From positions 1-64,000 of the IMG/VR virus record IMGVR_UViG_3300020399_000003: a stretch of DNA of 64,000 nucleotides; one strand, 5' to 3'. The notes beneath the pieces were generated by a model, which was not told the DNA's origin, did no database searches, and saw nothing but the letters and a program-made list of their open reading frames with translations. Source of the DNA: a virus. Lineage: Duplodnaviria; Caudoviricetes. A program made the translations under genes and the position numbers. This document shows, one piece after another, positions 1 through 64,000 of this stretch; within the stretch, counting starts at the first letter, position 1, and each line of letters opens with the position of its first letter.

Positions 1-14
1 CTTTGGAGGTTAAA

Positions 15-446
15 ATGACAGTAGAAACAGTAGTAAATAATGGTGCAGAAACTACAAATAGCAAGTTTAGCTTTGATGAAGGTCAAGCTGAAGTGGTTCT
101 GTTTGATCTTGGTGAAAATTCAGGTCATTACTTTAAGCCTAAGAGTATTAAATTAGGCGACAAGCTTACAGCTGGAAAAGTACAGACCGCTTTTATTAAC
201 GATAATTCTAAACTGGCTAAAAGACCCTACGTTTTAGAATATCAGGAACCACGTGCCGGTAGTAAAGGTCGCGGTCTTATAGTTTATAAGAATTATAAGA
301 ACGGTCCTAGAAAACAATTTGGAATTATCAATCATTGGGATTCCAACATTAAGCTTTCTATGGACATGGTGCCTATGATCGTAGGATTAGCTAAACATAG
401 TGTTACTCGTGCAATGTCAGATTCTGAGCTTGCAAATGACGAGTAG
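15..446 (+). CDS. hypothetical early phage protein
   Basis: ORF track 3..446; GGAGGT at 5-10 favours ATG at 15; no family recognised. Confidence 0.6.
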   Translation: MTVETVVNNGAETTNSKFSFDEGQAEVVLFDLGENSGHYFKPKSIKLGDKLTAGKVQTAFINDNSKLAKRPYVLEYQEPRAGSKGRGLIVYKNYKNGPRKQFGIINHWDSNIKLSMDMVPMIVGLAKHSVTRAMSDSELANDE

Positions 447-451
447 TGTCT

Positions 452-500
452 AATCTGGTTGCTCTAGGGGCATGTAAGACCCCTAGAGCAATCAAAGATT
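452..500 (+). other. strong intergenic hairpin (possible terminator/processing site)
   Basis: GGTTGCTCTAGGGG (457-470) pairs with CCCCTAGAGCAATC (480-493); extendable by AATCT/AGATT. Confidence 0.6.
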
Positions 501-518
501 TTAAAGGAAATAAACATC

Positions 519-623
519 ATGAAAGAAATTAACCCTATAAATATTACTTTAGCAATGATAATAGCCTTTCCATCAATAGTAATATTGATGATTTGGGCTT
601 TTCTAACTAGATGGTTCAAATGA
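519..623 (+). CDS. small membrane peptide (34 aa)
   Basis: Read by eye: MKEINPINITLAMIIAFPSIVILMIWAFLTRWFK, AAAGGA upstream, one hydrophobic helix. Confidence 0.5.
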   Translation: MKEINPINITLAMIIAFPSIVILMIWAFLTRWFK

Positions 624-632
624 GGTGAGATT

Positions 633-821
633 ATGAAGTGTGCAACTATGATGATGCGTAAGAGAGATTGGTTAACCTATGAAATGTTATACAAAAGATA
701 TAATAGACAGAGGTCTAAAGCTGTAGTTAACGGTTGGATTTATGTTCACAAGAAGACAGGCAGAATACTACATGATGCTTTTGAGAAATATAATAAAATA
801 TTGAAAGCTCAAGGATTATAG
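633..821 (+). CDS. hypothetical protein
   Basis: ORF track; GAGGTG upstream. Confidence 0.5.
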   Translation: MKCATMMMRKRDWLTYEMLYKRYNRQRSKAVVNGWIYVHKKTGRILHDAFEKYNKILKAQGL

Positions 822-943
822 GTGGCGGGGTATAGGATTATTACCTATCAATGTTACCTGGGTACCTAGGATCTTAGCTGGCGCGGACTCTAGGTACCTA
901 AAATTACTATGGTAAGATAGTAACAACATTAAGGAGATTAATT

Positions 944-1315
944 ATGCTTAAAGATCCTCAAGAAGAATTAGATAGTCTCGTTACTCAATGTCTAGAGCTA
1001 TACTGTTTGATTAAATGTAAAGCTCCCAATTATACAACAACTTATAGTAATACTTTTTTAGAAGATTTTCTAAATTATGTAGCTACTATAACTATGAATA
1101 AACATGGTGATGTAGAAAATATACCAAGAGATAGAGACGATGGTCAACGTTATACAGATATATCTTTTGATGAATTTGCAGAAGCTCTTCAAAAAGCATC
1201 TGGCTTAGATCTTAAAGGAGCGTTAGATAAAGCTGAAGATGAACATTACGATAAATTAGCTGAAGAAGATGAAGAGTATCGTCTTTTTCAGCGTTCTAAA
1301 AGAAAACTTAACTAA
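944..1315 (+). CDS. hypothetical acidic protein
   Basis: ORF track; AAGGAG RBS. Confidence 0.65.
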   Translation: MLKDPQEELDSLVTQCLELYCLIKCKAPNYTTTYSNTFLEDFLNYVATITMNKHGDVENIPRDRDDGQRYTDISFDEFAEALQKASGLDLKGALDKAEDEHYDKLAEEDEEYRLFQRSKRKLN

Positions 1316-1326
1316 GGAGAAAGATA

Positions 1327-1560
1327 ATGCAAGCTTGGGCTTTAGTTATGATTCTCTTTGGAACTACACCTGATCCTAGCGGTATTACTCATTCAGAAAT
1401 ATTAAAGGTCTACTCTACTCAAGCTACTTGTAGTAGTGCAATTGTTAAAGCATTGACCATTAAAATGCCGGTAGCTAGATCATTTTTTTGTTTAAAATTT
1501 AAACAACTTCCAGCTCAGGAGACTAAATATGTCAAAGAACGCATTAACAATTCAAGGTGA
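1327..1560 (+). CDS. hypothetical protein with N-terminal hydrophobic segment
   Basis: ORF track; AAGGAG RBS. Confidence 0.6.
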   Translation: MQAWALVMILFGTTPDPSGITHSEILKVYSTQATCSSAIVKALTIKMPVARSFFCLKFKQLPAQETKYVKERINNSR

Positions 1561-1720
1561 GATCTATATTCCATATGTTGAGTATCAACAGATAGAAAAT
1601 GATCGTTACGATATGAAAAATGTGGTTATTCCCAGTTTAAGAGCACAAGTTACAGTTCTTAAAGAAGTTTTAAAACTTAATAATATTTCTTTACCTAAGG
1701 AGATCGAACATGAAAGATGA
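1529..1720 (+). CDS. hypothetical protein
   Basis: ORF track; AGGAG RBS. Confidence 0.6.
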   Translation: MSKNALTIQGEIYIPYVEYQQIENDRYDMKNVVIPSLRAQVTVLKEVLKLNNISLPKEIEHER

Positions 1721-2081
1721 TGATGGTTTAAAAGAACTAGAACGAAGCTTTACTATCGCTGGATGGTCAATTTTACTTATTATTACTGTATATATTACAG
1801 TTCATTTTATTATAGCATTTCCAAAGATTGCGCATGGATGGGACGGTATTGATTTATCAGCTGATACTGATATATCAATTGAAACAGGTACCCGATCAAC
1901 AATTCCAGATACTATTATTCTTGAACCTATGCAAGAAATAGAAGTGCATGATTGGGAAACCAATGAGTCTAAATCAGTAACAATTATTAAAATTGATCCA
2001 CCAACTGAAGGTCCAATTCAGATGGAGGTACAAGATTATGGTACAGGAGATTATATGGATTTTTCATTAGATATCAATTAA
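1710..2081 (+). CDS. hypothetical membrane-anchored protein
   Basis: TM helix near N-terminus, acidic C-terminal part; AAGGAG RBS. Confidence 0.6.
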   Translation: MKDDDGLKELERSFTIAGWSILLIITVYITVHFIIAFPKIAHGWDGIDLSADTDISIETGTRSTIPDTIILEPMQEIEVHDWETNESKSVTIIKIDPPTEGPIQMEVQDYGTGDYMDFSLDIN

Positions 2082-2117
2082 CACCCTGCTTCGCTTATTC
2101 GCATTCGTTTACTACGC

Positions 2118-2149
2118 ACCCTGAGGTTTCTAGAACCTTAGGGTTTTTT
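2118..2149 (+). terminator. Rho-independent terminator
   Basis: ACCCTGAGGTT-TCTAG-AACCTTAGGGT followed by T-run. Confidence 0.8.
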
Positions 2150-2175
2150 AATGTCTAAAATCGAGGAGAATCGAC

Positions 2176-3918
2176 ATGACTACTAGTATTGATCAGTACA
2201 CTATAGAAACTACATGGTCTACAAGAATTACCGATGATATAGTTCTGGAAGCTATTCAAGGGGATGTACCTCAGGATATGGAAACTAATATCATGAATAC
2301 AATTACTCATTTAAATAATAATAAATGGGTAGATGACAAAGAGATTTATATTAAATTAATGTCTTTAATTCTTATAGATCATAACAGCCGACCTATTCAA
2401 GCTATTGCTACTCAGATAGGACATCTAGCAGGAATTAGCAATCCTACTGATGCTTTCGAATGGGGAATAGTACTTCTTAAAGATTGTAGAGATGTTAATC
2501 TTTATAATTTTCAAAAGAAGGATCATGAATGGAGGGTATACCCTAATTTCACATTAGATAGTAATACTAAGGACAAAATAGCTAAGCTACAGTTCTTACC
2601 TCCTATGAAGAAACAGCCTAAAGATTGGAGAGATAATTATAATGGTGGATGGCTTTGGGAGAATAAGCATTTAGTTCTTGGTAATAAGTTTACCAAGCAC
2701 GAGGAACCACTAGCTTATGATGTTATTAATAAGCTTCAAAGTATTCCTTGGGAAATAGATGCTGATACTTATCTATTTGAAAAGCAGACTAATACTGCTA
2801 TGGATAAGAAACAATTCTTAAGAGTTATAGATCAGTATTTAGGACAACATTTCTATTTTGTATGGAGATATGATTCCAGGGGTAGAAGTTATTCTTCTGG
2901 CTATGATCTTAATCTTCAGACTAATGAATATGGTAAAGCTTTATTATCTCTTCATAAGAAAGAGGTTATCACTCAATTACCAAATCTTTACATTGCTATA
3001 GCTAATCATGCTGGCAAAGATAAGCTTACATGGCAAGAACGTATTGATTGGGTTAGTACTCAAAATCCAGATACTATTGAGTGGGATGAACCTATTCTAG
3101 GTAAGAAAGCTATAAGAGCTCTTAAAGCTACTGCAGAAGGTAAACCTACTGGATATGTAATGTCAGTAGATGCTACAAGTTCTGGGATTCAAATCATGGC
3201 TGTGCTATCAGGAGATAAGCAAACAGCTAAGCTGGTTAATTGCATAGATCCTAATCAACGTCATGATCTATACAATGATGTAGCAGCTATGATGTCTTTA
3301 CAGCTAAAGAACCCAGTTCCTAGATCTATAGTAAAGCAATGCACAATGACGCATTACTATAATTCTAAGGCTACTCCCAGGGGCCTGCTATCTGAAGAAG
3401 AACTGGAAGTATTCTATCAGGTTATTGAAGGTCTACTACCGGGAGCAGAAGAAGTAATGGCTACCATTAATGGATGCTGGAATAATAATGCTGATGCGCA
3501 TTCATGGGTTATGCCTGATGGTCATAGAGTATATGTTCCTGTAGTAGAAGGTATTAATGGTGTATACTCAGATGAAGAATTCGGAGATATTCCTTTGAGG
3601 TGGTACCGTCAAACTAAATCTAATAATTATAGGTCTCTTTGCCCTAATGTTATTCATTCAATTGATGGCTATGTGGCTAGGGAAATGATTAGACGTTCTG
3701 AATTTCAACTAAGTCATATCCATGATTGTTTTGTATTTAACCCTAATCATTTACAGAAAGTATGTCAAACATACAGAGAGATTATGGCTGAATTAGCTAG
3801 CAGTGATATATTCGTTGATATCTTACGCCAAATTACGGGTAAATCGACTTTTACAATCACTAAAGCTAGTACAGATTTAGATAAGGATATTCTTCAAAGT
3901 AATTATATGTTATCTTGA
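2176..3918 (+). CDS. N4-like RNAPII (T7 superfamily), RNAP1+RNAP2 fused in one 580-aa chain
   Basis: YDSRGRSY (DxxGR), IANHAGKDK..W.ERIDW, motif A VDATSSG, motif B RSIVKQCTMTHYY, motif C SHIHDCF in one frame. Confidence 0.9.
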   Translation: MTTSIDQYTIETTWSTRITDDIVLEAIQGDVPQDMETNIMNTITHLNNNKWVDDKEIYIKLMSLILIDHNSRPIQAIATQIGHLAGISNPTDAFEWGIVLLKDCRDVNLYNFQKKDHEWRVYPNFTLDSNTKDKIAKLQFLPPMKKQPKDWRDNYNGGWLWENKHLVLGNKFTKHEEPLAYDVINKLQSIPWEIDADTYLFEKQTNTAMDKKQFLRVIDQYLGQHFYFVWRYDSRGRSYSSGYDLNLQTNEYGKALLSLHKKEVITQLPNLYIAIANHAGKDKLTWQERIDWVSTQNPDTIEWDEPILGKKAIRALKATAEGKPTGYVMSVDATSSGIQIMAVLSGDKQTAKLVNCIDPNQRHDLYNDVAAMMSLQLKNPVPRSIVKQCTMTHYYNSKATPRGLLSEEELEVFYQVIEGLLPGAEEVMATINGCWNNNADAHSWVMPDGHRVYVPVVEGINGVYSDEEFGDIPLRWYRQTKSNNYRSLCPNVIHSIDGYVAREMIRRSEFQLSHIHDCFVFNPNHLQKVCQTYREIMAELASSDIFVDILRQITGKSTFTITKASTDLDKDILQSNYMLS

Positions 3919-3980
3919 AGTTGTTCTTCATTTCTCCTCACCTATGAGTGTGTTTTGTCAAATCCGCACAAGTAGGTATT

Positions 3981-4012
3981 TGGTCTCCCCGAAAGGGGGG
4001 GCCATTTTTTTT
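3981..4012 (+). terminator. Rho-independent terminator
   Basis: TGGTCTCCCC-GAAA-GGGGGGGCCA followed by T8. Confidence 0.9.
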
Positions 4013-4074
4013 ATCCATACTTAAGATTTAGATGTTCACATAACTTAATCATATTTATCACTGGAGGTCGTGCA

Positions 4075-4290
4075 ATGTCTCGTTTTGTAGTTAAAAAGTG
4101 TGAGATGAGAGCCTGTCAGTGGTGGAGATTAGGAGACAATTGTATTAAAAATGGCTCTTCTATAAGCCATGCTGTGCAATATTCTTCCGATCTTCATAGT
4201 GCTGAACTATGCCAAGTGAGAGAACAAATCAACAAATATAGAATGAAACAAATGTTAGAAGGAAAGGAGATTGCTCATGAAGATAGGTAG
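4075..4290 (+). CDS. hypothetical Cys-containing protein
   Basis: ORF track; GGAGGT RBS. Confidence 0.6.
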   Translation: MSRFVVKKCEMRACQWWRLGDNCIKNGSSISHAVQYSSDLHSAELCQVREQINKYRMKQMLEGKEIAHEDR

Positions 4291-4924
4291 TTGGGAACTA
4301 GAAAGTATCCGTAATAAGATCCTAAGGGATCTATATTCACCAGAGGAAGAAAACCATAGTAAACGAAAAACTGAGATAGTACGTCAAAATAGAGAATATT
4401 ATATAGAACCATTTAACTCTATTTTACAAACTTTACCTGAAGAATTAATTGATGAACATAAAGATTTTGTAACTGAAATTAACTATCTCAGTCCTATGAT
4501 AGAAAAATTAGAAGGAGATACACCAGTTCATTTTACCATTAATGAGAGTTGGACTTACATGAATGACATAGCTGTAATTAATCCTGTTCAGAAACGAGCA
4601 ACAGGTTATTCACAAAATCAACCAGCACCACAACCATTAGATCCTCGATTAAAAGATATTACAGAGCAATTATGTGAAGAAATAATTACGCTGCGTAGTA
4701 AGCGTAGAGAAACACATGATTATTTAGTTGCTACAACTCATAAATATACAGGATCATTACAATTACGGAAAGAATGGCCTGCTTCATTCCATAAATATTT
4801 ACCACCTGAACCAGTAAAAGTCGCTAAGTCTGCGAAGGAAACTAAGAAAGTGGTGGTAGATGATATGGCATTGCCAGATCATATTCACGAAACAATGACT
4901 AATAATCTTTTAGAGGGAGATTAA
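4277..4924 (+). CDS. hypothetical protein, possibly Nmad5-like
   Basis: AAGGAG before ATG 4277; C-terminal QLRKEWPASFHKYLP resembles the L.e.WPe...ylP signature recalled for Nmad5. Confidence 0.55.
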   Translation: MKIGSWELESIRNKILRDLYSPEEENHSKRKTEIVRQNREYYIEPFNSILQTLPEELIDEHKDFVTEINYLSPMIEKLEGDTPVHFTINESWTYMNDIAVINPVQKRATGYSQNQPAPQPLDPRLKDITEQLCEEIITLRSKRRETHDYLVATTHKYTGSLQLRKEWPASFHKYLPPEPVKVAKSAKETKKVVVDDMALPDHIHETMTNNLLEGD

Positions 4925-4925
4925 G

Positions 4926-5951
4926 ATGTTTGAGGTTAACGCAGTTGAACTAGAACAAGCTCTTATTGAAGATCTAAAAGCAGGTCTTACTCCGATGGTA
5001 GCGTCCAGCCCAGGGATGGGTAAATCAGATATTATTCGTAGTATAGCTAAAACATTTAACCTTAAAGTAATTGATTTCAGAGTATCTCAGTGTGAGCCAG
5101 TAGATATGCAAGGTTATCCTGGCATAACTGATGGACGTATGACATTTCATATTCCTGAGTACTTCCCTATAGAGACAGACAGCATACCCGAAGGGTATGA
5201 TGGCTGGCTCCTATTTTTAGATGAATTTAATTCAGGTAATAAACAAACAGAAGCTGCAGCATATAAGCTTATTTTAGATCGAGAAGTATATAAACATAAA
5301 CTACATCCTAGATGTCTTATTGCCGCAGCGGGTAATTTAACTACTGATAGAGCTATTGTAAATACTCAAAGTACAGCAACTACATCCCGATTAACTCACT
5401 ATAGAATGCGAGTAGATCACAAAGTATGGATCGAGTGGGCTAATGCAAATGAGATTGATCATAGAATTATCTCACTTATTAAATTTAAGCCAGAGATTCT
5501 GCATAAATTTGATCCTCAAACTAATGAACTTACTTTCCCAAGTCCACGTACATGGGAATTCGCATCTAAAGTTATTAAGAATAAATCAGAAATAAATCAT
5601 ATTACTACTGTCAGGTTAGCTGGAACAGTAGGTGAAGGAGCAGCTGTAGAACTAGCTGCCTATTCTGAAATCTATCAGAATTTACCTACAATTGAGCAGA
5701 TACTTGCCAATCCTAAATCAGGATGGAAAGTACCTAAAGAACCTAGTGAATTATTCGCAGTCACAACAATGCTAGCCCACAACAGTACTAAAGATAATAT
5801 TGAAAAACTCATGATTGCTAACGGGCGGTTACCTACCGAGATGCAAGTAATCACGTTAAAAGATATTTATAAAAGAAATCCTAAATTAAAAAAACATCCA
5901 ATAATTAAAGAGTGGACTAGTAAGAACGCTCACATATTATTTGGTAATTAA
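4926..5951 (+). CDS. MoxR-like AAA+ ATPase (N4 gp24-like)
   Basis: Walker A SSPGMGKS, Walker B LFLDEF, AAGN, FPSPRTWE. Confidence 0.9.
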   Translation: MFEVNAVELEQALIEDLKAGLTPMVASSPGMGKSDIIRSIAKTFNLKVIDFRVSQCEPVDMQGYPGITDGRMTFHIPEYFPIETDSIPEGYDGWLLFLDEFNSGNKQTEAAAYKLILDREVYKHKLHPRCLIAAAGNLTTDRAIVNTQSTATTSRLTHYRMRVDHKVWIEWANANEIDHRIISLIKFKPEILHKFDPQTNELTFPSPRTWEFASKVIKNKSEINHITTVRLAGTVGEGAAVELAAYSEIYQNLPTIEQILANPKSGWKVPKEPSELFAVTTMLAHNSTKDNIEKLMIANGRLPTEMQVITLKDIYKRNPKLKKHPIIKEWTSKNAHILFGN

Positions 5952-5958
5952 CCATCCA

Positions 5959-6239
5959 GGCGGTTCGAGATGGAATGTCTCATCTTAAACTAGAATGGAA
6001 TTCAACCCAGCTCAATTCAATAGAGTGGGGTTAAATGAAACGCAATAACATATCTCAAGAGTAGTACCTGAGTACGGTTTAGTTCGATTTAACCAGATTG
6101 AATTCAATCCAGCACAGTAAGATACAATGGAACCAAATATCTCATCGCAATGATTAATAAACCTAGCAGCATATAATAAAATTAGGCTCGGTATTATTAA
6201 ATTTTATGAAATATGATTCAATAATTCAAAATTTAACAA
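5959..6239 (+). repeat. phased RRY-NN pentamer tracts upstream of RAMP gene (candidate guide ncRNAs)
   Basis: 5994-6048 11/11 units RRY; 6071-6140 14/14; 6160-6239 12/16; short remnant 5959-5988; shared 15-nt end motif at 5974, 6044, 6136. Confidence 0.9.
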
Positions 6240-6250
6240 GGAGATTTAAA

Positions 6251-6841
6251 ATGTATGTATCAGCAAAGTGTCATCTAAGAAGTAACAGTAAGTATAGTCA
6301 ATCACGCCCATATCAAGTAGAAAAGAAGCCTCGAGAAACACCGGGAGATTATGAAAAACGAACATGGAGAGAACGTCTCCATCTTAGTTATGAAAACCCT
6401 GAAAAAATTCAAATTCCAGGAATGCAATTTAAGAATTGTATAGCAGAATGTGCTAAGTACATGTCTAGACAAATTCCAGGTAAAGGTAAAACAACCTATA
6501 CCAAGCATTTCGAAGCAGGAATTATGCCTATGGGATCTATGGAACTAGATATCTACGCTAAAGATGTAATTGAAGAAGTAGTATTTGTTCCTTCAAGTGG
6601 AAAACGCGGAGATGGTAATCGTGTTTATAAATCTTTTCCAGTAATTAATAGCTGGGAAGGAGTAATAGAATTCTCAATATTTGATCATACGATTACAAAA
6701 GAAGTATTTATTGAACATCTAATTGAAGCCGGACAGTTTATCGGTATCGGTAGATGGCGACCTCGTAATAATGGAATGTACGGACGTTTTCTTGTTGAAA
6801 AAGTTGATTGGCAAGAAAATGAATCGGCAATCGCAGCATAG
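6251..6841 (+). CDS. solitary Cas7-like RAMP-fold protein
   Basis: AAGGAG before ATG 6251; N-terminal beta strand, IPGMQFKNCIAECAK helix, C-terminal G-rich loop AGQFIGIGRWRPRNNGMYGRFLV. Confidence 0.85.
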   Translation: MYVSAKCHLRSNSKYSQSRPYQVEKKPRETPGDYEKRTWRERLHLSYENPEKIQIPGMQFKNCIAECAKYMSRQIPGKGKTTYTKHFEAGIMPMGSMELDIYAKDVIEEVVFVPSSGKRGDGNRVYKSFPVINSWEGVIEFSIFDHTITKEVFIEHLIEAGQFIGIGRWRPRNNGMYGRFLVEKVDWQENESAIAA

Positions 6842-7132
6842 TTACATGAAATTTAGTCGAGTGCAATGAAATTTAATAAAATATAACGAAACATCTTGTC
6901 GCAATTATTACCCCCTAAAAAATTTAACTTTGGTCGAGTTCGATAAAATTCCATGCAATTTAATTGAATCGAGTATCATATAATATAATTCAACGCAATG
7001 AAATATCACATCTCAAGGATTAAAATATAGAGCACCCAGCAGGACCCAGCATAGTAAGATGTCTTGAAACGGCCTGAAATAGGTCATAATGTAATAGGTC
7101 ATCATGCAACCTAATGCAACCCCATGTAATCA
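6835..7132 (+). repeat. phased RRY-NN pentamer tracts between RAMP and partner gene
   Basis: 6835-6894 11/12; 6932-7006 13/15; 7038-7132 13/19; end motif at 6890 and 7002. Confidence 0.9.
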
Positions 7133-7146
7133 CACAAGGATTTTAT

Positions 7147-7725
7147 ATGAGTCATCCAGGAAACGATAACATCATAGATAATGAAAGGGATAAAATGGAA
7201 ACTCCAGATAACGAACCAACAGTTGATGAGAAAAGAAAACCTTTTTGTCGAGCAATCGAAACTACAGGTTTAATAAAAGAATTAAAAAAATACCGGGAAG
7301 GTGAAGAAATTCCTTACGATGCTTTAACTAAAGCAGCAATGGGAAATTGTTCTCCAGGCAAAATTAAGTATCCTTTTCTTAAATCTGCCAGAGATATTTT
7401 ATTTAAAGAAGACGGAGTCGAATTCAGAGCCATTCCTAATATTGGATTAATGCGAATGTCTGATAAAGATAAACTCAGTAAAGCTAAAAGAACTATACCG
7501 TCTTACAATAGAAAAGCTAAAAAAGATATGCACAGATTGCAAAATACAGATTTTGATAATCTAAATCCTGATGAGCAATTATGTCATAGTGTTCATTTAT
7601 CAATTCTTAACGTTCTTAGATGTTCAACATCTGGAGATAGAGTTAATAAAATTACCAAAGTAATTGCGAATAATGACCAGCCTGAAAGACTTGCATTGGA
7701 AGAAACACTTAAAACATTTCTTTGA
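7147..7725 (+). CDS. RAMP-associated partner protein, unknown function
   Basis: AAGGA before ATG 7147 (alternative ATG 7195 after AAAGGGA); basic; flanked by pentamer tracts on both sides. Confidence 0.75.
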   Translation: MSHPGNDNIIDNERDKMETPDNEPTVDEKRKPFCRAIETTGLIKELKKYREGEEIPYDALTKAAMGNCSPGKIKYPFLKSARDILFKEDGVEFRAIPNIGLMRMSDKDKLSKAKRTIPSYNRKAKKDMHRLQNTDFDNLNPDEQLCHSVHLSILNVLRCSTSGDRVNKITKVIANNDQPERLALEETLKTFL

Positions 7726-7778
7726 TCCGACAGGACCCAATCCGTTGGAATTCGATGCAATAAGACAAGACTTAACAT
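7724..7778 (+). repeat. phased RRY-NN pentamer tract downstream of partner gene
   Basis: gatcc gacag gaccc aatcc gttgg aattc gatgc aataa gacaa gactt aacat: 10/11 RRY. Confidence 0.85.
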
Positions 7779-7788
7779 CGAGGTACTT

Positions 7789-8004
7789 ATGAAAACAGTT
7801 CCAATAGAAGAGTTAGGTATTAATGACGGTACATTTAATGCTCTTAAGAATGCAGGCATTACAACCGCTAATGAACTACACCAAATGAATGATAATAAAC
7901 TATTAGCTATTCATGAAATAGGACCTGTTAGGCGTAAGATTATTAAAAACGCTATAGCAACTATACGTGGAGACCTAATAGATCTACCACCTATTGACTG
8001 GTAA
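7789..8004 (+). CDS. stand-alone RNA polymerase alpha C-terminal-domain-like (HhH) protein
   Basis: IEELGINDGTFNALKNAGITTANELHQMNDNKLLAIHEIGPVRRKII matches the alphaCTD pattern ieeL.ls.R..NcLk.agI.t..dL...e.eLl.i.nlG.ks..eI. Confidence 0.8.
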   Translation: MKTVPIEELGINDGTFNALKNAGITTANELHQMNDNKLLAIHEIGPVRRKIIKNAIATIRGDLIDLPPIDW

Positions 8005-8009
8005 AACTA

Positions 8010-9134
8010 ATGTCTAATGACTTAGAAGGACAATTACTTAAAGCTAAGATAGAGATCATGACTAAGTCAGCATTCATATCTACTATAGCTCTTAGTCTTA
8101 AACATGTAATTACTCCTGATGTCAAAACAGCCGATGTTAATGGCGTAGTTATTAGATATAACCCCGAATTTATTGGAGCACAATCAACTGCTCAATTAGC
8201 TGGGCTTATGGCCCATGAATGTTGGCATGTAGCCTTCCAGCATTTATCACGTAGAAACGATAGAGATCCTATTCTTTGGAATGTAGCAGGAGATTACGTT
8301 ATTAATCATATGCTAATGAAAGCAGGATTCCAGATACCTACTGGAGGTCTAATCGATGCTCAATACGATGAAACATGGTCTACTGATCAAGTATATGACC
8401 ATTTAAAGAAAGACCATCATACCCCAAATCCTGAAACATTAATGTTAGATCTAAATGAAGATGGAGCACCAGAAGATGCAGGTATTGGTTCACCACTAAT
8501 AAGTATAATAGTAAGAGCCAAACAAGCAGCTGAAATGTCTGGTGAAGCAAAAAGGGGTCTTGTTCCAGATGAGATTCTAAGACGAATAGATGAGCTATTA
8601 AATCCTAAACTACCCTGGCAAGTTATATTGCATAAATTTCTAGATCGCAGAGTTAAAGAAGAATATTCTTGGGCTAGACGTAATAGACGATATCACGCAG
8701 ATACATATCTACCTAGTTTACATAGTTATGGGTTAGGTCACCTAACCTTTGCAATCGACACTAGTGGCAGTATTGAAGATAAAGCACTTCAAGAAATGCT
8801 TAGTGAAATACAAGGTGTTCAACAAATATTTACCCCAGAAAGAATGACAATCATTGATTGTGATGCAGTAATTCATAAAATTCATGATGTAGATCAATCT
8901 ACAAATATTTTAAATTTAGAATTTGCTGGAGGGGGAGGAACTAGCTTCTGGCCTGTTCTAGACTATGTAGAAGAACACCCCACACAAGCATTAATTTATT
9001 TTACTGATTTAGAGGGGGAGACTGATCTTGATCCAGTAAACTACCCAGTTATTTGGGTATGTACATCTAATCATGAACCCTCACCAATCGGAGAGACTGT
9101 TTATGTCAACCCAGAGCACTATAATTCTGATTAA
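8010..9134 (+). CDS. metallopeptidase-like + vWA domain protein (N4 gp25-like, DUF2201 type)
   Basis: HECWH (HExxH), NVAGDYVIN, IDTSGS MIDAS, GGGGT. Confidence 0.9.
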   Translation: MSNDLEGQLLKAKIEIMTKSAFISTIALSLKHVITPDVKTADVNGVVIRYNPEFIGAQSTAQLAGLMAHECWHVAFQHLSRRNDRDPILWNVAGDYVINHMLMKAGFQIPTGGLIDAQYDETWSTDQVYDHLKKDHHTPNPETLMLDLNEDGAPEDAGIGSPLISIIVRAKQAAEMSGEAKRGLVPDEILRRIDELLNPKLPWQVILHKFLDRRVKEEYSWARRNRRYHADTYLPSLHSYGLGHLTFAIDTSGSIEDKALQEMLSEIQGVQQIFTPERMTIIDCDAVIHKIHDVDQSTNILNLEFAGGGGTSFWPVLDYVEEHPTQALIYFTDLEGETDLDPVNYPVIWVCTSNHEPSPIGETVYVNPEHYNSD

Positions 9135-11517
9135 AGAAGATGCCTGTATCACAACAGAAATTCAAAACTATTATCTAAACAAACTTCGTAATGAAGGAAT
9201 CTCACCAGATGAAGTACTCGTACTACCTCTTCTGTATAACACCCCTACCAAAATTATAGCTAAAACAGCTAAAGCTTATCTCGACAAGTTAATTCATAAG
9301 ATCCCGACAAGTGTATCTAAATTAATTATTGCAGATAGCAGTTATTTTAAATTTATTACTAAAGTAAATAAAGTGTCTGATGCTTATTGTCAGATATTAC
9401 GTGGAAAATACACAGGATATGAAAAATACCAATGTGTATATGTTCCTAATTATAAATCTTTATTTAAACAACCAGAGAACAAAAGATTAATTGATCTCGG
9501 TATTGAAACACTAATGGGTGTTTATACTGGAGATGGTTTAAATATATCAGCTGAATATGGTTTTAAACACGGATCTGATAGAGAGATACTCGATTCATTA
9601 TATAAATATCCGGTCTTATCAGCAGACATAGAAACTAGAGGACTAGATCTAGATTCAGAAATAGTATCCATTGCGTTTGCATGGTCCACGTTTGATGGCG
9701 TAGCTATCGATTTATCTATTAATGGTGATTACTATTTAAAGAAATTCTTTGAATCGTACAAAGGCCAGTTAATATTTCATAATGGCTTATTTGATGCCAA
9801 GTTACTTATCAAAAGTCTATGGATGGAACATCCTACAGATAGAGCAGGTATGCTCGAAGGTCTTAATTATTTTAAGAACTTTGATGACACTATGATCATG
9901 GCTTATTTAGCTAAGAATGCCACTACCGGTACATCACTTGGTTTAAAAAATCTAGCTCTGGAATTTGCAGGGTATTACGCTCTTGAACATATTGAAGATT
10001 TAAGTAGATATAGTAAGAAAGAACTTCTTAAATATAATCTTATAGATGCATTATCAACTTTTTATTGTTGGGAACAATATCATGACCAATTAGATTCTCG
10101 TCCATATAAAGAAATATTTCAGCCTAGTTTCGTAACATTATTAAAAATGATGTTAGTAGGCTTACCAATGGATTCTAATCGTGTAGACGAAGTTCACACA
10201 ATTTTAAAATCTAAAGAAAAAGTTCTACTAGAACAAATACAAGAAAATAACCACGTAAAAAATTTCACTAAAATATTACAAGAAACAGCATGTACAACTG
10301 CTAATTCTAAACTTAAAAAATTAGTTAAAACAATAGAACAATTTTACGATGTTAAGTTCAATCCAAGTAGTCATCAACAGTTAGCTCTTTTATTATTTGG
10401 TCATTTACAATTACCTATTTTAGATAAAACTAAATCAGGAGCACCAGCTACTAGTGCAGATGTATTAAAAGATTTAGCTAACCATACACAAGACGTAGAA
10501 ATAATAGATCTACTTAAGTTTGTTACAGACTTAGCAGACGTTACGAAGATTAATGGAACATTTATTAAAGCTTTCCTAAAAGAGAAGAATTTCCTACATG
10601 GAAATTTGAAACTTGGTGGTACTCAATCTGGAAGGTTGGCAAGTAACTCACCTAACTTGACCAATCTTCCCGCTCATGGGCCTATGGGCAAACTAATCAA
10701 GAGCTGTATTGTAGCTCCTGATGGTTGGCTATTTGCAGGAGCAGACTTTGCTGCTCTTGAAGAACGTATTGGAGCAATACTAAGTAACGATCCTAATAGA
10801 ATTAAAGTATATACCGATGGTATGGATGGGCATTCAATGAGAGCTTACAAATACTTCTCAGATCAAATGCCAGATATCGATCCTAACGATGTAGATAGCA
10901 TTAATTCAATCCAAATTAAATATCCTGAGCTGAGACGGAAGTCTAAAGGTCCAACCTTCGCCCTACAATATATGGGCACAGCTCATACCTTACATAAGCG
11001 TACTGGCTTTCCTAAAGACCAAGCTAAACAAATCTATGATGCTTTTCATGAATTATATAAAGTTTCTGGTGATTTTAATAATCAGAATAGAAAATTTATG
11101 GAAGAGCATGGTTATGTTGAATGTGCATTTGGTCTTAAACTGCAAACACCAATTATAACTAAATGTATAATGGGTAATTCAATTACTCCTTATGAAGCAG
11201 ATAAAGAAGCGCGTAGTGCTAATAATGCTGTTACTCAATCTTGGGGCATGCTACTCAATAGAGCTATGAATGCCACTAATAAACGCATTGAAGAAGCAGG
11301 ATATGGAACAGATATTCTTCCCTGTAACATGATTCATGATGCAGGTTACTTTATTGTAAGAGATACACCTGAACATATTAAATTTTTAAATGATGTTCTT
11401 ATTGAAGAAATGGAATGGAATGATGATGATGCAATTAGATCAACTGATGTCCCAATGTGTGCTCAATTAGAAATTGGCAAATCATGGGATAAATTAACCC
11501 CAATTGGAGAAATATGA
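9103..11517 (+). CDS. family A DNA polymerase with 3'-5' exonuclease (N4-like)
   Basis: ExoI DIET, ExoII HNGLFD, ExoIII YNLIDA; pol motifs ADFAALEER, RRKSKGPTFALQY, IHDA; GGAGAG before ATG 9103. Confidence 0.95.
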   Translation: MSTQSTIILIKEDACITTEIQNYYLNKLRNEGISPDEVLVLPLLYNTPTKIIAKTAKAYLDKLIHKIPTSVSKLIIADSSYFKFITKVNKVSDAYCQILRGKYTGYEKYQCVYVPNYKSLFKQPENKRLIDLGIETLMGVYTGDGLNISAEYGFKHGSDREILDSLYKYPVLSADIETRGLDLDSEIVSIAFAWSTFDGVAIDLSINGDYYLKKFFESYKGQLIFHNGLFDAKLLIKSLWMEHPTDRAGMLEGLNYFKNFDDTMIMAYLAKNATTGTSLGLKNLALEFAGYYALEHIEDLSRYSKKELLKYNLIDALSTFYCWEQYHDQLDSRPYKEIFQPSFVTLLKMMLVGLPMDSNRVDEVHTILKSKEKVLLEQIQENNHVKNFTKILQETACTTANSKLKKLVKTIEQFYDVKFNPSSHQQLALLLFGHLQLPILDKTKSGAPATSADVLKDLANHTQDVEIIDLLKFVTDLADVTKINGTFIKAFLKEKNFLHGNLKLGGTQSGRLASNSPNLTNLPAHGPMGKLIKSCIVAPDGWLFAGADFAALEERIGAILSNDPNRIKVYTDGMDGHSMRAYKYFSDQMPDIDPNDVDSINSIQIKYPELRRKSKGPTFALQYMGTAHTLHKRTGFPKDQAKQIYDAFHELYKVSGDFNNQNRKFMEEHGYVECAFGLKLQTPIITKCIMGNSITPYEADKEARSANNAVTQSWGMLLNRAMNATNKRIEEAGYGTDILPCNMIHDAGYFIVRDTPEHIKFLNDVLIEEMEWNDDDAIRSTDVPMCAQLEIGKSWDKLTPIGEI

Positions 11518-12803
11518 ATTACACCCCAGATCAAGTATCAGCTATTAATGGTGTAACGGATTTACTCTTAGATCCTACATCCCATAAGTCTGCTGTACTT
11601 GCAGTGCTTACCGGAGCAGCAGGTACCGGAAAAACTACTGTTATCGGGCAAATTATGAACGCTATTAGTAAAAAACAACCCCATACACCTATATCTTTAT
11701 GTGCAACAACTCATAGAGCAGCTGAAGTATTAGAAAATATAGTTCATTATCCTGTATCAACAGGGCATGCTTTATTTAAACTACGTCCTAGTATTACTAA
11801 ACATGGTAAAGAAATTCTTAAACGTGTAGGTATATGTGAAATACCATTTGAATCAATTGTTATTCTTGATGAATCATCAATGATTGGTAATAAATTTTTA
11901 GAAGCAATTGTTGATATAGTTCAATACAGAAATTTAAAAGTATTATTTGTTGGAGATTATTTTCAACTCCCTCCACCTAAAGATGCATGTAGCATATTTG
12001 ATGGATCATTAGCTACATTCCCACTAACTACAGTACATAGACAAGCATTAGGTAATCCTATCTTAGCTAAAGCTACTGAGTTTGTAGAACATATTAAAGG
12101 AGGTCCTAAACCTACTATTCAAACTACTTTGAATATAAAAGGTGAAGGCATCCATGTGCTACCACATTCAGAGTTCGTAACTAAATTTGTAGAACGGTAT
12201 ATGGACTATGAAACAGGAGCACAAGTAGATATTCCACTATGTACTTATACAAATGATTCTGCAATTAATTATAATAGTATGATTCGTAAAGCAGCTTACT
12301 TTTTAGAAGAAGATACTATTAAACCTTATTACTCAGGTGAACGATTAATTTCTAATAATGTAGTACTAGATGGAGAACATACAATATTAACTAATAATGA
12401 AGCAATTCATGTCCTTAGTTATACAGAAACTGAAAAATATGCTATCCCAGGCTATACTATTCGAGTTAAAGGAGACTACTGTAAGCATACAGGAACTGAT
12501 ACAAAAACTGTATTTGCTCCTCAATCTAAAGCAGTAGCTGAAAATATATTAGCTGTCCATAGAGAGACAGCTAAGAAAGCAAATCGTGCAACTGAGTGGC
12601 ATAAATTCTATCAGATTAAAAATTCTTTAGCTGATTTACGTCCACCATTTGCAGGAACAACTCACAAAGCTCAAGGTGGAACCTTCCCAGCTGTATTTAT
12701 AGATAAACTTAATATTGATAAATGTCGTGATGCAGTTACTAAAGCACGACTATTCTATGTAGCTCTTACTAGAGCAACTACTAATGTGTACATAAACAGT
12801 TAG
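11514..12803 (+). CDS. SF1 (RecD/Dda-like) DNA helicase
   Basis: GAAGTGKT, DESSM, GDYFQLPP, TTHKAQG, YVALTRA. Confidence 0.93.
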   Translation: MNYTPDQVSAINGVTDLLLDPTSHKSAVLAVLTGAAGTGKTTVIGQIMNAISKKQPHTPISLCATTHRAAEVLENIVHYPVSTGHALFKLRPSITKHGKEILKRVGICEIPFESIVILDESSMIGNKFLEAIVDIVQYRNLKVLFVGDYFQLPPPKDACSIFDGSLATFPLTTVHRQALGNPILAKATEFVEHIKGGPKPTIQTTLNIKGEGIHVLPHSEFVTKFVERYMDYETGAQVDIPLCTYTNDSAINYNSMIRKAAYFLEEDTIKPYYSGERLISNNVVLDGEHTILTNNEAIHVLSYTETEKYAIPGYTIRVKGDYCKHTGTDTKTVFAPQSKAVAENILAVHRETAKKANRATEWHKFYQIKNSLADLRPPFAGTTHKAQGGTFPAVFIDKLNIDKCRDAVTKARLFYVALTRATTNVYINS

Positions 12804-12812
12804 GAGATAAAT

Positions 12813-12989
12813 ATGGCAATGATGTACGGTGACATTGATAAATCAAAACAAAAACGTAATGATTTAGATATTATAATTAAAAATTTACAAGATTTAGTAG
12901 ATAACACTGATTTTTTCGAAAGACCAGATTTAGAAAAATATGCATGGACAGCATTAGAAACTGCACAAAAATTAAGAAAGGAAATGTAA
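12813..12989 (+). CDS. small hypothetical protein (58 aa)
   Basis: Read by eye: MAMMYGDIDKSK...KLRKEM, AGGAG RBS, fills the gap between helicase and nuclease. Confidence 0.6.
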   Translation: MAMMYGDIDKSKQKRNDLDIIIKNLQDLVDNTDFFERPDLEKYAWTALETAQKLRKEM

Positions 12990-13985
12990 ATGGCATTTGA
13001 ATACACAAATAAACTTAATATCTCTTTACCATTAGCTGTATTTCTTATGTATGACAGCTATGATCACGATCAGCGTGATAATGTCATTAGCGCTACTGGA
13101 CTATTAAGACCTATTAAACAACTAGTATTAACTCAACAAAACAAACATCTAGATACAATTAAAGATGTTAGTGACCTAGTAGCTGCCCGGATGGGTACTG
13201 CTATTCACGATGCTTGTGAAAAATCTTGGTCTAATCGTAATAATGTATTAGAAGCTCTTAAATTAATGGGAGCAGCTGATGGTGTTGTTGATAGTATTAG
13301 AGTCAATCCAGAAGATCCTGACTCATTAGAAGAAGGGCATCTAGCAATTTATGTAGAACAACGAGCTGAAAAAGAAATTATGGATATGATTGTATCAGGT
13401 AAATACGATTTAGTATTAGATGGTCAATTAAGTGACTATAAATCTACTTCTGTATGGACATATATTTACGGTAGTAAAGTAGAGGACTATATTAAACAAG
13501 GTAGTATTTATAAATGGTTAAGCCCAAGTAAAATTACAGGCGATACAGTCACTATTCATTATATATTCACAGATTGGTCAGCTAGTGCAGCTAGAAATGA
13601 TCCTAAACGATATCCTCAACAACGAATTCTCTCTAAAGAATACCCATTATGGAGCATAGAAGAGACTGAAAATTGGATCAAGAACAAACTAGAACTTTAT
13701 CAAACACTTGCACACTCTTCTCAAGAAGAATTGCCAGAATGTACTGATGAAGAGCTATGGGCCACAGAGACTAAATATAAATATTATAAAAATCCTGAAA
13801 AAACTCTAAAATCTACTAAAAATTTCAGTACAATGGATGCAGCACTAATCAAAAAAGCGGAAGACGGTAACGTTGGAATTATTAAAGAAGTTCCAGGAGA
13901 AGTTAGAGCTTGTCAATATTGCCCCGTAGCACAGATTTGTACACAGGCTGAATTAATGCAGGCAAGTGGACGACTATTACTATAG
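12990..13985 (+). CDS. PD-(D/E)XK (Cas4-like) exonuclease, N4-like
   Basis: GTAIHD, SGKYDLV..LSDYKST, C-terminal RACQYCPVAQIC. Confidence 0.85.
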   Translation: MAFEYTNKLNISLPLAVFLMYDSYDHDQRDNVISATGLLRPIKQLVLTQQNKHLDTIKDVSDLVAARMGTAIHDACEKSWSNRNNVLEALKLMGAADGVVDSIRVNPEDPDSLEEGHLAIYVEQRAEKEIMDMIVSGKYDLVLDGQLSDYKSTSVWTYIYGSKVEDYIKQGSIYKWLSPSKITGDTVTIHYIFTDWSASAARNDPKRYPQQRILSKEYPLWSIEETENWIKNKLELYQTLAHSSQEELPECTDEELWATETKYKYYKNPEKTLKSTKNFSTMDAALIKKAEDGNVGIIKEVPGEVRACQYCPVAQICTQAELMQASGRLLL

Positions 13986-14065
13986 GGGAGTACTATACAT
14001 TTTAACGGACTCGGCCTTTCTCTGGGGGCACGTGTAGGCTGTTAAAGATGTGTAGTGCTCCTTTT
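13985..14065 (+). other. long intergenic stem-loop
   Basis: GGAGTACTATACATTTTAAC pairs with GTTAAAGATGTGTAGTGCTCC; T-run follows. Confidence 0.6.
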
Positions 14066-14082
14066 TAGAGAAAGGTGAAATA

Positions 14083-14481
14083 ATGATTCATGGTGTAAAA
14101 ATTTATAAGGGAGACGGAACTTTAAAGGAAGAGATATCGAGTGAAAAAGCTAGAGAATTATATAATGATAGGAATAGAAGTGATTGGGAGTTATCTGATA
14201 CTCAAAGACTTCACTGGGACAGGCAAAAGCTTATTCAGAATCCTAAGGAGCCATATAAGACACAAGGCTTACAGCCGGGGATTGACCGTAATTACAAAAG
14301 GCATAAAGCGGTTTATAAAATAATATGTAAAATTTGTAAAACAGAAAAATTAATGGCTAATCAAAATGCTAAATTTTGTAGTTCTAAATGCCAAAGTATT
14401 CAGAGAAATTTAAAAGCAAAAAAACTTTACCAAACACGACAGAAATTCAAGAATTTTAATATAAAAAAAGTGCATCTATAG
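14083..14481 (+). CDS. hypothetical protein with CxxC...CxxxC zinc finger
   Basis: CKICK...KFCSSKC. Confidence 0.6.
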   Translation: MIHGVKIYKGDGTLKEEISSEKARELYNDRNRSDWELSDTQRLHWDRQKLIQNPKEPYKTQGLQPGIDRNYKRHKAVYKIICKICKTEKLMANQNAKFCSSKCQSIQRNLKAKKLYQTRQKFKNFNIKKVHL

Positions 14482-14583
14482 CCTAGCTCTGATCACATTG
14501 AGTTGTTGAGTTTCAGCTTGTGAAGGGAAAAAAAGACAATGTGTATGCAGCTATAGATGCATTTACTTTTACGAGGTGCCAGC

Positions 14584-14826
14584 ATGCCAATGAAAAAATT
14601 CAAAATAACATTTAATCAAGTTGTTGAAGCAGAGACTGAAAAAGATGCAATAGAATGGTTACTTACTTATTTACATGTAACTGTAAAACACGAAGAAATT
14701 GATGATGGATTTAAAATTGAATTACTTGATTGTCCCAACAAGCTAGAACCCAAGACAGATCACTTACCCGAAAAAGCCCGTAAAACAATACAAGAAAAAT
14801 ATGGCCTAGGCCGATCAGAAGCATAG
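14584..14826 (+). CDS. hypothetical protein
   Basis: GAGGTG before ATG 14584. Confidence 0.55.
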   Translation: MPMKKFKITFNQVVEAETEKDAIEWLLTYLHVTVKHEEIDDGFKIELLDCPNKLEPKTDHLPEKARKTIQEKYGLGRSEA

Positions 14827-14833
14827 TAACTTT

Positions 14834-14909
14834 GCCCTTGTAACTCAAATGGTAGAGTAACTGATGATTAAATCGGTAGTTGGTGGTTCAAATCCACCCA
14901 AGGGCCCCA
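14834..14909 (+). tRNA. tRNA(-like) gene with atypical 8-nt anticodon loop, C73, encoded CCA; isotype undetermined
   Basis: Acceptor GCCCTTG/CAAGGGC, D stem ACTC/GAGT, anticodon stem ACTGA/TCGGT with loop TGATTAAA, T arm GGTGG-TTCAAAT-CCACC. Confidence 0.8.
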
Positions 14910-14926
14910 TTATTAAAGGAAATATT

Positions 14927-15331
14927 ATGAATACACATGGACAACATCAAATGAGTCTTGGTGCAATTATTAAAGCAATAAGTAAATACGATATTCATTT
15001 ACCTGTATATTTAGATACAGCAGCTAAAGAAAGCCCAGGTACTCCTCATAGTTATAAAGATTACGCTAAAGATTTAGCATTCGAACCTACTACAAATATA
15101 GTACTAGCAGGAGACTTTGTTTCTGTACTAGCATCTTGCGTAGATAAATCATTTATGGGTTTTGAAGACTCAGATGGATTTTATGCAGATAAAATAATGC
15201 GTATTAACACTCCATGCTGGATATCCCCAATGGATACAGCAAGTAATCTTGGTATTACTGATGTATTACATAATGGAACTAATATTCTAATTATTACAAA
15301 ACTAATGCCAGAGGAGGTGAGTGATGCATGA
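14927..15331 (+). CDS. hypothetical protein
   Basis: AAAGGA before ATG 14927; ORF-track start lies inside the tRNA. Confidence 0.65.
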   Translation: MNTHGQHQMSLGAIIKAISKYDIHLPVYLDTAAKESPGTPHSYKDYAKDLAFEPTTNIVLAGDFVSVLASCVDKSFMGFEDSDGFYADKIMRINTPCWISPMDTASNLGITDVLHNGTNILIITKLMPEEVSDA

Positions 15332-15485
15332 TGATGTACCTTTAAATACTATACAAAAATTAAAATATATAGAAGTTATATTATCTGACGAAGGAGACAT
15401 TACAGATCAAGTTTTAATAGATGTAGCTATTCAATTTACAAGAGAATTACAGGAGATAGAAAATGCAAGATCACGAAATGACTGA
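15324..15485 (+). CDS. small hypothetical protein (53 aa)
   Basis: Read by eye: MHDDVPLNT...NARSRND, GGAGGT RBS. Confidence 0.55.
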   Translation: MHDDVPLNTIQKLKYIEVILSDEGDITDQVLIDVAIQFTRELQEIENARSRND

Positions 15486-15768
15486 TGTTGAAATTATAAA
15501 AGATAGAGAAGAAAAGTATGGTCCTCCAAAAGAATGCTTTGAGACATGGGCAACTATCTGCGCAGCATTAGATGACTATGCAAAAGAATCCCCCTGGGAA
15601 AATAAAGCTCATCTATATTCATTAAAGATGGCAGCTTTAAAAATGGTTCGATCCGTATGGAACCCATACACAGACGATAACTACGCAGATGGAAGAAACT
15701 ATTTCAGTATCGCTCAACTATGTAGCAGAGATGCCTTAGCCCAAAAAAGAGCAGGAGAAGAAGTATGA
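15463..15768 (+). CDS. DUF6378-like phage protein
   Basis: REEKYG...F..W, MAALKMVR, DNYADGRNY pattern. Confidence 0.65.
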   Translation: MQDHEMTDVEIIKDREEKYGPPKECFETWATICAALDDYAKESPWENKAHLYSLKMAALKMVRSVWNPYTDDNYADGRNYFSIAQLCSRDALAQKRAGEEV

Positions 15769-17939
15769 CAAAAAAGAAGTACCATCCGTTTTCAGAACAG
15801 ATTGTCGATATCCTTGTTAGAAAAGTCAACAATGATAATCGACATTTTTTTCGTATTCTAGTTGGATATTACTTATCTAAAGTAGCATCGATGATGCGAT
15901 GTAATATTCAAACTAATGATAGAGATGTCATTCCAGTTAATACTTATGTATTAAATTTAATGGTATCAGGTACCGGTAAAGGTCATTCAACTAATATTTT
16001 AGAACGTGAGTTCGTATCTCATTTTAAAAAAGAGTTCTTAAACTCAGTATTCCCTAGAAAAGCAGAAGAGAACATTGAAGTTCTAGCTCAAGAAAGAGCT
16101 CAAGCTCGAATAACGAGTGGACAATCTATTCTTCCATTAACTGAAGAATACGCAATTCAAAAAGATAGGTTCACACATCATTTTGATCGATTAGGAGAAC
16201 TAGCATTTAGTTTTGATAGTGGTACTTCACCAGCTGTTAAACAAATGCGAGAGAAATTACTATTAGCTTCTGCAGGTTCAATGAATCTAGAACTAGATGA
16301 AGTTGGATCTAATATGTCTGCTAATGTAGATGTTCTTAATACATTTCTAGAATTATATGACATAGGCTTAATCAAACAAAAGCTTATTAAGAACACGCCA
16401 GAGAATATTCGATCTGAAGAACTGCCAGGCAATACACCTACTAATCTAATGATGTTTGGTACTCCAACTAAATTATTGGATGGTGGACGTGTTGAAGATG
16501 AATTTAAACAATTCTTAGAAACAGGTTACGCACGTAGATTACTATTTGGCTACACAGTTGATAGTCATAGAACTCAATATGCATCAGCTGAAGAACGCTA
16601 TGCTGAGATGGTAGACATTAATCTAGCTACTAGTATTCATACTATACAAACTGCATTTAGTAACTTTGCAAAAAGACCATTTAATCCTGTATTACAGATG
16701 TCTAAGGATAACTCTATTTATTTAATTAAATATCAAATGAAATGCGAAGCAACAGCAGATCAATTTAAAGACCATATGGCTTTACATAAAGCAGAGATGA
16801 GTCATAGACATTATAAAAGTCTTAAATTAGCAGGTGCTTATGCATATGCTGATAATTCTCCAGATGTAACACAAGATCACCTAGATTACGCCATTAGTGT
16901 AGTAGAAGATTCTGGTGAAGCTTTTCATCTACTAATGCGTAAACAAGGACCCTATGAGCGTTTAGCTCATTACTTAGCTGATTGTGATAATGAAGTTACT
17001 CAACATGAACTAATTGAAGAACTACCATTCTATAAAGGCTCTGAATCCCAGCGTAAAGATCTAATGACACTAGCAATGTCCTTTGGCTATAAGAATAATA
17101 TTATTATTAAGAGACGAGCCATTGATGATATCGAATTCTTTATTGGTGAAACACTAATAGAAACTAGCTTAGATAAGTTAACTACTTCTATTAGTAAAGA
17201 TATTGCACATGATTATGTTCTTGAGCATCCACCATTCGATAAACTCCATAAGCTTACAACTGCTGATGGGTATCACTATGCAGCACATGCATTTATTAAT
17301 GGACATCGTAAAAGTGAAAATGCTATTGCAGGATTTGATCTTTTAATTCTAGATTGTGATGGCGATGTAAGTATATCTACAGTTAAAGTTTTATTAGAAG
17401 ACTACAATTTTCTAATCTCAACAACTAAACGACATACACCTGAACTAAATCGATTTAGATTAATACTTCCGTTATCTCATAAGCTAAAGTTATCTTCAGA
17501 TGAGTATTCAAGATTTATGACTAATGTATTCGAATGGTTACCATTCCCAGTAGATGAAGCTGCTAAAGATATTGCACGAAAGTGGGCATCACACCCAGGG
17601 CACTATGAATACAATCAAGGTAGTGTTATAGATGCAACAATGTTTATTCCAGAAACTAAACGTTCTGATGAGACCAAAGCACAAATCAGTGCAGCAGGTA
17701 TGAATAATATTGAACGATGGTTCAGAACTCATACATCTCAAGGTAACAGAGCTAATCATTTATACAGATATGGCATGGTAATGATAGACTCAGGAATGCA
17801 TCTAGGTGAAATTGTGGAAAAGCTAGAAAGCTTTAATCATTCACTAGCAGTTCCCTTACCAGAAGATCAATTTATGAACAGTACAGTTAAATCTATCAGT
17901 AAAGAACTAACTAAAAGAGGATTAATAGATGAACAATAA
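15765..17939 (+). CDS. N4-like DNA primase (gp43-like)
   Basis: SGTGKG, DEVGSNM, LDCDG, TTKRH..RFRLILP, C-terminal GNRANHLYRY; position before AAA/SSB. Confidence 0.88.
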   Translation: MTKKKYHPFSEQIVDILVRKVNNDNRHFFRILVGYYLSKVASMMRCNIQTNDRDVIPVNTYVLNLMVSGTGKGHSTNILEREFVSHFKKEFLNSVFPRKAEENIEVLAQERAQARITSGQSILPLTEEYAIQKDRFTHHFDRLGELAFSFDSGTSPAVKQMREKLLLASAGSMNLELDEVGSNMSANVDVLNTFLELYDIGLIKQKLIKNTPENIRSEELPGNTPTNLMMFGTPTKLLDGGRVEDEFKQFLETGYARRLLFGYTVDSHRTQYASAEERYAEMVDINLATSIHTIQTAFSNFAKRPFNPVLQMSKDNSIYLIKYQMKCEATADQFKDHMALHKAEMSHRHYKSLKLAGAYAYADNSPDVTQDHLDYAISVVEDSGEAFHLLMRKQGPYERLAHYLADCDNEVTQHELIEELPFYKGSESQRKDLMTLAMSFGYKNNIIIKRRAIDDIEFFIGETLIETSLDKLTTSISKDIAHDYVLEHPPFDKLHKLTTADGYHYAAHAFINGHRKSENAIAGFDLLILDCDGDVSISTVKVLLEDYNFLISTTKRHTPELNRFRLILPLSHKLKLSSDEYSRFMTNVFEWLPFPVDEAAKDIARKWASHPGHYEYNQGSVIDATMFIPETKRSDETKAQISAAGMNNIERWFRTHTSQGNRANHLYRYGMVMIDSGMHLGEIVEKLESFNHSLAVPLPEDQFMNSTVKSISKELTKRGLIDEQ

Positions 17940-18660
17940 TCATTTAGTACTTATTTCAGGGAAATCCAGCTCTGGCAAGAGTGCCAGTCTAATGGCTATG
18001 GATAATCCTGAAGGTGTTATGTACTTAAATTGCGAAAATGGTAAGAAATTGCCATTTAAAACTAAATTTAAAGAATTAATAGTTACTGATCCAATGCAGG
18101 TATATCAAGCTTTTGAAGAAGCTGAAAAACCAATGCATAAAGATGTACATACCATTGTAATTGATACACTTACATATCTAATGGATATGTACGAAAGTAC
18201 TAAAGTACTTAATGCTACCAATACTATGCAAGCTTGGGGACAGTATGCTCAATACATGAAACAACTCATGTCTCAAGTAGTTGCTAAATCTACTAAAAAT
18301 GTAGTATTTCTAGCTCATACCTCAGATATCCTTAATGAGGCCGAAATGGTTAATGAGACCTTAGTTAAGGTTAAAGGATCACTAATGAATCAAGGTATTG
18401 AGAGCTTCTTTACTACTGTAATATCCACGAAAAAACTTCCACTAACCAAGTTAGATGGTAAATTTGCTAAATCTAAGTTATATGTGATTACAGAGGAAGA
18501 TAAAGCTAATGGATTCAAGTATGTCTACCAGACCAGACTTACAAAAGAGACCGTTAATGAGCGAATGAGAGCCCCTATGGGGATGTGGGATATGAAGGAG
18601 ACCTACATAGATAACAATCTTCAAAATGTTGTTAATAGACTTCACGAGTATTATAAGTAG
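17929..18660 (+). CDS. AAA/Sak4-like ATPase (N4 gp44-like)
   Basis: SGKSSSGKS, VIDTLTYLMD. Confidence 0.85.
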   Translation: MNNNHLVLISGKSSSGKSASLMAMDNPEGVMYLNCENGKKLPFKTKFKELIVTDPMQVYQAFEEAEKPMHKDVHTIVIDTLTYLMDMYESTKVLNATNTMQAWGQYAQYMKQLMSQVVAKSTKNVVFLAHTSDILNEAEMVNETLVKVKGSLMNQGIESFFTTVISTKKLPLTKLDGKFAKSKLYVITEEDKANGFKYVYQTRLTKETVNERMRAPMGMWDMKETYIDNNLQNVVNRLHEYYK

Positions 18661-18677
18661 TTGTGATAAGATACAAC

Positions 18678-18871
18678 AGAGTACTCTAATGGTACCTGCC
18701 TTATGGGTTCCTCCTCCTTCATTAGGATACTCTAACGGAAGCGTTATAAATCACTAGTCCTCTATTTTATGATCGCCAGATCATTAGATAGAGGCAGTTA
18801 TGTTAGCCACCGGGGGATAGTAGCGGTGAATAAGGCATTAATCTCCCTCTGCCCACTGCTACTATTCTTCC
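18678..18871 (+). ncRNA. candidate structured ncRNA (three hairpins)
   Basis: Stems 18678-18733, 18759-18794, 18812-18871 in a gene-free gap. Confidence 0.45.
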
Positions 18872-18879
18872 TCAAGTCC

Positions 18880-18908
18880 TTGATAAATCTACCTAAATAT
18901 GCTATTAT
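18880..18908 (+). promoter_or_regulatory. sigma70-type promoter
   Basis: TTGATA-17 nt-TATTAT with extended -10 TG. Confidence 0.6.
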
Positions 18909-18940
18909 AGCTAATATTCAGCCTAAGTAAAGGAGCCAGC

Positions 18941-19141
18941 ATGAATTATGATGCAGACAACAAAATGCACCATTTAACTCAAGATATTGTGTTTAATGCT
19001 GTAGAAATAGGTTTTGCAGTAGTACAGGAAGTAGCTGATAAAACATTAGCTACACGACCTAATTTATCTCTTAAAGATTTCACTAAAGTATTAGAGGATT
19101 ATCTTATAAAACAAAGAGATATAAATCAGAAAAATGGTTAA
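18941..19141 (+). CDS. small hypothetical protein
   Basis: AAGGAG RBS. Confidence 0.65.
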   Translation: MNYDADNKMHHLTQDIVFNAVEIGFAVVQEVADKTLATRPNLSLKDFTKVLEDYLIKQRDINQKNG

Positions 19142-19179
19142 ATAGAAGTTAATACCACTATAAGAAAGGATATTAAATT

Positions 19180-19926
19180 ATGAGTGAATGGGAACTACCA
19201 AAAGGGTGTGAAATGCCTTCAATTGAGCGAGTAGGAGGCGGAGGATTCGCATGGGAATCTGGAGTATATGATGCATCAATTACGATGGCATATCTCAATC
19301 AGACTACATCTGAAGCCCAATGGTTGAATATTATACTGAAGAACTCTGAAGGTAAAGAAATGAGAGAGAACTTCTGTATTCGATCCGGCAAAGCTAAAGG
19401 GAATAAAGTTTACTATGTTAAAGATGGTAAACAAATTCCACTCCCAGGTTACGCTAGTGCTAACTCTTTATGTGTTGCTGTTACCGGTAAATCTCTGGCT
19501 GAGTGTATGAAGCCTGCTAATAAAGGTGGCACAATCGAAAAGAAGACCATTAATATCTGGAATGTTGAGCTGAAGAAAGAAGCTCCAACAGAACGTCCAG
19601 TTGTTATGGCTTTAGTTAATAAGTCTGTCAAAGTAGCTGTTCATCAAACTATTGAAGATAAGACTGCTAAAGGTACAAATGGTACTTATGAGCCTACAGG
19701 CGAAACTAGGACTACTAATGAATGTAAGTTCTTTGGTAGTGTCGATAGTGGTAAAACCGCTGAAGAGATTACTAAAGATGAAGACGCTACTATGTTTGAT
19801 CGATGGGCTGCTAAGAATACTGGCACTGTCATTGATAAGAGTAGTAAAGATAAGCCTGCATCAGCTGCAGCTATCATGGGTAGCACTCCTGCTGAAAGTA
19901 ATGCACAAGGTTCATTATTTAATTAG
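19180..19926 (+). CDS. single-stranded DNA-binding protein (N4 gp45-like)
   Basis: GGGGFAWESGVYD, LPGYASANSLC, acidic/aromatic C-tail SLFN; conserved position. Confidence 0.85.
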   Translation: MSEWELPKGCEMPSIERVGGGGFAWESGVYDASITMAYLNQTTSEAQWLNIILKNSEGKEMRENFCIRSGKAKGNKVYYVKDGKQIPLPGYASANSLCVAVTGKSLAECMKPANKGGTIEKKTINIWNVELKKEAPTERPVVMALVNKSVKVAVHQTIEDKTAKGTNGTYEPTGETRTTNECKFFGSVDSGKTAEEITKDEDATMFDRWAAKNTGTVIDKSSKDKPASAAAIMGSTPAESNAQGSLFN

Positions 19927-19935
19927 GAGTTTACC

Positions 19936-20463
19936 ATGCTAATTGCAGGTATTGATCCAGGAACTAATGGAGCAATCGCTGTTCTGGACTCAGAGAGTCC
20001 AGACAGCGTTGCCCTGTTAGATTTAAAGAAACAGGATACTTGGTATATTCAACACTGGTTGTACGAATTTATCGACATACTAATGAAGAAACCACTGTTA
20101 TCTCGAGAATACTATATATGGATAGAAGATGTACATTCTATGCATGGAATGTCAGCTAAATCTAATTTTGGATTTGGTAAAAATGTAGGAATGATTACTA
20201 CTATTGCAGAACTACTACTAAAAGATTCACCTCACATAGTTACTCCTAAAGTATGGCAAAAATATATAGGTGTAACTGTTAAAGGTAAATCTATTAAAAA
20301 AGAAGTAGCTAAGATAGCTCAAGGATTATATCCAAATGCAGAACTACATGGTAAACGTGGAGGTCTACTAGATGGTAGAGCCGATGCATTAATGATTGCT
20401 CACTATGGATTAAAACATTGGGAAATAGATGAAATTACCAAAATACAACTGGAGGAAGAATGA
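19936..20463 (+). CDS. ruvC: RuvC-like Holliday junction resolvase
   Basis: IAGIDPGTNGA, IEDV, FGFG, P..WQK, GRADALMIA. Confidence 0.85.
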   Translation: MLIAGIDPGTNGAIAVLDSESPDSVALLDLKKQDTWYIQHWLYEFIDILMKKPLLSREYYIWIEDVHSMHGMSAKSNFGFGKNVGMITTIAELLLKDSPHIVTPKVWQKYIGVTVKGKSIKKEVAKIAQGLYPNAELHGKRGGLLDGRADALMIAHYGLKHWEIDEITKIQLEEE

Positions 20464-20909
20464 AAATAGAGATAGATATAGATGTTGAATCTATAGTAAA
20501 AGAAGCACTTAAAAAGAAACAATCAGAACAGATAGTTTCTGCTCCTATAGAAGCTCCTCCTGTTAATGGAAAATCTAAATGGGAATATGGACGCATATCA
20601 GGTAAGAGACGTACTACTGAAGAACTAGCTCTCCATGAAGCTGAAAAGAAACTAAAGCGTAGACTTACTCCTGAGGAAAAAGGAGAGATCAAAGCTAAAG
20701 TACATATCGATGAAACAACAGAGAATAAGATTAAAGAAGCTGTTATTAAAAAAGATCGTATCGAAAAGATAGCTGCTGGAGGTATGGCCGCAGCAACTAA
20801 AGAATTAAAAGAAGAAAAAGAAATTATATTAGAATCTGATATTAAAATTGTAGAAGAAACAATTCCTGAAACAGAAGATTTTAATCTTCCTAAATCCTTA
20901 TTCCAATGA
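20460..20909 (+). CDS. hypothetical charged protein
   Basis: ORF track; GGAGG RBS. Confidence 0.65.
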   Translation: MKIEIDIDVESIVKEALKKKQSEQIVSAPIEAPPVNGKSKWEYGRISGKRRTTEELALHEAEKKLKRRLTPEEKGEIKAKVHIDETTENKIKEAVIKKDRIEKIAAGGMAAATKELKEEKEIILESDIKIVEETIPETEDFNLPKSLFQ

Positions 20910-21061
20910 TCCAGATTAAAAGTATACTCTATACTATTGGAACTCTGATTCTACTAATCGCGGGGATACTTATGTTACCTCTAGGATTACTATTACTGGC
21001 TGTAGCTATACTCTATGGTTTCTATAGAGTTCTATTCACCGTGAGACATACCAATGATTAA
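20906..21061 (+). CDS. small membrane protein (51 aa)
   Basis: Read by eye: MIQIKSILYTIGTLILLIAGILMLPLGLLLLAVAILYGFYRVLF...; ATGA overlap with previous gene. Confidence 0.55.
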   Translation: MIQIKSILYTIGTLILLIAGILMLPLGLLLLAVAILYGFYRVLFTVRHTND

Positions 21062-21218
21062 TCTACAAGAAGCACTACTAATAGTGAGTAAACTATTAAA
21101 TGATTACTTAAACGATCCTAATATTTCAGTAACCAAAGAACAAGAACAAGCTGTACTATTAATTAGAGATATAGCTGAGGGTAACGGTTGGAGTATTCAG
21201 AATGAATTCCGGGATTAG
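21054..21218 (+). CDS. small hypothetical protein (54 aa)
   Basis: Read by eye: MINLQEALLIVSK...QNEFRD; stop overlaps vRNAP stop. Confidence 0.5.
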   Translation: MINLQEALLIVSKLLNDYLNDPNISVTKEQEQAVLLIRDIAEGNGWSIQNEFRD

Positions 21219-24200
21219 AAATTCTTTAGATCTGATAGTACTTCAAAGAGAGTTATATTATTTGCTTCATCAAATAGATCATCAGTCTGGAAGACATTCG
21301 GTGAGAAGTCTCCACCCATCCAAGCACTATTCACATTACCTAGAGTAGGAATTCCGGACATTTCCTGTAGAAGAGCAGAGATAGCAACAGATGATGGATT
21401 ACTCATTACTAGTTTCTTAACAGCTCTTTGATTTCTTAACCAATAAGATAAAAAGGAAGTAGCACCAAGAGCGTCAAGCATTTCTAATGGAGCAATAAGA
21501 GACTCATCAAATAATACGAATGCTTCTAATGCTTCATGTAATGATTCTTTAAAGGATTTTCCTAAAACATTTTGACTATGTTCCATCATTACATATCGAC
21601 CCATAAAATCTGTCATCTGTACTACTTGTTTAGAGTATTGATATGGAATACTTTCTTTAGTCCAAAACAATGTATGTGCAACTGTTTGTACTGATCGTGG
21701 AATTTTATCCCCAACGTTTTTAAGTTTACCTTTAAATAGTAGACGAGACATTCTATTCCAATATCCATCCAACTGAGCCGCATTAAGATCCTCAATAATT
21801 AATGAATCCACACCTGCTTCATTCATTTTATGAATTTTATTTCCTTTAATTCTAACTCTTAATCTTTTTACTTTTTGAGCTTCAGGACTATTATCTGGTA
21901 ATTTTTTTGTATCAATATCATACTGAAGCTTATTCATTTCAATAGTATCTTTACTGTATTTCTTATATTCAGAAAGTCCTTCAATTAATTTATTAAAAAT
22001 ATAAGACGGTGGAATTTTACGCATCATTAACTGTGTTACATTTGACATCATATTCAAAAATATAACTTTTGGAATTGCTAATACTACTCGATTCTTACCC
22101 CACCCTACTGTTTCTTTAATTGTATAATGACTTAAACCGGCAACTCTTTCAGCTAATGGATGTTTATTATTCTCAAAAATTTTTGCTTGAGTAATATCTT
22201 TTTGTTTATATCCAAAGACCTTATCAACAATATCAATTCGAACCATGAACTCACCATTAACAGCAAACTCTTGCATATATTCTCGAATTGGACGAGGCAT
22301 TTTCTTATAACGTTCATGATATGCCGATGCGGGATCTAACATATTAATAAACTGCTTCGGGTGAGTTTTATATAGCTCTTCCTGTTCATGTACTAATAAG
22401 TGAATTGTTTCTTTATCATTTAAAATCGTATTTTTACGATCCACTAAATTAGAATGCATATGCGCAAATACATTCTGGAATTCTAAATCAGGTCTAATAA
22501 TATTTTTTGTGTCTTCATGATTCATCATTATTCGATAATCAACTATCTTATTATTCTGATCAAATAACGGACGAAATTTAAATCGATCATCAAATCCTAA
22601 CTTCTTAGCTAGTTTATTTTGATGTTGTTTAAATTGTTTAAGCTTAGCGCGAATTGCAGGCATATCTGGCCTACCAGTATTACCAACCTGATAGGCAGGA
22701 TTTAAACTTAATATTTCTGTTAACGTTGTTCCTTGATTCCGTGTATTAGTCGTAGACATAATCCCAGATACATCTTTTACTTCTGGTTTATTTCGATTAA
22801 TATACATAACATAGTGTGTTTGATTAGTAGCTATTTTACTTAATTTAACAGACTCTGTATATCCTCTCTCATCAAATTCCTCTTTTTGTTCTACTGTACC
22901 AATTTGAATATCAGTTAGATTATCCATGCGTTCGACAACGTATCCTTTCATCATTTGAGTAGGATCACCATCGAATAAATCTTTTCGAGATTTTGCTTTA
23001 AAATTAATATGCGCTTGCATAATACTAATAATGCCATTTTGTTGAGAATCAGCTTTAAATTCATTTTTAGCTAAGTCTTTAATTAAATGAGCATCTTGTG
23101 TATCAATATGATCTAATGCTGAAATGGTTGCATATGCATCTAATAAACCTACTCGTTCTTCTGTAGGATTAGAAAGATAATCTAAAGCTATTGAATATGC
23201 ATTAGATCGAGCGTCTGCTAATCGTTCAGTTAATCCTGTCATTTGCCAATACCCTAATTCATCAGCATATTGGATAGCAGCACTATCTGCTGTTACACCT
23301 AATCTGCGTAGTATATCTAGTTGTAATTGTTTTCTAGCTCGTATTGAATTCTTATCTTTACCAATTAATCCAATAATCTTTTTCATTCCAGCAGGTGAAT
23401 TAAGATCTAAACCGGCAGTTATAAGTTGAGATATATCACTGCGTAACATTACATTAGTGAGTGCTTCCCTGGTTTCAACAGACATAGCATGTCGTTTAGT
23501 TGGATCTAATGATTTCCAAATACTTTTTATCCCATCTCGTTTATTTCCATTAAACCAATCTATTTGGAATGTTTCTGCTAGTTGACGTTGTTTTGATATA
23601 TGAACTTTTGATTGAAGTAGTTGTTCAATCATTTTCTCACTAAGAACACCATCTCCAAATTCTTTAAGAAGTCCTCGCATTGAATAGTTCATTTTTTCCA
23701 TCCAACTATTCCGAGCTTCAGTGATAGTATTATCTTCACCAAAATAAATATATGGTAGTGCAATTAATCCAGTAGCAATTTTTAATCCAGGATCAGCACT
23801 TTCAAAACTAGGTTTTCCTTCTTCAGTAGATTTAACTACTGCTCTCGCATATTTTTTATAAGCTTTATTAGCAAAATTTCTAATTATTTGATCAGATGCA
23901 TCTAAAGCTTTATATGTTTTACTTTGTATTTGTTCAGCTTTACTTTTATGTTTATTCTGAATTGCAACGAGTTGTTCAGTTATGGCAATAGCTTCTGACA
24001 ACTGTAAGTCATTCTCAGGCTTATACACACGTTGCCCTAACACTTCTCTAACAATATCAACAATATTTTTAATCATATCTAACATTCGTCCGTATAACCC
24101 GGTCCTTTGAGCAATGGAATTACTCTTCATGAAATTAGATAGAGACGCATTCGTATTAGCATAAGCCATAAACTCATGTAATCGAGCTTCTTCTTTTGCA

Positions 24201-27200
24201 TGGAATGCATGCTGATATTGTTTTTTAGCCATAACAATTTCTGCAGCAGTAGCTAATTTTGTAGGACCTGTACCAGGTGGTAAGAACACTTTATAACCTT
24301 GTCCTTTACCGTATGTTAGTTCTAAAGTAGTTTCAACATTTGAATACAATCTTTCAATTCTTTGCCTAACTAAAGGGGATTGATCAATAGCTATAGAAGT
24401 CATCCCATGTAGTAGTTCATGAGTATAGACTTCCTGAGGAGATTGACCATTACGAATTCTTGGGGCATTTCGACTAGCTGAAATTGTTATTCTTTCTTGA
24501 GCTTCACTATATGTTCCTTGAGTAATTCCTTCGATTTGTTCATATGTTAATTGAATGCCTGCTGTTGCATCAAAACCTTTACTTAATATATCTAATACGC
24601 GACTTAGACTATCTGTATGACTAGCTTCTTCTTCCGCGTTATTATAATAATTACCTGATAGCTCAACAAAATCATTAAATAATGTTTTAACTTTATTACG
24701 AGTTATGTCACCCATATCTTTTGGGTCACCATAAATCTTTCCTTTCTCAGCCAGTAAAGATTTTAATTCTTGTTTATCCTCTTCAGTAAAAAAGTCAAAA
24801 GAAGTTTGATGTTCTTCGTACGTTCTAGTAAATGTTTCTGCGATCTCTTTTTTAGCTACTGGATTACGTTCTCTATTATTAACTGATTCTTCAGCTGTAG
24901 CTAACATTCCCTCTCTCAATACTTGATCTTGAGATTGACCTTCTGGTTTCTGCATAAACATTTGTAGAGATTCATTAAGTCCACCATTTTCAGAAGCTAA
25001 TTTTTCAAGTTGTCGTCTTGCTTCTAAAACTTTGTCTTTTACTTTTGCAAAACCTTCTATTAGTTCTTGATAACCAATTTTGTCATCATCAGATTTATTC
25101 TTATTATCAAAAAATTCATTTTTAACCCAATCCATAAGTTCTGCTTCAAGACTACGAACACCTTCAGGCCATTCATTATTGTTTTTTTCTACAATATCAT
25201 TATCCATTTGAGAGGTAATACCAAGAACCTTTTGGACTTGATCATAAGTTTGCTCAATAACACTATGTGTTCGATTATAGTGGAGAAACAATTGTCCATA
25301 AGCTGCACTAATGGTAGATAGCTGTTCTGGGCTAGCCATAAATGCATCATGTAGCATTAATACATTTAAATCCCCAACCCAACGTTTACCATCAACATTA
25401 ATATTTGAATCACCATTCATTGTCTGAGTTAGCAGAACAGAGTCCATATTAATGATCTGACGAATTAAAGCAGACACTCCAGGCTCAATAAATCTTAATT
25501 GTTGTGGGAAGGTATTATGAGTTTGAGAAGTATTAGAATCATACTTACCATCTTTACCCTGATTAGCTGTTCTATATTCTATTCTTTCGTCAGCAAGTTT
25601 ATCTCTACCTTGAAGACTTGAAACTAAATCTAATTGTATTTCTTCAGGAATATCCTTTTTAAAATTTATTATTTTAATTAATCTAGTTTTAGCATTTTCA
25701 GTTAAGTCATCTACATTCTCTTCAACAAAATTAATGAGTTCTTTACTACTCATTTTATCAATGTTTTCAGGTACTCCTATTTTCTCGTTTAGTACTGAAA
25801 CATTTTCAGTTTTAGATAAATCAATAAATCCTTCCGTATTACCATTTTCATCAATACTAGATATAGGTCCTTTATACTGAGGAAATACTTTAATCAACTC
25901 ACCTTTTGTATCTTTAATTAACTTAGTTAATTCATGTTTAGTTAAAGAACTACGACCAACTTCTTTTAATTTTGTATCATAGGCTCGTTTAAAATGAACC
26001 ATAAACGTACCATGCAGTACTCCACCCATTTGAACAATGGTATCTCTAGCTTCCTGAGTAGGCGCTAACATAGTCTTAAGACCATGATCAAATCGAGGAG
26101 CTATTGTAGTACTGATATTGGCACGGAGGTAATTATCATTAAAATATTTATTTAATGATTCACCTTTTTTCATAGATTCTATAAATTGTGCTTTTGTAAC
26201 AACAGGTTTAGTACCTCGATTCTCTTGTCGAAAAGCTCCTAATGCTTCTAATGCATTTACAAAATCAGTCATCTGTTTTGCATAACTTCGTAATTCTTGA
26301 GCAATATCTGCAGCTTCTCCTTCAAGTCGTTCACCTACGTCTGTAAATTTATATTGTTGGAAAAAAGCTTCTGCTTCTGCAGACGATGCTCTCATACTAT
26401 TGTATGTTTGTTGCATTACTCCAACTTGGGAGTAGAGTTCACTAATAATATCTTTAGTAACGTCTTTAGAAATACGATCTATACCGCCACCGTACATATG
26501 GATAATAAACGGGTATTTAACTACACTGCGTAGGGCTCCAGCATCTTGTGTAAAATCGGGGTAGATAGTATTAAGTGCAGCATTTAATTTATTATAGTCA
26601 CTAAGTAAATTCTCAGCAGCTTTCTTCTCAATTTTTTCATTACCTTTATCTTTTTTCTTTACATGATAATTCCATTTATTTTCTTTATATAAAGAGAATT
26701 CACTATAATCATCTTTCCATCGATTCTTATTAATAAAATCAATTGCTATCTTATTGGATTTAGATTCAAGATTTAATGTTCCATCGCCCATTGCTTCTTG
26801 TACATACTCTGCAAGAGTCTGATAGGTATCTGGAGCTTTAGTATCATGCTCAGTATCATTACCAAAATATGTAGCTACTTTAGCAAGCATCTCTGGCATA
26901 TTTTTCCACATAGGAAATTGCATAACATTCATTGCAAAGCCATTAGAGATACCATCAATCTCCATAACAATATCTGATTCAAATGATTTATTAATTGTTT
27001 TTCTAAAGCCAAGCTTAGCTGATTTACTAGGAGATACGGTCATGTACTGAGCTAATCCAGCAATACCCTGGAGTAAAGACATGTTGCCACCTTTAGTATC
27101 TTCGCCAAATTTAACAATAGATAACGCATCAGCAAATTCTTTAGCTGCTGCTTTCTTCGCCACCAGTGCATTCTTATGCTTAGTCTTATTAGCTTTTTTA

Positions 27201-30200
27201 AGCTTAGTGCTCTCTACAAGATTTCTTGCTTTAGTTAATTTTTGATAAGCATGAACTGCAGCTAATACATTACTGTTATTAACAAGATCATTAAAATAAG
27301 TTTTTGAGTCACCATAAGTTTGTTTATCAATATCACTTCCAAAATTCTGAGCAACAGCTAACTCAAACTTCCATAGATTTTTTTCGTTGTAAGTTTTTGG
27401 TTCCCAGGATTTTAATAGGAAACGATCAACTTTACTTCCTTGAGGATTGATCTTGCCTTCTTGCATAATACGATGATGATTCTGCAGGCTATAAGTAAAA
27501 TAAAATTTATCTAATTCATTACGATCATTAGCCTCTACAAGTCTTTTTAAGCTAGCTAATTTATCTCTATTAGAAGCTGCTTTAGACTCCATATCATATT
27601 CATGCCATCTACCTTTTTTAATAGGTTCACCGTTTTTATCTATTTTACGTTTACCATCTTTATCTAATACATATACATATTCACCATTAGCATCTTTTTC
27701 ATATAATTCTTCAATACCCATTACTTGTTCTAGAACATCACTATGATCTTCAAATAGATCACTAACTATATCCATTGGTTGAGATTTACTCCATTCAACC
27801 TTATGTAGTTTTTTCATGAGTCTTTGAACTTCTTGAGGTACTTCTCCAAAAGTACCGGGTACATCAGTTCGAATATCTCGTGGATTTTGTAGCGGACCAG
27901 CATTAGATTGAATATCTAAATTAAGTGTTGTAGTTAGATCCTTTACTGCAGCTAATCCCTCTTCTGAAGGTGGGCGCTTCTCATTAACCTTAAGTTGCCT
28001 ATATCCAAATCCATCTTTATCAGCTTTAGACCCCTTAACATTATTGTTATAGGCTCTGCCTGGTACAGTAGCTTCATCGAATGCCCATTTATGTACATCT
28101 TTAATAAAGTAAGCTTCACTATCATTGCCTTGAGCTGTTTCAATAGCTGCCATTCCAAGAGCAGGAATTAGATGTTCATAGTATATATCTATTCCTTCTT
28201 GTGTTAATTCACCAGAAGCTTTAGTTGGGGATAAGTGTAGCATCTGGGATATGTCATATCCTATCTGTCTAGCTACATCGTTATAGCTGTATCCTAATTT
28301 ACCTAGTTCAGTCTTCTCATTTTGATTTAATTTTTGAGTATTATTATAGAGAAAAGTTTCCATTTTATAGTCACTATCTCCAAATACATTATTATCTGCA
28401 GTTCTTTGTCTCCATGTCATTGCACCAACCATCATTGAGAATATAACTTGATTAGGTAATATTCCTTGATGATTATCAGGATTTTTCGTATCTTCACGAT
28501 ACAGTAATGACAAGGGTTGTCTAATAGCGTAATTAGTTGTATCAATTAAATTTGCAAGTGGGACTGTAAGAGCTTTACCATCATTTGCATTAGGAGCTTG
28601 AATTACTGCTTCTTTTCCTTTAATAGCTAAAACTTTAAATTGGGTACCCGCATATTTAGCTTCATTTTCAGTAGAGCTACTATCTACTAATACAACTGTA
28701 TTTCCTTTTACAATTGCATGATAAAGAGTTTCTCTAAAACGTTTTGCAAATTTGCTGTACCTAGCAACTAAAACTTTAGCTGATTTAGGATCAAGTCCTA
28801 GATTTGTTAATGCTTTAGTTAGTGCTTTAGTAGATTCAAAATCAGCATCAGAAAGAGTATGAATACCTCCTTCTTTAACTCGTTTACCTATATTAACTAA
28901 ATCAGTAAATTTTTTCCCAACTAGGCCGAGAGCTTTATCTAAATTATCTTTGCTTACTGCTTTAAGAGCTGTTTGATATATTAGAGTAGCAGACTCTACA
29001 AAATTCTTTCCTGCGAAGGAGAATTCGATTTGCTCTCCGGGCTTACCTTCTTCATCTTTAGTAGTTTCTCGCACATCAGGAGTAGATTCATCAGGAGATT
29101 TAGCAGATTCTTCAGGTGCTTTATCTTCTGTCCGAGTGTCATCTCCTGCTGGTTCATCAGTTTTGGATTCTGCGATACGTGATTCAAGACCTGCAATTGT
29201 TGTTTTGAGTTCGTCAATTTTGTCTCGAAGAATTTTTTTATTCTCATCACCTTCCCCCAGTTCATTAAATGCATCAACAGTAGTCTTTAATTCTGTTTTA
29301 GCTTCTTTTAATTGATTTTCTAAAGTAGAAGCTTCGTCTACTGTTTCATCAATTTTAATATCTTCTCGTTGTTCATCTGTTACTTCTTCAACAACGCGAG
29401 GCATAGCCCCTCTTAGCTTAACTAGTGTGTCATATACGTTTTGCTTAGCTTTAATCTTAATTTCTTGATTAGCAGCTGTTTGGGCCATAGAAGTCTTCTT
29501 ATAACCCTGCACTGTTCCCATAATTAACTTGCCATATTTAACTTCTCCTTCTAAATTATTAATAAGACCATCAGACTTATTAATAGTAAAGTTTGCAAAT
29601 TTATGGGTTTTATCACTGATAAGAGTAACGAATTGTCCATTAGTTTTACGAGCTTCAAATGATGATCCTTCTTTATATTCAACTCCATTAGCTTTAGCTT
29701 GAGCTTTTGCATCTGCTTCAGTTAATGGCATAGAAACCGTTTTGTAGTTCATTTTGCGTACACCTCTCGGTGACTTTTCATCAATTGAACCTACAACAAC
29801 AGCACCCATACCAGAGGCTAAGTTAGGGATCATACCTTTAGCTCGTTTAAACTCAGCCAATTTACTACTTAAATTAGTCGCATGAGTAATCATTTTCGAA
29901 GTAAGTGCTCTAATATGTCTGTCACGAAGTACAGGATCAGTTAGATTCTTATACGAATTAATAATTTCTTCATGGTATTTAGCTAAACCTTTCCACTTTT
30001 TAGTATCACCTTCTAAAATTTCTTCATGAACATCAGCCATTGTTTTTTCGGCTTGTTCTTCTTTTTCAGCTCTTTTAGCTTTTTCTATTTTTCTATCAAC
30101 TTGATTTTGCCAATAGAGTGTATCTTCTGCAGGAGCATCTGGATCTGCTTTTGATTGCGCTAATTTTTTCTTTGTTTCATCAATGGATAATTTATCATGC

Positions 30201-33200
30201 TCTTCTTCGCTATCCTCAATAGAACCAAATGTTTTACCCCCTTTACCGTCATCTTTAGGAGCATATTTTTTAACAAACTCATCAAATTTAGCTTGGACTA
30301 ATTTTCGAGCCTCATCGCTCATATTGCGTTGAGTTAATTCTTGAAATTTTTCTAGTATCGTACGAGGAGTTTCATCAGGGCGAACTCGAGGAATTAACTG
30401 GTCTACTGGAATAGTTTCAGTTAGACCTTTTATGCGTACATGCACTTTTCCATCTTTTAATAATCCAACAATTTCTTCAATTACATAGCCTTGTGTATCT
30501 TGACTTTCTTGATTTTCATCATTTTTTAGATCAACTATATCACCAGGTCCGTAATCTGGATGATCTTCAATAGGTATGTAGTTAGGATTATTTTTTGGCT
30601 CAGCAAGCATTGTTATTTCTTCTAAAATAGCATCAACCCCACTATCATCAATATCTTTTCCAGCATTTTTATTAATTTGAACATTAACTATATTTTCTTG
30701 CTTACCTTCAAGTTGAGTTGTTACTTTTTCTAATTGAAGTTTTTGATATTCTTTTTCAGCTTTTAATAAACTTGGTTTAGCTGTTTCTTCTAATACCTTT
30801 CCAATTTTATTTATTTTTTCTTGTACTTTTTCCGTAGCTATAATTTTTTGAATATCAGAAGATTTTTCATCAGCTTCAATTGTTTTAAGATCTTCTTCAT
30901 ATCCTTCAACTTCTTTATTTAATGCTTCCCCATATTGTGTATCTTTTACTTTAATCGTATCAGTATCTGACCGTCCTGCAAAAGTTTCTCTTATACTATT
31001 TTCTTTAGTAACAACTTGAGGTAAACGACTTTGTAATGTATCTAATTCTGACCCTGAAGTATTTAAATTTTCTTCTAAATCTGTACTAATAGCATTTATC
31101 ACATCGTCTACAGTACCATTAGTTTGATTAGCTAAATCTTTATGTTTCTCAAATAATTTTTTAATTTTAGGATTTTTTGTTTCTACTTTTAATTCACCAC
31201 TTTTTGCATCAGTAGTAACATTAGGTAATTCAGCTATAGCTGATTCAACTTCTACAACTTCATTAGTTAGTTCTTCTAAACGCGCAAGATCTTTAGGATT
31301 CGTATCCTTTTCAAATTTTTCAATTCTTTTAATTTGTTCTTCTATTGCAGTTTTTTTCTTTTTTAATCCATCTTTTAATTGTTGTTCATTTGATGGACTA
31401 AGAATTTTTTTAGTAACAGCTGTTGTTACATTTGCTGCAACAAATGTAGGTCCTAATGTTAGAGATCCAAGTCCTTCCATTAATGCGCCCTTATATGTTG
31501 CTCTCCAATCAACTGTTTCTTTGGGTAGTTGTCCCTCAATAACTACTTCTGCACCACCTTGAACAGCTTCACCAGCTGCACCACTTACGAAATCAACAGC
31601 TTTACCTCCAATTTTACCTAAAATTTTAATGCTAGTAGGAGTATTCTCTCCTATCTTTTTAGCTATTTTTCGAATCCACTGCACATGTCCTCCAGGAGGA
31701 CCTTTACCAACTACTTTATCTAAATAACCTAAACTTATTTTTTGAGTAATTACTTTTAATGCCATCCAATTTTCAATAGAATTTTGAACTTCTGGCGTGT
31801 AATTTTCTTCCCCATGCTTTTCAATCCATGCTGCTTTAGCACGTTGAGATTCATCTCTAATAAAAGTAGTTAATGTGGCACTTCCTGTAAACAATCCTCC
31901 AGCAACTAAAGCTAAAGAATACGCAGCACTACCTAATCCTTCTTTAGCATAAGCTGCTTTATGATTTTTTAACATTTCCCAAACAGCAGCAAGTTCACCA
32001 TCTTTATCAGCAATTAAATCATAAATTGATTGACTCGCTTGAAATCCAGCATCATTTGTTGGGAAAAGAGCTCTCCATTTATCCGCGTATTCTGTAATCC
32101 TTTCTCTTTGTTCGTTGTTTTCATCAGCTTCTTTTTGTAATTTAGAAAGTACTCCAAATTTTGGATCGTTTTTAAATTGTTCTTGAGCAGTAGTTAAAGT
32201 TTTACTAGTAAGAATAGATCTATACATTTTAACATCTGCAGGTGTAAGATCAGTTTCTTTCTTATTAAGTAGTACTTGAGCCTGTTTTAATTTATTATAA
32301 TTATTAACTTTTCCTTGTAGACTTTGTTCTCCAACAATAGCACCTGCAACATATGCATCAAGACCACCAATACTTCCCATTAAATAGTTCTTAACATCAC
32401 CAATAGACCATTCTTTATAAGCACCATTAGCTTGATTTGCAGCATCTCGTGCAAAACGAGTAGCATAATAAGTTGCTTCTTCTTCAGTTAAATTAGTTAC
32501 GGGTTTACCATTAATAATTGCAACCCATGTACCATCTTCAAGTCCTAAAACATTAGGTCCTTTAGTTTTAACAACTGGAGAATTTATCTCCATATGTGGT
32601 GCTTCAGTTAATGCAAGAACACTAGCTTTTACATGTGGACTAACATCCATATTCATAATAGATAAACGTTGTTCTTCTTTAGGATCACTGCTACTTACTA
32701 AATCATAATAATTAACATTAGATGGGGGCGGTAATGTAGATGGATCTGATTTTGCTCCTACTCCTATAGCTATACTATCTCCTGCTTTTCCTAAACCTTC
32801 TAATGCTTCACCTGGAGCTTTAGATCCACCTTTAACTAATGCATCTTTTGCATCAACCCATTTTTCTTTATCAGATAGTATTTCTCCAGATTTACTTACT
32901 CCTTTTACAAAATTATTTTTTGCATCAACTAATCTATTGCCAAGTTCTTTAGCTATTTCAATATCAGCTAAAACATCTTTTGTTATTACTGTAGCGGTAC
33001 CTTTAACTTTAGCAACTCCTGTATCAATAAGTTCATCTGCTTTATTAAGTATGTCATTACCAAATGCTTCTAATTGATCAAATACTTTAGCAGCATCAGC
33101 AGTAGAAGGAAGATCAGGAAGTTGATCTGTAATTGATTTAACAGCTTTTTCGGCACCTTTTAGTGCTAAATCTGGAGCTTGTGAAACACCACTAATAAAA

Positions 33201-34735
33201 GCATCTTTTGCTTCAACTAATGTATTGCCAAGTTTTGTGGCTTCTTCACTAACTTTTTCTACACCTGCTTCTAATTGATTAAGTACTACTGATTCTTTTT
33301 CAGGATGGGGCTTATGTTCTTTAAGAGGAGTTAATTTCTGTTCAGTCTCTTCAATCGATTCTTCAACAACAGGTTCAACAGCGGATGTTTCTGGAGCAGG
33401 AGTAGCGTATGTATCTTCAGCTCCAAATTCATCAATTCCTTCAATTCCCGCACGGATACTTTTAAGCTCCTCTTCTTCATCCTTAACCTCCGGTGGAGGA
33501 GTTAGTGGTCTACCAAGTTTTTCTGGGTGTCTCTTTAAATCTTGTTCATACTGTGCTTTTCTAGCTAATGCATCCTGTTCTTCTCTACTAAGACTAGTAT
33601 CTTCTAATTCATCACCAGGATCAGGTTCAATAGGTGTAGCAGACTCTTGGCTAACGCCCGAGTCTGCTACGCTACCATCTCCAAATTGGTAATCTTCTTC
33701 TTCAAAATCAATAGGTTTCTCAAAAAATAGTTCCTGACCCTCCACTATGGAGTCAGGATCTTTTTTAGTCCAAGGGTTGTATTCTTTTAACTTCTCTAAT
33801 GATATATTATTGCGTTTAGCAATTAATGATAATGTATCACCCTTTTTTACCACATATGTGCCTGTCGGTGGATCAGCTGGGGCATACTGATGTAAATGCT
33901 TTGACAAGTGATCTACTAGACCCTGTGGAGTGGGCTTATTCCTAAACCAGGATTCATTATTTAATGGAACTCTCTTACTAAGAAATGTTGAAGCTTCCTT
34001 AGTCTCTCCATCTCTAGCAAGTTTCAGAATTTCAGGCCCCTTACCTGATCCGAGAGTATGCATTATGTACATATTTGTATTCGTTATAGGAAGATTATTC
34101 TTTTTCAAAATCTTTATATTGTCGTCCATGAACGCTTCATGTGCTTTCCTTGCTTGTTCTGGATCTTTACGTCCGTCTATAGCCTTGGGATTAGCTTTAC
34201 TTGGGTAAGTTAGACCCAAATTAGGATGCTTCTTCATTAAATCCAACCATGTGCCTTCAATAAACTGGAAACTTCCAGTAGCTGATGAAGTTTTATTTTT
34301 AGCGTTGGACCCTTCCGCACCACCTTCTGCTGGCATAACAAGGTTAGTATATGCATTTCTATCCCATTCTTTTTCTCCTGGTGGAATTTCTGTTGGACCC
34401 GTTCCAGTCCGTACAGTATTGAATGTAGAAGCAGGGGGTTTATCAGCTGGGGCATAAGCATTTACATCATGTGCATCTACGATGTCCATGTGGTTTGTAA
34501 GCGTTTCAACACGAGGATCAATACCTAAAGCTTTTTTAACTTTAAGTACAGCTTTAGCTGTATCAACATTTTGCTTTGAATTGTTTTTTGCAAAAGCTAA
34601 TTTAGCTTTAGCCACTGCAACATCGGATGTTTCTGTAGGAGGGGGAGTAGCTACTGCAGCGCCATTCGTAGATTGATCAGGAGTTGTGGAGTTTGTTAAT
34701 TGTTGTATAATCTCTTCATTGGTCGGCTGAGCCAT
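21215..34735 (-). CDS. virion-encapsidated RNA polymerase (N4 vRNAP-like), 4506 aa, with N-terminal lytic transglycosylase-like and LysM domains
   Basis: Motif A MEIDGISNG (~26940-26965), motif B LRSVVKYPFIIHMY (~26490-26535), motif C LMLHDAF (~25340-25362), PQEVYTHELLH; size and position after the replication block. Confidence 0.93.
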   Translation of the reverse strand: MAQPTNEEIIQQLTNSTTPDQSTNGAAVATPPPTETSDVAVAKAKLAFAKNNSKQNVDTAKAVLKVKKALGIDPRVETLTNHMDIVDAHDVNAYAPADKPPASTFNTVRTGTGPTEIPPGEKEWDRNAYTNLVMPAEGGAEGSNAKNKTSSATGSFQFIEGTWLDLMKKHPNLGLTYPSKANPKAIDGRKDPEQARKAHEAFMDDNIKILKKNNLPITNTNMYIMHTLGSGKGPEILKLARDGETKEASTFLSKRVPLNNESWFRNKPTPQGLVDHLSKHLHQYAPADPPTGTYVVKKGDTLSLIAKRNNISLEKLKEYNPWTKKDPDSIVEGQELFFEKPIDFEEEDYQFGDGSVADSGVSQESATPIEPDPGDELEDTSLSREEQDALARKAQYEQDLKRHPEKLGRPLTPPPEVKDEEEELKSIRAGIEGIDEFGAEDTYATPAPETSAVEPVVEESIEETEQKLTPLKEHKPHPEKESVVLNQLEAGVEKVSEEATKLGNTLVEAKDAFISGVSQAPDLALKGAEKAVKSITDQLPDLPSTADAAKVFDQLEAFGNDILNKADELIDTGVAKVKGTATVITKDVLADIEIAKELGNRLVDAKNNFVKGVSKSGEILSDKEKWVDAKDALVKGGSKAPGEALEGLGKAGDSIAIGVGAKSDPSTLPPPSNVNYYDLVSSSDPKEEQRLSIMNMDVSPHVKASVLALTEAPHMEINSPVVKTKGPNVLGLEDGTWVAIINGKPVTNLTEEEATYYATRFARDAANQANGAYKEWSIGDVKNYLMGSIGGLDAYVAGAIVGEQSLQGKVNNYNKLKQAQVLLNKKETDLTPADVKMYRSILTSKTLTTAQEQFKNDPKFGVLSKLQKEADENNEQRERITEYADKWRALFPTNDAGFQASQSIYDLIADKDGELAAVWEMLKNHKAAYAKEGLGSAAYSLALVAGGLFTGSATLTTFIRDESQRAKAAWIEKHGEENYTPEVQNSIENWMALKVITQKISLGYLDKVVGKGPPGGHVQWIRKIAKKIGENTPTSIKILGKIGGKAVDFVSGAAGEAVQGGAEVVIEGQLPKETVDWRATYKGALMEGLGSLTLGPTFVAANVTTAVTKKILSPSNEQQLKDGLKKKKTAIEEQIKRIEKFEKDTNPKDLARLEELTNEVVEVESAIAELPNVTTDAKSGELKVETKNPKIKKLFEKHKDLANQTNGTVDDVINAISTDLEENLNTSGSELDTLQSRLPQVVTKENSIRETFAGRSDTDTIKVKDTQYGEALNKEVEGYEEDLKTIEADEKSSDIQKIIATEKVQEKINKIGKVLEETAKPSLLKAEKEYQKLQLEKVTTQLEGKQENIVNVQINKNAGKDIDDSGVDAILEEITMLAEPKNNPNYIPIEDHPDYGPGDIVDLKNDENQESQDTQGYVIEEIVGLLKDGKVHVRIKGLTETIPVDQLIPRVRPDETPRTILEKFQELTQRNMSDEARKLVQAKFDEFVKKYAPKDDGKGGKTFGSIEDSEEEHDKLSIDETKKKLAQSKADPDAPAEDTLYWQNQVDRKIEKAKRAEKEEQAEKTMADVHEEILEGDTKKWKGLAKYHEEIINSYKNLTDPVLRDRHIRALTSKMITHATNLSSKLAEFKRAKGMIPNLASGMGAVVVGSIDEKSPRGVRKMNYKTVSMPLTEADAKAQAKANGVEYKEGSSFEARKTNGQFVTLISDKTHKFANFTINKSDGLINNLEGEVKYGKLIMGTVQGYKKTSMAQTAANQEIKIKAKQNVYDTLVKLRGAMPRVVEEVTDEQREDIKIDETVDEASTLENQLKEAKTELKTTVDAFNELGEGDENKKILRDKIDELKTTIAGLESRIAESKTDEPAGDDTRTEDKAPEESAKSPDESTPDVRETTKDEEGKPGEQIEFSFAGKNFVESATLIYQTALKAVSKDNLDKALGLVGKKFTDLVNIGKRVKEGGIHTLSDADFESTKALTKALTNLGLDPKSAKVLVARYSKFAKRFRETLYHAIVKGNTVVLVDSSSTENEAKYAGTQFKVLAIKGKEAVIQAPNANDGKALTVPLANLIDTTNYAIRQPLSLLYREDTKNPDNHQGILPNQVIFSMMVGAMTWRQRTADNNVFGDSDYKMETFLYNNTQKLNQNEKTELGKLGYSYNDVARQIGYDISQMLHLSPTKASGELTQEGIDIYYEHLIPALGMAAIETAQGNDSEAYFIKDVHKWAFDEATVPGRAYNNNVKGSKADKDGFGYRQLKVNEKRPPSEEGLAAVKDLTTTLNLDIQSNAGPLQNPRDIRTDVPGTFGEVPQEVQRLMKKLHKVEWSKSQPMDIVSDLFEDHSDVLEQVMGIEELYEKDANGEYVYVLDKDGKRKIDKNGEPIKKGRWHEYDMESKAASNRDKLASLKRLVEANDRNELDKFYFTYSLQNHHRIMQEGKINPQGSKVDRFLLKSWEPKTYNEKNLWKFELAVAQNFGSDIDKQTYGDSKTYFNDLVNNSNVLAAVHAYQKLTKARNLVESTKLKKANKTKHKNALVAKKAAAKEFADALSIVKFGEDTKGGNMSLLQGIAGLAQYMTVSPSKSAKLGFRKTINKSFESDIVMEIDGISNGFAMNVMQFPMWKNMPEMLAKVATYFGNDTEHDTKAPDTYQTLAEYVQEAMGDGTLNLESKSNKIAIDFINKNRWKDDYSEFSLYKENKWNYHVKKKDKGNEKIEKKAAENLLSDYNKLNAALNTIYPDFTQDAGALRSVVKYPFIIHMYGGGIDRISKDVTKDIISELYSQVGVMQQTYNSMRASSAEAEAFFQQYKFTDVGERLEGEAADIAQELRSYAKQMTDFVNALEALGAFRQENRGTKPVVTKAQFIESMKKGESLNKYFNDNYLRANISTTIAPRFDHGLKTMLAPTQEARDTIVQMGGVLHGTFMVHFKRAYDTKLKEVGRSSLTKHELTKLIKDTKGELIKVFPQYKGPISSIDENGNTEGFIDLSKTENVSVLNEKIGVPENIDKMSSKELINFVEENVDDLTENAKTRLIKIINFKKDIPEEIQLDLVSSLQGRDKLADERIEYRTANQGKDGKYDSNTSQTHNTFPQQLRFIEPGVSALIRQIINMDSVLLTQTMNGDSNINVDGKRWVGDLNVLMLHDAFMASPEQLSTISAAYGQLFLHYNRTHSVIEQTYDQVQKVLGITSQMDNDIVEKNNNEWPEGVRSLEAELMDWVKNEFFDNKNKSDDDKIGYQELIEGFAKVKDKVLEARRQLEKLASENGGLNESLQMFMQKPEGQSQDQVLREGMLATAEESVNNRERNPVAKKEIAETFTRTYEEHQTSFDFFTEEDKQELKSLLAEKGKIYGDPKDMGDITRNKVKTLFNDFVELSGNYYNNAEEEASHTDSLSRVLDILSKGFDATAGIQLTYEQIEGITQGTYSEAQERITISASRNAPRIRNGQSPQEVYTHELLHGMTSIAIDQSPLVRQRIERLYSNVETTLELTYGKGQGYKVFLPPGTGPTKLATAAEIVMAKKQYQHAFHAKEEARLHEFMAYANTNASLSNFMKSNSIAQRTGLYGRMLDMIKNIVDIVREVLGQRVYKPENDLQLSEAIAITEQLVAIQNKHKSKAEQIQSKTYKALDASDQIIRNFANKAYKKYARAVVKSTEEGKPSFESADPGLKIATGLIALPYIYFGEDNTITEARNSWMEKMNYSMRGLLKEFGDGVLSEKMIEQLLQSKVHISKQRQLAETFQIDWFNGNKRDGIKSIWKSLDPTKRHAMSVETREALTNVMLRSDISQLITAGLDLNSPAGMKKIIGLIGKDKNSIRARKQLQLDILRRLGVTADSAAIQYADELGYWQMTGLTERLADARSNAYSIALDYLSNPTEERVGLLDAYATISALDHIDTQDAHLIKDLAKNEFKADSQQNGIISIMQAHINFKAKSRKDLFDGDPTQMMKGYVVERMDNLTDIQIGTVEQKEEFDERGYTESVKLSKIATNQTHYVMYINRNKPEVKDVSGIMSTTNTRNQGTTLTEILSLNPAYQVGNTGRPDMPAIRAKLKQFKQHQNKLAKKLGFDDRFKFRPLFDQNNKIVDYRIMMNHEDTKNIIRPDLEFQNVFAHMHSNLVDRKNTILNDKETIHLLVHEQEELYKTHPKQFINMLDPASAYHERYKKMPRPIREYMQEFAVNGEFMVRIDIVDKVFGYKQKDITQAKIFENNKHPLAERVAGLSHYTIKETVGWGKNRVVLAIPKVIFLNMMSNVTQLMMRKIPPSYIFNKLIEGLSEYKKYSKDTIEMNKLQYDIDTKKLPDNSPEAQKVKRLRVRIKGNKIHKMNEAGVDSLIIEDLNAAQLDGYWNRMSRLLFKGKLKNVGDKIPRSVQTVAHTLFWTKESIPYQYSKQVVQMTDFMGRYVMMEHSQNVLGKSFKESLHEALEAFVLFDESLIAPLEMLDALGATSFLSYWLRNQRAVKKLVMSNPSSVAISALLQEMSGIPTLGNVNSAWMGGDFSPNVFQTDDLFDEANNITLFEVLSDLKNF

Positions 34736-34770
34736 GAGGTATCTTTACTTATATAAAAGTTCATAAAAAG

Positions 34771-36747
34771 TTATTGATAAGGATTCTTTGAATTTCCTTT
34801 ATTAATCTTTTTACCCATTATTGCATTTTTTGCATTTTTTACAGAAGTATTTATCTTCGAGTAATCAACATTAACTGTCCCAGTAAGACTACTAAATCTA
34901 TTACTTACAGGTATAGGTTTTAACCTATCAAAATTTGCTCCCAGACTATTAAGAGAGGTTTTTACTGATCTCCACCCACTAGACATCCTACCTAAATCTT
35001 GAGATTGCGCATCAGCAAGTCTTCCTTGAGCAAATTCAGTAAATCTATTAATTCCTTCTGTTACATTAACATCTCCATCTCTATTCGTTTTAATAGATCG
35101 TTGTGAATCTGGGAGTGCTTCTACAAATAAATTTAACAATTCATAATCGGAAGTATCACTCATTTGTCGATATCTATTTAAAGTTGAAAATACAAGATCA
35201 TTTCCGTCAAATGGTAAGCTATCTTCATCAATACCTGCATTTCCAATAATAGCTTTAGAGACAGCTAATCGGAACGCTGCTAATGTTTGTTTACTAGCAC
35301 CAGGAAGAAATCTACCCTTTTCATCCTTAAAAAATCCTTTTATTCGATCTACTACTTGTGCAGTTTCCCTAGATATTTCATTAGCATCTTCATGAGAGAT
35401 ACTATCACCAGATTTAAATTTTAATTTAGTTAACTTATTAGTCAATCTATCGGCTATATAAGTTTTTGTACCATGCTGTGCCATATTAAAGAGAGCTTTA
35501 TGCTGTTGTGCTTTATATTCCTGAGCTGCCTCTCTAAAATCTGAATCTAGATTTGATTGAAATGCAGCATCTTTTTTTCCCTCAGAAATAGCGTAACCTA
35601 GTGCTTGATTATTTTTAATAACTTTAGCAATTTGCGGGTCTAATAATCTATCTGGTAAGTTAGGATATTTTTTACGATATGTTTCTTTTAAGTCTGCTAT
35701 TAACAAAGAAGCCTGCATTGGTGATATTTTTTTTGCTGTTTTATAATCTACACCACCATACTCAGCATTTTCAAAAACAGCAGCAGGATCTACCTTAGAA
35801 CGATCTAATGCTAATTCTACATTTTTATTAAATACGTCAGCTTCTGGTCCAGTTATGTTATTTGCTTGTAAGAAATTTAAAGTCTTATTTACTTCAGCAT
35901 CAACTAAATCAGGATCTTGTAAACTAATTGCATTTGCTATAGCTGCACTACGTTCTTTTAATCGAACACTTTGAGTAGTTTCGCCTGCTTCAAGTTTAGT
36001 TTGTCGATCAAAATTTTGTCCCCATTCAGATTTACTTAATAAATCTTTAGCTCTTTTATCAAATACTGATTTATCACGTATACCGGGCCATTGTGCTTCT
36101 AACCTATCTGAGATAGTACTAACAGCTCTATCATGTGCTGCTTTACCAAAATTACTTGGATTAGTCATATCCACGCCTACTCCTACAGCAGCTTGGATGG
36201 TATCAGGACTTACAGTAATATCAGCATTACCAAATTCTTGATCATAAATGTCAGTGATTGCTTTATCAGGAGTTCCGGTGGCAAGATTACGTTGATGTAG
36301 TTCTTCTGCTTTTGCTTTGTATTCAGGTGTACCAGGAGTAAATTGTGCAAGTTCCCCAAGTTCTTTTTTTATTGTTATCTTATTTTGGTATCCTTCTAAT
36401 ACATCTTTAGCACCTATATCTGAAATAATATTAGCTGTTCTTAATTTCTCTTCGTTTAATAAACCTAAAGTTCGTGCATCTCCTGCTGTACTAGCTGTCC
36501 CTTTATCTGCTAAAGGGCTAAGATTACCTAATATATTTTGAACTTCATCTTTAGTTTGAGCTTGAGATAGAGCTAAATTAACATCATCATCAGCGCTACT
36601 ACCTATAGTCCCAAGTGCGTCTTTAGCTTCTGCTAATGCAGCATTACGAATGCTAGCAGCATCTGTGTATCCTGCTCGCAGTTTATCTAAGAGAGTATTA
36701 TCTCTCCTACGCATTACTGATGATATATTTCCTTTTAATACTGACAT
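34771..36747 (-). CDS. internal virion/ejection protein (N4 gp51-like position)
   Basis: Helical 658 aa ORF directly upstream of vRNAP; call by synteny. Confidence 0.6.
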   Translation of the reverse strand: MSVLKGNISSVMRRRDNTLLDKLRAGYTDAASIRNAALAEAKDALGTIGSSADDDVNLALSQAQTKDEVQNILGNLSPLADKGTASTAGDARTLGLLNEEKLRTANIISDIGAKDVLEGYQNKITIKKELGELAQFTPGTPEYKAKAEELHQRNLATGTPDKAITDIYDQEFGNADITVSPDTIQAAVGVGVDMTNPSNFGKAAHDRAVSTISDRLEAQWPGIRDKSVFDKRAKDLLSKSEWGQNFDRQTKLEAGETTQSVRLKERSAAIANAISLQDPDLVDAEVNKTLNFLQANNITGPEADVFNKNVELALDRSKVDPAAVFENAEYGGVDYKTAKKISPMQASLLIADLKETYRKKYPNLPDRLLDPQIAKVIKNNQALGYAISEGKKDAAFQSNLDSDFREAAQEYKAQQHKALFNMAQHGTKTYIADRLTNKLTKLKFKSGDSISHEDANEISRETAQVVDRIKGFFKDEKGRFLPGASKQTLAAFRLAVSKAIIGNAGIDEDSLPFDGNDLVFSTLNRYRQMSDTSDYELLNLFVEALPDSQRSIKTNRDGDVNVTEGINRFTEFAQGRLADAQSQDLGRMSSGWRSVKTSLNSLGANFDRLKPIPVSNRFSSLTGTVNVDYSKINTSVKNAKNAIMGKKINKGNSKNPYQ

Positions 36748-36756
36748 GCTAGCCCC

Positions 36757-37266
36757 TTATACAGTAAAGTTAGTTTTCTTATTTTCCATGCCTTGTGCTT
36801 TACGATGTTGATTCTGATCTTCTTCTCTAACTCTATAGTCACCCATACCTAATTTCCATTTTCTATTTACATCCTTTTGATCAAATACCATAGCTTTTTC
36901 TACTTGATCCATATACTGTTGTTGTTGGCCCATTGCTTGATTTTGATTATAAGCACCCCAAAGATTCATTGCTATTTTCGCAGCATCCATAGGATGACCA
37001 CCCATCCAAGAACCCATTTTACTAAGCATACCTGGAACTGGCTGAGGATCTGCTAAAATACCGGAGTTTGATCGCATACCCTGACCAAATTTCTCTTGTA
37101 ATCTCCATATAGGAACTCCACCAAGGGTTGGCGAAGTATCTTCCATAATACCTCCACTCATATCGTGAAGCCCATCTTGCTGCCCAGCTCTCGGTTTCCA
37201 TGACGCTTTCCATCGATCTTCCCAATTATTAAAATTTTGTTGATTTAAAGGTTTACCATAATTCAT
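36757..37266 (-). CDS. internal virion protein (N4 gp52-like position)
   Basis: Gly/Met/Gln-rich; call by synteny. Confidence 0.55.
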   Translation of the reverse strand: MNYGKPLNQQNFNNWEDRWKASWKPRAGQQDGLHDMSGGIMEDTSPTLGGVPIWRLQEKFGQGMRSNSGILADPQPVPGMLSKMGSWMGGHPMDAAKIAMNLWGAYNQNQAMGQQQQYMDQVEKAMVFDQKDVNRKWKLGMGDYRVREEDQNQHRKAQGMENKKTNFTV

Positions 37267-37312
37267 TTGTTATCTCCTGCGTCTATATACAGTTGTCATT
37301 GAAATCATACTA

Positions 37313-40042
37313 TTATACGTCGTACGTTGCACCATAAAAATCAAAATCTGGAGTAATAGCAATACTTGCTAATGTCATAGGAACTATACCTATCCCCCCT
37401 GCAATGGTCCATTCAGCATACATAGGTATTCCAGATTGTTTTCTCCATGACATTTGAGTTGCTCCTGCAACACCATATTGATCCATCCCATAGTCTATTT
37501 CAGTTAATTTTTCAATTTCTGTTAGTTTTTTTGCTCGTTCTATATCCCAAGCACTTTTTCGAGCTGATAATTCTTCCAGACCTTCTGCAATTGCTATTGC
37601 TTTCAATGAACTCATACCACTGAATGCTTGCACCGCCAGTCCAGCCCACTGCAGAGGAGTAAACGATGCTGGACTTTTAAAACTTGTCATAGAATTAAAA
37701 TGAATACTTGAAGGAGCATTTGCAGGCATAGGTCCTACAAAATCTGGTGGTGCTTGTCCATATGTAATACTTCCTTCCCAGGACATGAAAGCTACAGTAG
37801 CTAATAGCTGAAGAATCATACCTAATTCAGTATCTCCTGCTACTTCTACAATAATCTGTTGGATAATAGCCATAACTACCCATTTAAAGGCGTAAACAGC
37901 TAATTTACTTAATACTATTTGAGCCGCAGCTAGTAATCCAGAAGTAGCCGCAGCTCCTGCAACAGTTGCTAACCATGCCTTTAAAGCAGTAGGATCAAAT
38001 GTGGTAATAGTATAATAAATAATAACTACAAGAAGAATAAGCATTACGAGAGCTGTAAGAAAATCCATACCTGCATGATGGATAACTTCATAATGAGCTA
38101 CATAAATGGATAGATGAGCTCCAGCTAAAAATAATTGAGCCTGATCTGTATTCGATAGACCTTTTACAAATGTATATACAAAAGGGACCATTAAATCTTC
38201 TTTGGCTCCAAGATTGAATTTAACGGTTTTAAATACACCTGTATCACCATCAATAACACGCATAGCTCCAATAGGAGCAGCAACCGTATATGCAGCTAAT
38301 CCACTAGGTTTGATTTTGTAGTAAGTAATTGATTGTCCAGACGTTGTTTCTTCTGAGGCTTGTTGAACTAATTTTAATACACCTGATCCATTATTCTCAT
38401 ATACGGCATCAGGAGTTAAATAAATTAATGTAGCTGTACTGCCATCAGATTCCTGTAATACAGGAGTTGGATTGTTATAACTCATTCTTTCAGTTACTTG
38501 GAGCCAATTGGTTGCTTCTGATGTAGTAGTACCAGGATTAGTTACCCCATTACCTGTTAAAAAATCAGCTACTTCTGTTAAATTATCAGCTTTATATCCA
38601 ACGTTATATGTACCTTTGCCAGATGAACTATAGTAAGGCGTAGCTAAAATATTATTAGCATCAAATTTTGACATATCCGAATAATAGATTCCATTCTCTG
38701 TACTTCCACTATTAGCATTAATATCTACTAATGAGGTAAATGCGTAACTAATATAGTTCCACTGAAATGCATCCTCTTTATCTTCAGTACGAGTTAAAAT
38801 ATTATTAGTTGGAGGGACTTCACCCGGTTGTGTATTGTTATATATCCCTTGAGTTGAACCTTGGGCAGGGTATAAGTTTTCAAACATTCTAAATAAATAA
38901 GACATACCTGCTTGAGAGGTATCCCACATTCTTACCCCAAAATTTACATATACATTATCTATATCCCCTGGAGCTAAACCAGCATCAGCCATTACACCAG
39001 TTATAATTTCATCTGGATCTAAATGAATAATTCCTAATAAATCTTCTATTGCTGCTTGTTTAGTAGCCCCAAAGGTTGTGTAATTTGAATTACTAATCCT
39101 TAAAGGTATAGCAGGCATTGCTTGTATTACGCTGTTATCAATATTAATAGGTTCTTCTACTGTATCTAAATCAACATAGGTTCCCTCTCCAACTTTATAA
39201 ACAAATAAATATGTTCTACCTGGGTCTACATTTCGAAAATATTCAGCTACATAATGTAGTTCTGTAGGTCTAGATGGCGCATTATATGGGAGAGTTATTG
39301 TTACACCAGCTGCATTGTATGCTTCAATCGTATAATCATCTGTAGGTACGTTATATACAATAGTGCTTAAATTAATTAGCCATCTCGTATCAGCTAATAC
39401 ATCATCTGAGGGAGCTACTGCACTTGTTATATCTAGTTGGATATTGCCCGGGCTAAGAGTAACATTATGTGTATCTGCAGCAGGCGTAAATGGACCAGTA
39501 GTAACTTCACGATATTCTGTGCCTAGTAGATTAGCACCTACATCATAGCCTTTGTTTTCTTGCAACCAGTACTTAACCCAATCCTGTTTAGTAAGAGCTC
39601 TAAGAGCTGATACTCCGGGTGTACACGGAACTCCATTAAGAGTTTGTAGTGCGGCTGTTAATTCATCATAATCAACAATTACAATATATGAATCAAGTTC
39701 AGGAAACCCTTCAAAATAGTTTCCATTTTCAATAAAAGCCATAAACTCTTTAATATTCCCTTTCATACTACGGAATACTAAATTGTAAATTAAAGAAGTA
39801 GATAGATCTTTATTTTGGAGGATTGCTTGTAGTAATGCTTGTGTGGTGGGATTTTTGCGATCTACATCTTCAAAAAGGGGGTAATTACGAACTTCAAAGT
39901 ACTCAACAATTTGGGTACTTCCACCATACCCAAGAAGTACCATAATTAACTGCACAACCATCTCAACTATTTGTACAACTGCTTCTACTATATAAACAAT
40001 AACATCTACAATTGCTGAGATTACACTAGCGATAAAACCCAT
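37313..40042 (-). CDS. structural protein with C-terminal hydrophobic helices (N4 gp53-like)
   Basis: 909 aa, hydrophobic stretch near aa 660-760; synteny. Confidence 0.7.
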   Translation of the reverse strand: MGFIASVISAIVDVIVYIVEAVVQIVEMVVQLIMVLLGYGGSTQIVEYFEVRNYPLFEDVDRKNPTTQALLQAILQNKDLSTSLIYNLVFRSMKGNIKEFMAFIENGNYFEGFPELDSYIVIVDYDELTAALQTLNGVPCTPGVSALRALTKQDWVKYWLQENKGYDVGANLLGTEYREVTTGPFTPAADTHNVTLSPGNIQLDITSAVAPSDDVLADTRWLINLSTIVYNVPTDDYTIEAYNAAGVTITLPYNAPSRPTELHYVAEYFRNVDPGRTYLFVYKVGEGTYVDLDTVEEPINIDNSVIQAMPAIPLRISNSNYTTFGATKQAAIEDLLGIIHLDPDEIITGVMADAGLAPGDIDNVYVNFGVRMWDTSQAGMSYLFRMFENLYPAQGSTQGIYNNTQPGEVPPTNNILTRTEDKEDAFQWNYISYAFTSLVDINANSGSTENGIYYSDMSKFDANNILATPYYSSSGKGTYNVGYKADNLTEVADFLTGNGVTNPGTTTSEATNWLQVTERMSYNNPTPVLQESDGSTATLIYLTPDAVYENNGSGVLKLVQQASEETTSGQSITYYKIKPSGLAAYTVAAPIGAMRVIDGDTGVFKTVKFNLGAKEDLMVPFVYTFVKGLSNTDQAQLFLAGAHLSIYVAHYEVIHHAGMDFLTALVMLILLVVIIYYTITTFDPTALKAWLATVAGAAATSGLLAAAQIVLSKLAVYAFKWVVMAIIQQIIVEVAGDTELGMILQLLATVAFMSWEGSITYGQAPPDFVGPMPANAPSSIHFNSMTSFKSPASFTPLQWAGLAVQAFSGMSSLKAIAIAEGLEELSARKSAWDIERAKKLTEIEKLTEIDYGMDQYGVAGATQMSWRKQSGIPMYAEWTIAGGIGIVPMTLASIAITPDFDFYGATYDV

Positions 40043-40045
40043 TGC

Positions 40046-40570
40046 TTACCCCGTAGGTTCAGCGTTTGTGATTTGGGTATTTATATTTCCTGTTCCAGTA
40101 ACATTAAGAGCTGTTACACCAGTAGAAGCAACTCCAGCTGTAGATATATTAACCGCCCATGCATCTAATAATGTTTTAAGATATTTTTGATCTGCATTCC
40201 ATTTAAAACCTTTAGCTTGTTCACTAGACAAGTTATTTGCTCTCCCTGCCACAGAAGTAGTTGTAGGAGCTACTTTAGTAGATTGTTCAGTTTGAGCAAA
40301 TTCAGTAACTTCTTTTTGGAACAATAGAGCTTCTTCTGCATTGCCTTTCTGCATGCCTACTGTATAAGCTACAGCTTGTTGAACAGCTGCTTGCATAGCT
40401 GTTAAATATACTGTTGCATAATCACTGCCAGTAATACGGCCTAAATTAAATTGGGCAGCCATATGTGCATTGACGGTTTCCATTAAGTCATCGAATACAC
40501 CTGTACCTGTTACTACATTACTAGCATCGGTAGTTACACCGGCAGTTAGATCAGCAATAGTAATAGCCAT
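40046..40570 (-). CDS. structural protein (N4 gp54-like)
   Basis: GTGVFDDLM..V..H...QF..GRITG.DYA.VY motif typical of N4-like virion protein. Confidence 0.75.
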   Translation of the reverse strand: MAITIADLTAGVTTDASNVVTGTGVFDDLMETVNAHMAAQFNLGRITGSDYATVYLTAMQAAVQQAVAYTVGMQKGNAEEALLFQKEVTEFAQTEQSTKVAPTTTSVAGRANNLSSEQAKGFKWNADQKYLKTLLDAWAVNISTAGVASTGVTALNVTGTGNINTQITNAEPTG

Positions 40571-40573
40571 TAG

Positions 40574-41191
40574 TTAACTCCCTTGATGAAATGCAGGATT
40601 TGCTGCTTGAGATGCAGCCAATCTTTCTAACTCTTCTTTAGTTAGTGGATCTAATATTCGAACATTAAATTTCTTAGTAATATATGGCTCTAATTGTTTT
40701 TCACCATTAGGCATAGTTACTGTTTTAAATTTTTGCATTTCAGCATATTCAATTTGATTCAGGATAACTTGCGGAACATGCCATCCTTCTTCGTTGTTAA
40801 AAGGAACATACTTTTTAATCATTTTCCCGCCATTAAGACCTGAAGCACCTACAGTAAATATGAGACCGGGATAACTACTCATTAGCGGGTCATTAGGCGT
40901 AACAACAATACGCACAAGTTTCATAGCTTCTTTCTCACCCGTTTTTGTTAATGCTTTTGCAGCAGCTGCTTTAGCGGCTTCACTAGCATCTGGCAGCCCA
41001 CCCTCATAAGGTCTATCATCTACAGCAACTGGAATATCTTGCACCATTACTTCTGGGTTTTCCCGAGCAGTATATAACAGTTCAGCTAATTTAGATGACC
41101 CTGTCTTATGATGGAATTTAATTCCATATTCTTTTAATTCCTGTTTAATTTCTTCATCAGTAAGCTCACTGATAGGTGTTTCAACTTGCAT
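40574..41191 (-). CDS. N4 gp55-like protein
   Basis: LKEYGIKFHHK N-terminus, KLVRIVVTPNDP, KKYVPF..GWHVP. Confidence 0.75.
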   Translation of the reverse strand: MQVETPISELTDEEIKQELKEYGIKFHHKTGSSKLAELLYTARENPEVMVQDIPVAVDDRPYEGGLPDASEAAKAAAAKALTKTGEKEAMKLVRIVVTPNDPLMSSYPGLIFTVGASGLNGGKMIKKYVPFNNEEGWHVPQVILNQIEYAEMQKFKTVTMPNGEKQLEPYITKKFNVRILDPLTKEELERLAASQAANPAFHQGS

Positions 41192-41212
41192 ACATCTTCT
41201 CCTTAGTTAAAC

Positions 41213-41244
41213 GTCCCCCCGAGGGCTAACGCCCTCGAGGTGAC
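41213..41244 (-). terminator. GC-rich hairpin downstream of major capsid gene
   Basis: GTC..CCCGAGGGC/GCCCTCGAGG.GAC stem; U-tract weak. Confidence 0.55.
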
Positions 41245-41256
41245 ATCTATTTATGA

Positions 41257-42567
41257 TTATACAGCTGCCAAAGCAGTCCAGATAATTCCTAGACGTTCTG
41301 GGCGAAGCGCCATAAATCCATAGTACCATTTGATAGAGTAGAACCCTACTTCACCATATGGATCATCCAAAGAAGCTATTTCTTTACCAGGCTTCTTATG
41401 GTTGATGCTGAATTTAACGCTTTTTCCATCTGTCTGGAAACCGATAGTAGTGAAAGCACCATCACCAACAACTAACATTGGGTAGATGTCTGCACCATTA
41501 TCTCCGGTACCTGCAGTATCAGCGGCAGATGCACCACCGTTTTCGGTGAATTGCATTTCTGGTACTACAACAATTCGGAACTGATCTACTGTTCCAATTT
41601 CACCATTCATAACATTACCAGCGTCTGCATATTTTTCAACAGAAACAAATGCAGGTGCACTATGTAAGTCAGTCATAGCTCTTAGAAGAGGAATCAATTC
41701 TGAACCAACATACATGATACGTCCACCATTAACGGTTTTAGTATCAACCATTCGTGAACCAGCAATAACTTTCGTTTGCTTAGGAGTTTTATTATCATCC
41801 AAAGCAATAGAAAGATTCATGAGGTCCGTATAGGTAACAACTTCATCAACATCCAATTTACTACCTGTCGTTACGGCAGCAGCAGCTGAACAATAATAAG
41901 CTGTACCATTAGCAGTTGCATTGGTAATAAGATCTGCCTGAAGCTCTGCTTCAGTCAACTCATTAGCACCAACGAGAGCTTCCTCAGTAATATGAGACAA
42001 CAATTCTGAATCAGAATCGAAATCCATAGATTCCTGAGTGTACTCTGTAAAGAAACCACGTTTTAGCAATTCGCCTTCAATTTGCGTACGTGTGAAACCA
42101 ACTCTGTTAACTCGACCACCGTGCTCACGGAGAGTCGGGATTTTAGATTTAATTGTACCGGTATCTTTAGAAGAACCGTACAAGTTTTGATCATTCAATC
42201 CAACTTCACCACCAGCACCAGCTGCGGTTACCGCATCTGCTCTGTTAGCTTCGTCAGAAGATTGAAGAACACCAGAAGAATTCCATGCAGACCAAGTGCC
42301 AGCTGTAAGAGCTGTACCTGCTGCATTGAGTCCCTGATCACCAGTATTCAATACATCAAGCAATGGAACATATACATCTTGCTTGATTTTCTTACCCATA
42401 TGCTTCGGCATTGCACGAACATCTGCCAAAGGCATAAAGTACATACGGTCTCGAACACTGATAAGCGCTTTCTTAAAATAATAATCAGTTCTTGCTTGTG
42501 CGCCTATGTCCGATGCAGACCCACTAGCAGTACTAGATGGGGAATTATATGCATTTTCATTAGCCAT
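41257..42567 (-). CDS. major capsid protein (N4 gp56-like)
   Basis: MPKHMGKKIK..Y.PLLD, GRVNRVGF, DDPYGEVGFYSIKWYYG...RPER. Confidence 0.93.
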   Translation of the reverse strand: MANENAYNSPSSTASGSASDIGAQARTDYYFKKALISVRDRMYFMPLADVRAMPKHMGKKIKQDVYVPLLDVLNTGDQGLNAAGTALTAGTWSAWNSSGVLQSSDEANRADAVTAAGAGGEVGLNDQNLYGSSKDTGTIKSKIPTLREHGGRVNRVGFTRTQIEGELLKRGFFTEYTQESMDFDSDSELLSHITEEALVGANELTEAELQADLITNATANGTAYYCSAAAAVTTGSKLDVDEVVTYTDLMNLSIALDDNKTPKQTKVIAGSRMVDTKTVNGGRIMYVGSELIPLLRAMTDLHSAPAFVSVEKYADAGNVMNGEIGTVDQFRIVVVPEMQFTENGGASAADTAGTGDNGADIYPMLVVGDGAFTTIGFQTDGKSVKFSINHKKPGKEIASLDDPYGEVGFYSIKWYYGFMALRPERLGIIWTALAAV

Positions 42568-42594
42568 AATATTTACTCAAGTTAATAGTGATAA

Positions 42595-43743
42595 TTACGG
42601 TGTAGCATATTTCTTCATAAACTCGTCATCTGATAGACCTAAAAAGTCATCAGTAGCAGGGCCTTTCTTAGAAGAAACTTGCTTCACTGGCGCTGCTGCT
42701 TTTCGTTTTTTATTACGATCAGCATTAGCTTCTTGTTGTGGTACAGATTCATTTGATACATTAGAAGCTTTACTACCATTATCACTAGACATAACGAGCT
42801 TATTGTTTTTATACATGTCTTCAGCTGTTAATCGATACGCTTCTACATCAGGAGTATTTTTAAATTTACCTAAAACTTTCCCTTGTTGCATTTGCGCATG
42901 AACTTGGTCAAAAACACCGGTAAGCATATGTTCATTAACTATAGAAATAATTTCAGGTTGATCAGAAATAGTAGTTCTACTTTCTGAATCCCATTCTTTA
43001 GTTAGAACATCGATAGTCCGAGTAAATGTTTCCGTTTCTTTAATTTCATCAAGAATACGGTCCAAATTATATTCTTTATCTGTAATAGAATAATTATTTG
43101 GTTGGTAGTTTACTGCAGCTTCATTGTCAATCTCTAAAGGATCTACATTACTTTCTTGAATTAGCTTAGTAATTGCTTGAGGGTCTTTTTTAGATAGATC
43201 AATTAAATTATTTAATTTTGCTTCATCTAATAGCTCATTATTTTCTAACATCTTAATAAGCTTTAAATTCGGCTTTAATTGAGACATCTTCTTCTGATAA
43301 TTAGCACCCATTTGCATTAAACGGATAACATCATCAGGAGATTCAACCTTCATTTCAACACCATTGGCTTTGAAAGGTGCAGTAACCTTTTTGAAAGCAC
43401 TTTCGTAATCAAACTCTGTAGTATCTGGAGTATCCTCTTTGGTGTCAGTCGAGTCTGATTTACTAGTATCAAGAGATTCTGTCGTATCACTACCAGCAAA
43501 AGGTTCAGGCTCCTTCGGAGTATCCTCCGTAGGTTGGCTTACTTCTTCTGTTACAGTTTCAACTTCAGTTTGCTCCTGTGCTTCACTACCCTCTGGCGAG
43601 GGTTCTTCAACAGCATCAGTTTGATCTGATGCAGTAGTTTCTTCTTCAACTGCTGTTTCTTCAGCAGTTTCTTCAGCTAAAAAATCATTAGGATCTTTAG
43701 CTAGGAATTCTTCGTCAGTTAAGTCTAATGCGGTATCTGTCAT
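42595..43743 (-). CDS. scaffold / 'tape-measure' protein (N4 gp57-like)
   Basis: Acidic N-terminus, FKANG, RLMQMGANY..KM..LKP. Confidence 0.8.
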   Translation of the reverse strand: MTDTALDLTDEEFLAKDPNDFLAEETAEETAVEEETTASDQTDAVEEPSPEGSEAQEQTEVETVTEEVSQPTEDTPKEPEPFAGSDTTESLDTSKSDSTDTKEDTPDTTEFDYESAFKKVTAPFKANGVEMKVESPDDVIRLMQMGANYQKKMSQLKPNLKLIKMLENNELLDEAKLNNLIDLSKKDPQAITKLIQESNVDPLEIDNEAAVNYQPNNYSITDKEYNLDRILDEIKETETFTRTIDVLTKEWDSESRTTISDQPEIISIVNEHMLTGVFDQVHAQMQQGKVLGKFKNTPDVEAYRLTAEDMYKNNKLVMSSDNGSKASNVSNESVPQQEANADRNKKRKAAAPVKQVSSKKGPATDDFLGLSDDEFMKKYATP

Positions 43744-44075
43744 TTATTTAATCCTTCCGCTAATATTTCTTCACGAGTTTGTTCGTGTTCTCCAATAGCT
43801 TGATCCATTTCAGTTCCACGTCTCATTACTGATTCAAGAAAATTAGCTAAAGCTCCAATACCATATTGCATGTTATCAATAAGTTTCATCTGATCATCGT
43901 TTAAATTAGAACTTTTTGCCATAACTAATCTAGCTGCTTCTTCTTTAAAGTACCCTTCTTCAATAACTTCTTTAAAGTATTTACTATCCATTAATTTAAC
44001 ACAATGATCTCGGAGTTCACGCATGCGTTGTGCAGCTGTAATTTGTATTTCAACTTGTTCTAATTCTGTGCTCAT
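43740..44075 (-). CDS. N4 gp58-like protein
   Basis: FKEVIEEGYFKEEAARLV; lies between portal and scaffold. Confidence 0.75.
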   Translation of the reverse strand: MSTELEQVEIQITAAQRMRELRDHCVKLMDSKYFKEVIEEGYFKEEAARLVMAKSSNLNDDQMKLIDNMQYGIGALANFLESVMRRGTEMDQAIGEHEQTREEILAEGLNK

Positions 44076-44125
44076 TAGTACCTACCTTATGATTTAGTTA
44101 ATATAAACAACCTCTTAATGTCTAT

Positions 44126-46228
44126 TTAACGATCAATTCCGGCATTGTCAACATTTATTTCAGCATCAAGCTGTCTATTATCTAAATTAGCTTGTCTATC
44201 AAACTCTTTACTTTCTAAATTTTGAGCATGTTTTTTATCTTCAGTTGCTGCTTCTCTTGTATCTTTACTGCCAGATTCTTTATCCACAAAATCAAGATCA
44301 GTAAGATCTGCTCCACTTTCCAGACTTCTTGCTTTAGCTTGCTCTGTCGCAGTCTTAGCAGTTTTAAGTTGAACATCAACAGCATTTTCTTGACCTTTAG
44401 CAGTTTCATTTTGAACTTGTGCTTCTAGCAATGCTAATTCAAGTTGAGCTTTCTGCTGGGCCATTGGATCAGGTTGTGGTTGGTATTCTTCAATACGTTT
44501 AGCTAAATCAGGCATTTTACGCAATTTAGCTATGTCCGCTAAAATCATTTGACTCATTTCAGGAGGCATAGTATTACCCATAGTTTGTAACATAAATGCT
44601 AATTCACTTCCTTTTTGTTCGTCAGCTTCAGCAGTAGAAATATTAAGTCTAATATCATATTTACCGCCTAAATCATTTCTATTAATAGCTACAAATTCTT
44701 CATTAGTAATTCTAATAATTTCTTCATCATCAAGAAATTCAGCATTCATAGAAATAACTTTACGCCCAATTTGATTTAATCCATTCGACAGTCTACGAAG
44801 AATTCCTAATTCTCTTTTAGATGTAGCATCAAGTGCTGATCTAATACCAGTAGCTGTAGTACCTAGCGCCTGTCCAGATATTCCCTGGGTAAATGCTTTA
44901 ACTCCTGTTAATGCTTCAGCATCATTGTTCTGCATATTAAGTACTTCTAATGCGGACCGAGGTATTTCTGGGTAAACTTCCATATGAAATGCTTGACGAG
45001 GATCTACGTTAGCATTAAATTTATAATCATCTCCACGTTCAAATTTACGTGCGTTAGTAACATCTAAAGCATCTTTACGAATACCTTGTTGCCCGCTAGC
45101 ACTGCGTCCAATAATGTCAATGATTCCTCGAGTAACAGCACCTACTATTTTTTGATTATCTTCAATAAGAGCTGCGTCTGGTTCTCCATAAATATTTTTA
45201 CGTCTAGGTAAGTATTGAACTAATACAAATGGAATTTTTTTATCAGGAAATGGATTCTCTTCCATTCTGATAATTGTGTCTCCTATCCAGGTAGCTACAA
45301 ATGGTTTAACTTCACCAGTATCATCTATATCCCAATACCCCCAGTATTCTCTGGCGATAACTTTCTTACGTGCCTTATCTTTAAACGTAAAAGAAGTATC
45401 GTCACTATTAACTTCATGATCTGGTTCAGCTAATACAGAGGCACTTTCAAAATTAATATCATCTAGATTTTTATATCGCCCATCTTTCTTAAGTTCAGAT
45501 AGTGATGTTTCAAAACTATAAATTGCAAAGTTAGCGTTTTCTAGATCGCCATCACAAGTTGGATCTACAATTATATTGTTATAATCACAAACTGTTAATA
45601 CCGGTTGATTTTTAATAGTAACTGTTTTAATTTTTGATTTCTGTCCAACCTTTTGTTCTTGCATTACTGGTTGACCAGTTTGAGGGTCCATAGCAGGTTG
45701 TCCTGTTTGTGGATCAAGGACCATTTGCATTTCCATTACATCTTCGTAGACTTTACGTTTGCCTTCTTCAAACTCCCATCCAACACGTACTACAACAGTT
45801 CCTTCATCAACAGCTGTTCTAATATATTCATCAACAAATACAACTTTATCCATACGACAGTTAAGTTGATAATTTAAAAGCATACCATTTTGTACAGCAT
45901 AAGGTTTATCTTCAAATGTTTGGGGGGAAGTATTAAACAGATCATCAGTAGAAAGGAAAGGTTCAGATAGAGCAGCATAACGCCATTCCGCTTGTTTACG
46001 AACTAATTTTGGTACTAATTTAGAACGTCCACGTTTAGCATTAATAGTCTGTTCACCATTTAATACACGAAGCCAGGTATCAACTTCTTGAGTATGCACA
46101 TCATGGGCTACCTTAGCTGATTCATAATCTTGTTTAAGATCAGCTAAAGTTGGTGGGTTTTCCCAATCAACTAGATCATTAGCATCAACTGCAGTTGTTT
46201 TGTCTTCATCTAAGTTTGATTCAGCCAT
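44126..46228 (-). CDS. portal protein (N4 gp59-like)
   Basis: PKLVRKQAEWRY..LSEPFL, EYWGYWDI, ALG.TATG. Confidence 0.93.
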   Translation of the reverse strand: MAESNLDEDKTTAVDANDLVDWENPPTLADLKQDYESAKVAHDVHTQEVDTWLRVLNGEQTINAKRGRSKLVPKLVRKQAEWRYAALSEPFLSTDDLFNTSPQTFEDKPYAVQNGMLLNYQLNCRMDKVVFVDEYIRTAVDEGTVVVRVGWEFEEGKRKVYEDVMEMQMVLDPQTGQPAMDPQTGQPVMQEQKVGQKSKIKTVTIKNQPVLTVCDYNNIIVDPTCDGDLENANFAIYSFETSLSELKKDGRYKNLDDINFESASVLAEPDHEVNSDDTSFTFKDKARKKVIAREYWGYWDIDDTGEVKPFVATWIGDTIIRMEENPFPDKKIPFVLVQYLPRRKNIYGEPDAALIEDNQKIVGAVTRGIIDIIGRSASGQQGIRKDALDVTNARKFERGDDYKFNANVDPRQAFHMEVYPEIPRSALEVLNMQNNDAEALTGVKAFTQGISGQALGTTATGIRSALDATSKRELGILRRLSNGLNQIGRKVISMNAEFLDDEEIIRITNEEFVAINRNDLGGKYDIRLNISTAEADEQKGSELAFMLQTMGNTMPPEMSQMILADIAKLRKMPDLAKRIEEYQPQPDPMAQQKAQLELALLEAQVQNETAKGQENAVDVQLKTAKTATEQAKARSLESGADLTDLDFVDKESGSKDTREAATEDKKHAQNLESKEFDRQANLDNRQLDAEINVDNAGIDR

Positions 46229-46231
46229 TAT

Positions 46232-46570
46232 CTATGTCCCTGCTTCTTCTAAATGTTTTTCATATTGACTGTATTTGCTTTTAAGATAGTTATCTACCTT
46301 ATAAAACTTAAGCCCATCTATCGTATCATAATACGTTAAGTAATTGTCAAACATAGAATGTTCACCTTCTAATTGAATAGAACAATAAATATCATCTGCT
46401 TGTACAATTTCCGATACAAAATACGTCCAAACTTTTGCAAAATCTAATCTAGCTTCAACACTATCTACTATAATAAGCCCAGCTATCATATAACCATTCA
46501 TCGGCTTATTAAAGTTATAAAATAAAACTGCTTCCCCTTCTTGTATTAAACTAGCGTGTGCAAATATCAT
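46232..46570 (-). CDS. hypothetical protein
   Basis: ORF track; overlaps stop of ACP-like gene. Confidence 0.6.
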   Translation of the reverse strand: MIFAHASLIQEGEAVLFYNFNKPMNGYMIAGLIIVDSVEARLDFAKVWTYFVSEIVQADDIYCSIQLEGEHSMFDNYLTYYDTIDGLKFYKVDNYLKSKYSQYEKHLEEAGT

Positions 46571-46953
46571 GAATTAGTGCCCCCAAAATAATTACCTTTA
46601 TAGTTTCCTTTATTTATTGTTGCATCAACTTCTGCGTATGAATATGTTTTTGTTGCTTCTAATGTAACAAATTTTTTAATAGCACGAATTGTAAAATCTC
46701 GTTTACTAACAAAATCTCTCATAATTTTCTCAGGAATACCAAATAAATGAACTATCCAAATAAAAAATACCGTCATACTTAAACTATCTAATTCATCTAA
46801 ATTTAATTTATCATTAATAGAATTAAGGGGAGTATATTCATCTTCGTCTAGATCTATACGACATAATGAATTAATGACTTTTAAGAATTCTGCATCTGTA
46901 AAATTAAATGATGCCATAGTGTTGAATAGTTTAGCATTAGCGTGTATAGTCAC
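46567..46953 (-). CDS. acyl-carrier-protein-like protein
   Basis: LNLDELDSLSMTVFFIWIVHLFGI resembles ACP lg.DSL...e....FgI; then FTIRAIKKFV. Confidence 0.6.
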   Translation of the reverse strand: MTIHANAKLFNTMASFNFTDAEFLKVINSLCRIDLDEDEYTPLNSINDKLNLDELDSLSMTVFFIWIVHLFGIPEKIMRDFVSKRDFTIRAIKKFVTLEATKTYSYAEVDATINKGNYKGNYFGGTNS

Positions 46954-46980
46954 GCAACCTATTCTAATGGAGGATACATT

Positions 46981-47256
46981 ATGGTAAAAGTAGAATTAAC
47001 AGATAAATTAGCAAAACAATTAAAAATAGGAAAAAGTAAAGCCCATAAAATAGTTAATGCCGTTTTAGAAGAAATTAAACAAGGAATAATAACGGACGGT
47101 ATAGTAACACTACGCGGCTTTGGATCTTTCCGGGCCCGTATGAAAGTAAAACGTTTAGGACGTAATCCTAAAACAGGAGAATCAGCAGTTATTACAGCGA
47201 GACGAGTTCCTTCTTTTAAAGCATCAAAACTACTAAAAAATAGAGTTAACGGATAA
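46981..47256 (+). CDS. HU/IHF family DNA-binding protein
   Basis: VTLRGFGSF, GRNPKTGE, RVPSFKASKLLK; GGAGGA before ATG 46981. Confidence 0.93.
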   Translation: MVKVELTDKLAKQLKIGKSKAHKIVNAVLEEIKQGIITDGIVTLRGFGSFRARMKVKRLGRNPKTGESAVITARRVPSFKASKLLKNRVNG

Positions 47257-47260
47257 ATTT

Positions 47261-47587
47261 ATGGTTTTCAGGGTTAAAGTCTTTAAGCCAGATAAAGACG
47301 GTAATCTAGTACTAGAACAAGTACTACCAGTAGAAGATGTTTCTAGGATACATTGGACTAAATTTAATAGAGATAATAAATATCAAGTTGATTTTAAAGG
47401 AGATACTACACTTACATATCATAGACTTGGAGCTGATCCAAAACAATGTGCGGAAGAAGGTTGTACTGAAATGGTTGATGATCCTAGAACATTAACTTGC
47501 TCAAAGAAGTGTAAACTCAATAGGTTACGCAGAAAAAATAAAGAAGCTAGAGCACGACAACGAGCTAGACAACTTAAAAAGGAGTAG
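47261..47587 (+). CDS. hypothetical protein with CxxxxC...CxxxC zinc finger and basic tail
   Basis: CAEEGC...TCSKKC. Confidence 0.6.
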   Translation: MVFRVKVFKPDKDGNLVLEQVLPVEDVSRIHWTKFNRDNKYQVDFKGDTTLTYHRLGADPKQCAEEGCTEMVDDPRTLTCSKKCKLNRLRRKNKEARARQRARQLKKE

Positions 47588-47589
47588 TC

Positions 47590-47952
47590 ATGGGCGATTT
47601 AACTGCTAATTTTGATCGATCAGAGTATGCTTGTAAATGTGGATGCGGTAGAGATGATATTAAGCAGGAATTAGCTGAAAAGGTCCAACTAGTAAGAGAT
47701 AAATTAAAACGCGGTATTCGGATTAATAGTGGGGTTAGATGCGAAAGACACAATGGTAATATAGGAGCCAGTGCTTCTAGCTCTCATGTAGGTGGCTGGG
47801 CGGCAGATTTAGGCTATCAAGGCTCTAGACAACGGTTTGAACTTATTACTGTATGTGCGCAAGTATTTGATAGAATAGGGATTGCAAAGAATTTTATACA
47901 TGTAGATGTAGATGCTAATAAGACTGCTGGTGTAATTTGGATGTATTCTTAA
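47590..47952 (+). CDS. peptidase M15A family Zn peptidase (putative endolysin)
   Basis: NF...EYACKCGCG, SG.RC..HN..IGAS..SSH..G.AAD, FIHVD. Confidence 0.9.
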   Translation: MGDLTANFDRSEYACKCGCGRDDIKQELAEKVQLVRDKLKRGIRINSGVRCERHNGNIGASASSSHVGGWAADLGYQGSRQRFELITVCAQVFDRIGIAKNFIHVDVDANKTAGVIWMYS

Positions 47953-48037
47953 TGTATTCTTGACATTGCTACAATATAAGCAATTAACAAAATAGTAACA
48001 ATAGCGGATACTCCACCCAAGATCCAAAGAAATATTT

Positions 48038-48700
48038 TCATTTTGTTTTAGTCATAGCTGCAAGTGGATTCTCCAGAGCTTTCATAATCTTCTTATCAAT
48101 CTTCGTTTCTAATGCTTCTATTTGGGAATCAACTTTTGTAAGCTTATCATCCCATCTTTTAGATGTATCAAGTATTAGTTCTCTTACTTCTTTCTCTGTA
48201 TTCCGCATAGCTTGCCTAGTCTCTAAGCCGTCTGCTCTCGATCTTTTATCTATAGCATCAATCTGATCTAGTTGTTGATTAACAGTGTTTTTAATATCTG
48301 TTCTAATATCTCTGGCTGTTGCCTGAGCATCAGATACTAAAGTTTGTACTGCTAATATTTCGGCTCTTATTGTATCTTCTGTTTCAGTAACTACTGCTCC
48401 TAATGTCCTGATTTCAGCATTAATAATTTCTTTTAGTGCAGTGACTTCTGTATTTACAACTTGTCGTTCAAGTTCTAATGAAGCTTTTACACCATCTACC
48501 GATGTTGTTATAACTTCTAAACGTTTATCAAAAGTTGCTAAATCTGGGGCTACATAAGTAGTAATTTGTTCTTTCATATCCATGTAGTCTTTATAGAATT
48601 CAAATCCTCCCCATAGTCCTCCGCCCAGTGTTCCTAGAAGCGGTAAGATAAGTAGTAATTTACCACCTGAGATTTTTATACCACCGTATTCAGCTTCCAT
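48038..48700 (-). CDS. membrane-anchored coiled-coil protein
   Basis: N-terminal TM LLLILPLLGTLGGGLWGG, long heptad region. Confidence 0.7.
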   Translation of the reverse strand: MEAEYGGIKISGGKLLLILPLLGTLGGGLWGGFEFYKDYMDMKEQITTYVAPDLATFDKRLEVITTSVDGVKASLELERQVVNTEVTALKEIINAEIRTLGAVVTETEDTIRAEILAVQTLVSDAQATARDIRTDIKNTVNQQLDQIDAIDKRSRADGLETRQAMRNTEKEVRELILDTSKRWDDKLTKVDSQIEALETKIDKKIMKALENPLAAMTKTK

Positions 48701-48702
48701 AT

Positions 48703-50124
48703 TTATTTCTCAAAGTTATATTGTGAGTCAATCATTTTATTCATCATTTGGTCACTACCTAATGTGTAAATAGAGCTTAAAGGATCAATTAATGTTTTTT
48801 CATAAGGAATTTCGCTGACATACATTGGCATATCTGGTATACCCGCTTGTTGGTAGTCCTTAAATCCAGGTGCTCCAAGAGCGCCCATCAATGCTAATTT
48901 AGTTCCATCCACATCTCCTCCAGCCATTGAAACTACTTCTAAAACTCTTGAAACTATAGCTTGTACAGCTTTTGCTTTAGACGCATTAGTTTGTTTTACA
49001 TCTTGTTTTGATTCTTGTTTAGCTGCCGGTTTCTGTGGCTTTTTAGACTCACTTTTTGGTGTGCTTTTACTTACTGGTGCTGCTGGTGTACTTTTAGCTA
49101 CTGGGGCTGCAGAAGCTACAGGAGCTGCCGGTGCTGAAGGTGCTGCTTGTATTTTAGCTACAGCAGCAACTGCACTAGAAACTTGAGGTGCAGCGACAGG
49201 TGGTGCACTTGGAGCAGACATCCCTGTATTAATAGTTATTGGCTGGATTGTTCCGGCTGTGCTAGGAACCGATATAGTTATAGCCCCCGGACTTACTGCT
49301 ACAGGGACATTGAGCATTTGTTGTCCAGCTGGGGTAGCAATAGTAATTTGCATATTTGTTCCCACACTAGCATTTACAACCTGACCTAAAGGAGATGGAG
49401 TTGTTGGAGACATGTCGTTGTTCTGCATGATATCTTGGCTACTAACAACAATATCATCAACTGCATTAGCTACTAAATCTAGAATAGTATTTTGAACTTG
49501 ATCATTAATAATATCGTATGTAGCAGTTAGATTAATCATATTCGTTTGCGGTCCACCATAACCACCACTTAAACTTGCTCCATCGAGGATTAAACCAAAT
49601 GTTGCTAAGGAATAGGTTAATGTATTCTGTGGGACAATTAATTGACTTGTTACTGTTTGGTAGTCTTGACCTGCAGGAGTTGTAAATGAAGCTAAATCTG
49701 AATAAGTAGTAGTTCCATCTGTAACTTCAATTTTCATAGTAAATGGATCTCCGCCTATATAATTTCTATCCCGTAATCCAACAGAAGCATCCATAGTGAA
49801 CCCCTGAAGCATTTCTTCTTCAGTTAGGAATGATTTAACATCATTAGTAATCTTCCATTCTGTATCAATCCCATAATTGTAGTTTGGATAAAGAGCACCA
49901 TGATGATCCCAATAAACGACATCATCATCATCACCACCATCTGAAGCAATATCACTTCTTGGATCAAAATTATAATTTGTACATCTTGTTGAACAGGAGG
50001 TTTCTGCACCAGCTGAATCTTCAGTAACGTCAGCAGTTGTTTTTGTATCTGCATTGGAGATTGCACAAAAACTTATTTGCGCTAAAAGAATAACTAAAAA
50101 TATAGCTAATTTAAAAATCGTCAT
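48703..50124 (-). CDS. secreted/exported protein with Ala/Pro/Lys-rich linker
   Basis: Signal-peptide-like N-terminus, beta-rich domain, low-complexity linker. Confidence 0.65.
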   Translation of the reverse strand: MTIFKLAIFLVILLAQISFCAISNADTKTTADVTEDSAGAETSCSTRCTNYNFDPRSDIASDGGDDDDVVYWDHHGALYPNYNYGIDTEWKITNDVKSFLTEEEMLQGFTMDASVGLRDRNYIGGDPFTMKIEVTDGTTTYSDLASFTTPAGQDYQTVTSQLIVPQNTLTYSLATFGLILDGASLSGGYGGPQTNMINLTATYDIINDQVQNTILDLVANAVDDIVVSSQDIMQNNDMSPTTPSPLGQVVNASVGTNMQITIATPAGQQMLNVPVAVSPGAITISVPSTAGTIQPITINTGMSAPSAPPVAAPQVSSAVAAVAKIQAAPSAPAAPVASAAPVAKSTPAAPVSKSTPKSESKKPQKPAAKQESKQDVKQTNASKAKAVQAIVSRVLEVVSMAGGDVDGTKLALMGALGAPGFKDYQQAGIPDMPMYVSEIPYEKTLIDPLSSIYTLGSDQMMNKMIDSQYNFEK

Positions 50125-50674
50125 CCCACTCTACCTCTCCACTAGAATATGTATTACCTGTATGGTTATTTAGATCAACAACTTTTTGATTTTCTTTTTT
50201 ATTTTTCCATTCATCATAATCAGGTCTTCTATGGGGTTGTTTATCCCATATCTGTTTCGCTTCTTCTCCAAGTTTGCCATCAACGGGACAGGGTGTTCCT
50301 GCCTGTTCCATAGCTTGAAAAACTCTAGTGTCTTGGCATAGCAAAGATACAGAAGCAACTTTCATTCCCATACCATATAGAGAACGTGCAAGCTTTAATC
50401 TTTCACAGTTCTTATCCACAACCGTATTACCAAAAGAAAGACCAAACCACGCAGATTGAGCTGCACCAGCCATTGCGGTAGTACAGACATCCTGGTTATT
50501 TAACATTATGTTTGGAGAAGCAGCAGTACTAGGTGTTCTATCTACTGTTGTTGTACCAGTAACAGTCCCAGAAGATGTAACAGTTGAGGATACTGTTGTA
50601 TTAGTATCTACAGCAAATGCAAGGGAGGGAATAAATAGAATAATAATAAGAGGTAAAATCTTCCATGATTTCAT
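50111..50674 (-). CDS. exported Cys-containing protein
   Basis: Signal peptide; DVC..., KNCERLKLARSL, SLLCQD..V..AM..AGTPCP. Confidence 0.7.
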   Translation of the reverse strand: MKSWKILPLIIILFIPSLAFAVDTNTTVSSTVTSSGTVTGTTTVDRTPSTAASPNIMLNNQDVCTTAMAGAAQSAWFGLSFGNTVVDKNCERLKLARSLYGMGMKVASVSLLCQDTRVFQAMEQAGTPCPVDGKLGEEAKQIWDKQPHRRPDYDEWKNKKENQKVVDLNNHTGNTYSSGEVEWDDDF

Positions 50675-50683
50675 GCCATAACC

Positions 50684-50776
50684 TCATTTACGTGGTTTTT
50701 TAGTAGGTTTTCTTCGAGGTTTACGTTTAGGTGGTCTTCCGCGTCTGTTACCATACGTTCCAATTCCTCTAGGCAT
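50684..50776 (-). CDS. small basic peptide (30 aa)
   Basis: Read by eye: MPRGIGTYGNRRGRPPKRKPRRKPTKKPRK. Confidence 0.6.
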   Translation of the reverse strand: MPRGIGTYGNRRGRPPKRKPRRKPTKKPRK

Positions 50777-51087
50777 TATTCATTGTTCTCCGTATCTTTA
50801 GGATCACAGACTTCTAAATAGATATCATTATTTTTAGCTACTTGGGCTAAATCCTCACTTACAATTGGAGGAGGATTATTCTGAAGTAACCATTGTTTAG
50901 TATCTTCACTAAACTTAACCTGTCCATACCAGGCACACTCTTTAGAATAATAAGTATCAGCGTTGTAGAGTCCTAGTCCGAAGTTGGCGACAGGAGCCGC
51001 CAATTCGGATAGAATACCCATACTGCTACAACCCGTCAAGAACGTCAGGCATACCAGCCCTGTCGCGAACCTTTGCTTTAGCTTCAT
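50776..51087 (-). CDS. lipoprotein (possible o-spanin)
   Basis: Lipobox FLTGC after hydrophobic leader; overlaps upstream membrane gene. Confidence 0.65.
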   Translation of the reverse strand: MKLKQRFATGLVCLTFLTGCSSMGILSELAAPVANFGLGLYNADTYYSKECAWYGQVKFSEDTKQWLLQNNPPPIVSEDLAQVAKNNDIYLEVCDPKDTENNE

Positions 51088-51313
51088 CGATTTCTTTCTC
51101 TACAGCTGGAGCTGCAGCCATTCCTTTTGGGTGATTAATATTGTTAAATACATTTCCAGCTAACCAATTGAAAATAGGCCAGACAGTTCCTAGTACTGGA
51201 ATTTTCTGTACAAATTTATCAGGTAGAGATCCAGTAATAGCAGTAAATACAAGTACTATTTGTCCTGCTATTGCAAACCATCCTTGTCCTTCAAACATTG
51301 CAGCAATATCCAT
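51026..51313 (-). CDS. membrane protein (holin/spanin-like)
   Basis: Two hydrophobic segments, charged tail. Confidence 0.55.
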   Translation of the reverse strand: MDIAAMFEGQGWFAIAGQIVLVFTAITGSLPDKFVQKIPVLGTVWPIFNWLAGNVFNNINHPKGMAAAPAVEKEIDEAKAKVRDRAGMPDVLDGL

Positions 51314-51314
51314 A

Positions 51315-51620
51315 CTAATCTCCTACGTTCATTTTTAAAGATTTAGGTGGCTCAACTGGCATCCAATAATTTGGGTGCCGAATAAATGTTGGAGTACTTA
51401 AATCATATACAGCGTAACAATCTGTTTCTGAAGATTTGAATACCATCTCCTTATTATTTCTAGGTCGAAATGAACATGATACTGGCGATGCGTTATAGCT
51501 CACCTCTAAGCCAGATTTATGTATTAACTGGACCTGCGTTGGAACTTGATTCACAGTCCAGAAAGCCATTTTATGTGGAGCAGGTATTACGAGTAAAATC
51601 GCAATAGCGAGCTCATTCAC
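51315..51620 (-). CDS. hypothetical protein
   Basis: ORF track. Confidence 0.55.
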   Translation of the reverse strand: MNELAIAILLVIPAPHKMAFWTVNQVPTQVQLIHKSGLEVSYNASPVSCSFRPRNNKEMVFKSSETDCYAVYDLSTPTFIRHPNYWMPVEPPKSLKMNVGD

Positions 51621-51811
51621 TTTTTCTTACGATCTTGCCCCATCTTCCAAGTAGCCGCACCGCCAATGCCTAGTACTCCCCAAGCTTCTTGATCGAATTG
51701 ATGATAGCCCATCATTTGACAAACCATCATTGCTATACCGATTAACATAATTGCGTACGTTTTGTGGCCCGGCATCATTTTATCCACAAATTGAATAATT
51801 GTTTTAATCAT
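51617..51811 (-). CDS. holin-like 2-TM protein
   Basis: GHKTYAIMLIGIA...WGVLGIGGAATWK, basic tail. Confidence 0.6.
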   Translation of the reverse strand: MIKTIIQFVDKMMPGHKTYAIMLIGIAMMVCQMMGYHQFDQEAWGVLGIGGAATWKMGQDRKKK

Positions 51812-52020
51812 TTTGGTGTATCTCCTTTATTTATTAAATGTGTGAGTACCATCTCAACATTGCGTTCTAGTGTATTAAGATCTGCTTTAGTCACAACAGT
51901 TTTTTCTAATGCAGTGATACGATCACTTAAACTATCGTGATTATTAAATACTCTCTTGGTAATAAACGTGCCTACTATGGCGAGACCACCAAGTAACATT
52001 TCATTAAGTTTGTCTGTCAT
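51808..52020 (-). CDS. holin-like / TM-coiled-coil small protein
   Basis: N-terminal TM then LSDRITALEK coiled coil. Confidence 0.55.
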   Translation of the reverse strand: MTDKLNEMLLGGLAIVGTFITKRVFNNHDSLSDRITALEKTVVTKADLNTLERNVEMVLTHLINKGDTPK

Positions 52021-52045
52021 AGCATTCTCCGTTATTAATCAACTA

Positions 52046-52600
52046 TTATTCTCCCATAGAATGATCATGTTTTATACCTCTAATCTGGATAGTTAACCGA
52101 TTATCTACAGCTGATTCACTAATAGGAGTAATTAAATGTCTTTCACAGTTATCAAAAATAACTAATCTACCAAATTGAGGCTTAACTACATGTTCTTTAT
52201 TGTCATTATCAAGCCAAACTAAAAATCCACCCCAATCAATATTCCAAACGGTATTAAGATATAATGTCGCACTGAAACTATACTTTATATCATCATGCAT
52301 AATTAGATGACTTAATGGTTCCCATTTATAAAAAGTATAAGTTATTGTAAAGGTAGGTTTTATTTGAACAATAGGAGCTAAATATTGTTCTAAATCTGCG
52401 TGAAGTTGCTGGCACCAAATATCCCTATTCCAGATACCCTGTAATTCTATTATACTAGGTGCTGTTCCCCACTTAACTTGTCTCCAATCGTCATTAGGTG
52501 CATGCATATCATCCAATATATCGATTGCTGTTTGTGGTGTTAGCACATTTTCATACAGGAGTGTCATTTTTAACCTGTTGAATTTGTTGAACTTTGCCAT
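52046..52600 (-). CDS. 2OG-Fe(II) oxygenase, prolyl-4-hydroxylase-like
   Basis: MHDD (HxD), SATLYLN..W..DWGG, PQFGRLVIF, H.ITP, RLTIQ. Confidence 0.88.
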   Translation of the reverse strand: MAKFNKFNRLKMTLLYENVLTPQTAIDILDDMHAPNDDWRQVKWGTAPSIIELQGIWNRDIWCQQLHADLEQYLAPIVQIKPTFTITYTFYKWEPLSHLIMHDDIKYSFSATLYLNTVWNIDWGGFLVWLDNDNKEHVVKPQFGRLVIFDNCERHLITPISESAVDNRLTIQIRGIKHDHSMGE

Positions 52601-52940
52601 CCTTTAAAACATATTCATCACCTGCTGTAAGATAATGTACAAATACACCATCAAAACTAGGATGGTAATGGGGGTGAGTTCTCTCGCCATTAACCTGATA
52701 ATGACCAGATACCGTAGCTTCTATATTTAGAGATTTAGCATCCGTAATATTATAAGCATTTGTTAAGTAATACCGAATAACTTCATTCGCAATCTTTTCA
52801 TATTCTTTTACAAAATCAAATGTTGGGTCTAGAACAGCTTTATTTACAATTAGTTCCATCAATTTTATCTTTATATCTTCAGGGGTGTTTAACTGCATTT
52901 TGCCAATCTTTGTGGTCCAATTTTTAGTTATTTTCATCAT
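52551..52940 (-). CDS. N-terminal half of 2OG-Fe(II) oxygenase (split gene or fragment)
   Basis: RTHPHYHPSFDGVFVHYLTAG present; no DPRP/WHES C-terminal half. Confidence 0.7.
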   Translation of the reverse strand: MMKITKNWTTKIGKMQLNTPEDIKIKLMELIVNKAVLDPTFDFVKEYEKIANEVIRYYLTNAYNITDAKSLNIEATVSGHYQVNGERTHPHYHPSFDGVFVHYLTAGDEYVLKDGKVQQIQQVKNDTPV

Positions 52941-53772
52941 AGATTGTCGATAAAGGTTTTACTATCGTAGAATTTGTTTTTGTCAGTATTCTGTAATTAA
53001 TAACGATTGATACTCTTATTCCACTTCCTGTAAACGTATTAGACTCATGCCAAATACAGGCAGGATGCATCAGTAGAGTTCCAGTTACAGGACTCCATGC
53101 AAGCGCTTTATTACAATAAGGATAATTTTGTGAGGGTCTTGGATCTTGAAGTATTAAATTACCAGAACCATCAGTATTACTAGTTTTTAAATTATTATCT
53201 AAATCAACAGGATACCTATTATCATCTAGTACATATTCATTACCCGCTGTTAAATAGTAAATTAGCACACCATCAAATCCATGATGGTAGTGAGGGTAGG
53301 TTCTACCACCGTAAACTTGATGATTACCAAATGATCTAGCTTCTATATCAAGATCATCTATATTCGTAATACCGTACGCTTCAGTAATATAGTCTCTAAT
53401 TATTTTATTTGAGATTTTCTCAAATTCTCTAATTGCGTGTGCATTAGGATCATCGTTAGGGTAAATAAAAATGTTTGAACCATCATTTGCTATTACCTGT
53501 ATAAGTTGTTTTCTTAATTCTTCACCAATTTCTATTTTATCCTCGCCTAATGGTGTTGTCCAATGATCTGTAATTTCCATTGAAATTGGATGAATACCTT
53601 GTGCATACGGATCATTAACCTCCTTAGATTGATTTCTTTCAATCATAAAGGTTGGATCAGCCGTAGTAAACAAGACTTCATCACATTCAATTTCAACTGC
53701 TTTATGTAGATCAGAAGTAGCACCAGGGCAATTGATAGCCCCATTCGGAGGTATTACAAAGTAATCCTTCAC
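52924..53772 (-). CDS. 2OG-Fe(II) oxygenase (TIGR02466-like HxH type)
   Basis: RTYPHYHHGFDGV..YYL, LILQDPRP, HP..WHES, RVSIVIN. Confidence 0.85.
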   Translation of the reverse strand: MKDYFVIPPNGAINCPGATSDLHKAVEIECDEVLFTTADPTFMIERNQSKEVNDPYAQGIHPISMEITDHWTTPLGEDKIEIGEELRKQLIQVIANDGSNIFIYPNDDPNAHAIREFEKISNKIIRDYITEAYGITNIDDLDIEARSFGNHQVYGGRTYPHYHHGFDGVLIYYLTAGNEYVLDDNRYPVDLDNNLKTSNTDGSGNLILQDPRPSQNYPYCNKALAWSPVTGTLLMHPACIWHESNTFTGSGIRVSIVINYRILTKTNSTIVKPLSTIYDENN

Positions 53773-53981
53773 TGTCCTGGCTGGATTAACTCGGTTAGTA
53801 CTCGATAATTCACAACAATTGCAACCCGTATTCCATTTCCTAAAAATGGATTTGATTCATGCCAGACATAGGAAGGATGGCATATTGCCATTCCAGACTT
53901 CGGTGTAATAACATGAGTCTTTTCGTTAATAGGATAATTAACTACTGGTCTAGGGTCTTGAAGTATTAGTTCTCCTGTCAC
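53769..53981 (-). CDS. C-terminal half of 2OG-Fe(II) oxygenase
   Basis: GELILQDPRP...HPSYVWHESNP..G.GIRVAIVVNY only. Confidence 0.7.
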   Translation of the reverse strand: MTGELILQDPRPVVNYPINEKTHVITPKSGMAICHPSYVWHESNPFLGNGIRVAIVVNYRVLTELIQPGQ

Positions 53982-55318
53982 TTGTCCTCCTTAGCATATT
54001 TTAGGGTCTCAAACCCAAATACATCTTTGCGATATTCTGGTAATGTTTCATGTTCAATTCTATGAAGAACATGCCCGGTTATCTCAAATAGGGAAGCTGC
54101 AAGCCACACTGCGTTGTCACTATAGGAGTTGTCGCATGACAATTCCCACTCTTTACTACCTCCTGACAAGAATAAACAAGAACCTTGACACAAATGAAGT
54201 ACTGGGCAAGTTCTACATTCTTCCCTATCAGACCAATGCGTTCCTGATTTTATATCAACAGATTCCAAATCATCCATTGTCCCAATCTTATGTGAAACAC
54301 CGCCTGGGTTATTACCAGACACCGTTACGTTTTGGCAAGTAGTCACGTTTCCATTCAGATCAACTGCCATTGTATTTGGTGAATCCATTCCGCATTTTTG
54401 CATTAAAGAACTAGAAGGTTGTTGGGATTTTAAAGAACCAATAAAATTCTCAATCTTTTGATTCAAAATAACAAAATGTTTTATTTTCTTATCCATAATT
54501 TCCCTAAAAGCTTTTCTTCTATAGCCAATATGTTCTTCTTCCGATTGCCATGACATAGAAGCTCCGCCTTCATCATATGCATCAACAGTTCCACCTTCAC
54601 CAATTCCAATCATCCCAAAGTTATTTATCATCCACCTTTGAATTTCTGCCCTACTATCGTTATCTTTATGAATCATAGAATTAACAGAAAATTTATTTCT
54701 TGGAACTAATAGATTCCTTAATTTGAATAACCATTTCTTTTGTTCTGGATCATCCAGTGGATCTGGACCTCTTGTTTTTTGTCCTATAGCATCATGTGAA
54801 ATAGATACACCAAAATCATATTTCAGGATAAAATCAATTATTTCTTGATTTATAAGAGAACCATTTGTAATAACACTATAGGTTGCATCAGGATATTTAG
54901 CATGTAGTTGTTCTGTAACTAATTTCATTTTATTAAAATACAAGAATGGTTCACCACCCCACATTTCAAAGTGTAATTCTTCTCCTACAGTAACTGTGTC
55001 AAATTTCTTTATAAAACTTTCAATTTCATTAGCATCTACATCTTCTGGCGAATATGTATCATCTGTATTTCTAGGTACAAATCTTTGTGAGCAATATTCG
55101 CAGGAATAATTGCATTTTAAACCAAGTTGTATTTTAATTTTTGTAAGATCACGTTTCCCTGCATCCATCTTATGAAATGGAATCCAATCTTTAAATGTGT
55201 CCTGCGGTACTACAATATCACCAGATTCGTAACGTAATTCAGACGTTTCATTATCGTAATCCAATACCATCTCGTTTCCGCTTTCTGGTGATTCTAAATG
55301 AAATTTAAATTTTGCCAT
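53978..55318 (-). CDS. radical SAM enzyme with SPASM-like C-terminus
   Basis: CNYSCEYC, WGGEPFL, ITNGSL, ISHD, KCG..., CRTCPVLHLCQGSC...C. Confidence 0.93.
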   Translation of the reverse strand: MAKFKFHLESPESGNEMVLDYDNETSELRYESGDIVVPQDTFKDWIPFHKMDAGKRDLTKIKIQLGLKCNYSCEYCSQRFVPRNTDDTYSPEDVDANEIESFIKKFDTVTVGEELHFEMWGGEPFLYFNKMKLVTEQLHAKYPDATYSVITNGSLINQEIIDFILKYDFGVSISHDAIGQKTRGPDPLDDPEQKKWLFKLRNLLVPRNKFSVNSMIHKDNDSRAEIQRWMINNFGMIGIGEGGTVDAYDEGGASMSWQSEEEHIGYRRKAFREIMDKKIKHFVILNQKIENFIGSLKSQQPSSSLMQKCGMDSPNTMAVDLNGNVTTCQNVTVSGNNPGGVSHKIGTMDDLESVDIKSGTHWSDREECRTCPVLHLCQGSCLFLSGGSKEWELSCDNSYSDNAVWLAASLFEITGHVLHRIEHETLPEYRKDVFGFETLKYAKEDK

Positions 55319-55319
55319 T

Positions 55320-56099
55320 TTATATCCTAATTAGTGGATCAATAGATTTACTTGTACTAATATTAAAATTAACAGTAATAGCTACACGAATACCAGAACC
55401 CATAAATGGATTTGACTCATGCCATAAATAGCCTGGATGTAATAACGTCAATCCTACTTCTGGTTTAAGATGCCAAGCCTTTCTATTATACGGATATGAT
55501 ATAGCAGGTCTAGGATCTAAAAGAATTAAATTACCCGGTTCTTCAAATTCTTTTGGATGTGTACTAGGAGCTGTAGGAGCAAATGATACAATTTTTACAG
55601 CTTTAGGTGCATCAATTAAAAAATCTTCCCAATTATTATTTTCCATACAATCTACATCAATACTAATCTCATCACCCAACGTAAGATATGTAATTGCTAC
55701 GCCATCATAGCCATGATGGTAGTGCGGATAAGTACGTTGTCCCCATGATTGAACATTACCAAAACATTTTGCTTCTATATCCATATCTGCCACATTTTCA
55801 ACATTCCACGCATTAGCAACATAATAACGAATTAATTCAGCTATATTTTTCTTATATAGATCAACAAATTCATTATCGGTAGAATTAGCAAATAAATTAT
55901 AATAATGTTTATTGCTATATCCATTCTCCATTGGATGAACATGTTGATATGTTTGTTTAACAATACATTTAATTAAACCAATTCGTACTTCGTCTGGCAA
56001 ATCAAAACTAATTAATCCAAGGCTACTTGACCAATCATCCCGCAGTTCAAACGAATTATTTAAAGGATGATCTATATTATTTAAATAATGGTCATTCAT
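55320..56099 (-). CDS. 2OG-Fe(II) oxygenase (HxH type)
   Basis: RTYPHYHHGYDGV, DPRP, HPGYLWHES. Confidence 0.85.
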   Translation of the reverse strand: MNDHYLNNIDHPLNNSFELRDDWSSSLGLISFDLPDEVRIGLIKCIVKQTYQHVHPMENGYSNKHYYNLFANSTDNEFVDLYKKNIAELIRYYVANAWNVENVADMDIEAKCFGNVQSWGQRTYPHYHHGYDGVAITYLTLGDEISIDVDCMENNNWEDFLIDAPKAVKIVSFAPTAPSTHPKEFEEPGNLILLDPRPAISYPYNRKAWHLKPEVGLTLLHPGYLWHESNPFMGSGIRVAITVNFNISTSKSIDPLIRI

Positions 56100-56887
56100 T
56101 CTAATGGTTTCAATAGTTCATTGTAACCATGTGAAACAATTCTAAAATTAACTACAATACATACTCTTATTCCTTCACCAAGCCACGGATTTGTTTCATG
56201 CCATACATAATTGGGATGAACAATTGTTAACCCTACTCTTGGGCTAATAGTATGTACTTTTTCCCAATACGGATAGCTTATTGCAGGTCTTGGATCTTGA
56301 AAAATTACTGTGTGACCTCCATGCCTAGCAGATTTTTCAAAATCTTTATTCATTTGTTCTTCTAAAGGTTTATCTTCATCACCCATTTTAAGATAATGAA
56401 CTAAAACACCATTAATATCTTGATGATAATGAGGATAAGTTCTAGCTCCCGGCTGTTGAACATTACCGAAACATCTTCCTTCAAGCTGCATATCATCTGC
56501 TTGTTGAACTCCCCAACCCTTACGAATGTAATAACGGATCATCTGGCAAGCTATTTCCTTAAATCCTAAAATTGAATCTTTTGCAAAAGGAAATTCATTA
56601 ACAGAATCAAAAAGATTATAGTGAGTAGTAGCATAAAATCCTTTTGAATGAGCCATTCCATAAAATTCAGGATTACTTTCTTTAAGTTCAGATAATGCTG
56701 TTTCTTTGTGTATTAAAACCTTTACTAGATCTTTCCGCATTTTTTCTGGCAGACTTGTATCAGACTCCATAAAAGGGGTAGTAAATTTCTGATCAATCTT
56801 TGCAAAATTATCTAAAGGATGACTAGTCGTATCTAGCGGTTCATCTTTTAAGTTTTTGTAAAACTCAACATGTTCTGCTGTTTTCAT
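56096..56887 (-). CDS. 2OG-Fe(II) oxygenase (HxH type)
   Basis: RTYPHYHQDINGV, DPRP, HPNYVWHET. Confidence 0.85.
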   Translation of the reverse strand: MKTAEHVEFYKNLKDEPLDTTSHPLDNFAKIDQKFTTPFMESDTSLPEKMRKDLVKVLIHKETALSELKESNPEFYGMAHSKGFYATTHYNLFDSVNEFPFAKDSILGFKEIACQMIRYYIRKGWGVQQADDMQLEGRCFGNVQQPGARTYPHYHQDINGVLVHYLKMGDEDKPLEEQMNKDFEKSARHGGHTVIFQDPRPAISYPYWEKVHTISPRVGLTIVHPNYVWHETNPWLGEGIRVCIVVNFRIVSHGYNELLKPLE

Positions 56888-57642
56888 GATATCCTCATGG
56901 ATTCTTCATCCGTGTATACATTCAAATTAGTTTGTACACTCCATCTTTGTTCAGTACCCCGATATGGATATACAGCATGATCTAACCATTTCGGAAAAAT
57001 GTAATAGTCCCCTACAGTTGGTATAATAAAACTAGTAGTTTCTGGACTATAATCATCTAGCGTACCTATATATTGGCTTTGCCATCTAAATTGTAACAGT
57101 CCGTCTGTTAAAAATCTTCCATTATTGTCAGGATTTTCTCGTGATTTAAAAGCATCTTGTCTAATATGTTCTGGTACTTTAATGTAACAGATTGTTGCAA
57201 GGCCAGTTCTTGCCTTAGTATAATGAGCATGTATAGGATTGTAATCATTCTGATTCATTTTTACAGACCAACAACTATCAATAGTTATTGTCCTATGCTC
57301 GTTCTCAACATTTACATTCGGTCTACCCATAAAATTTTGGTATGCGATACCTCCTTCTATAATTTCACTACAAAAGTTTCTCATTAATGGGTGTTCAATA
57401 TCTAAGTTTGATTGATCTCCAGATATATTAGCCGCTAATTCAGAATTTGCTGAATTGTCATTAACATTTGCAATATATTTATGTACATCCGTAATAATAT
57501 CTTTAGACATTCTACCTCTTAATACACTGATAGCATGAAATGATGTCATTTCTTTTGTTTCAGTAATTGGTGTAGTTACTGTAGTAGCTTGATGCCCCTT
57601 ATTATCTATTTTCATATTAGATAAGTTGGAAGAATATCCCAA
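56884..57642 (-). CDS. 2OG-Fe(II) oxygenase (divergent HxH type)
   Basis: DYNPIHAH, YIKVP, PTVGDYYIFPKWLDHAVYP, RWSV. Confidence 0.82.
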   Translation of the reverse strand: MGYSSNLSNMKIDNKGHQATTVTTPITETKEMTSFHAISVLRGRMSKDIITDVHKYIANVNDNSANSELAANISGDQSNLDIEHPLMRNFCSEIIEGGIAYQNFMGRPNVNVENEHRTITIDSCWSVKMNQNDYNPIHAHYTKARTGLATICYIKVPEHIRQDAFKSRENPDNNGRFLTDGLLQFRWQSQYIGTLDDYSPETTSFIIPTVGDYYIFPKWLDHAVYPYRGTEQRWSVQTNLNVYTDEESMRIS

Positions 57643-58421
57643 TTCCTATTTTCGATATTAAAGTTAATAACAATAGCAACGCGGATACCAGCTTTTGTAT
57701 GTGTTTGGGTTTCGTGCCAGACATAACCAGGATGAATGAGAGTCATTCCTACCTCTGGTTTAAATGTTTTTGCTTTGTTATTGTATGGCATTTTAATGGC
57801 AGGCCTTGGATCTAGCATAATCAAGTCTCCACTAAAATCAGAATTTATAGCCTCAGGATCTTTATCATCTATAGCTTTTCGACCACCCGCGGAGCGGGCT
57901 GTGATTTGTACTAAATGGTCATTGGTTGACATAGTCCAATCATCAGCATCACTAAATAACGGGTAATTAAATTCCTCTCCAACAGTTAAATAGTGAACCA
58001 AAACACCATCCCATGCATGATGGAAATGAGGGGCAGTTCTTCTACCAAATGGTCTTTGTACATTACCAAAGCACCGAGCTTTAATTGCTGCATCCTCATC
58101 TAGCCCCCATGCTTTATGAATGTAAGTCCTAATGATTTTTGAAGAGATTTTTTCAAATTCTGCTAAAGCATCTATTTCATTAGCGTCTAATACTGTTTTC
58201 TGATCGTCATAATCAAATAGATTATAAATTTTATCGTCAAACTTTTTTAAGGCTTCAGATGTATTATTTACTTTATTATAGGTGTGTTCTGTAAATACAA
58301 TACCCTGTTTAGTTAAGATAACTATTAAAATTTGTCTTAACTCTTCGGGTAAATAAATATTGATACTACCAATGGGAGTTGTCCATTCGTGTTCAACATT
58401 TAGCTTGTCATGTAGGTCCAC
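57612..58421 (-). CDS. 2OG-Fe(II) oxygenase (HxH type)
   Basis: RTAPHFHHAWDGV, DPRP, HPGYVWHET. Confidence 0.85.
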   Translation of the reverse strand: MDLHDKLNVEHEWTTPIGSINIYLPEELRQILIVILTKQGIVFTEHTYNKVNNTSEALKKFDDKIYNLFDYDDQKTVLDANEIDALAEFEKISSKIIRTYIHKAWGLDEDAAIKARCFGNVQRPFGRRTAPHFHHAWDGVLVHYLTVGEEFNYPLFSDADDWTMSTNDHLVQITARSAGGRKAIDDKDPEAINSDFSGDLIMLDPRPAIKMPYNNKAKTFKPEVGMTLIHPGYVWHETQTHTKAGIRVAIVINFNIENRNWDILPTYLI

Positions 58422-59416
58422 TAGGCTACCGTATAATTAACATCCTGGACACCAGTCAGATTTCTAAAACCAATCTTCACCTTAAATGTATCACCAGATT
58501 CTAATCCTAGGGCTGTTACTTTAAAAGTACCAAGACCATCAGTTATAGGTACTCGAGTTTTAGGTAAATACCCAGCAGTTGATTCTAAATAAGCTTCAGA
58601 AGTTCTCGCAATTAGTGCACCATCTTTATCTACCATTTTAAAAGCAACAGTATCGGTACCATCTGCATCAATACTAGTACCGCCAGAAGTAACCGTAAAC
58701 GTAGGAAAGGCTTCATTCATTTCACCTAAATAGTTGTAACCATCGCCAGAAGTCTTAAACAATGCTTTTTCATCTGTTCCAATTAGCCAATCATTCATTA
58801 TATTTGTACTAAAACCACAGCCACGATTATATTTCATCGTAATTGAACAATCTGTGAAATTGTCTGTGTTAAATGATTTATAGATAAAAAGAGCAGCAGG
58901 AGCATTTTGCTGACGAACTGATCGCAAAGGATGGGCCTTACTATAGTGTGTATTTGTTAGTGAATTGTAACTAGCACTCGCTGAGAAGTCTGGTTTTATG
59001 CCTATCACCCAACAAGCAACATCTGATTTTTCACCAGATGCAATTGATGGATCAGTTGGATCAACCCAGGAGAACCCTGTATTTCTAAACCATGTATCTT
59101 TTAATTTTTCTGTATAGGTGTCACGAATATTAGCAGGTATCTGCGGTAAAAATGTTTCACCAGTAACCATAGTTCCATGAAGTATTCCCGTTGGTAACTT
59201 GTCGTGGAAAACTCCACTCATAGCTGCTGGAAATTCTCCCAAAGCAGGAGCTGCTGGCATATGTAAACTTTGTTCTGGAAAAGGTCTATTAGGCATTGCA
59301 CCGTTAAACTCATCTTCGTCAATGGGAGACCAGACTTTCAAACATACAAAATCATCATTAACTAATAGTTCTAAGTGGACTCCCATACTTAAACTATCAT
59401 AAAGTTTTTTAAACAT
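58421..59416 (-). CDS. hypothetical protein with C-terminal Ig-like beta domain
   Basis: Alternating beta pattern TDTVAFKMVDKDG...GTFKVTALGL..GDTFKVKIG. Confidence 0.65.
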   Translation of the reverse strand: MFKKLYDSLSMGVHLELLVNDDFVCLKVWSPIDEDEFNGAMPNRPFPEQSLHMPAAPALGEFPAAMSGVFHDKLPTGILHGTMVTGETFLPQIPANIRDTYTEKLKDTWFRNTGFSWVDPTDPSIASGEKSDVACWVIGIKPDFSASASYNSLTNTHYSKAHPLRSVRQQNAPAALFIYKSFNTDNFTDCSITMKYNRGCGFSTNIMNDWLIGTDEKALFKTSGDGYNYLGEMNEAFPTFTVTSGGTSIDADGTDTVAFKMVDKDGALIARTSEAYLESTAGYLPKTRVPITDGLGTFKVTALGLESGDTFKVKIGFRNLTGVQDVNYTVA

Positions 59417-59428
59417 TTTGTTCCTTTC

Positions 59429-59959
59429 TTAGCAATTACAAGCACAGGCACAAGCACATGCCCCACCAAAACAAGCCGGACCGTTAGTTGTGCAATTAGG
59501 ATGATTGTTGCAGTTATTTGGAGAATTATTACAATTAGTCTTACCATTACCATTTGTTGCGCAATTGGGATGATTATTACAATTACTAGAGGAGTTGTTA
59601 CAATTAGTAAATCCTCCTCCATTAACTGAACAGTTAGGCATACCATTCCCATTAGTTGTACAATTTGCATGCCCAGAACCATTGGTTGTACAGTTAGCAT
59701 GATTAGTACAGTTAGTTTGCCAGGTATTATCTCCTCTTAAATACTTTCCAGCACTAGGAGAGGCTCCCATTCGTGCAGGAACTAATGTACCACTACTAAT
59801 GTTATCCGCATTAGTGGTATCTGTTGTAGCTGAAGCAACCAGAGCAGGTTTGTTTAATAAGGTATTCCAATCTGATGCAGGGGCATTGTCTAATGCTCCT
59901 CCAATAACATCACCGCCACTATCTAAAAGTCGTGCTATTTCATCTGCTCTAGTAGTCAT
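59429..59959 (-). CDS. Cys/Asn-rich tail-associated protein, paralog 4
   Basis: MTTRADEIARLLD leader, YLRGDNTW, NC repeats, ends CACACACNC. Confidence 0.8.
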   Translation of the reverse strand: MTTRADEIARLLDSGGDVIGGALDNAPASDWNTLLNKPALVASATTDTTNADNISSGTLVPARMGASPSAGKYLRGDNTWQTNCTNHANCTTNGSGHANCTTNGNGMPNCSVNGGGFTNCNNSSSNCNNHPNCATNGNGKTNCNNSPNNCNNHPNCTTNGPACFGGACACACACNC

Positions 59960-59971
59960 TAATTAACCTCT

Positions 59972-60481
59972 TTAACAATTGCAGGCACAAGCAGCGCAAG
60001 CACCATTATGTGTACAATTGGGATAGCTAGTACAGTTGCCGCTAGAATTATTACAGTTAGTTTTACCATTGCCATTCGTAGCGCAATTACTATGATTACT
60101 ACAATTACTAGAAGTATTATTACAGTTAGTTTTGCCATTACCATTAGTTGCACAATTAGTATGACCACTACCATTAACGGCACAGTTTGCCATACCGTTA
60201 CCATTCGTTGTACAATTTGCATGATTGGTACAATTAGTCTGCCAAGTTCCATCGCCTCGTAAGTATTTTCCAGCACTAGCAGAACCGCCTACCCGTGCAA
60301 CATTTAATGTACCTGTGCTGATATTATCTGCATTAGTGGTATCAGTAGTTGCACTAGCCACAAGTGCTGGCTTATTTAAAAGGGTATTCCAGTCACTAGC
60401 AGGCATATTATCTAAAGCACCTACAATAACATCTCCACCGCTATCTAAAAGCCTAGCTATCTCTGATGCTCTAGTTGTCAT
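59972..60481 (-). CDS. Cys/Asn-rich tail-associated protein, paralog 3
   Basis: Same leader; ends CAACACNC. Confidence 0.8.
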   Translation of the reverse strand: MTTRASEIARLLDSGGDVIVGALDNMPASDWNTLLNKPALVASATTDTTNADNISTGTLNVARVGGSASAGKYLRGDGTWQTNCTNHANCTTNGNGMANCAVNGSGHTNCATNGNGKTNCNNTSSNCSNHSNCATNGNGKTNCNNSSGNCTSYPNCTHNGACAACACNC

Positions 60482-60493
60482 TAATTAATCTCC

Positions 60494-61003
60494 TCAACAA
60501 TTACAAGCACAAGCTGCCGGAGCACCATTTGTTGTACAATTAGGGTGATTCGTGCAGTTACCGCTAGAGTTATTACAGTTGGTATAAGTATTGCCATTAG
60601 TGGCACAATTAGCATGATTGGTGCAGTTACTAGAAGAGTTATTGCAATTAGTTTTACCATTGCCGTTTGTTGTACAATTAGCATAACCATTTCCGTTAGT
60701 CGCACAATTAGCGTGACCACCGCCATTTGTGGCGCAATTCCCGGTATTAGTACAATTGGTTTGCCATGTTCCATCTCCCCTTAAATATTTCCCTGAAGTT
60801 GGAGACCCACCTAATCGAGCAGCATCTAACGTACCTGAGGTTATATTATCTGCATTAGTAGTATCTGTCGTAGCAGACGCAACTAATGCAGGTTTATTTA
60901 GCAAAGTAGTCCAATCTGATGGAGGAGCATTATCTAATGCACTACTCTCCACATCGCCACCACTATCTAGAAGATTTGCTATTTCTGTTGATTTAGTTGT
61001 CAT
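60494..61003 (-). CDS. Cys/Asn-rich tail-associated protein, paralog 2
   Basis: Same leader; ends ACACNC. Confidence 0.8.
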   Translation of the reverse strand: MTTKSTEIANLLDSGGDVESSALDNAPPSDWTTLLNKPALVASATTDTTNADNITSGTLDAARLGGSPTSGKYLRGDGTWQTNCTNTGNCATNGGGHANCATNGNGYANCTTNGNGKTNCNNSSSNCTNHANCATNGNTYTNCNNSSGNCTNHPNCTTNGAPAACACNC

Positions 61004-61015
61004 TAATTTAGTTCC

Positions 61016-61606
61016 TTAACAATTACAAGCGCAAACACCTGGAGTCAAAACAACCGCTGTTCCAACAACACTTAATGTGCCGCCATAAGTATTATTTGCA
61101 GATCCACTTGCGGATGTAAGCGTCCCCGCACAATTAGTACAGTTAGTGTGACTGCTAGTTCCAGAACAATTAGCACAATTAGCCATACCATTTCCATTTG
61201 TTGCACAATTCCCAAAACTATCTGTGCCTGAACAATTAGTACAATTACCATGATTCGTACAATTAGTAGTCCACGCCCCGTCTCCTCGAAGATAATTTCC
61301 TGAACCACCAGTGCCACTTCCCATTCTAGCAACATTTAATGTTCCGGTACTAATGTTGTCAGCCGAAGTAGTATCTGTAGTAGCAGAAGCCACTAAACCA
61401 GCAACTTGAGCATTCGGAAGATCTACAATTCGTGCGTTAGGCAACGTTCCTGTATTAATATTACTAGCATCACGAGTATCTGTATCTGCATGAGCAGGTT
61501 TATTTAATAATGTCGTCCAATCAGAGGCAGGAACATTGTCTAAGCCAGCTGAGATAACATCCCCGTCTGCTTCTAGTAAGTTTGCGAGTTCTCTAGCTTT
61601 GCTCAT
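61016..61606 (-). CDS. Cys-rich tail-associated protein, paralog 1
   Basis: MSKARELANLL leader; NCxNC repeats; ends CACNC. Confidence 0.8.
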   Translation of the reverse strand: MSKARELANLLEADGDVISAGLDNVPASDWTTLLNKPAHADTDTRDASNINTGTLPNARIVDLPNAQVAGLVASATTDTTSADNISTGTLNVARMGSGTGGSGNYLRGDGAWTTNCTNHGNCTNCSGTDSFGNCATNGNGMANCANCSGTSSHTNCTNCAGTLTSASGSANNTYGGTLSVVGTAVVLTPGVCACNC

Positions 61607-61618
61607 TGTTTTATCCTT

Positions 61619-61975
61619 TTAGAAATTTATAAATTCCATTGTATCTAAAATAGTAGCCCCTGTTGCTAGTTCTATCGTAGTACCATTAGTAGCTTCAAAA
61701 TCGTTAGCTGCACCATTTAATAATTTAACACCATTCATAAATACCTGTACTCGTCCTACAACATATACATGAGGAAAAGTTGTTTGACCTGCTGTAGGAA
61801 CAACAATGGTTTCAGAATAGTCATCAGTTGCTGTTAATGTATGACCTCCTGCTGTTGAACCATCATGTACAACTAAAGTATCTTTATCAGTATCTACAGT
61901 AACTTCACGAAGAGCTCCTGTAAATGTAGCATGCTGAGCAGTCGTTCCGCCTCTTAACTGTAGTTTTTTAGCCAT
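61619..61975 (-). CDS. tail protein with mtd-like N-terminus (LQLRGGT...EVTVDTDK..VVHDG..AGG)
   Basis: N-terminal motif common in tail/tropism proteins plus a GQTTF..Y.VGRVQV..NGVKL domain. Confidence 0.7.
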   Translation of the reverse strand: MAKKLQLRGGTTAQHATFTGALREVTVDTDKDTLVVHDGSTAGGHTLTATDDYSETIVVPTAGQTTFPHVYVVGRVQVFMNGVKLLNGAANDFEATNGTTIELATGATILDTMEFINF

Positions 61976-61984
61976 GATGTCCCT

Positions 61985-62266
61985 TTATAAATTTATAAAT
62001 TCTAATCGGTCTGTTGTATCAACCCCAGTTGCTAAAACTACAGTTGTTCCATTGGTAGCTTCAAAATCATTGGATGCACCTACTACTAATTTAACTCCAT
62101 TTAAATAAACTTGTACTCGCCCTACTGTGTATACATGATTAAATGTTACTTGTGCAGCCGTACCGGGAGTAACTTCAGTTTCAGAAATTGTAACATTTTT
62201 AGAAGTTAGAGGATCTACTAAAAGACCAGAACTTCTGCCTGTATTGTTATCAACTATTCCACTCAT
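61985..62266 (-). CDS. small tail protein, paralogous to C-half of 61619-61975
   Basis: HVYTVGRVQVYLNGVKL..GA.NDFEATNGTT..LATG shared. Confidence 0.7.
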   Translation of the reverse strand: MSGIVDNNTGRSSGLLVDPLTSKNVTISETEVTPGTAAQVTFNHVYTVGRVQVYLNGVKLVVGASNDFEATNGTTVVLATGVDTTDRLEFINL

Positions 62267-62276
62267 AGTTTATTCC

Positions 62277-62606
62277 TTATAATGTCTGATCAAGATATGA
62301 AACACATACATCAATGTCTGATGCACTTGCAGTAATAATTGATAAATGATCTGATGCTTCCATTACAAATTTACTAGTATGCTCAAACGTTTGTTTAGCT
62401 CCTATTGCTTGATCAAAATAAATATATGTATCTGCTCCAGAGCCTCCGTCATCAATCAATAATTTGAATGTTTCTGCCGCATCACCTGTCTCACAAATGG
62501 TTACACTTAAAACCGTACAAGTATGCCCACTTGCAACAGTAAGTAATGCTTGAACGGAAGAAGCATCACCCCTAAATGTTGCTAGTTTTAAAACTTCACT
62601 TGCCAT
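62277..62606 (-). CDS. small beta-rich virion protein
   Basis: ORF track; beta-sandwich-like pattern. Confidence 0.6.
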   Translation of the reverse strand: MASEVLKLATFRGDASSVQALLTVASGHTCTVLSVTICETGDAAETFKLLIDDGGSGADTYIYFDQAIGAKQTFEHTSKFVMEASDHLSIITASASDIDVCVSYLDQTL

Positions 62607-62615
62607 AACTTTCTC

Positions 62616-64000
62616 CTAAAATCCAAGGACTAGAGCTTTGCCCGTACTTGTTATTGTTGGGTTCATAATTGTTGTTGATGAGGTTATGTTGTATCCTAAA
62701 ATATCTAAATCACCAGCAAGTTGAGGAGTAGCATCAGCTGATACCTCTATAGAAACAGTTCCAAAGGATAATTGACCAGCACCGTCAGTCTTCATATATT
62801 GATCTAGTAAACCATCCGCTTGCGGGTGTTTTAACCCATCAATAATAACATCACCTGAACCATTAGGAGTAATCGCTATATCACCATTAGACGCACTGAT
62901 TATCGAATTGCTATTTACATCTAAATCTCCACCTAATTCAGGACTTGCATCTTCTACTATATTTCCAAGACCAGGAGCAATACCAGTCCAAGCACTACCC
63001 GTATAATATTTAAGAAGGTTGTTGGTACTGTCGTACCAAAGATCTCCTGCTGAAGGAGAACCTGGGGAAGAAGCATTTATAGAATATTCATCACTGTATC
63101 TATTAATAGAGGATTCATTAAGTGCAGCAGTTGTAATATTTCCTGCTATGCCTGCACAAGTCGTAACATTAGCACTAATTGCTGCTAAAGAATTCATGTC
63201 AGTTACGTTCTGAGCCGTACCCAAGACGTTCATATCATTTACTACATCTGCGGTGCCCAAAATATTCATATCGTTTACAAAATCAGCCGAGGCTATAACA
63301 TTTAAATCACTAACGAAATCAGCTGTTGCTACGATATTTAAGTCACTGACAAAATCAGCGGTTCCAACAATTGCTAGGTCTGCTATTGTTGCCGCATTCC
63401 CCAAGAGTCCAATTTCAGTTGATACACCGGCTACACTTGTAACATCACTAGATATTCCCGCTACGGTAGTCGTATTTGCTGAAATGCCTGCAACTGTTGT
63501 AACATTTGCAGCAACTGCTGCTACGCTTGTTACATTAGCAGCAATCCCGGATACTATTCCAATTTCAGTAGTGTCTCCAGCAACGACTCCAATTTCTGTG
63601 GTATCCCCAGCTACAGTTGTGACGTTAGCAGCGATTCCAGCAACGGTAGTAATATTTGCTGAATTAGAATTAACGGCATTAATATTTGTTGAATTAGAGT
63701 TTACGCCTGATACAGCAGAAGAAATAGCGTTAACTCCTGACACGGCAGTAGAAATTCCTGCTACTGATGTAACATTGCTAGAAATTCCTGCAACTGTTGT
63801 GACATTACCGGATATTCCTGCCACTGTTGTAATATCAGCACTCGCTCCTGCCAATGCACTAATATTATTAGTAGGAGTAATTTGTCCTGCTACTGTATCA
63901 ATATCAGCAATATTATCTGCACAAGATGTTATATCTCCATTACCAGTAGAACTATCTAATGCATCAGCAATGCTTCCTAGATCCTCGTTAAAAACAACAT
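62616..64000 (-). CDS. tail fibre protein (5'-partial)
   Basis: Frame open to window edge (checked codon by codon 63855-64000); NVTTVAGI repeats, PSAGDLWYD..LKYY, EDASPELGGDLDVN. Confidence 0.85.
   Translation of the reverse strand, partial: VVFNEDLGSIADALDSSTGNGDITSCADNIADIDTVAGQITPTNNISALAGASADITTVAGISGNVTTVAGISSNVTSVAGISTAVSGVNAISSAVSGVNSNSTNINAVNSNSANITTVAGIAANVTTVAGDTTEIGVVAGDTTEIGIVSGIAANVTSVAAVAANVTTVAGISANTTTVAGISSDVTSVAGVSTEIGLLGNAATIADLAIVGTADFVSDLNIVATADFVSDLNVIASADFVNDMNILGTADVVNDMNVLGTAQNVTDMNSLAAISANVTTCAGIAGNITTAALNESSINRYSDEYSINASSPGSPSAGDLWYDSTNNLLKYYTGSAWTGIAPGLGNIVEDASPELGGDLDVNSNSIISASNGDIAITPNGSGDVIIDGLKHPQADGLLDQYMKTDGAGQLSFGTVSIEVSADATPQLAGDLDILGYNITSSTTIMNPTITSTGKALVLGF

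Follow-up and report, generated by a model that had tools for sequence, protein, structure and literature searches.

A modular phage cassette coupling a radical SAM/SPASM enzyme to cysteine-tailed fibre proteins, a candidate system for cross-linking fibre tips

Background

What does a radical SAM/SPASM enzyme do in a phage's late tail operon, and on which proteins does it act? The question is raised by the window analysed here, a 64,000-nt stretch of IMG/VR record IMGVR_UViG_3300020399_000003, from the complete 74-kb genome of a marine N4-like podovirus. Fibre paralogs, an Ig-like partner, oxygenases and a radical SAM (rSAM)/SPASM enzyme are encoded at 52046-61606, all on the minus strand, neighbouring genes overlapping or lying at most 12 nt apart (Table 1). 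An original prediction, made from the letters alone, had read the locus as a RiPP-style pathway for virion proteins. The gene content that it listed (an rSAM enzyme with CNYSCEYC and SPASM motifs, oxygenases, an Ig-like protein and four Cys-rich paralogs, closely packed on one strand) was confirmed, and the cluster was found to extend past the left edge (53978) of the region first marked. We consider the cluster to be an enlarged version of a modular phage cassette, widespread in other genomes, by which fibre tips are matured via thioether cross-linking, with a probability of roughly 0.55. No published description of this fibre-tip cassette or modification step was found.

Table 1. Features of the cluster and the adjoining tail module; coordinates are window positions.
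Feature	Position	Strand	Remarks
Fibre paralog 1, 196 aa	61016..61606	-	duplicated shaft motif, Asn/Cys-rich core, 11 Cys, end ...LTPGVCACNC
Fibre paralog 2, 169 aa	60494..61003	-	13 Cys, NC repeats of period 6/7/10, end ACACNC
Fibre paralog 3, 169 aa	59972..60481	-	14 Cys, end ACACNC
Fibre paralog 4, 176 aa	59429..59959	-	16 Cys, end ACACACACNC
Ig-like conserved partner, 331 aa	58421..59416	-	RSP15 ORF047 homolog; C-terminal Ig-like domain (predicted)
PF13759-type Fe(II) oxygenase 1, 269 aa	57612..58421	-	25.6 bits, just below 27-bit cut-off; H-x-H...H
PF13759 oxygenase 2, 252 aa	56884..57642	-	50.8 bits; most divergent copy
PF13759 oxygenase 3, 263 aa	56096..56887	-	36.4 bits
PF13759 oxygenase 4, 259 aa	55320..56099	-	29.1 bits
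Radical SAM/SPASM enzyme, 446 aa	53978..55318	-	PF04055 and TIGR04085 above cut-offs
Split PF13759 oxygenase, C-terminal half, 70 aa	53769..53981	-	25.6-26.0 bits, just below cut-off
PF13759-type oxygenase 5, 282 aa	52924..53772	-	26.0 bits, just below 27-bit cut-off
Split PF13759-type oxygenase, N-terminal half, 129 aa	52551..52940	-	alignment only; no Pfam PF13759 match
2OG-Fe(II) oxygenase, other family, 184 aa	52046..52600	-	PF13640/PF13661
Upstream tail-module context	61619..64000	-	Mtd_N 118-aa protein, 93-aa and 109-aa small tail proteins, fibre end

Fibre paralogs

Paralogs 2-4 are 55-59% identical to paralog 1, the N-terminal ~110 aa being nearly the same in all four, and the paralogs themselves matched no PHROG or Pfam family. 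They occupy a tail-module position, adjoining small Mtd_N tail proteins and an 811-aa repeat-rich fibre, of which only the C-terminal part lies inside the window as it continues past the window end. A ...YLRGDGTW motif is common to the paralogs and to long Cys-tailed fibres (E 0.001), and the N-terminal ~110 aa look like an attachment or shaft region shared with longer fibres.

Cys residues (11-16 per paralog) are confined to the C-terminal half, with none before residue 84 or 116, and all four proteins terminate in CACNC. The Asn-Cys repeats originally proposed as the modified core were borne out in number: each paralog has 9-11 Asn-Cys dipeptides, a count reached by 0-5 of 10000 composition-preserving shuffles, and in paralogs 2-4 the Cys are spaced 6,10,10,10,7,6,10,7,6. 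At the terminus the tails read C-A-C-N-C, with Ala besides Asn; an Asn-specific link is thus unnecessary, and Asn cannot be the sole acceptor. Hydrophobic residues in the core number 2-4 per 87-94 aa in paralogs 2-4 and 11/82 in paralog 1; being almost free of such residues, the cores of paralogs 2-4 would need cross-links or metals for folding.

The cassette in other phages

Coupling was examined at 128 loci encoding rSAM homologs (35-77% enzyme identity), each with at least 3 kb of upstream sequence, drawn from IMG/VR contigs, prophages, Ralstonia phage RSP15 and Achromobacter phage JWF. At 119 of these, a gene upstream on the same strand encodes a protein whose C-terminus is a CxC-rich (Asn/Asp/Ala-Cys)n tail, compared with 45 of 5075 control ORFs, and at four more a Cys ladder is directly followed by a Hint domain, which is self-cleaving. 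Because the loci are related by descent, such counts make independent events appear more numerous than they are. In the reverse search, for which IMG/VR contigs with at least 4.5 kb downstream of the NCNCNCNC-stop pattern were taken, 23 of 25 carried the rSAM gene downstream on the same strand. The co-occurrence of this rSAM clade with Cys-rich genes, which had been put forward as a check of the original prediction, was therefore seen in both directions: in these genomes the enzyme and the Cys-tailed fibre proteins are coupled both ways and almost obligately. This supports the view that the two constitute one functional unit. The commonest gene order was tail protein, Ig-like partner, oxygenase, rSAM.

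Among 123 unique tail-bearing proteins the final 25 aa contained a median of 6 Cys, the remainder of the proteins having 1.2% Cys. The residue between tail Cys was N in 57%, D in 13% and A in 10% of cases, and the final residue was Cys in 97 tails (79%). N or D lay at +1 to +3 of 511/750 tail Cys, which is no more than suggestive of the CxnD/N motifs in which PapB-family maturases form Cys S to C-beta/gamma thioethers. The proteins are 140-750 aa long and have fibre repeats or are annotated as fibres. In sequence terms, it is this extreme C-terminal alternating (X-Cys)n tail that is conserved family-wide. The conserved 'leader' of the original prediction needs correction in this respect. No RRE or PqqD domain was detected in the rSAM enzyme by Pfam and NCBIfam (Pfam is not sensitive for RREs), and no leader protease was found within the cassette.

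The cultured phages, which are of other morphotypes, place the cassette in a fibre context. In RSP15, a 'side tail fiber' ending NCQCGN has downstream of it an Ig-like partner homolog (ORF047, E 3e-14), an oxygenase-like ORF that aligns with the PF13759-type oxygenases of the window (alignment only) and the rSAM gene; in JWF, the sequence NCNCDCNCNCS of the fibre directly precedes a Hint domain, and the rSAM gene lies two genes on. Both tail-bearing proteins are annotated as fibres and lie within tail-fibre modules, and the cassette was found inside tail modules of podo-, myo- and siphoviruses. This is in keeping with the fibre setting of the original prediction; its 'leader' resembles fibre shaft.

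Ig-like partner and oxygenases

The Ig-like protein was likewise confirmed. In an AF2 model (pLDDT 90), residues 238-331 were predicted to adopt an Ig-like fold, with GH2 C-terminal, intimin and invasin domains as matches (Z 10-11), and the N-terminal domain (1-236) matched no solved fold. The partner was present at 107/128 loci, nearly always directly after the tail protein, and by this distribution it belongs to the core of the cassette. It is absent at ~20 loci, of which ~17, JWF included, have an unrelated ~230-290-aa protein directly upstream of the rSAM gene.

The cluster contains five complete PF13759-type oxygenases, one split copy and one PF13640 enzyme. Three copies passed the Pfam cut-off for PF13759 (2OG-FeII_Oxy_5; 27 bits), and three further pieces (oxygenases 1 and 5 and the C-terminal half of the split copy) scored 25.6-26.0 bits. 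Set against the H-x-D/E...H facial triad, two His were invariant in 142 cassette-linked homologs, and the third position was occupied by His in 79, Glu in 47 and Asp in 13; all five aligned window copies that cover the metal motif read H-x-H...H. A putative 2OG-binding Arg was present in 77/142, the window copies included. The oxygenases of the original prediction are thus present, but across the family they occur at 89/128 loci, compact three-gene cassettes (tail protein, Ig-like partner, rSAM) lacking them, and by occurrence they are an optional part.

Radical SAM/SPASM enzyme

The enzyme matched PF04055 (39.8 bits, cut-off 29.5) and the SPASM model TIGR04085 (36.9 bits, cut-off 27). The CNYSCEYC motif occupies residues 69-76, and its cluster ligands C69, C73 and C76 were kept in 100% of 146 unique homologs. 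The seven-Cys SPASM criterion (CX9-15GX4C-gap-CX2CX5CX3C-gap-C) can be read directly in the sequence as Cx13Gx4C...Cx2Cx5Cx3C...C; the Cys concerned (C309, C328, C368, C371, C377, C381 and C395) were at least 99% conserved, and exactly 3 + 7 Cys were conserved across the homologs. A conserved N-terminal extension of ~58 aa, with Y21 at least 95% conserved, precedes the catalytic core.

The best full-length NCBIfam alignments were to peptide or protein maturases, and the nearest solved sequences were the RiPP maturase 8VPO and, second, anSME. As orthologues, anSME (TIGR03942, the best-scoring NCBIfam model, residues 65-381; 71.6 bits, cut-off 349), PapB (NF047865, residues 59-382; 62.3 bits, cut-off 340), QhpD (TIGR03906; 53.4 bits, cut-off 453) and CrpC-type enzymes (TIGR04463; 38.1 bits, cut-off 525) were rejected. 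Since all specific maturase models scored far below cut-off, the reaction is not readable from orthology, and sequence networks of SPASM enzymes are poor predictors of function (PMC6231123). The 3 + 7 conserved Cys nevertheless match, as a pattern, the thioether-forming SPASM enzymes: in CteB, PapB and Tte1186, auxiliary cluster 1 has three Cys ligands and auxiliary cluster 2 has four, and the substrate Cys or Sec binds auxiliary cluster 1 (PMC10177961, PMC6231123).

Proposed maturation and alternative readings

As the pairing of fibre end and enzyme is found in considerably more than a hundred further phages and prophages, host-binding fibre tips are very probably modified. Cross-linking appears the most likely modification, and a thioether at the fibre tip is the best reading. 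In the window, four alternative small fibre proteins would share an N-terminal attachment/shaft region, each having a nearly hydrophobic-free Asn/Cys-rich core and an (X-Cys)n C-terminal cap. Within the infected cell, the rSAM/SPASM enzyme encoded downstream would act on the Cys-rich region: a substrate Cys thiolate would bind the open iron of auxiliary cluster I, and the 5'-deoxyadenosyl radical would take an H atom from a nearby residue, giving a thioether of the sactionine or ranthionine type. The product would be a covalently braced knob at the receptor-binding end, independent of disulfide chemistry. The Ig-like partner may be a tip-associated structural protein or a chaperone presenting the substrate, and the PF13759 Fe(II) oxygenases may provide optional tailoring, perhaps hydroxylation of Asn/Asp or other residues. 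We infer the tail as substrate and the product as part of the virion, and likewise which bond is formed and what the partner and the oxygenases do. Whole-protein substrates have precedents in QhpD/QhpC (PMC7876137) and in the ranthionines of CrpC/CrpA (PMC13692751).

The alternating Cys tails also resemble classic metal-thiolate (metallothionein-like) CxC motifs. Together with the His-rich runs that precede some tails, such as HHFDPHHHHNNCTNCNCNC or GHNHDCACNCNC, and the missing hydrophobic core of paralogs 2-4, this suggests that tail and NC core could instead bind metal or an iron-sulfur cluster at the tip of a trimeric fibre, by analogy with the His-x-His iron sites of the T4 long-fibre needle, the enzyme aiding cluster loading or remodelling, or modifying a single residue, by chemistry other than thioether formation. 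We regard this as unlikely: a passive metal site requires no enzyme, yet the coupling is nearly obligate; no SPASM enzyme is known to us to donate clusters; and the 7-Cys scheme suits a substrate Cys at auxiliary cluster 1 (PMC10177961).

The position of the partner gene, the invariant Lys and Gly residues of the partner's Ig domain, and tails that form the very C-terminus, or come to form it through Hint cleavage, would fit an intermolecular staple, joining the Cys tail to the partner or three fibre chains together. The loci where the partner is missing or replaced by an unrelated protein argue against this, as do the intrachain links made by known SPASM thioether enzymes, and we hold it to be distinctly improbable. 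We are just as sceptical of other Cys chemistry on the tail (anSME-like formylglycine, Cys epimerisation or C-terminal oxidative decarboxylation), to which the anSME matches and the frequent terminal Cys would point: the anSME score is far below its cut-off, the C/S-x-P/A-x-R motif is absent from the paralogs and present in 1/121 tails, no sulfatase gene was found in the complete genome, and the enzyme lacks the fourth Cys ligand of anSME auxiliary cluster I (Cys255; PMC6231123). A non-structural role, in which the Cys-rich proteins are released as RiPP-like toxins or signals, or the enzymes serve auxiliary metabolism or 'antibiotic synthesis' apart from the fibres, is very improbable. The tail peptides of some alphaproteobacterial loci (L152, L154, L165) are only 72-92 aa long, and phage rSAM maturases have previously been read as antibiotic genes (PMC12801897), but the cassette has no protease, transporter or immunity gene, its tails are on fibre-like or annotated fibre proteins, and it lies inside tail modules of three phage morphologies.

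Comparison with known systems

Thioether cross-linking of the tip, the reading preferred here, can be set beside several known systems. In the long-fibre needle of T4 gp37, His-x-His iron sites brace the tip; like the cassette fibres, it has a ladder of alternating residues close to the distal tip, but the T4 ladder is of His and has no dedicated enzyme, whereas the cassette ladder is of Cys and comes with an rSAM gene. Among ranthipeptide and sactipeptide maturases, NxxcB/NxxcA forms a Cys-Asn beta-thioether. The enzyme anSME (PDB 4K36), like the cassette enzyme, combines rSAM and SPASM domains and has no N-terminal RRE; its auxiliary cluster I is fully Cys-ligated through an extra Cys, the cassette enzyme having one ligand fewer.

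PapB/PapA (freyrasin), CteB and Tte1186 share with the cassette a radical SAM domain with 7-Cys SPASM, and PapB/PapA-type substrates resemble the phage tails in their repeated Cys with Asp/Asn nearby (PMC10177961). They are, however, short secreted peptides, whereas the putative cassette substrates are 140-750-aa fibre proteins with the target at the extreme C-terminus, and the cassette differs further in its conserved Ig-like partner and in having no detected RRE, protease or exporter. In the quinohemoprotein amine dehydrogenase system, QhpD, an rSAM/SPASM enzyme, installs Cys-to-Asp/Glu thioethers in a structural subunit, which the oxygenase QhpG then tailors within the complex (PMC7876137). 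QhpD/QhpC/QhpG pairs, as the cassette appears to, an rSAM/SPASM enzyme and an oxygenase with a protein substrate; QhpG is a flavoprotein and the cassette oxygenase a non-heme Fe(II) enzyme, and the Qhp product is an enzyme cofactor where that proposed here is a virion fibre. In CrpC/CrpA of Methanococcus voltae, ranthionine links have been shown in a Cys-rich whole protein acted on by a 7-Cys SPASM rSAM enzyme; CrpA-type substrates are identical in their N-terminal region, and one paralog is a possible chaperone (PMC13692751). The Crp genes are those of an archaeal cell and include an RRE; they have CPLVL-type motifs and no fibre context, but in the 7-Cys SPASM enzyme and in Cys-rich whole proteins with a common N-terminus, the putative substrates in the phage, the two systems are alike.

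Genomic linkage of the radical SAM enzyme to Cys-tailed fibre proteins

Relatives of the radical SAM/SPASM enzyme were collected by profile-guided scans, from which at least 80 IMG/VR loci were taken; a relative was encoded in 565 of 596 candidate stretches among the matches listed. A further 80 loci came from GTDB genomes; most of these lie in prophages of Burkholderiales (Limnohabitans, Polaromonas, Polynucleobacter) and Alphaproteobacteria. Among the 128 loci with 3 kb or more of upstream sequence, 119 had an ORF upstream on the same strand whose C-terminus formed a CxC-rich tail, and in four more a ladder (an alternating (X-Cys)n run) preceded a Hint domain. As a control, the same CxC-tail criterion fitted 45 of 5,075 other ORFs of these loci, mostly spurious frames in GC-rich DNA. 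In the reverse direction, a DNA pattern encoding NCNCNCNC followed by a stop codon retrieved 44 IMG/VR stretches. Of these, 25 extend 4.5 kb or more downstream, and 23 of the 25 have the radical SAM gene on the same strand; the gene for the Ig-like partner protein was visible in several of the truncated stretches. The original prediction was to be abandoned if this enzyme clade did not co-occur with Cys-rich genes, and co-occurrence was found in both directions. The 128 loci are phylogenetically related and are not independent events; they cover enzymes of 35–77% identity, phages of three tail morphotypes and hosts from several classes. The strength of this genomic coupling indicates an enzyme that acts on Cys-tailed fibre proteins or together with them (probability about 0.9).

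Two cultured phages carry such loci. By tblastn, enzymes 41–43% identical were found in Ralstonia phage RSP15 (Ackermannviridae) and Achromobacter phage JWF (a siphovirus), in both cases adjoining tail-fibre genes. In RSP15 the order is side tail fiber (C-terminus NCQCGN), a homolog of the 331-aa partner (E 3e-14), a putative oxygenase ORF recognised by its alignment to the PF13759-type oxygenases of the window, and the radical SAM gene. The JWF fibre has NCNCDCNCNCS immediately ahead of a Hint domain whose first residue is 308; because the domain begins right after the ladder, self-cleavage would leave the ladder as the mature C-terminus.

The most distant enzyme relatives (loci L150, L159 and L167) match query residues 56–421 only. 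No Cys-tailed ORF lies upstream of them; conserved ORFs of 750–830 aa and ~320–410 aa, of no known family, are found there instead. These loci look like the edge of the clade, with a different system in place.

Organization of the cassette

The source virus record is 73,993 bp, rated complete, and the window (GC ~35%) covers 64 kb of it. The virus is an N4-like podovirus, as judged from its N4-type RNA polymerase, portal and major head protein and from a 4506-aa virion RNA polymerase-like protein, whose N4_RNAP_helical match (25.3 bits) falls just below the 27-bit Pfam cut-off. This giant protein also has a LysM domain at residues 294–336. The cassette lies in a dense minus-strand late block that runs down to 52046, with intergenic gaps of at most 12 nt or overlapping genes. 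In order of transcription, the block encodes a repeat-rich fibre, three small tail proteins (one of them carrying an Mtd_N domain), four Cys-rich paralogs of 169–196 aa, the Ig-like partner, four PF13759-type oxygenases, the radical SAM enzyme and further oxygenases. A promoter and terminator scan of the window gave hits at chance level only and has no bearing on operon structure. Two proteins with signal-peptide-like N-termini and no family match are encoded just downstream of the cassette, one of which (473 aa) contains a long low-complexity stretch rich in Ala, Pro and Ser.

Coordinates of features in the window and in related loci
Feature	Location	Strand	Length
N4-type virion RNA polymerase-like protein	21215–34735		4506 aa
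Signal-peptide-like proteins	48703–50674
PF13640 oxygenase	52046–52600	−
Split oxygenase, N-half	52551–52940	−	129 aa
Split oxygenase, C-half	53769–53981	−	70 aa
Radical SAM/SPASM enzyme	53978–55318	−	446 aa
Ig-like partner	58421–59416	−	331 aa
Paralog 4	59429–59959	−
Paralog 3	59972–60481	−
Paralog 2	60494–61003	−
Paralog 1	61016–61606	−
Repeat-rich fibre	62616 to past window end	−	811 aa
Partner replacement	L002:8225–8947
Partner replacement	L091:6303–7001
Partner replacement	L105:3650–4372
Partner replacement	L128:4577–5452
Small tandem tail proteins	L152:5571–6062		72–92 aa
Small tandem tail proteins	L154:6209–6990		72–92 aa
Small tandem tail proteins	L165:5939–6199		72–92 aa
His-rich pre-ladder run	L025:4773–5978
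His-rich pre-ladder run	L046
His-rich pre-ladder run	L082
His-rich pre-ladder run	L064:1428–3686

Cassette ORFs in the other loci were labelled by iterative searches using the window's own proteins. The most frequent order was tail protein, Ig-like partner, oxygenase, radical SAM (37 loci, plus variants with extra oxygenases or tail proteins), followed by tail protein, partner, radical SAM (23 loci); compact three-gene cassettes lacking any oxygenase also occur. Out of 128 loci, 107 encode the partner and 89 a PF13759-like oxygenase. Of the ~20 loci without the partner, ~17, including JWF, have an unrelated protein of 230–290 aa directly upstream of the radical SAM gene, with a C-terminus resembling ...SFK..LRQAQADYF, which may be an alternative accessory. 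The window cassette is an expanded form with four tail proteins, one partner and four oxygenases before the radical SAM gene and more oxygenases after it. This window stands out for its N4-like genome, for a tandem set of four paralogs whose long NC cores have period 6/7/10, and for a large expansion of the oxygenases.

Cys-tailed proteins

The four paralogs are near-identical over their first ~110 residues. The shared N-terminal motif, ...ASATTDTT.A.NI..GT...YLRGDGTW, occurs twice in paralog 1 and, among close relatives, as many as three times, and a YLRGDGTW-type motif also directly precedes the Cys tail in long fibre proteins elsewhere. Every Cys lies within the C-terminal 82–94 residues, mostly preceded by Asn, with 9–11 NC dipeptides per paralog (a count reached in 0–5 of 10,000 shuffles), and all four proteins end in CACNC. 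Cys spacing is constant in paralogs 2–4 (6,10,10,10,7,6,10,7,6). Hydrophobic residues number 11 of 82 in the core of paralog 1 and 2–4 per core in paralogs 2–4, too few for cores of the latter type to fold around a hydrophobic centre. Neither the tail proteins nor the partner has a family in Pfam, NCBIfam or PHROGs. Against GenBank phages, neither megablast with 12 kb of window sequence nor tblastn with one paralog gave a match, the paralog probably being masked by the low-complexity filter.

Among 123 unique tail proteins from all loci, the inter-Cys residue is N in 57%, D in 13%, A in 10% and C in 8%; the residue preceding the Cys run is N in 97, and the final residue is Cys in 97. The final 25 residues hold a median of six Cys, and Cys content elsewhere is 1.2%. 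No difference in tail composition was found between loci with and without oxygenases. Clustering of the N-terminal parts did not demonstrate unrelated scaffolds: single linkage joined 95 of 107, and only the marine clade with the window's type was separate.

The smallest ladder carriers are tandem tail proteins ending in NCNCDCRC or similar, encoded beside partner, oxygenase and radical SAM genes in Alphaproteobacteria (Roseibium, Rhodoplanes, Tabrizicola). In several other loci His-rich runs stand immediately before the ladder (e.g. HHFDPHHHHNNCTNCNCNC, GHNHDCACNCNC) and are reminiscent of the metal-binding His-x-His motifs in fibre needles.

Ig-like partner

The AF2 model of the partner (36 homologs) has a pLDDT of 90. 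Residues 238–331 adopt an Ig-like fold of the GH2 C-terminal/intimin/invasin type (Z 10–11, rmsd ~2 Å over 90 residues). The N-terminal 236 residues, folded alone (pLDDT 85), matched no solved fold convincingly: the best hit was SPP1 gp22 (Z 4.5), with weak rows (Z 2.4–2.9) for the cyanophage A-1(L) fibre, Mtd and the phage 1358 RBP, and Foldseek gave no match for this domain at E ≤0.001. Relatives in BFVD are uncharacterised phage proteins only. The partner may be a tip-associated structural protein, an assembly chaperone or a substrate presenter.

Radical SAM enzyme

The enzyme passes PF04055 and the SPASM model TIGR04085 and is far under the cut-off of every specific maturase model (top scores anSME 71.6, PapB 62.3, QhpD 53.4 and DynA 53.2 bits). 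The closest solved structures by sequence are anSME and 8VPO, a RiPP cyclopropyl synthase (PMC10878394). Exactly three radical SAM-cluster Cys and seven SPASM Cys are conserved in 146 unique homologs, with no eighth Cys equivalent to anSME Cys255. In the thioether formers CteB, PapB and Tte1186, auxiliary cluster 1 has three Cys ligands and auxiliary cluster 2 has four, and substrate Cys or Sec binds the open iron of auxiliary cluster 1; CrpC follows the same seven-Cys scheme, and full ligation is the rule in anSME, SuiB and PqqE (PMC10177961, PMC6231123, PMC13692751). The first ~58 residues form a conserved extension (Y21 in at least 95%) that is predicted to be strand-rich and is not recognisable as an RRE. 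Identity as an anSME was rejected, given that the complete genome has no sulfatase gene, the paralogs have no C-x-P/A-x-R motif and one Cys ligand is missing.

Oxygenases

Three window copies exceed the PF13759 cut-off; the rest are just under it or are fragments. Two His are invariant in 142 cassette-linked homologs and H, E or D occupies the third ligand position, which by sequence makes these putative non-heme Fe(II) enzymes; the five aligned window copies that cover the ligand motif have H-x-H...H. About half of the 142, window copies among them, have an Arg that is a candidate for 2OG binding. One PF13759-type gene is split, with an intact paralog between the halves and the halves in swapped order; both align well with intact copies. 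The last gene of the block is a 2OG-Fe(II) oxygenase by Pfam (PF13640, 39.9 bits), whereas its best PHROG, phrog_274, is annotated 'DNA endonuclease V'.

Proposed function

The enzyme probably modifies the Cys-rich end itself. The original prediction had cast the conserved N-terminus as a leader and the NC-repeat region as a core, a picture that is right only in part: the shared N-terminus looks like a fibre attachment or shaft region, Pfam and NCBIfam show no RRE in the enzyme, and the cassette genes include no leader protease. For the reaction, thioether formation is the single most plausible guess, at roughly even odds, since seven-Cys SPASM enzymes do so on Cys-rich substrates, both Asn and Asp can serve as acceptors and whole-protein substrates are now documented (QhpC, CrpA). 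Cross-links would be formed in the reducing cytoplasm and would yield a rigid, redox-independent tip, as a core without hydrophobic residues would need. Certainty is limited because the enzyme is not an orthologue of any that has been characterised, because the CACNC tail of the window proteins means that Asn cannot be the only acceptor, and because the Cys ladder could possibly form a metal-thiolate tip instead.

A wider scheme is offered tentatively and is doubtful as a whole. A swappable module of tip plus enzyme would be common to phages of all three tail morphotypes. The radical SAM enzyme would put covalent staples into the Cys ladder at the tip of the receptor-binding fibre, joining the three chains to each other or the ladder to the Ig-like partner, and the Fe(II) oxygenases would decorate the ladder. 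RiPP-type radical chemistry would then build a virion organelle and be a factor, new to phage biology, in host range and particle stability, and the four paralogs would give four differently cross-linked tips in one N4-like phage. If tips are modified, attempts to express such fibres recombinantly, or to engineer them for host-range work, would fail without the enzyme, structure predictions of such tips would be wrong, and whole structural proteins at hundreds of loci would form a large new class of SPASM substrates. The cassette is amenable to direct study in RSP15 and JWF and by co-expression in E. coli.

Comparison with known systems

No description of this cassette, and no paper on enzymatic post-translational cross-linking of phage receptor-binding fibres, was found in the literature searched. 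Phage radical SAM/SPASM maturases are currently unannotated or taken for metabolic or 'antibiotic' genes; a 2025 cyanophage paper, for example, interpreted one as an 'antibiotic synthesis' gene (PMC12801897). For the oxygenases, two parallels exist that are not themselves evidence on the present cassette: AspH, which hydroxylates Asn/Asp in Cys-rich EGF domains (PMC6817910), and QhpG, an oxygenase that acts after a radical SAM cross-linker (PMC7876137).
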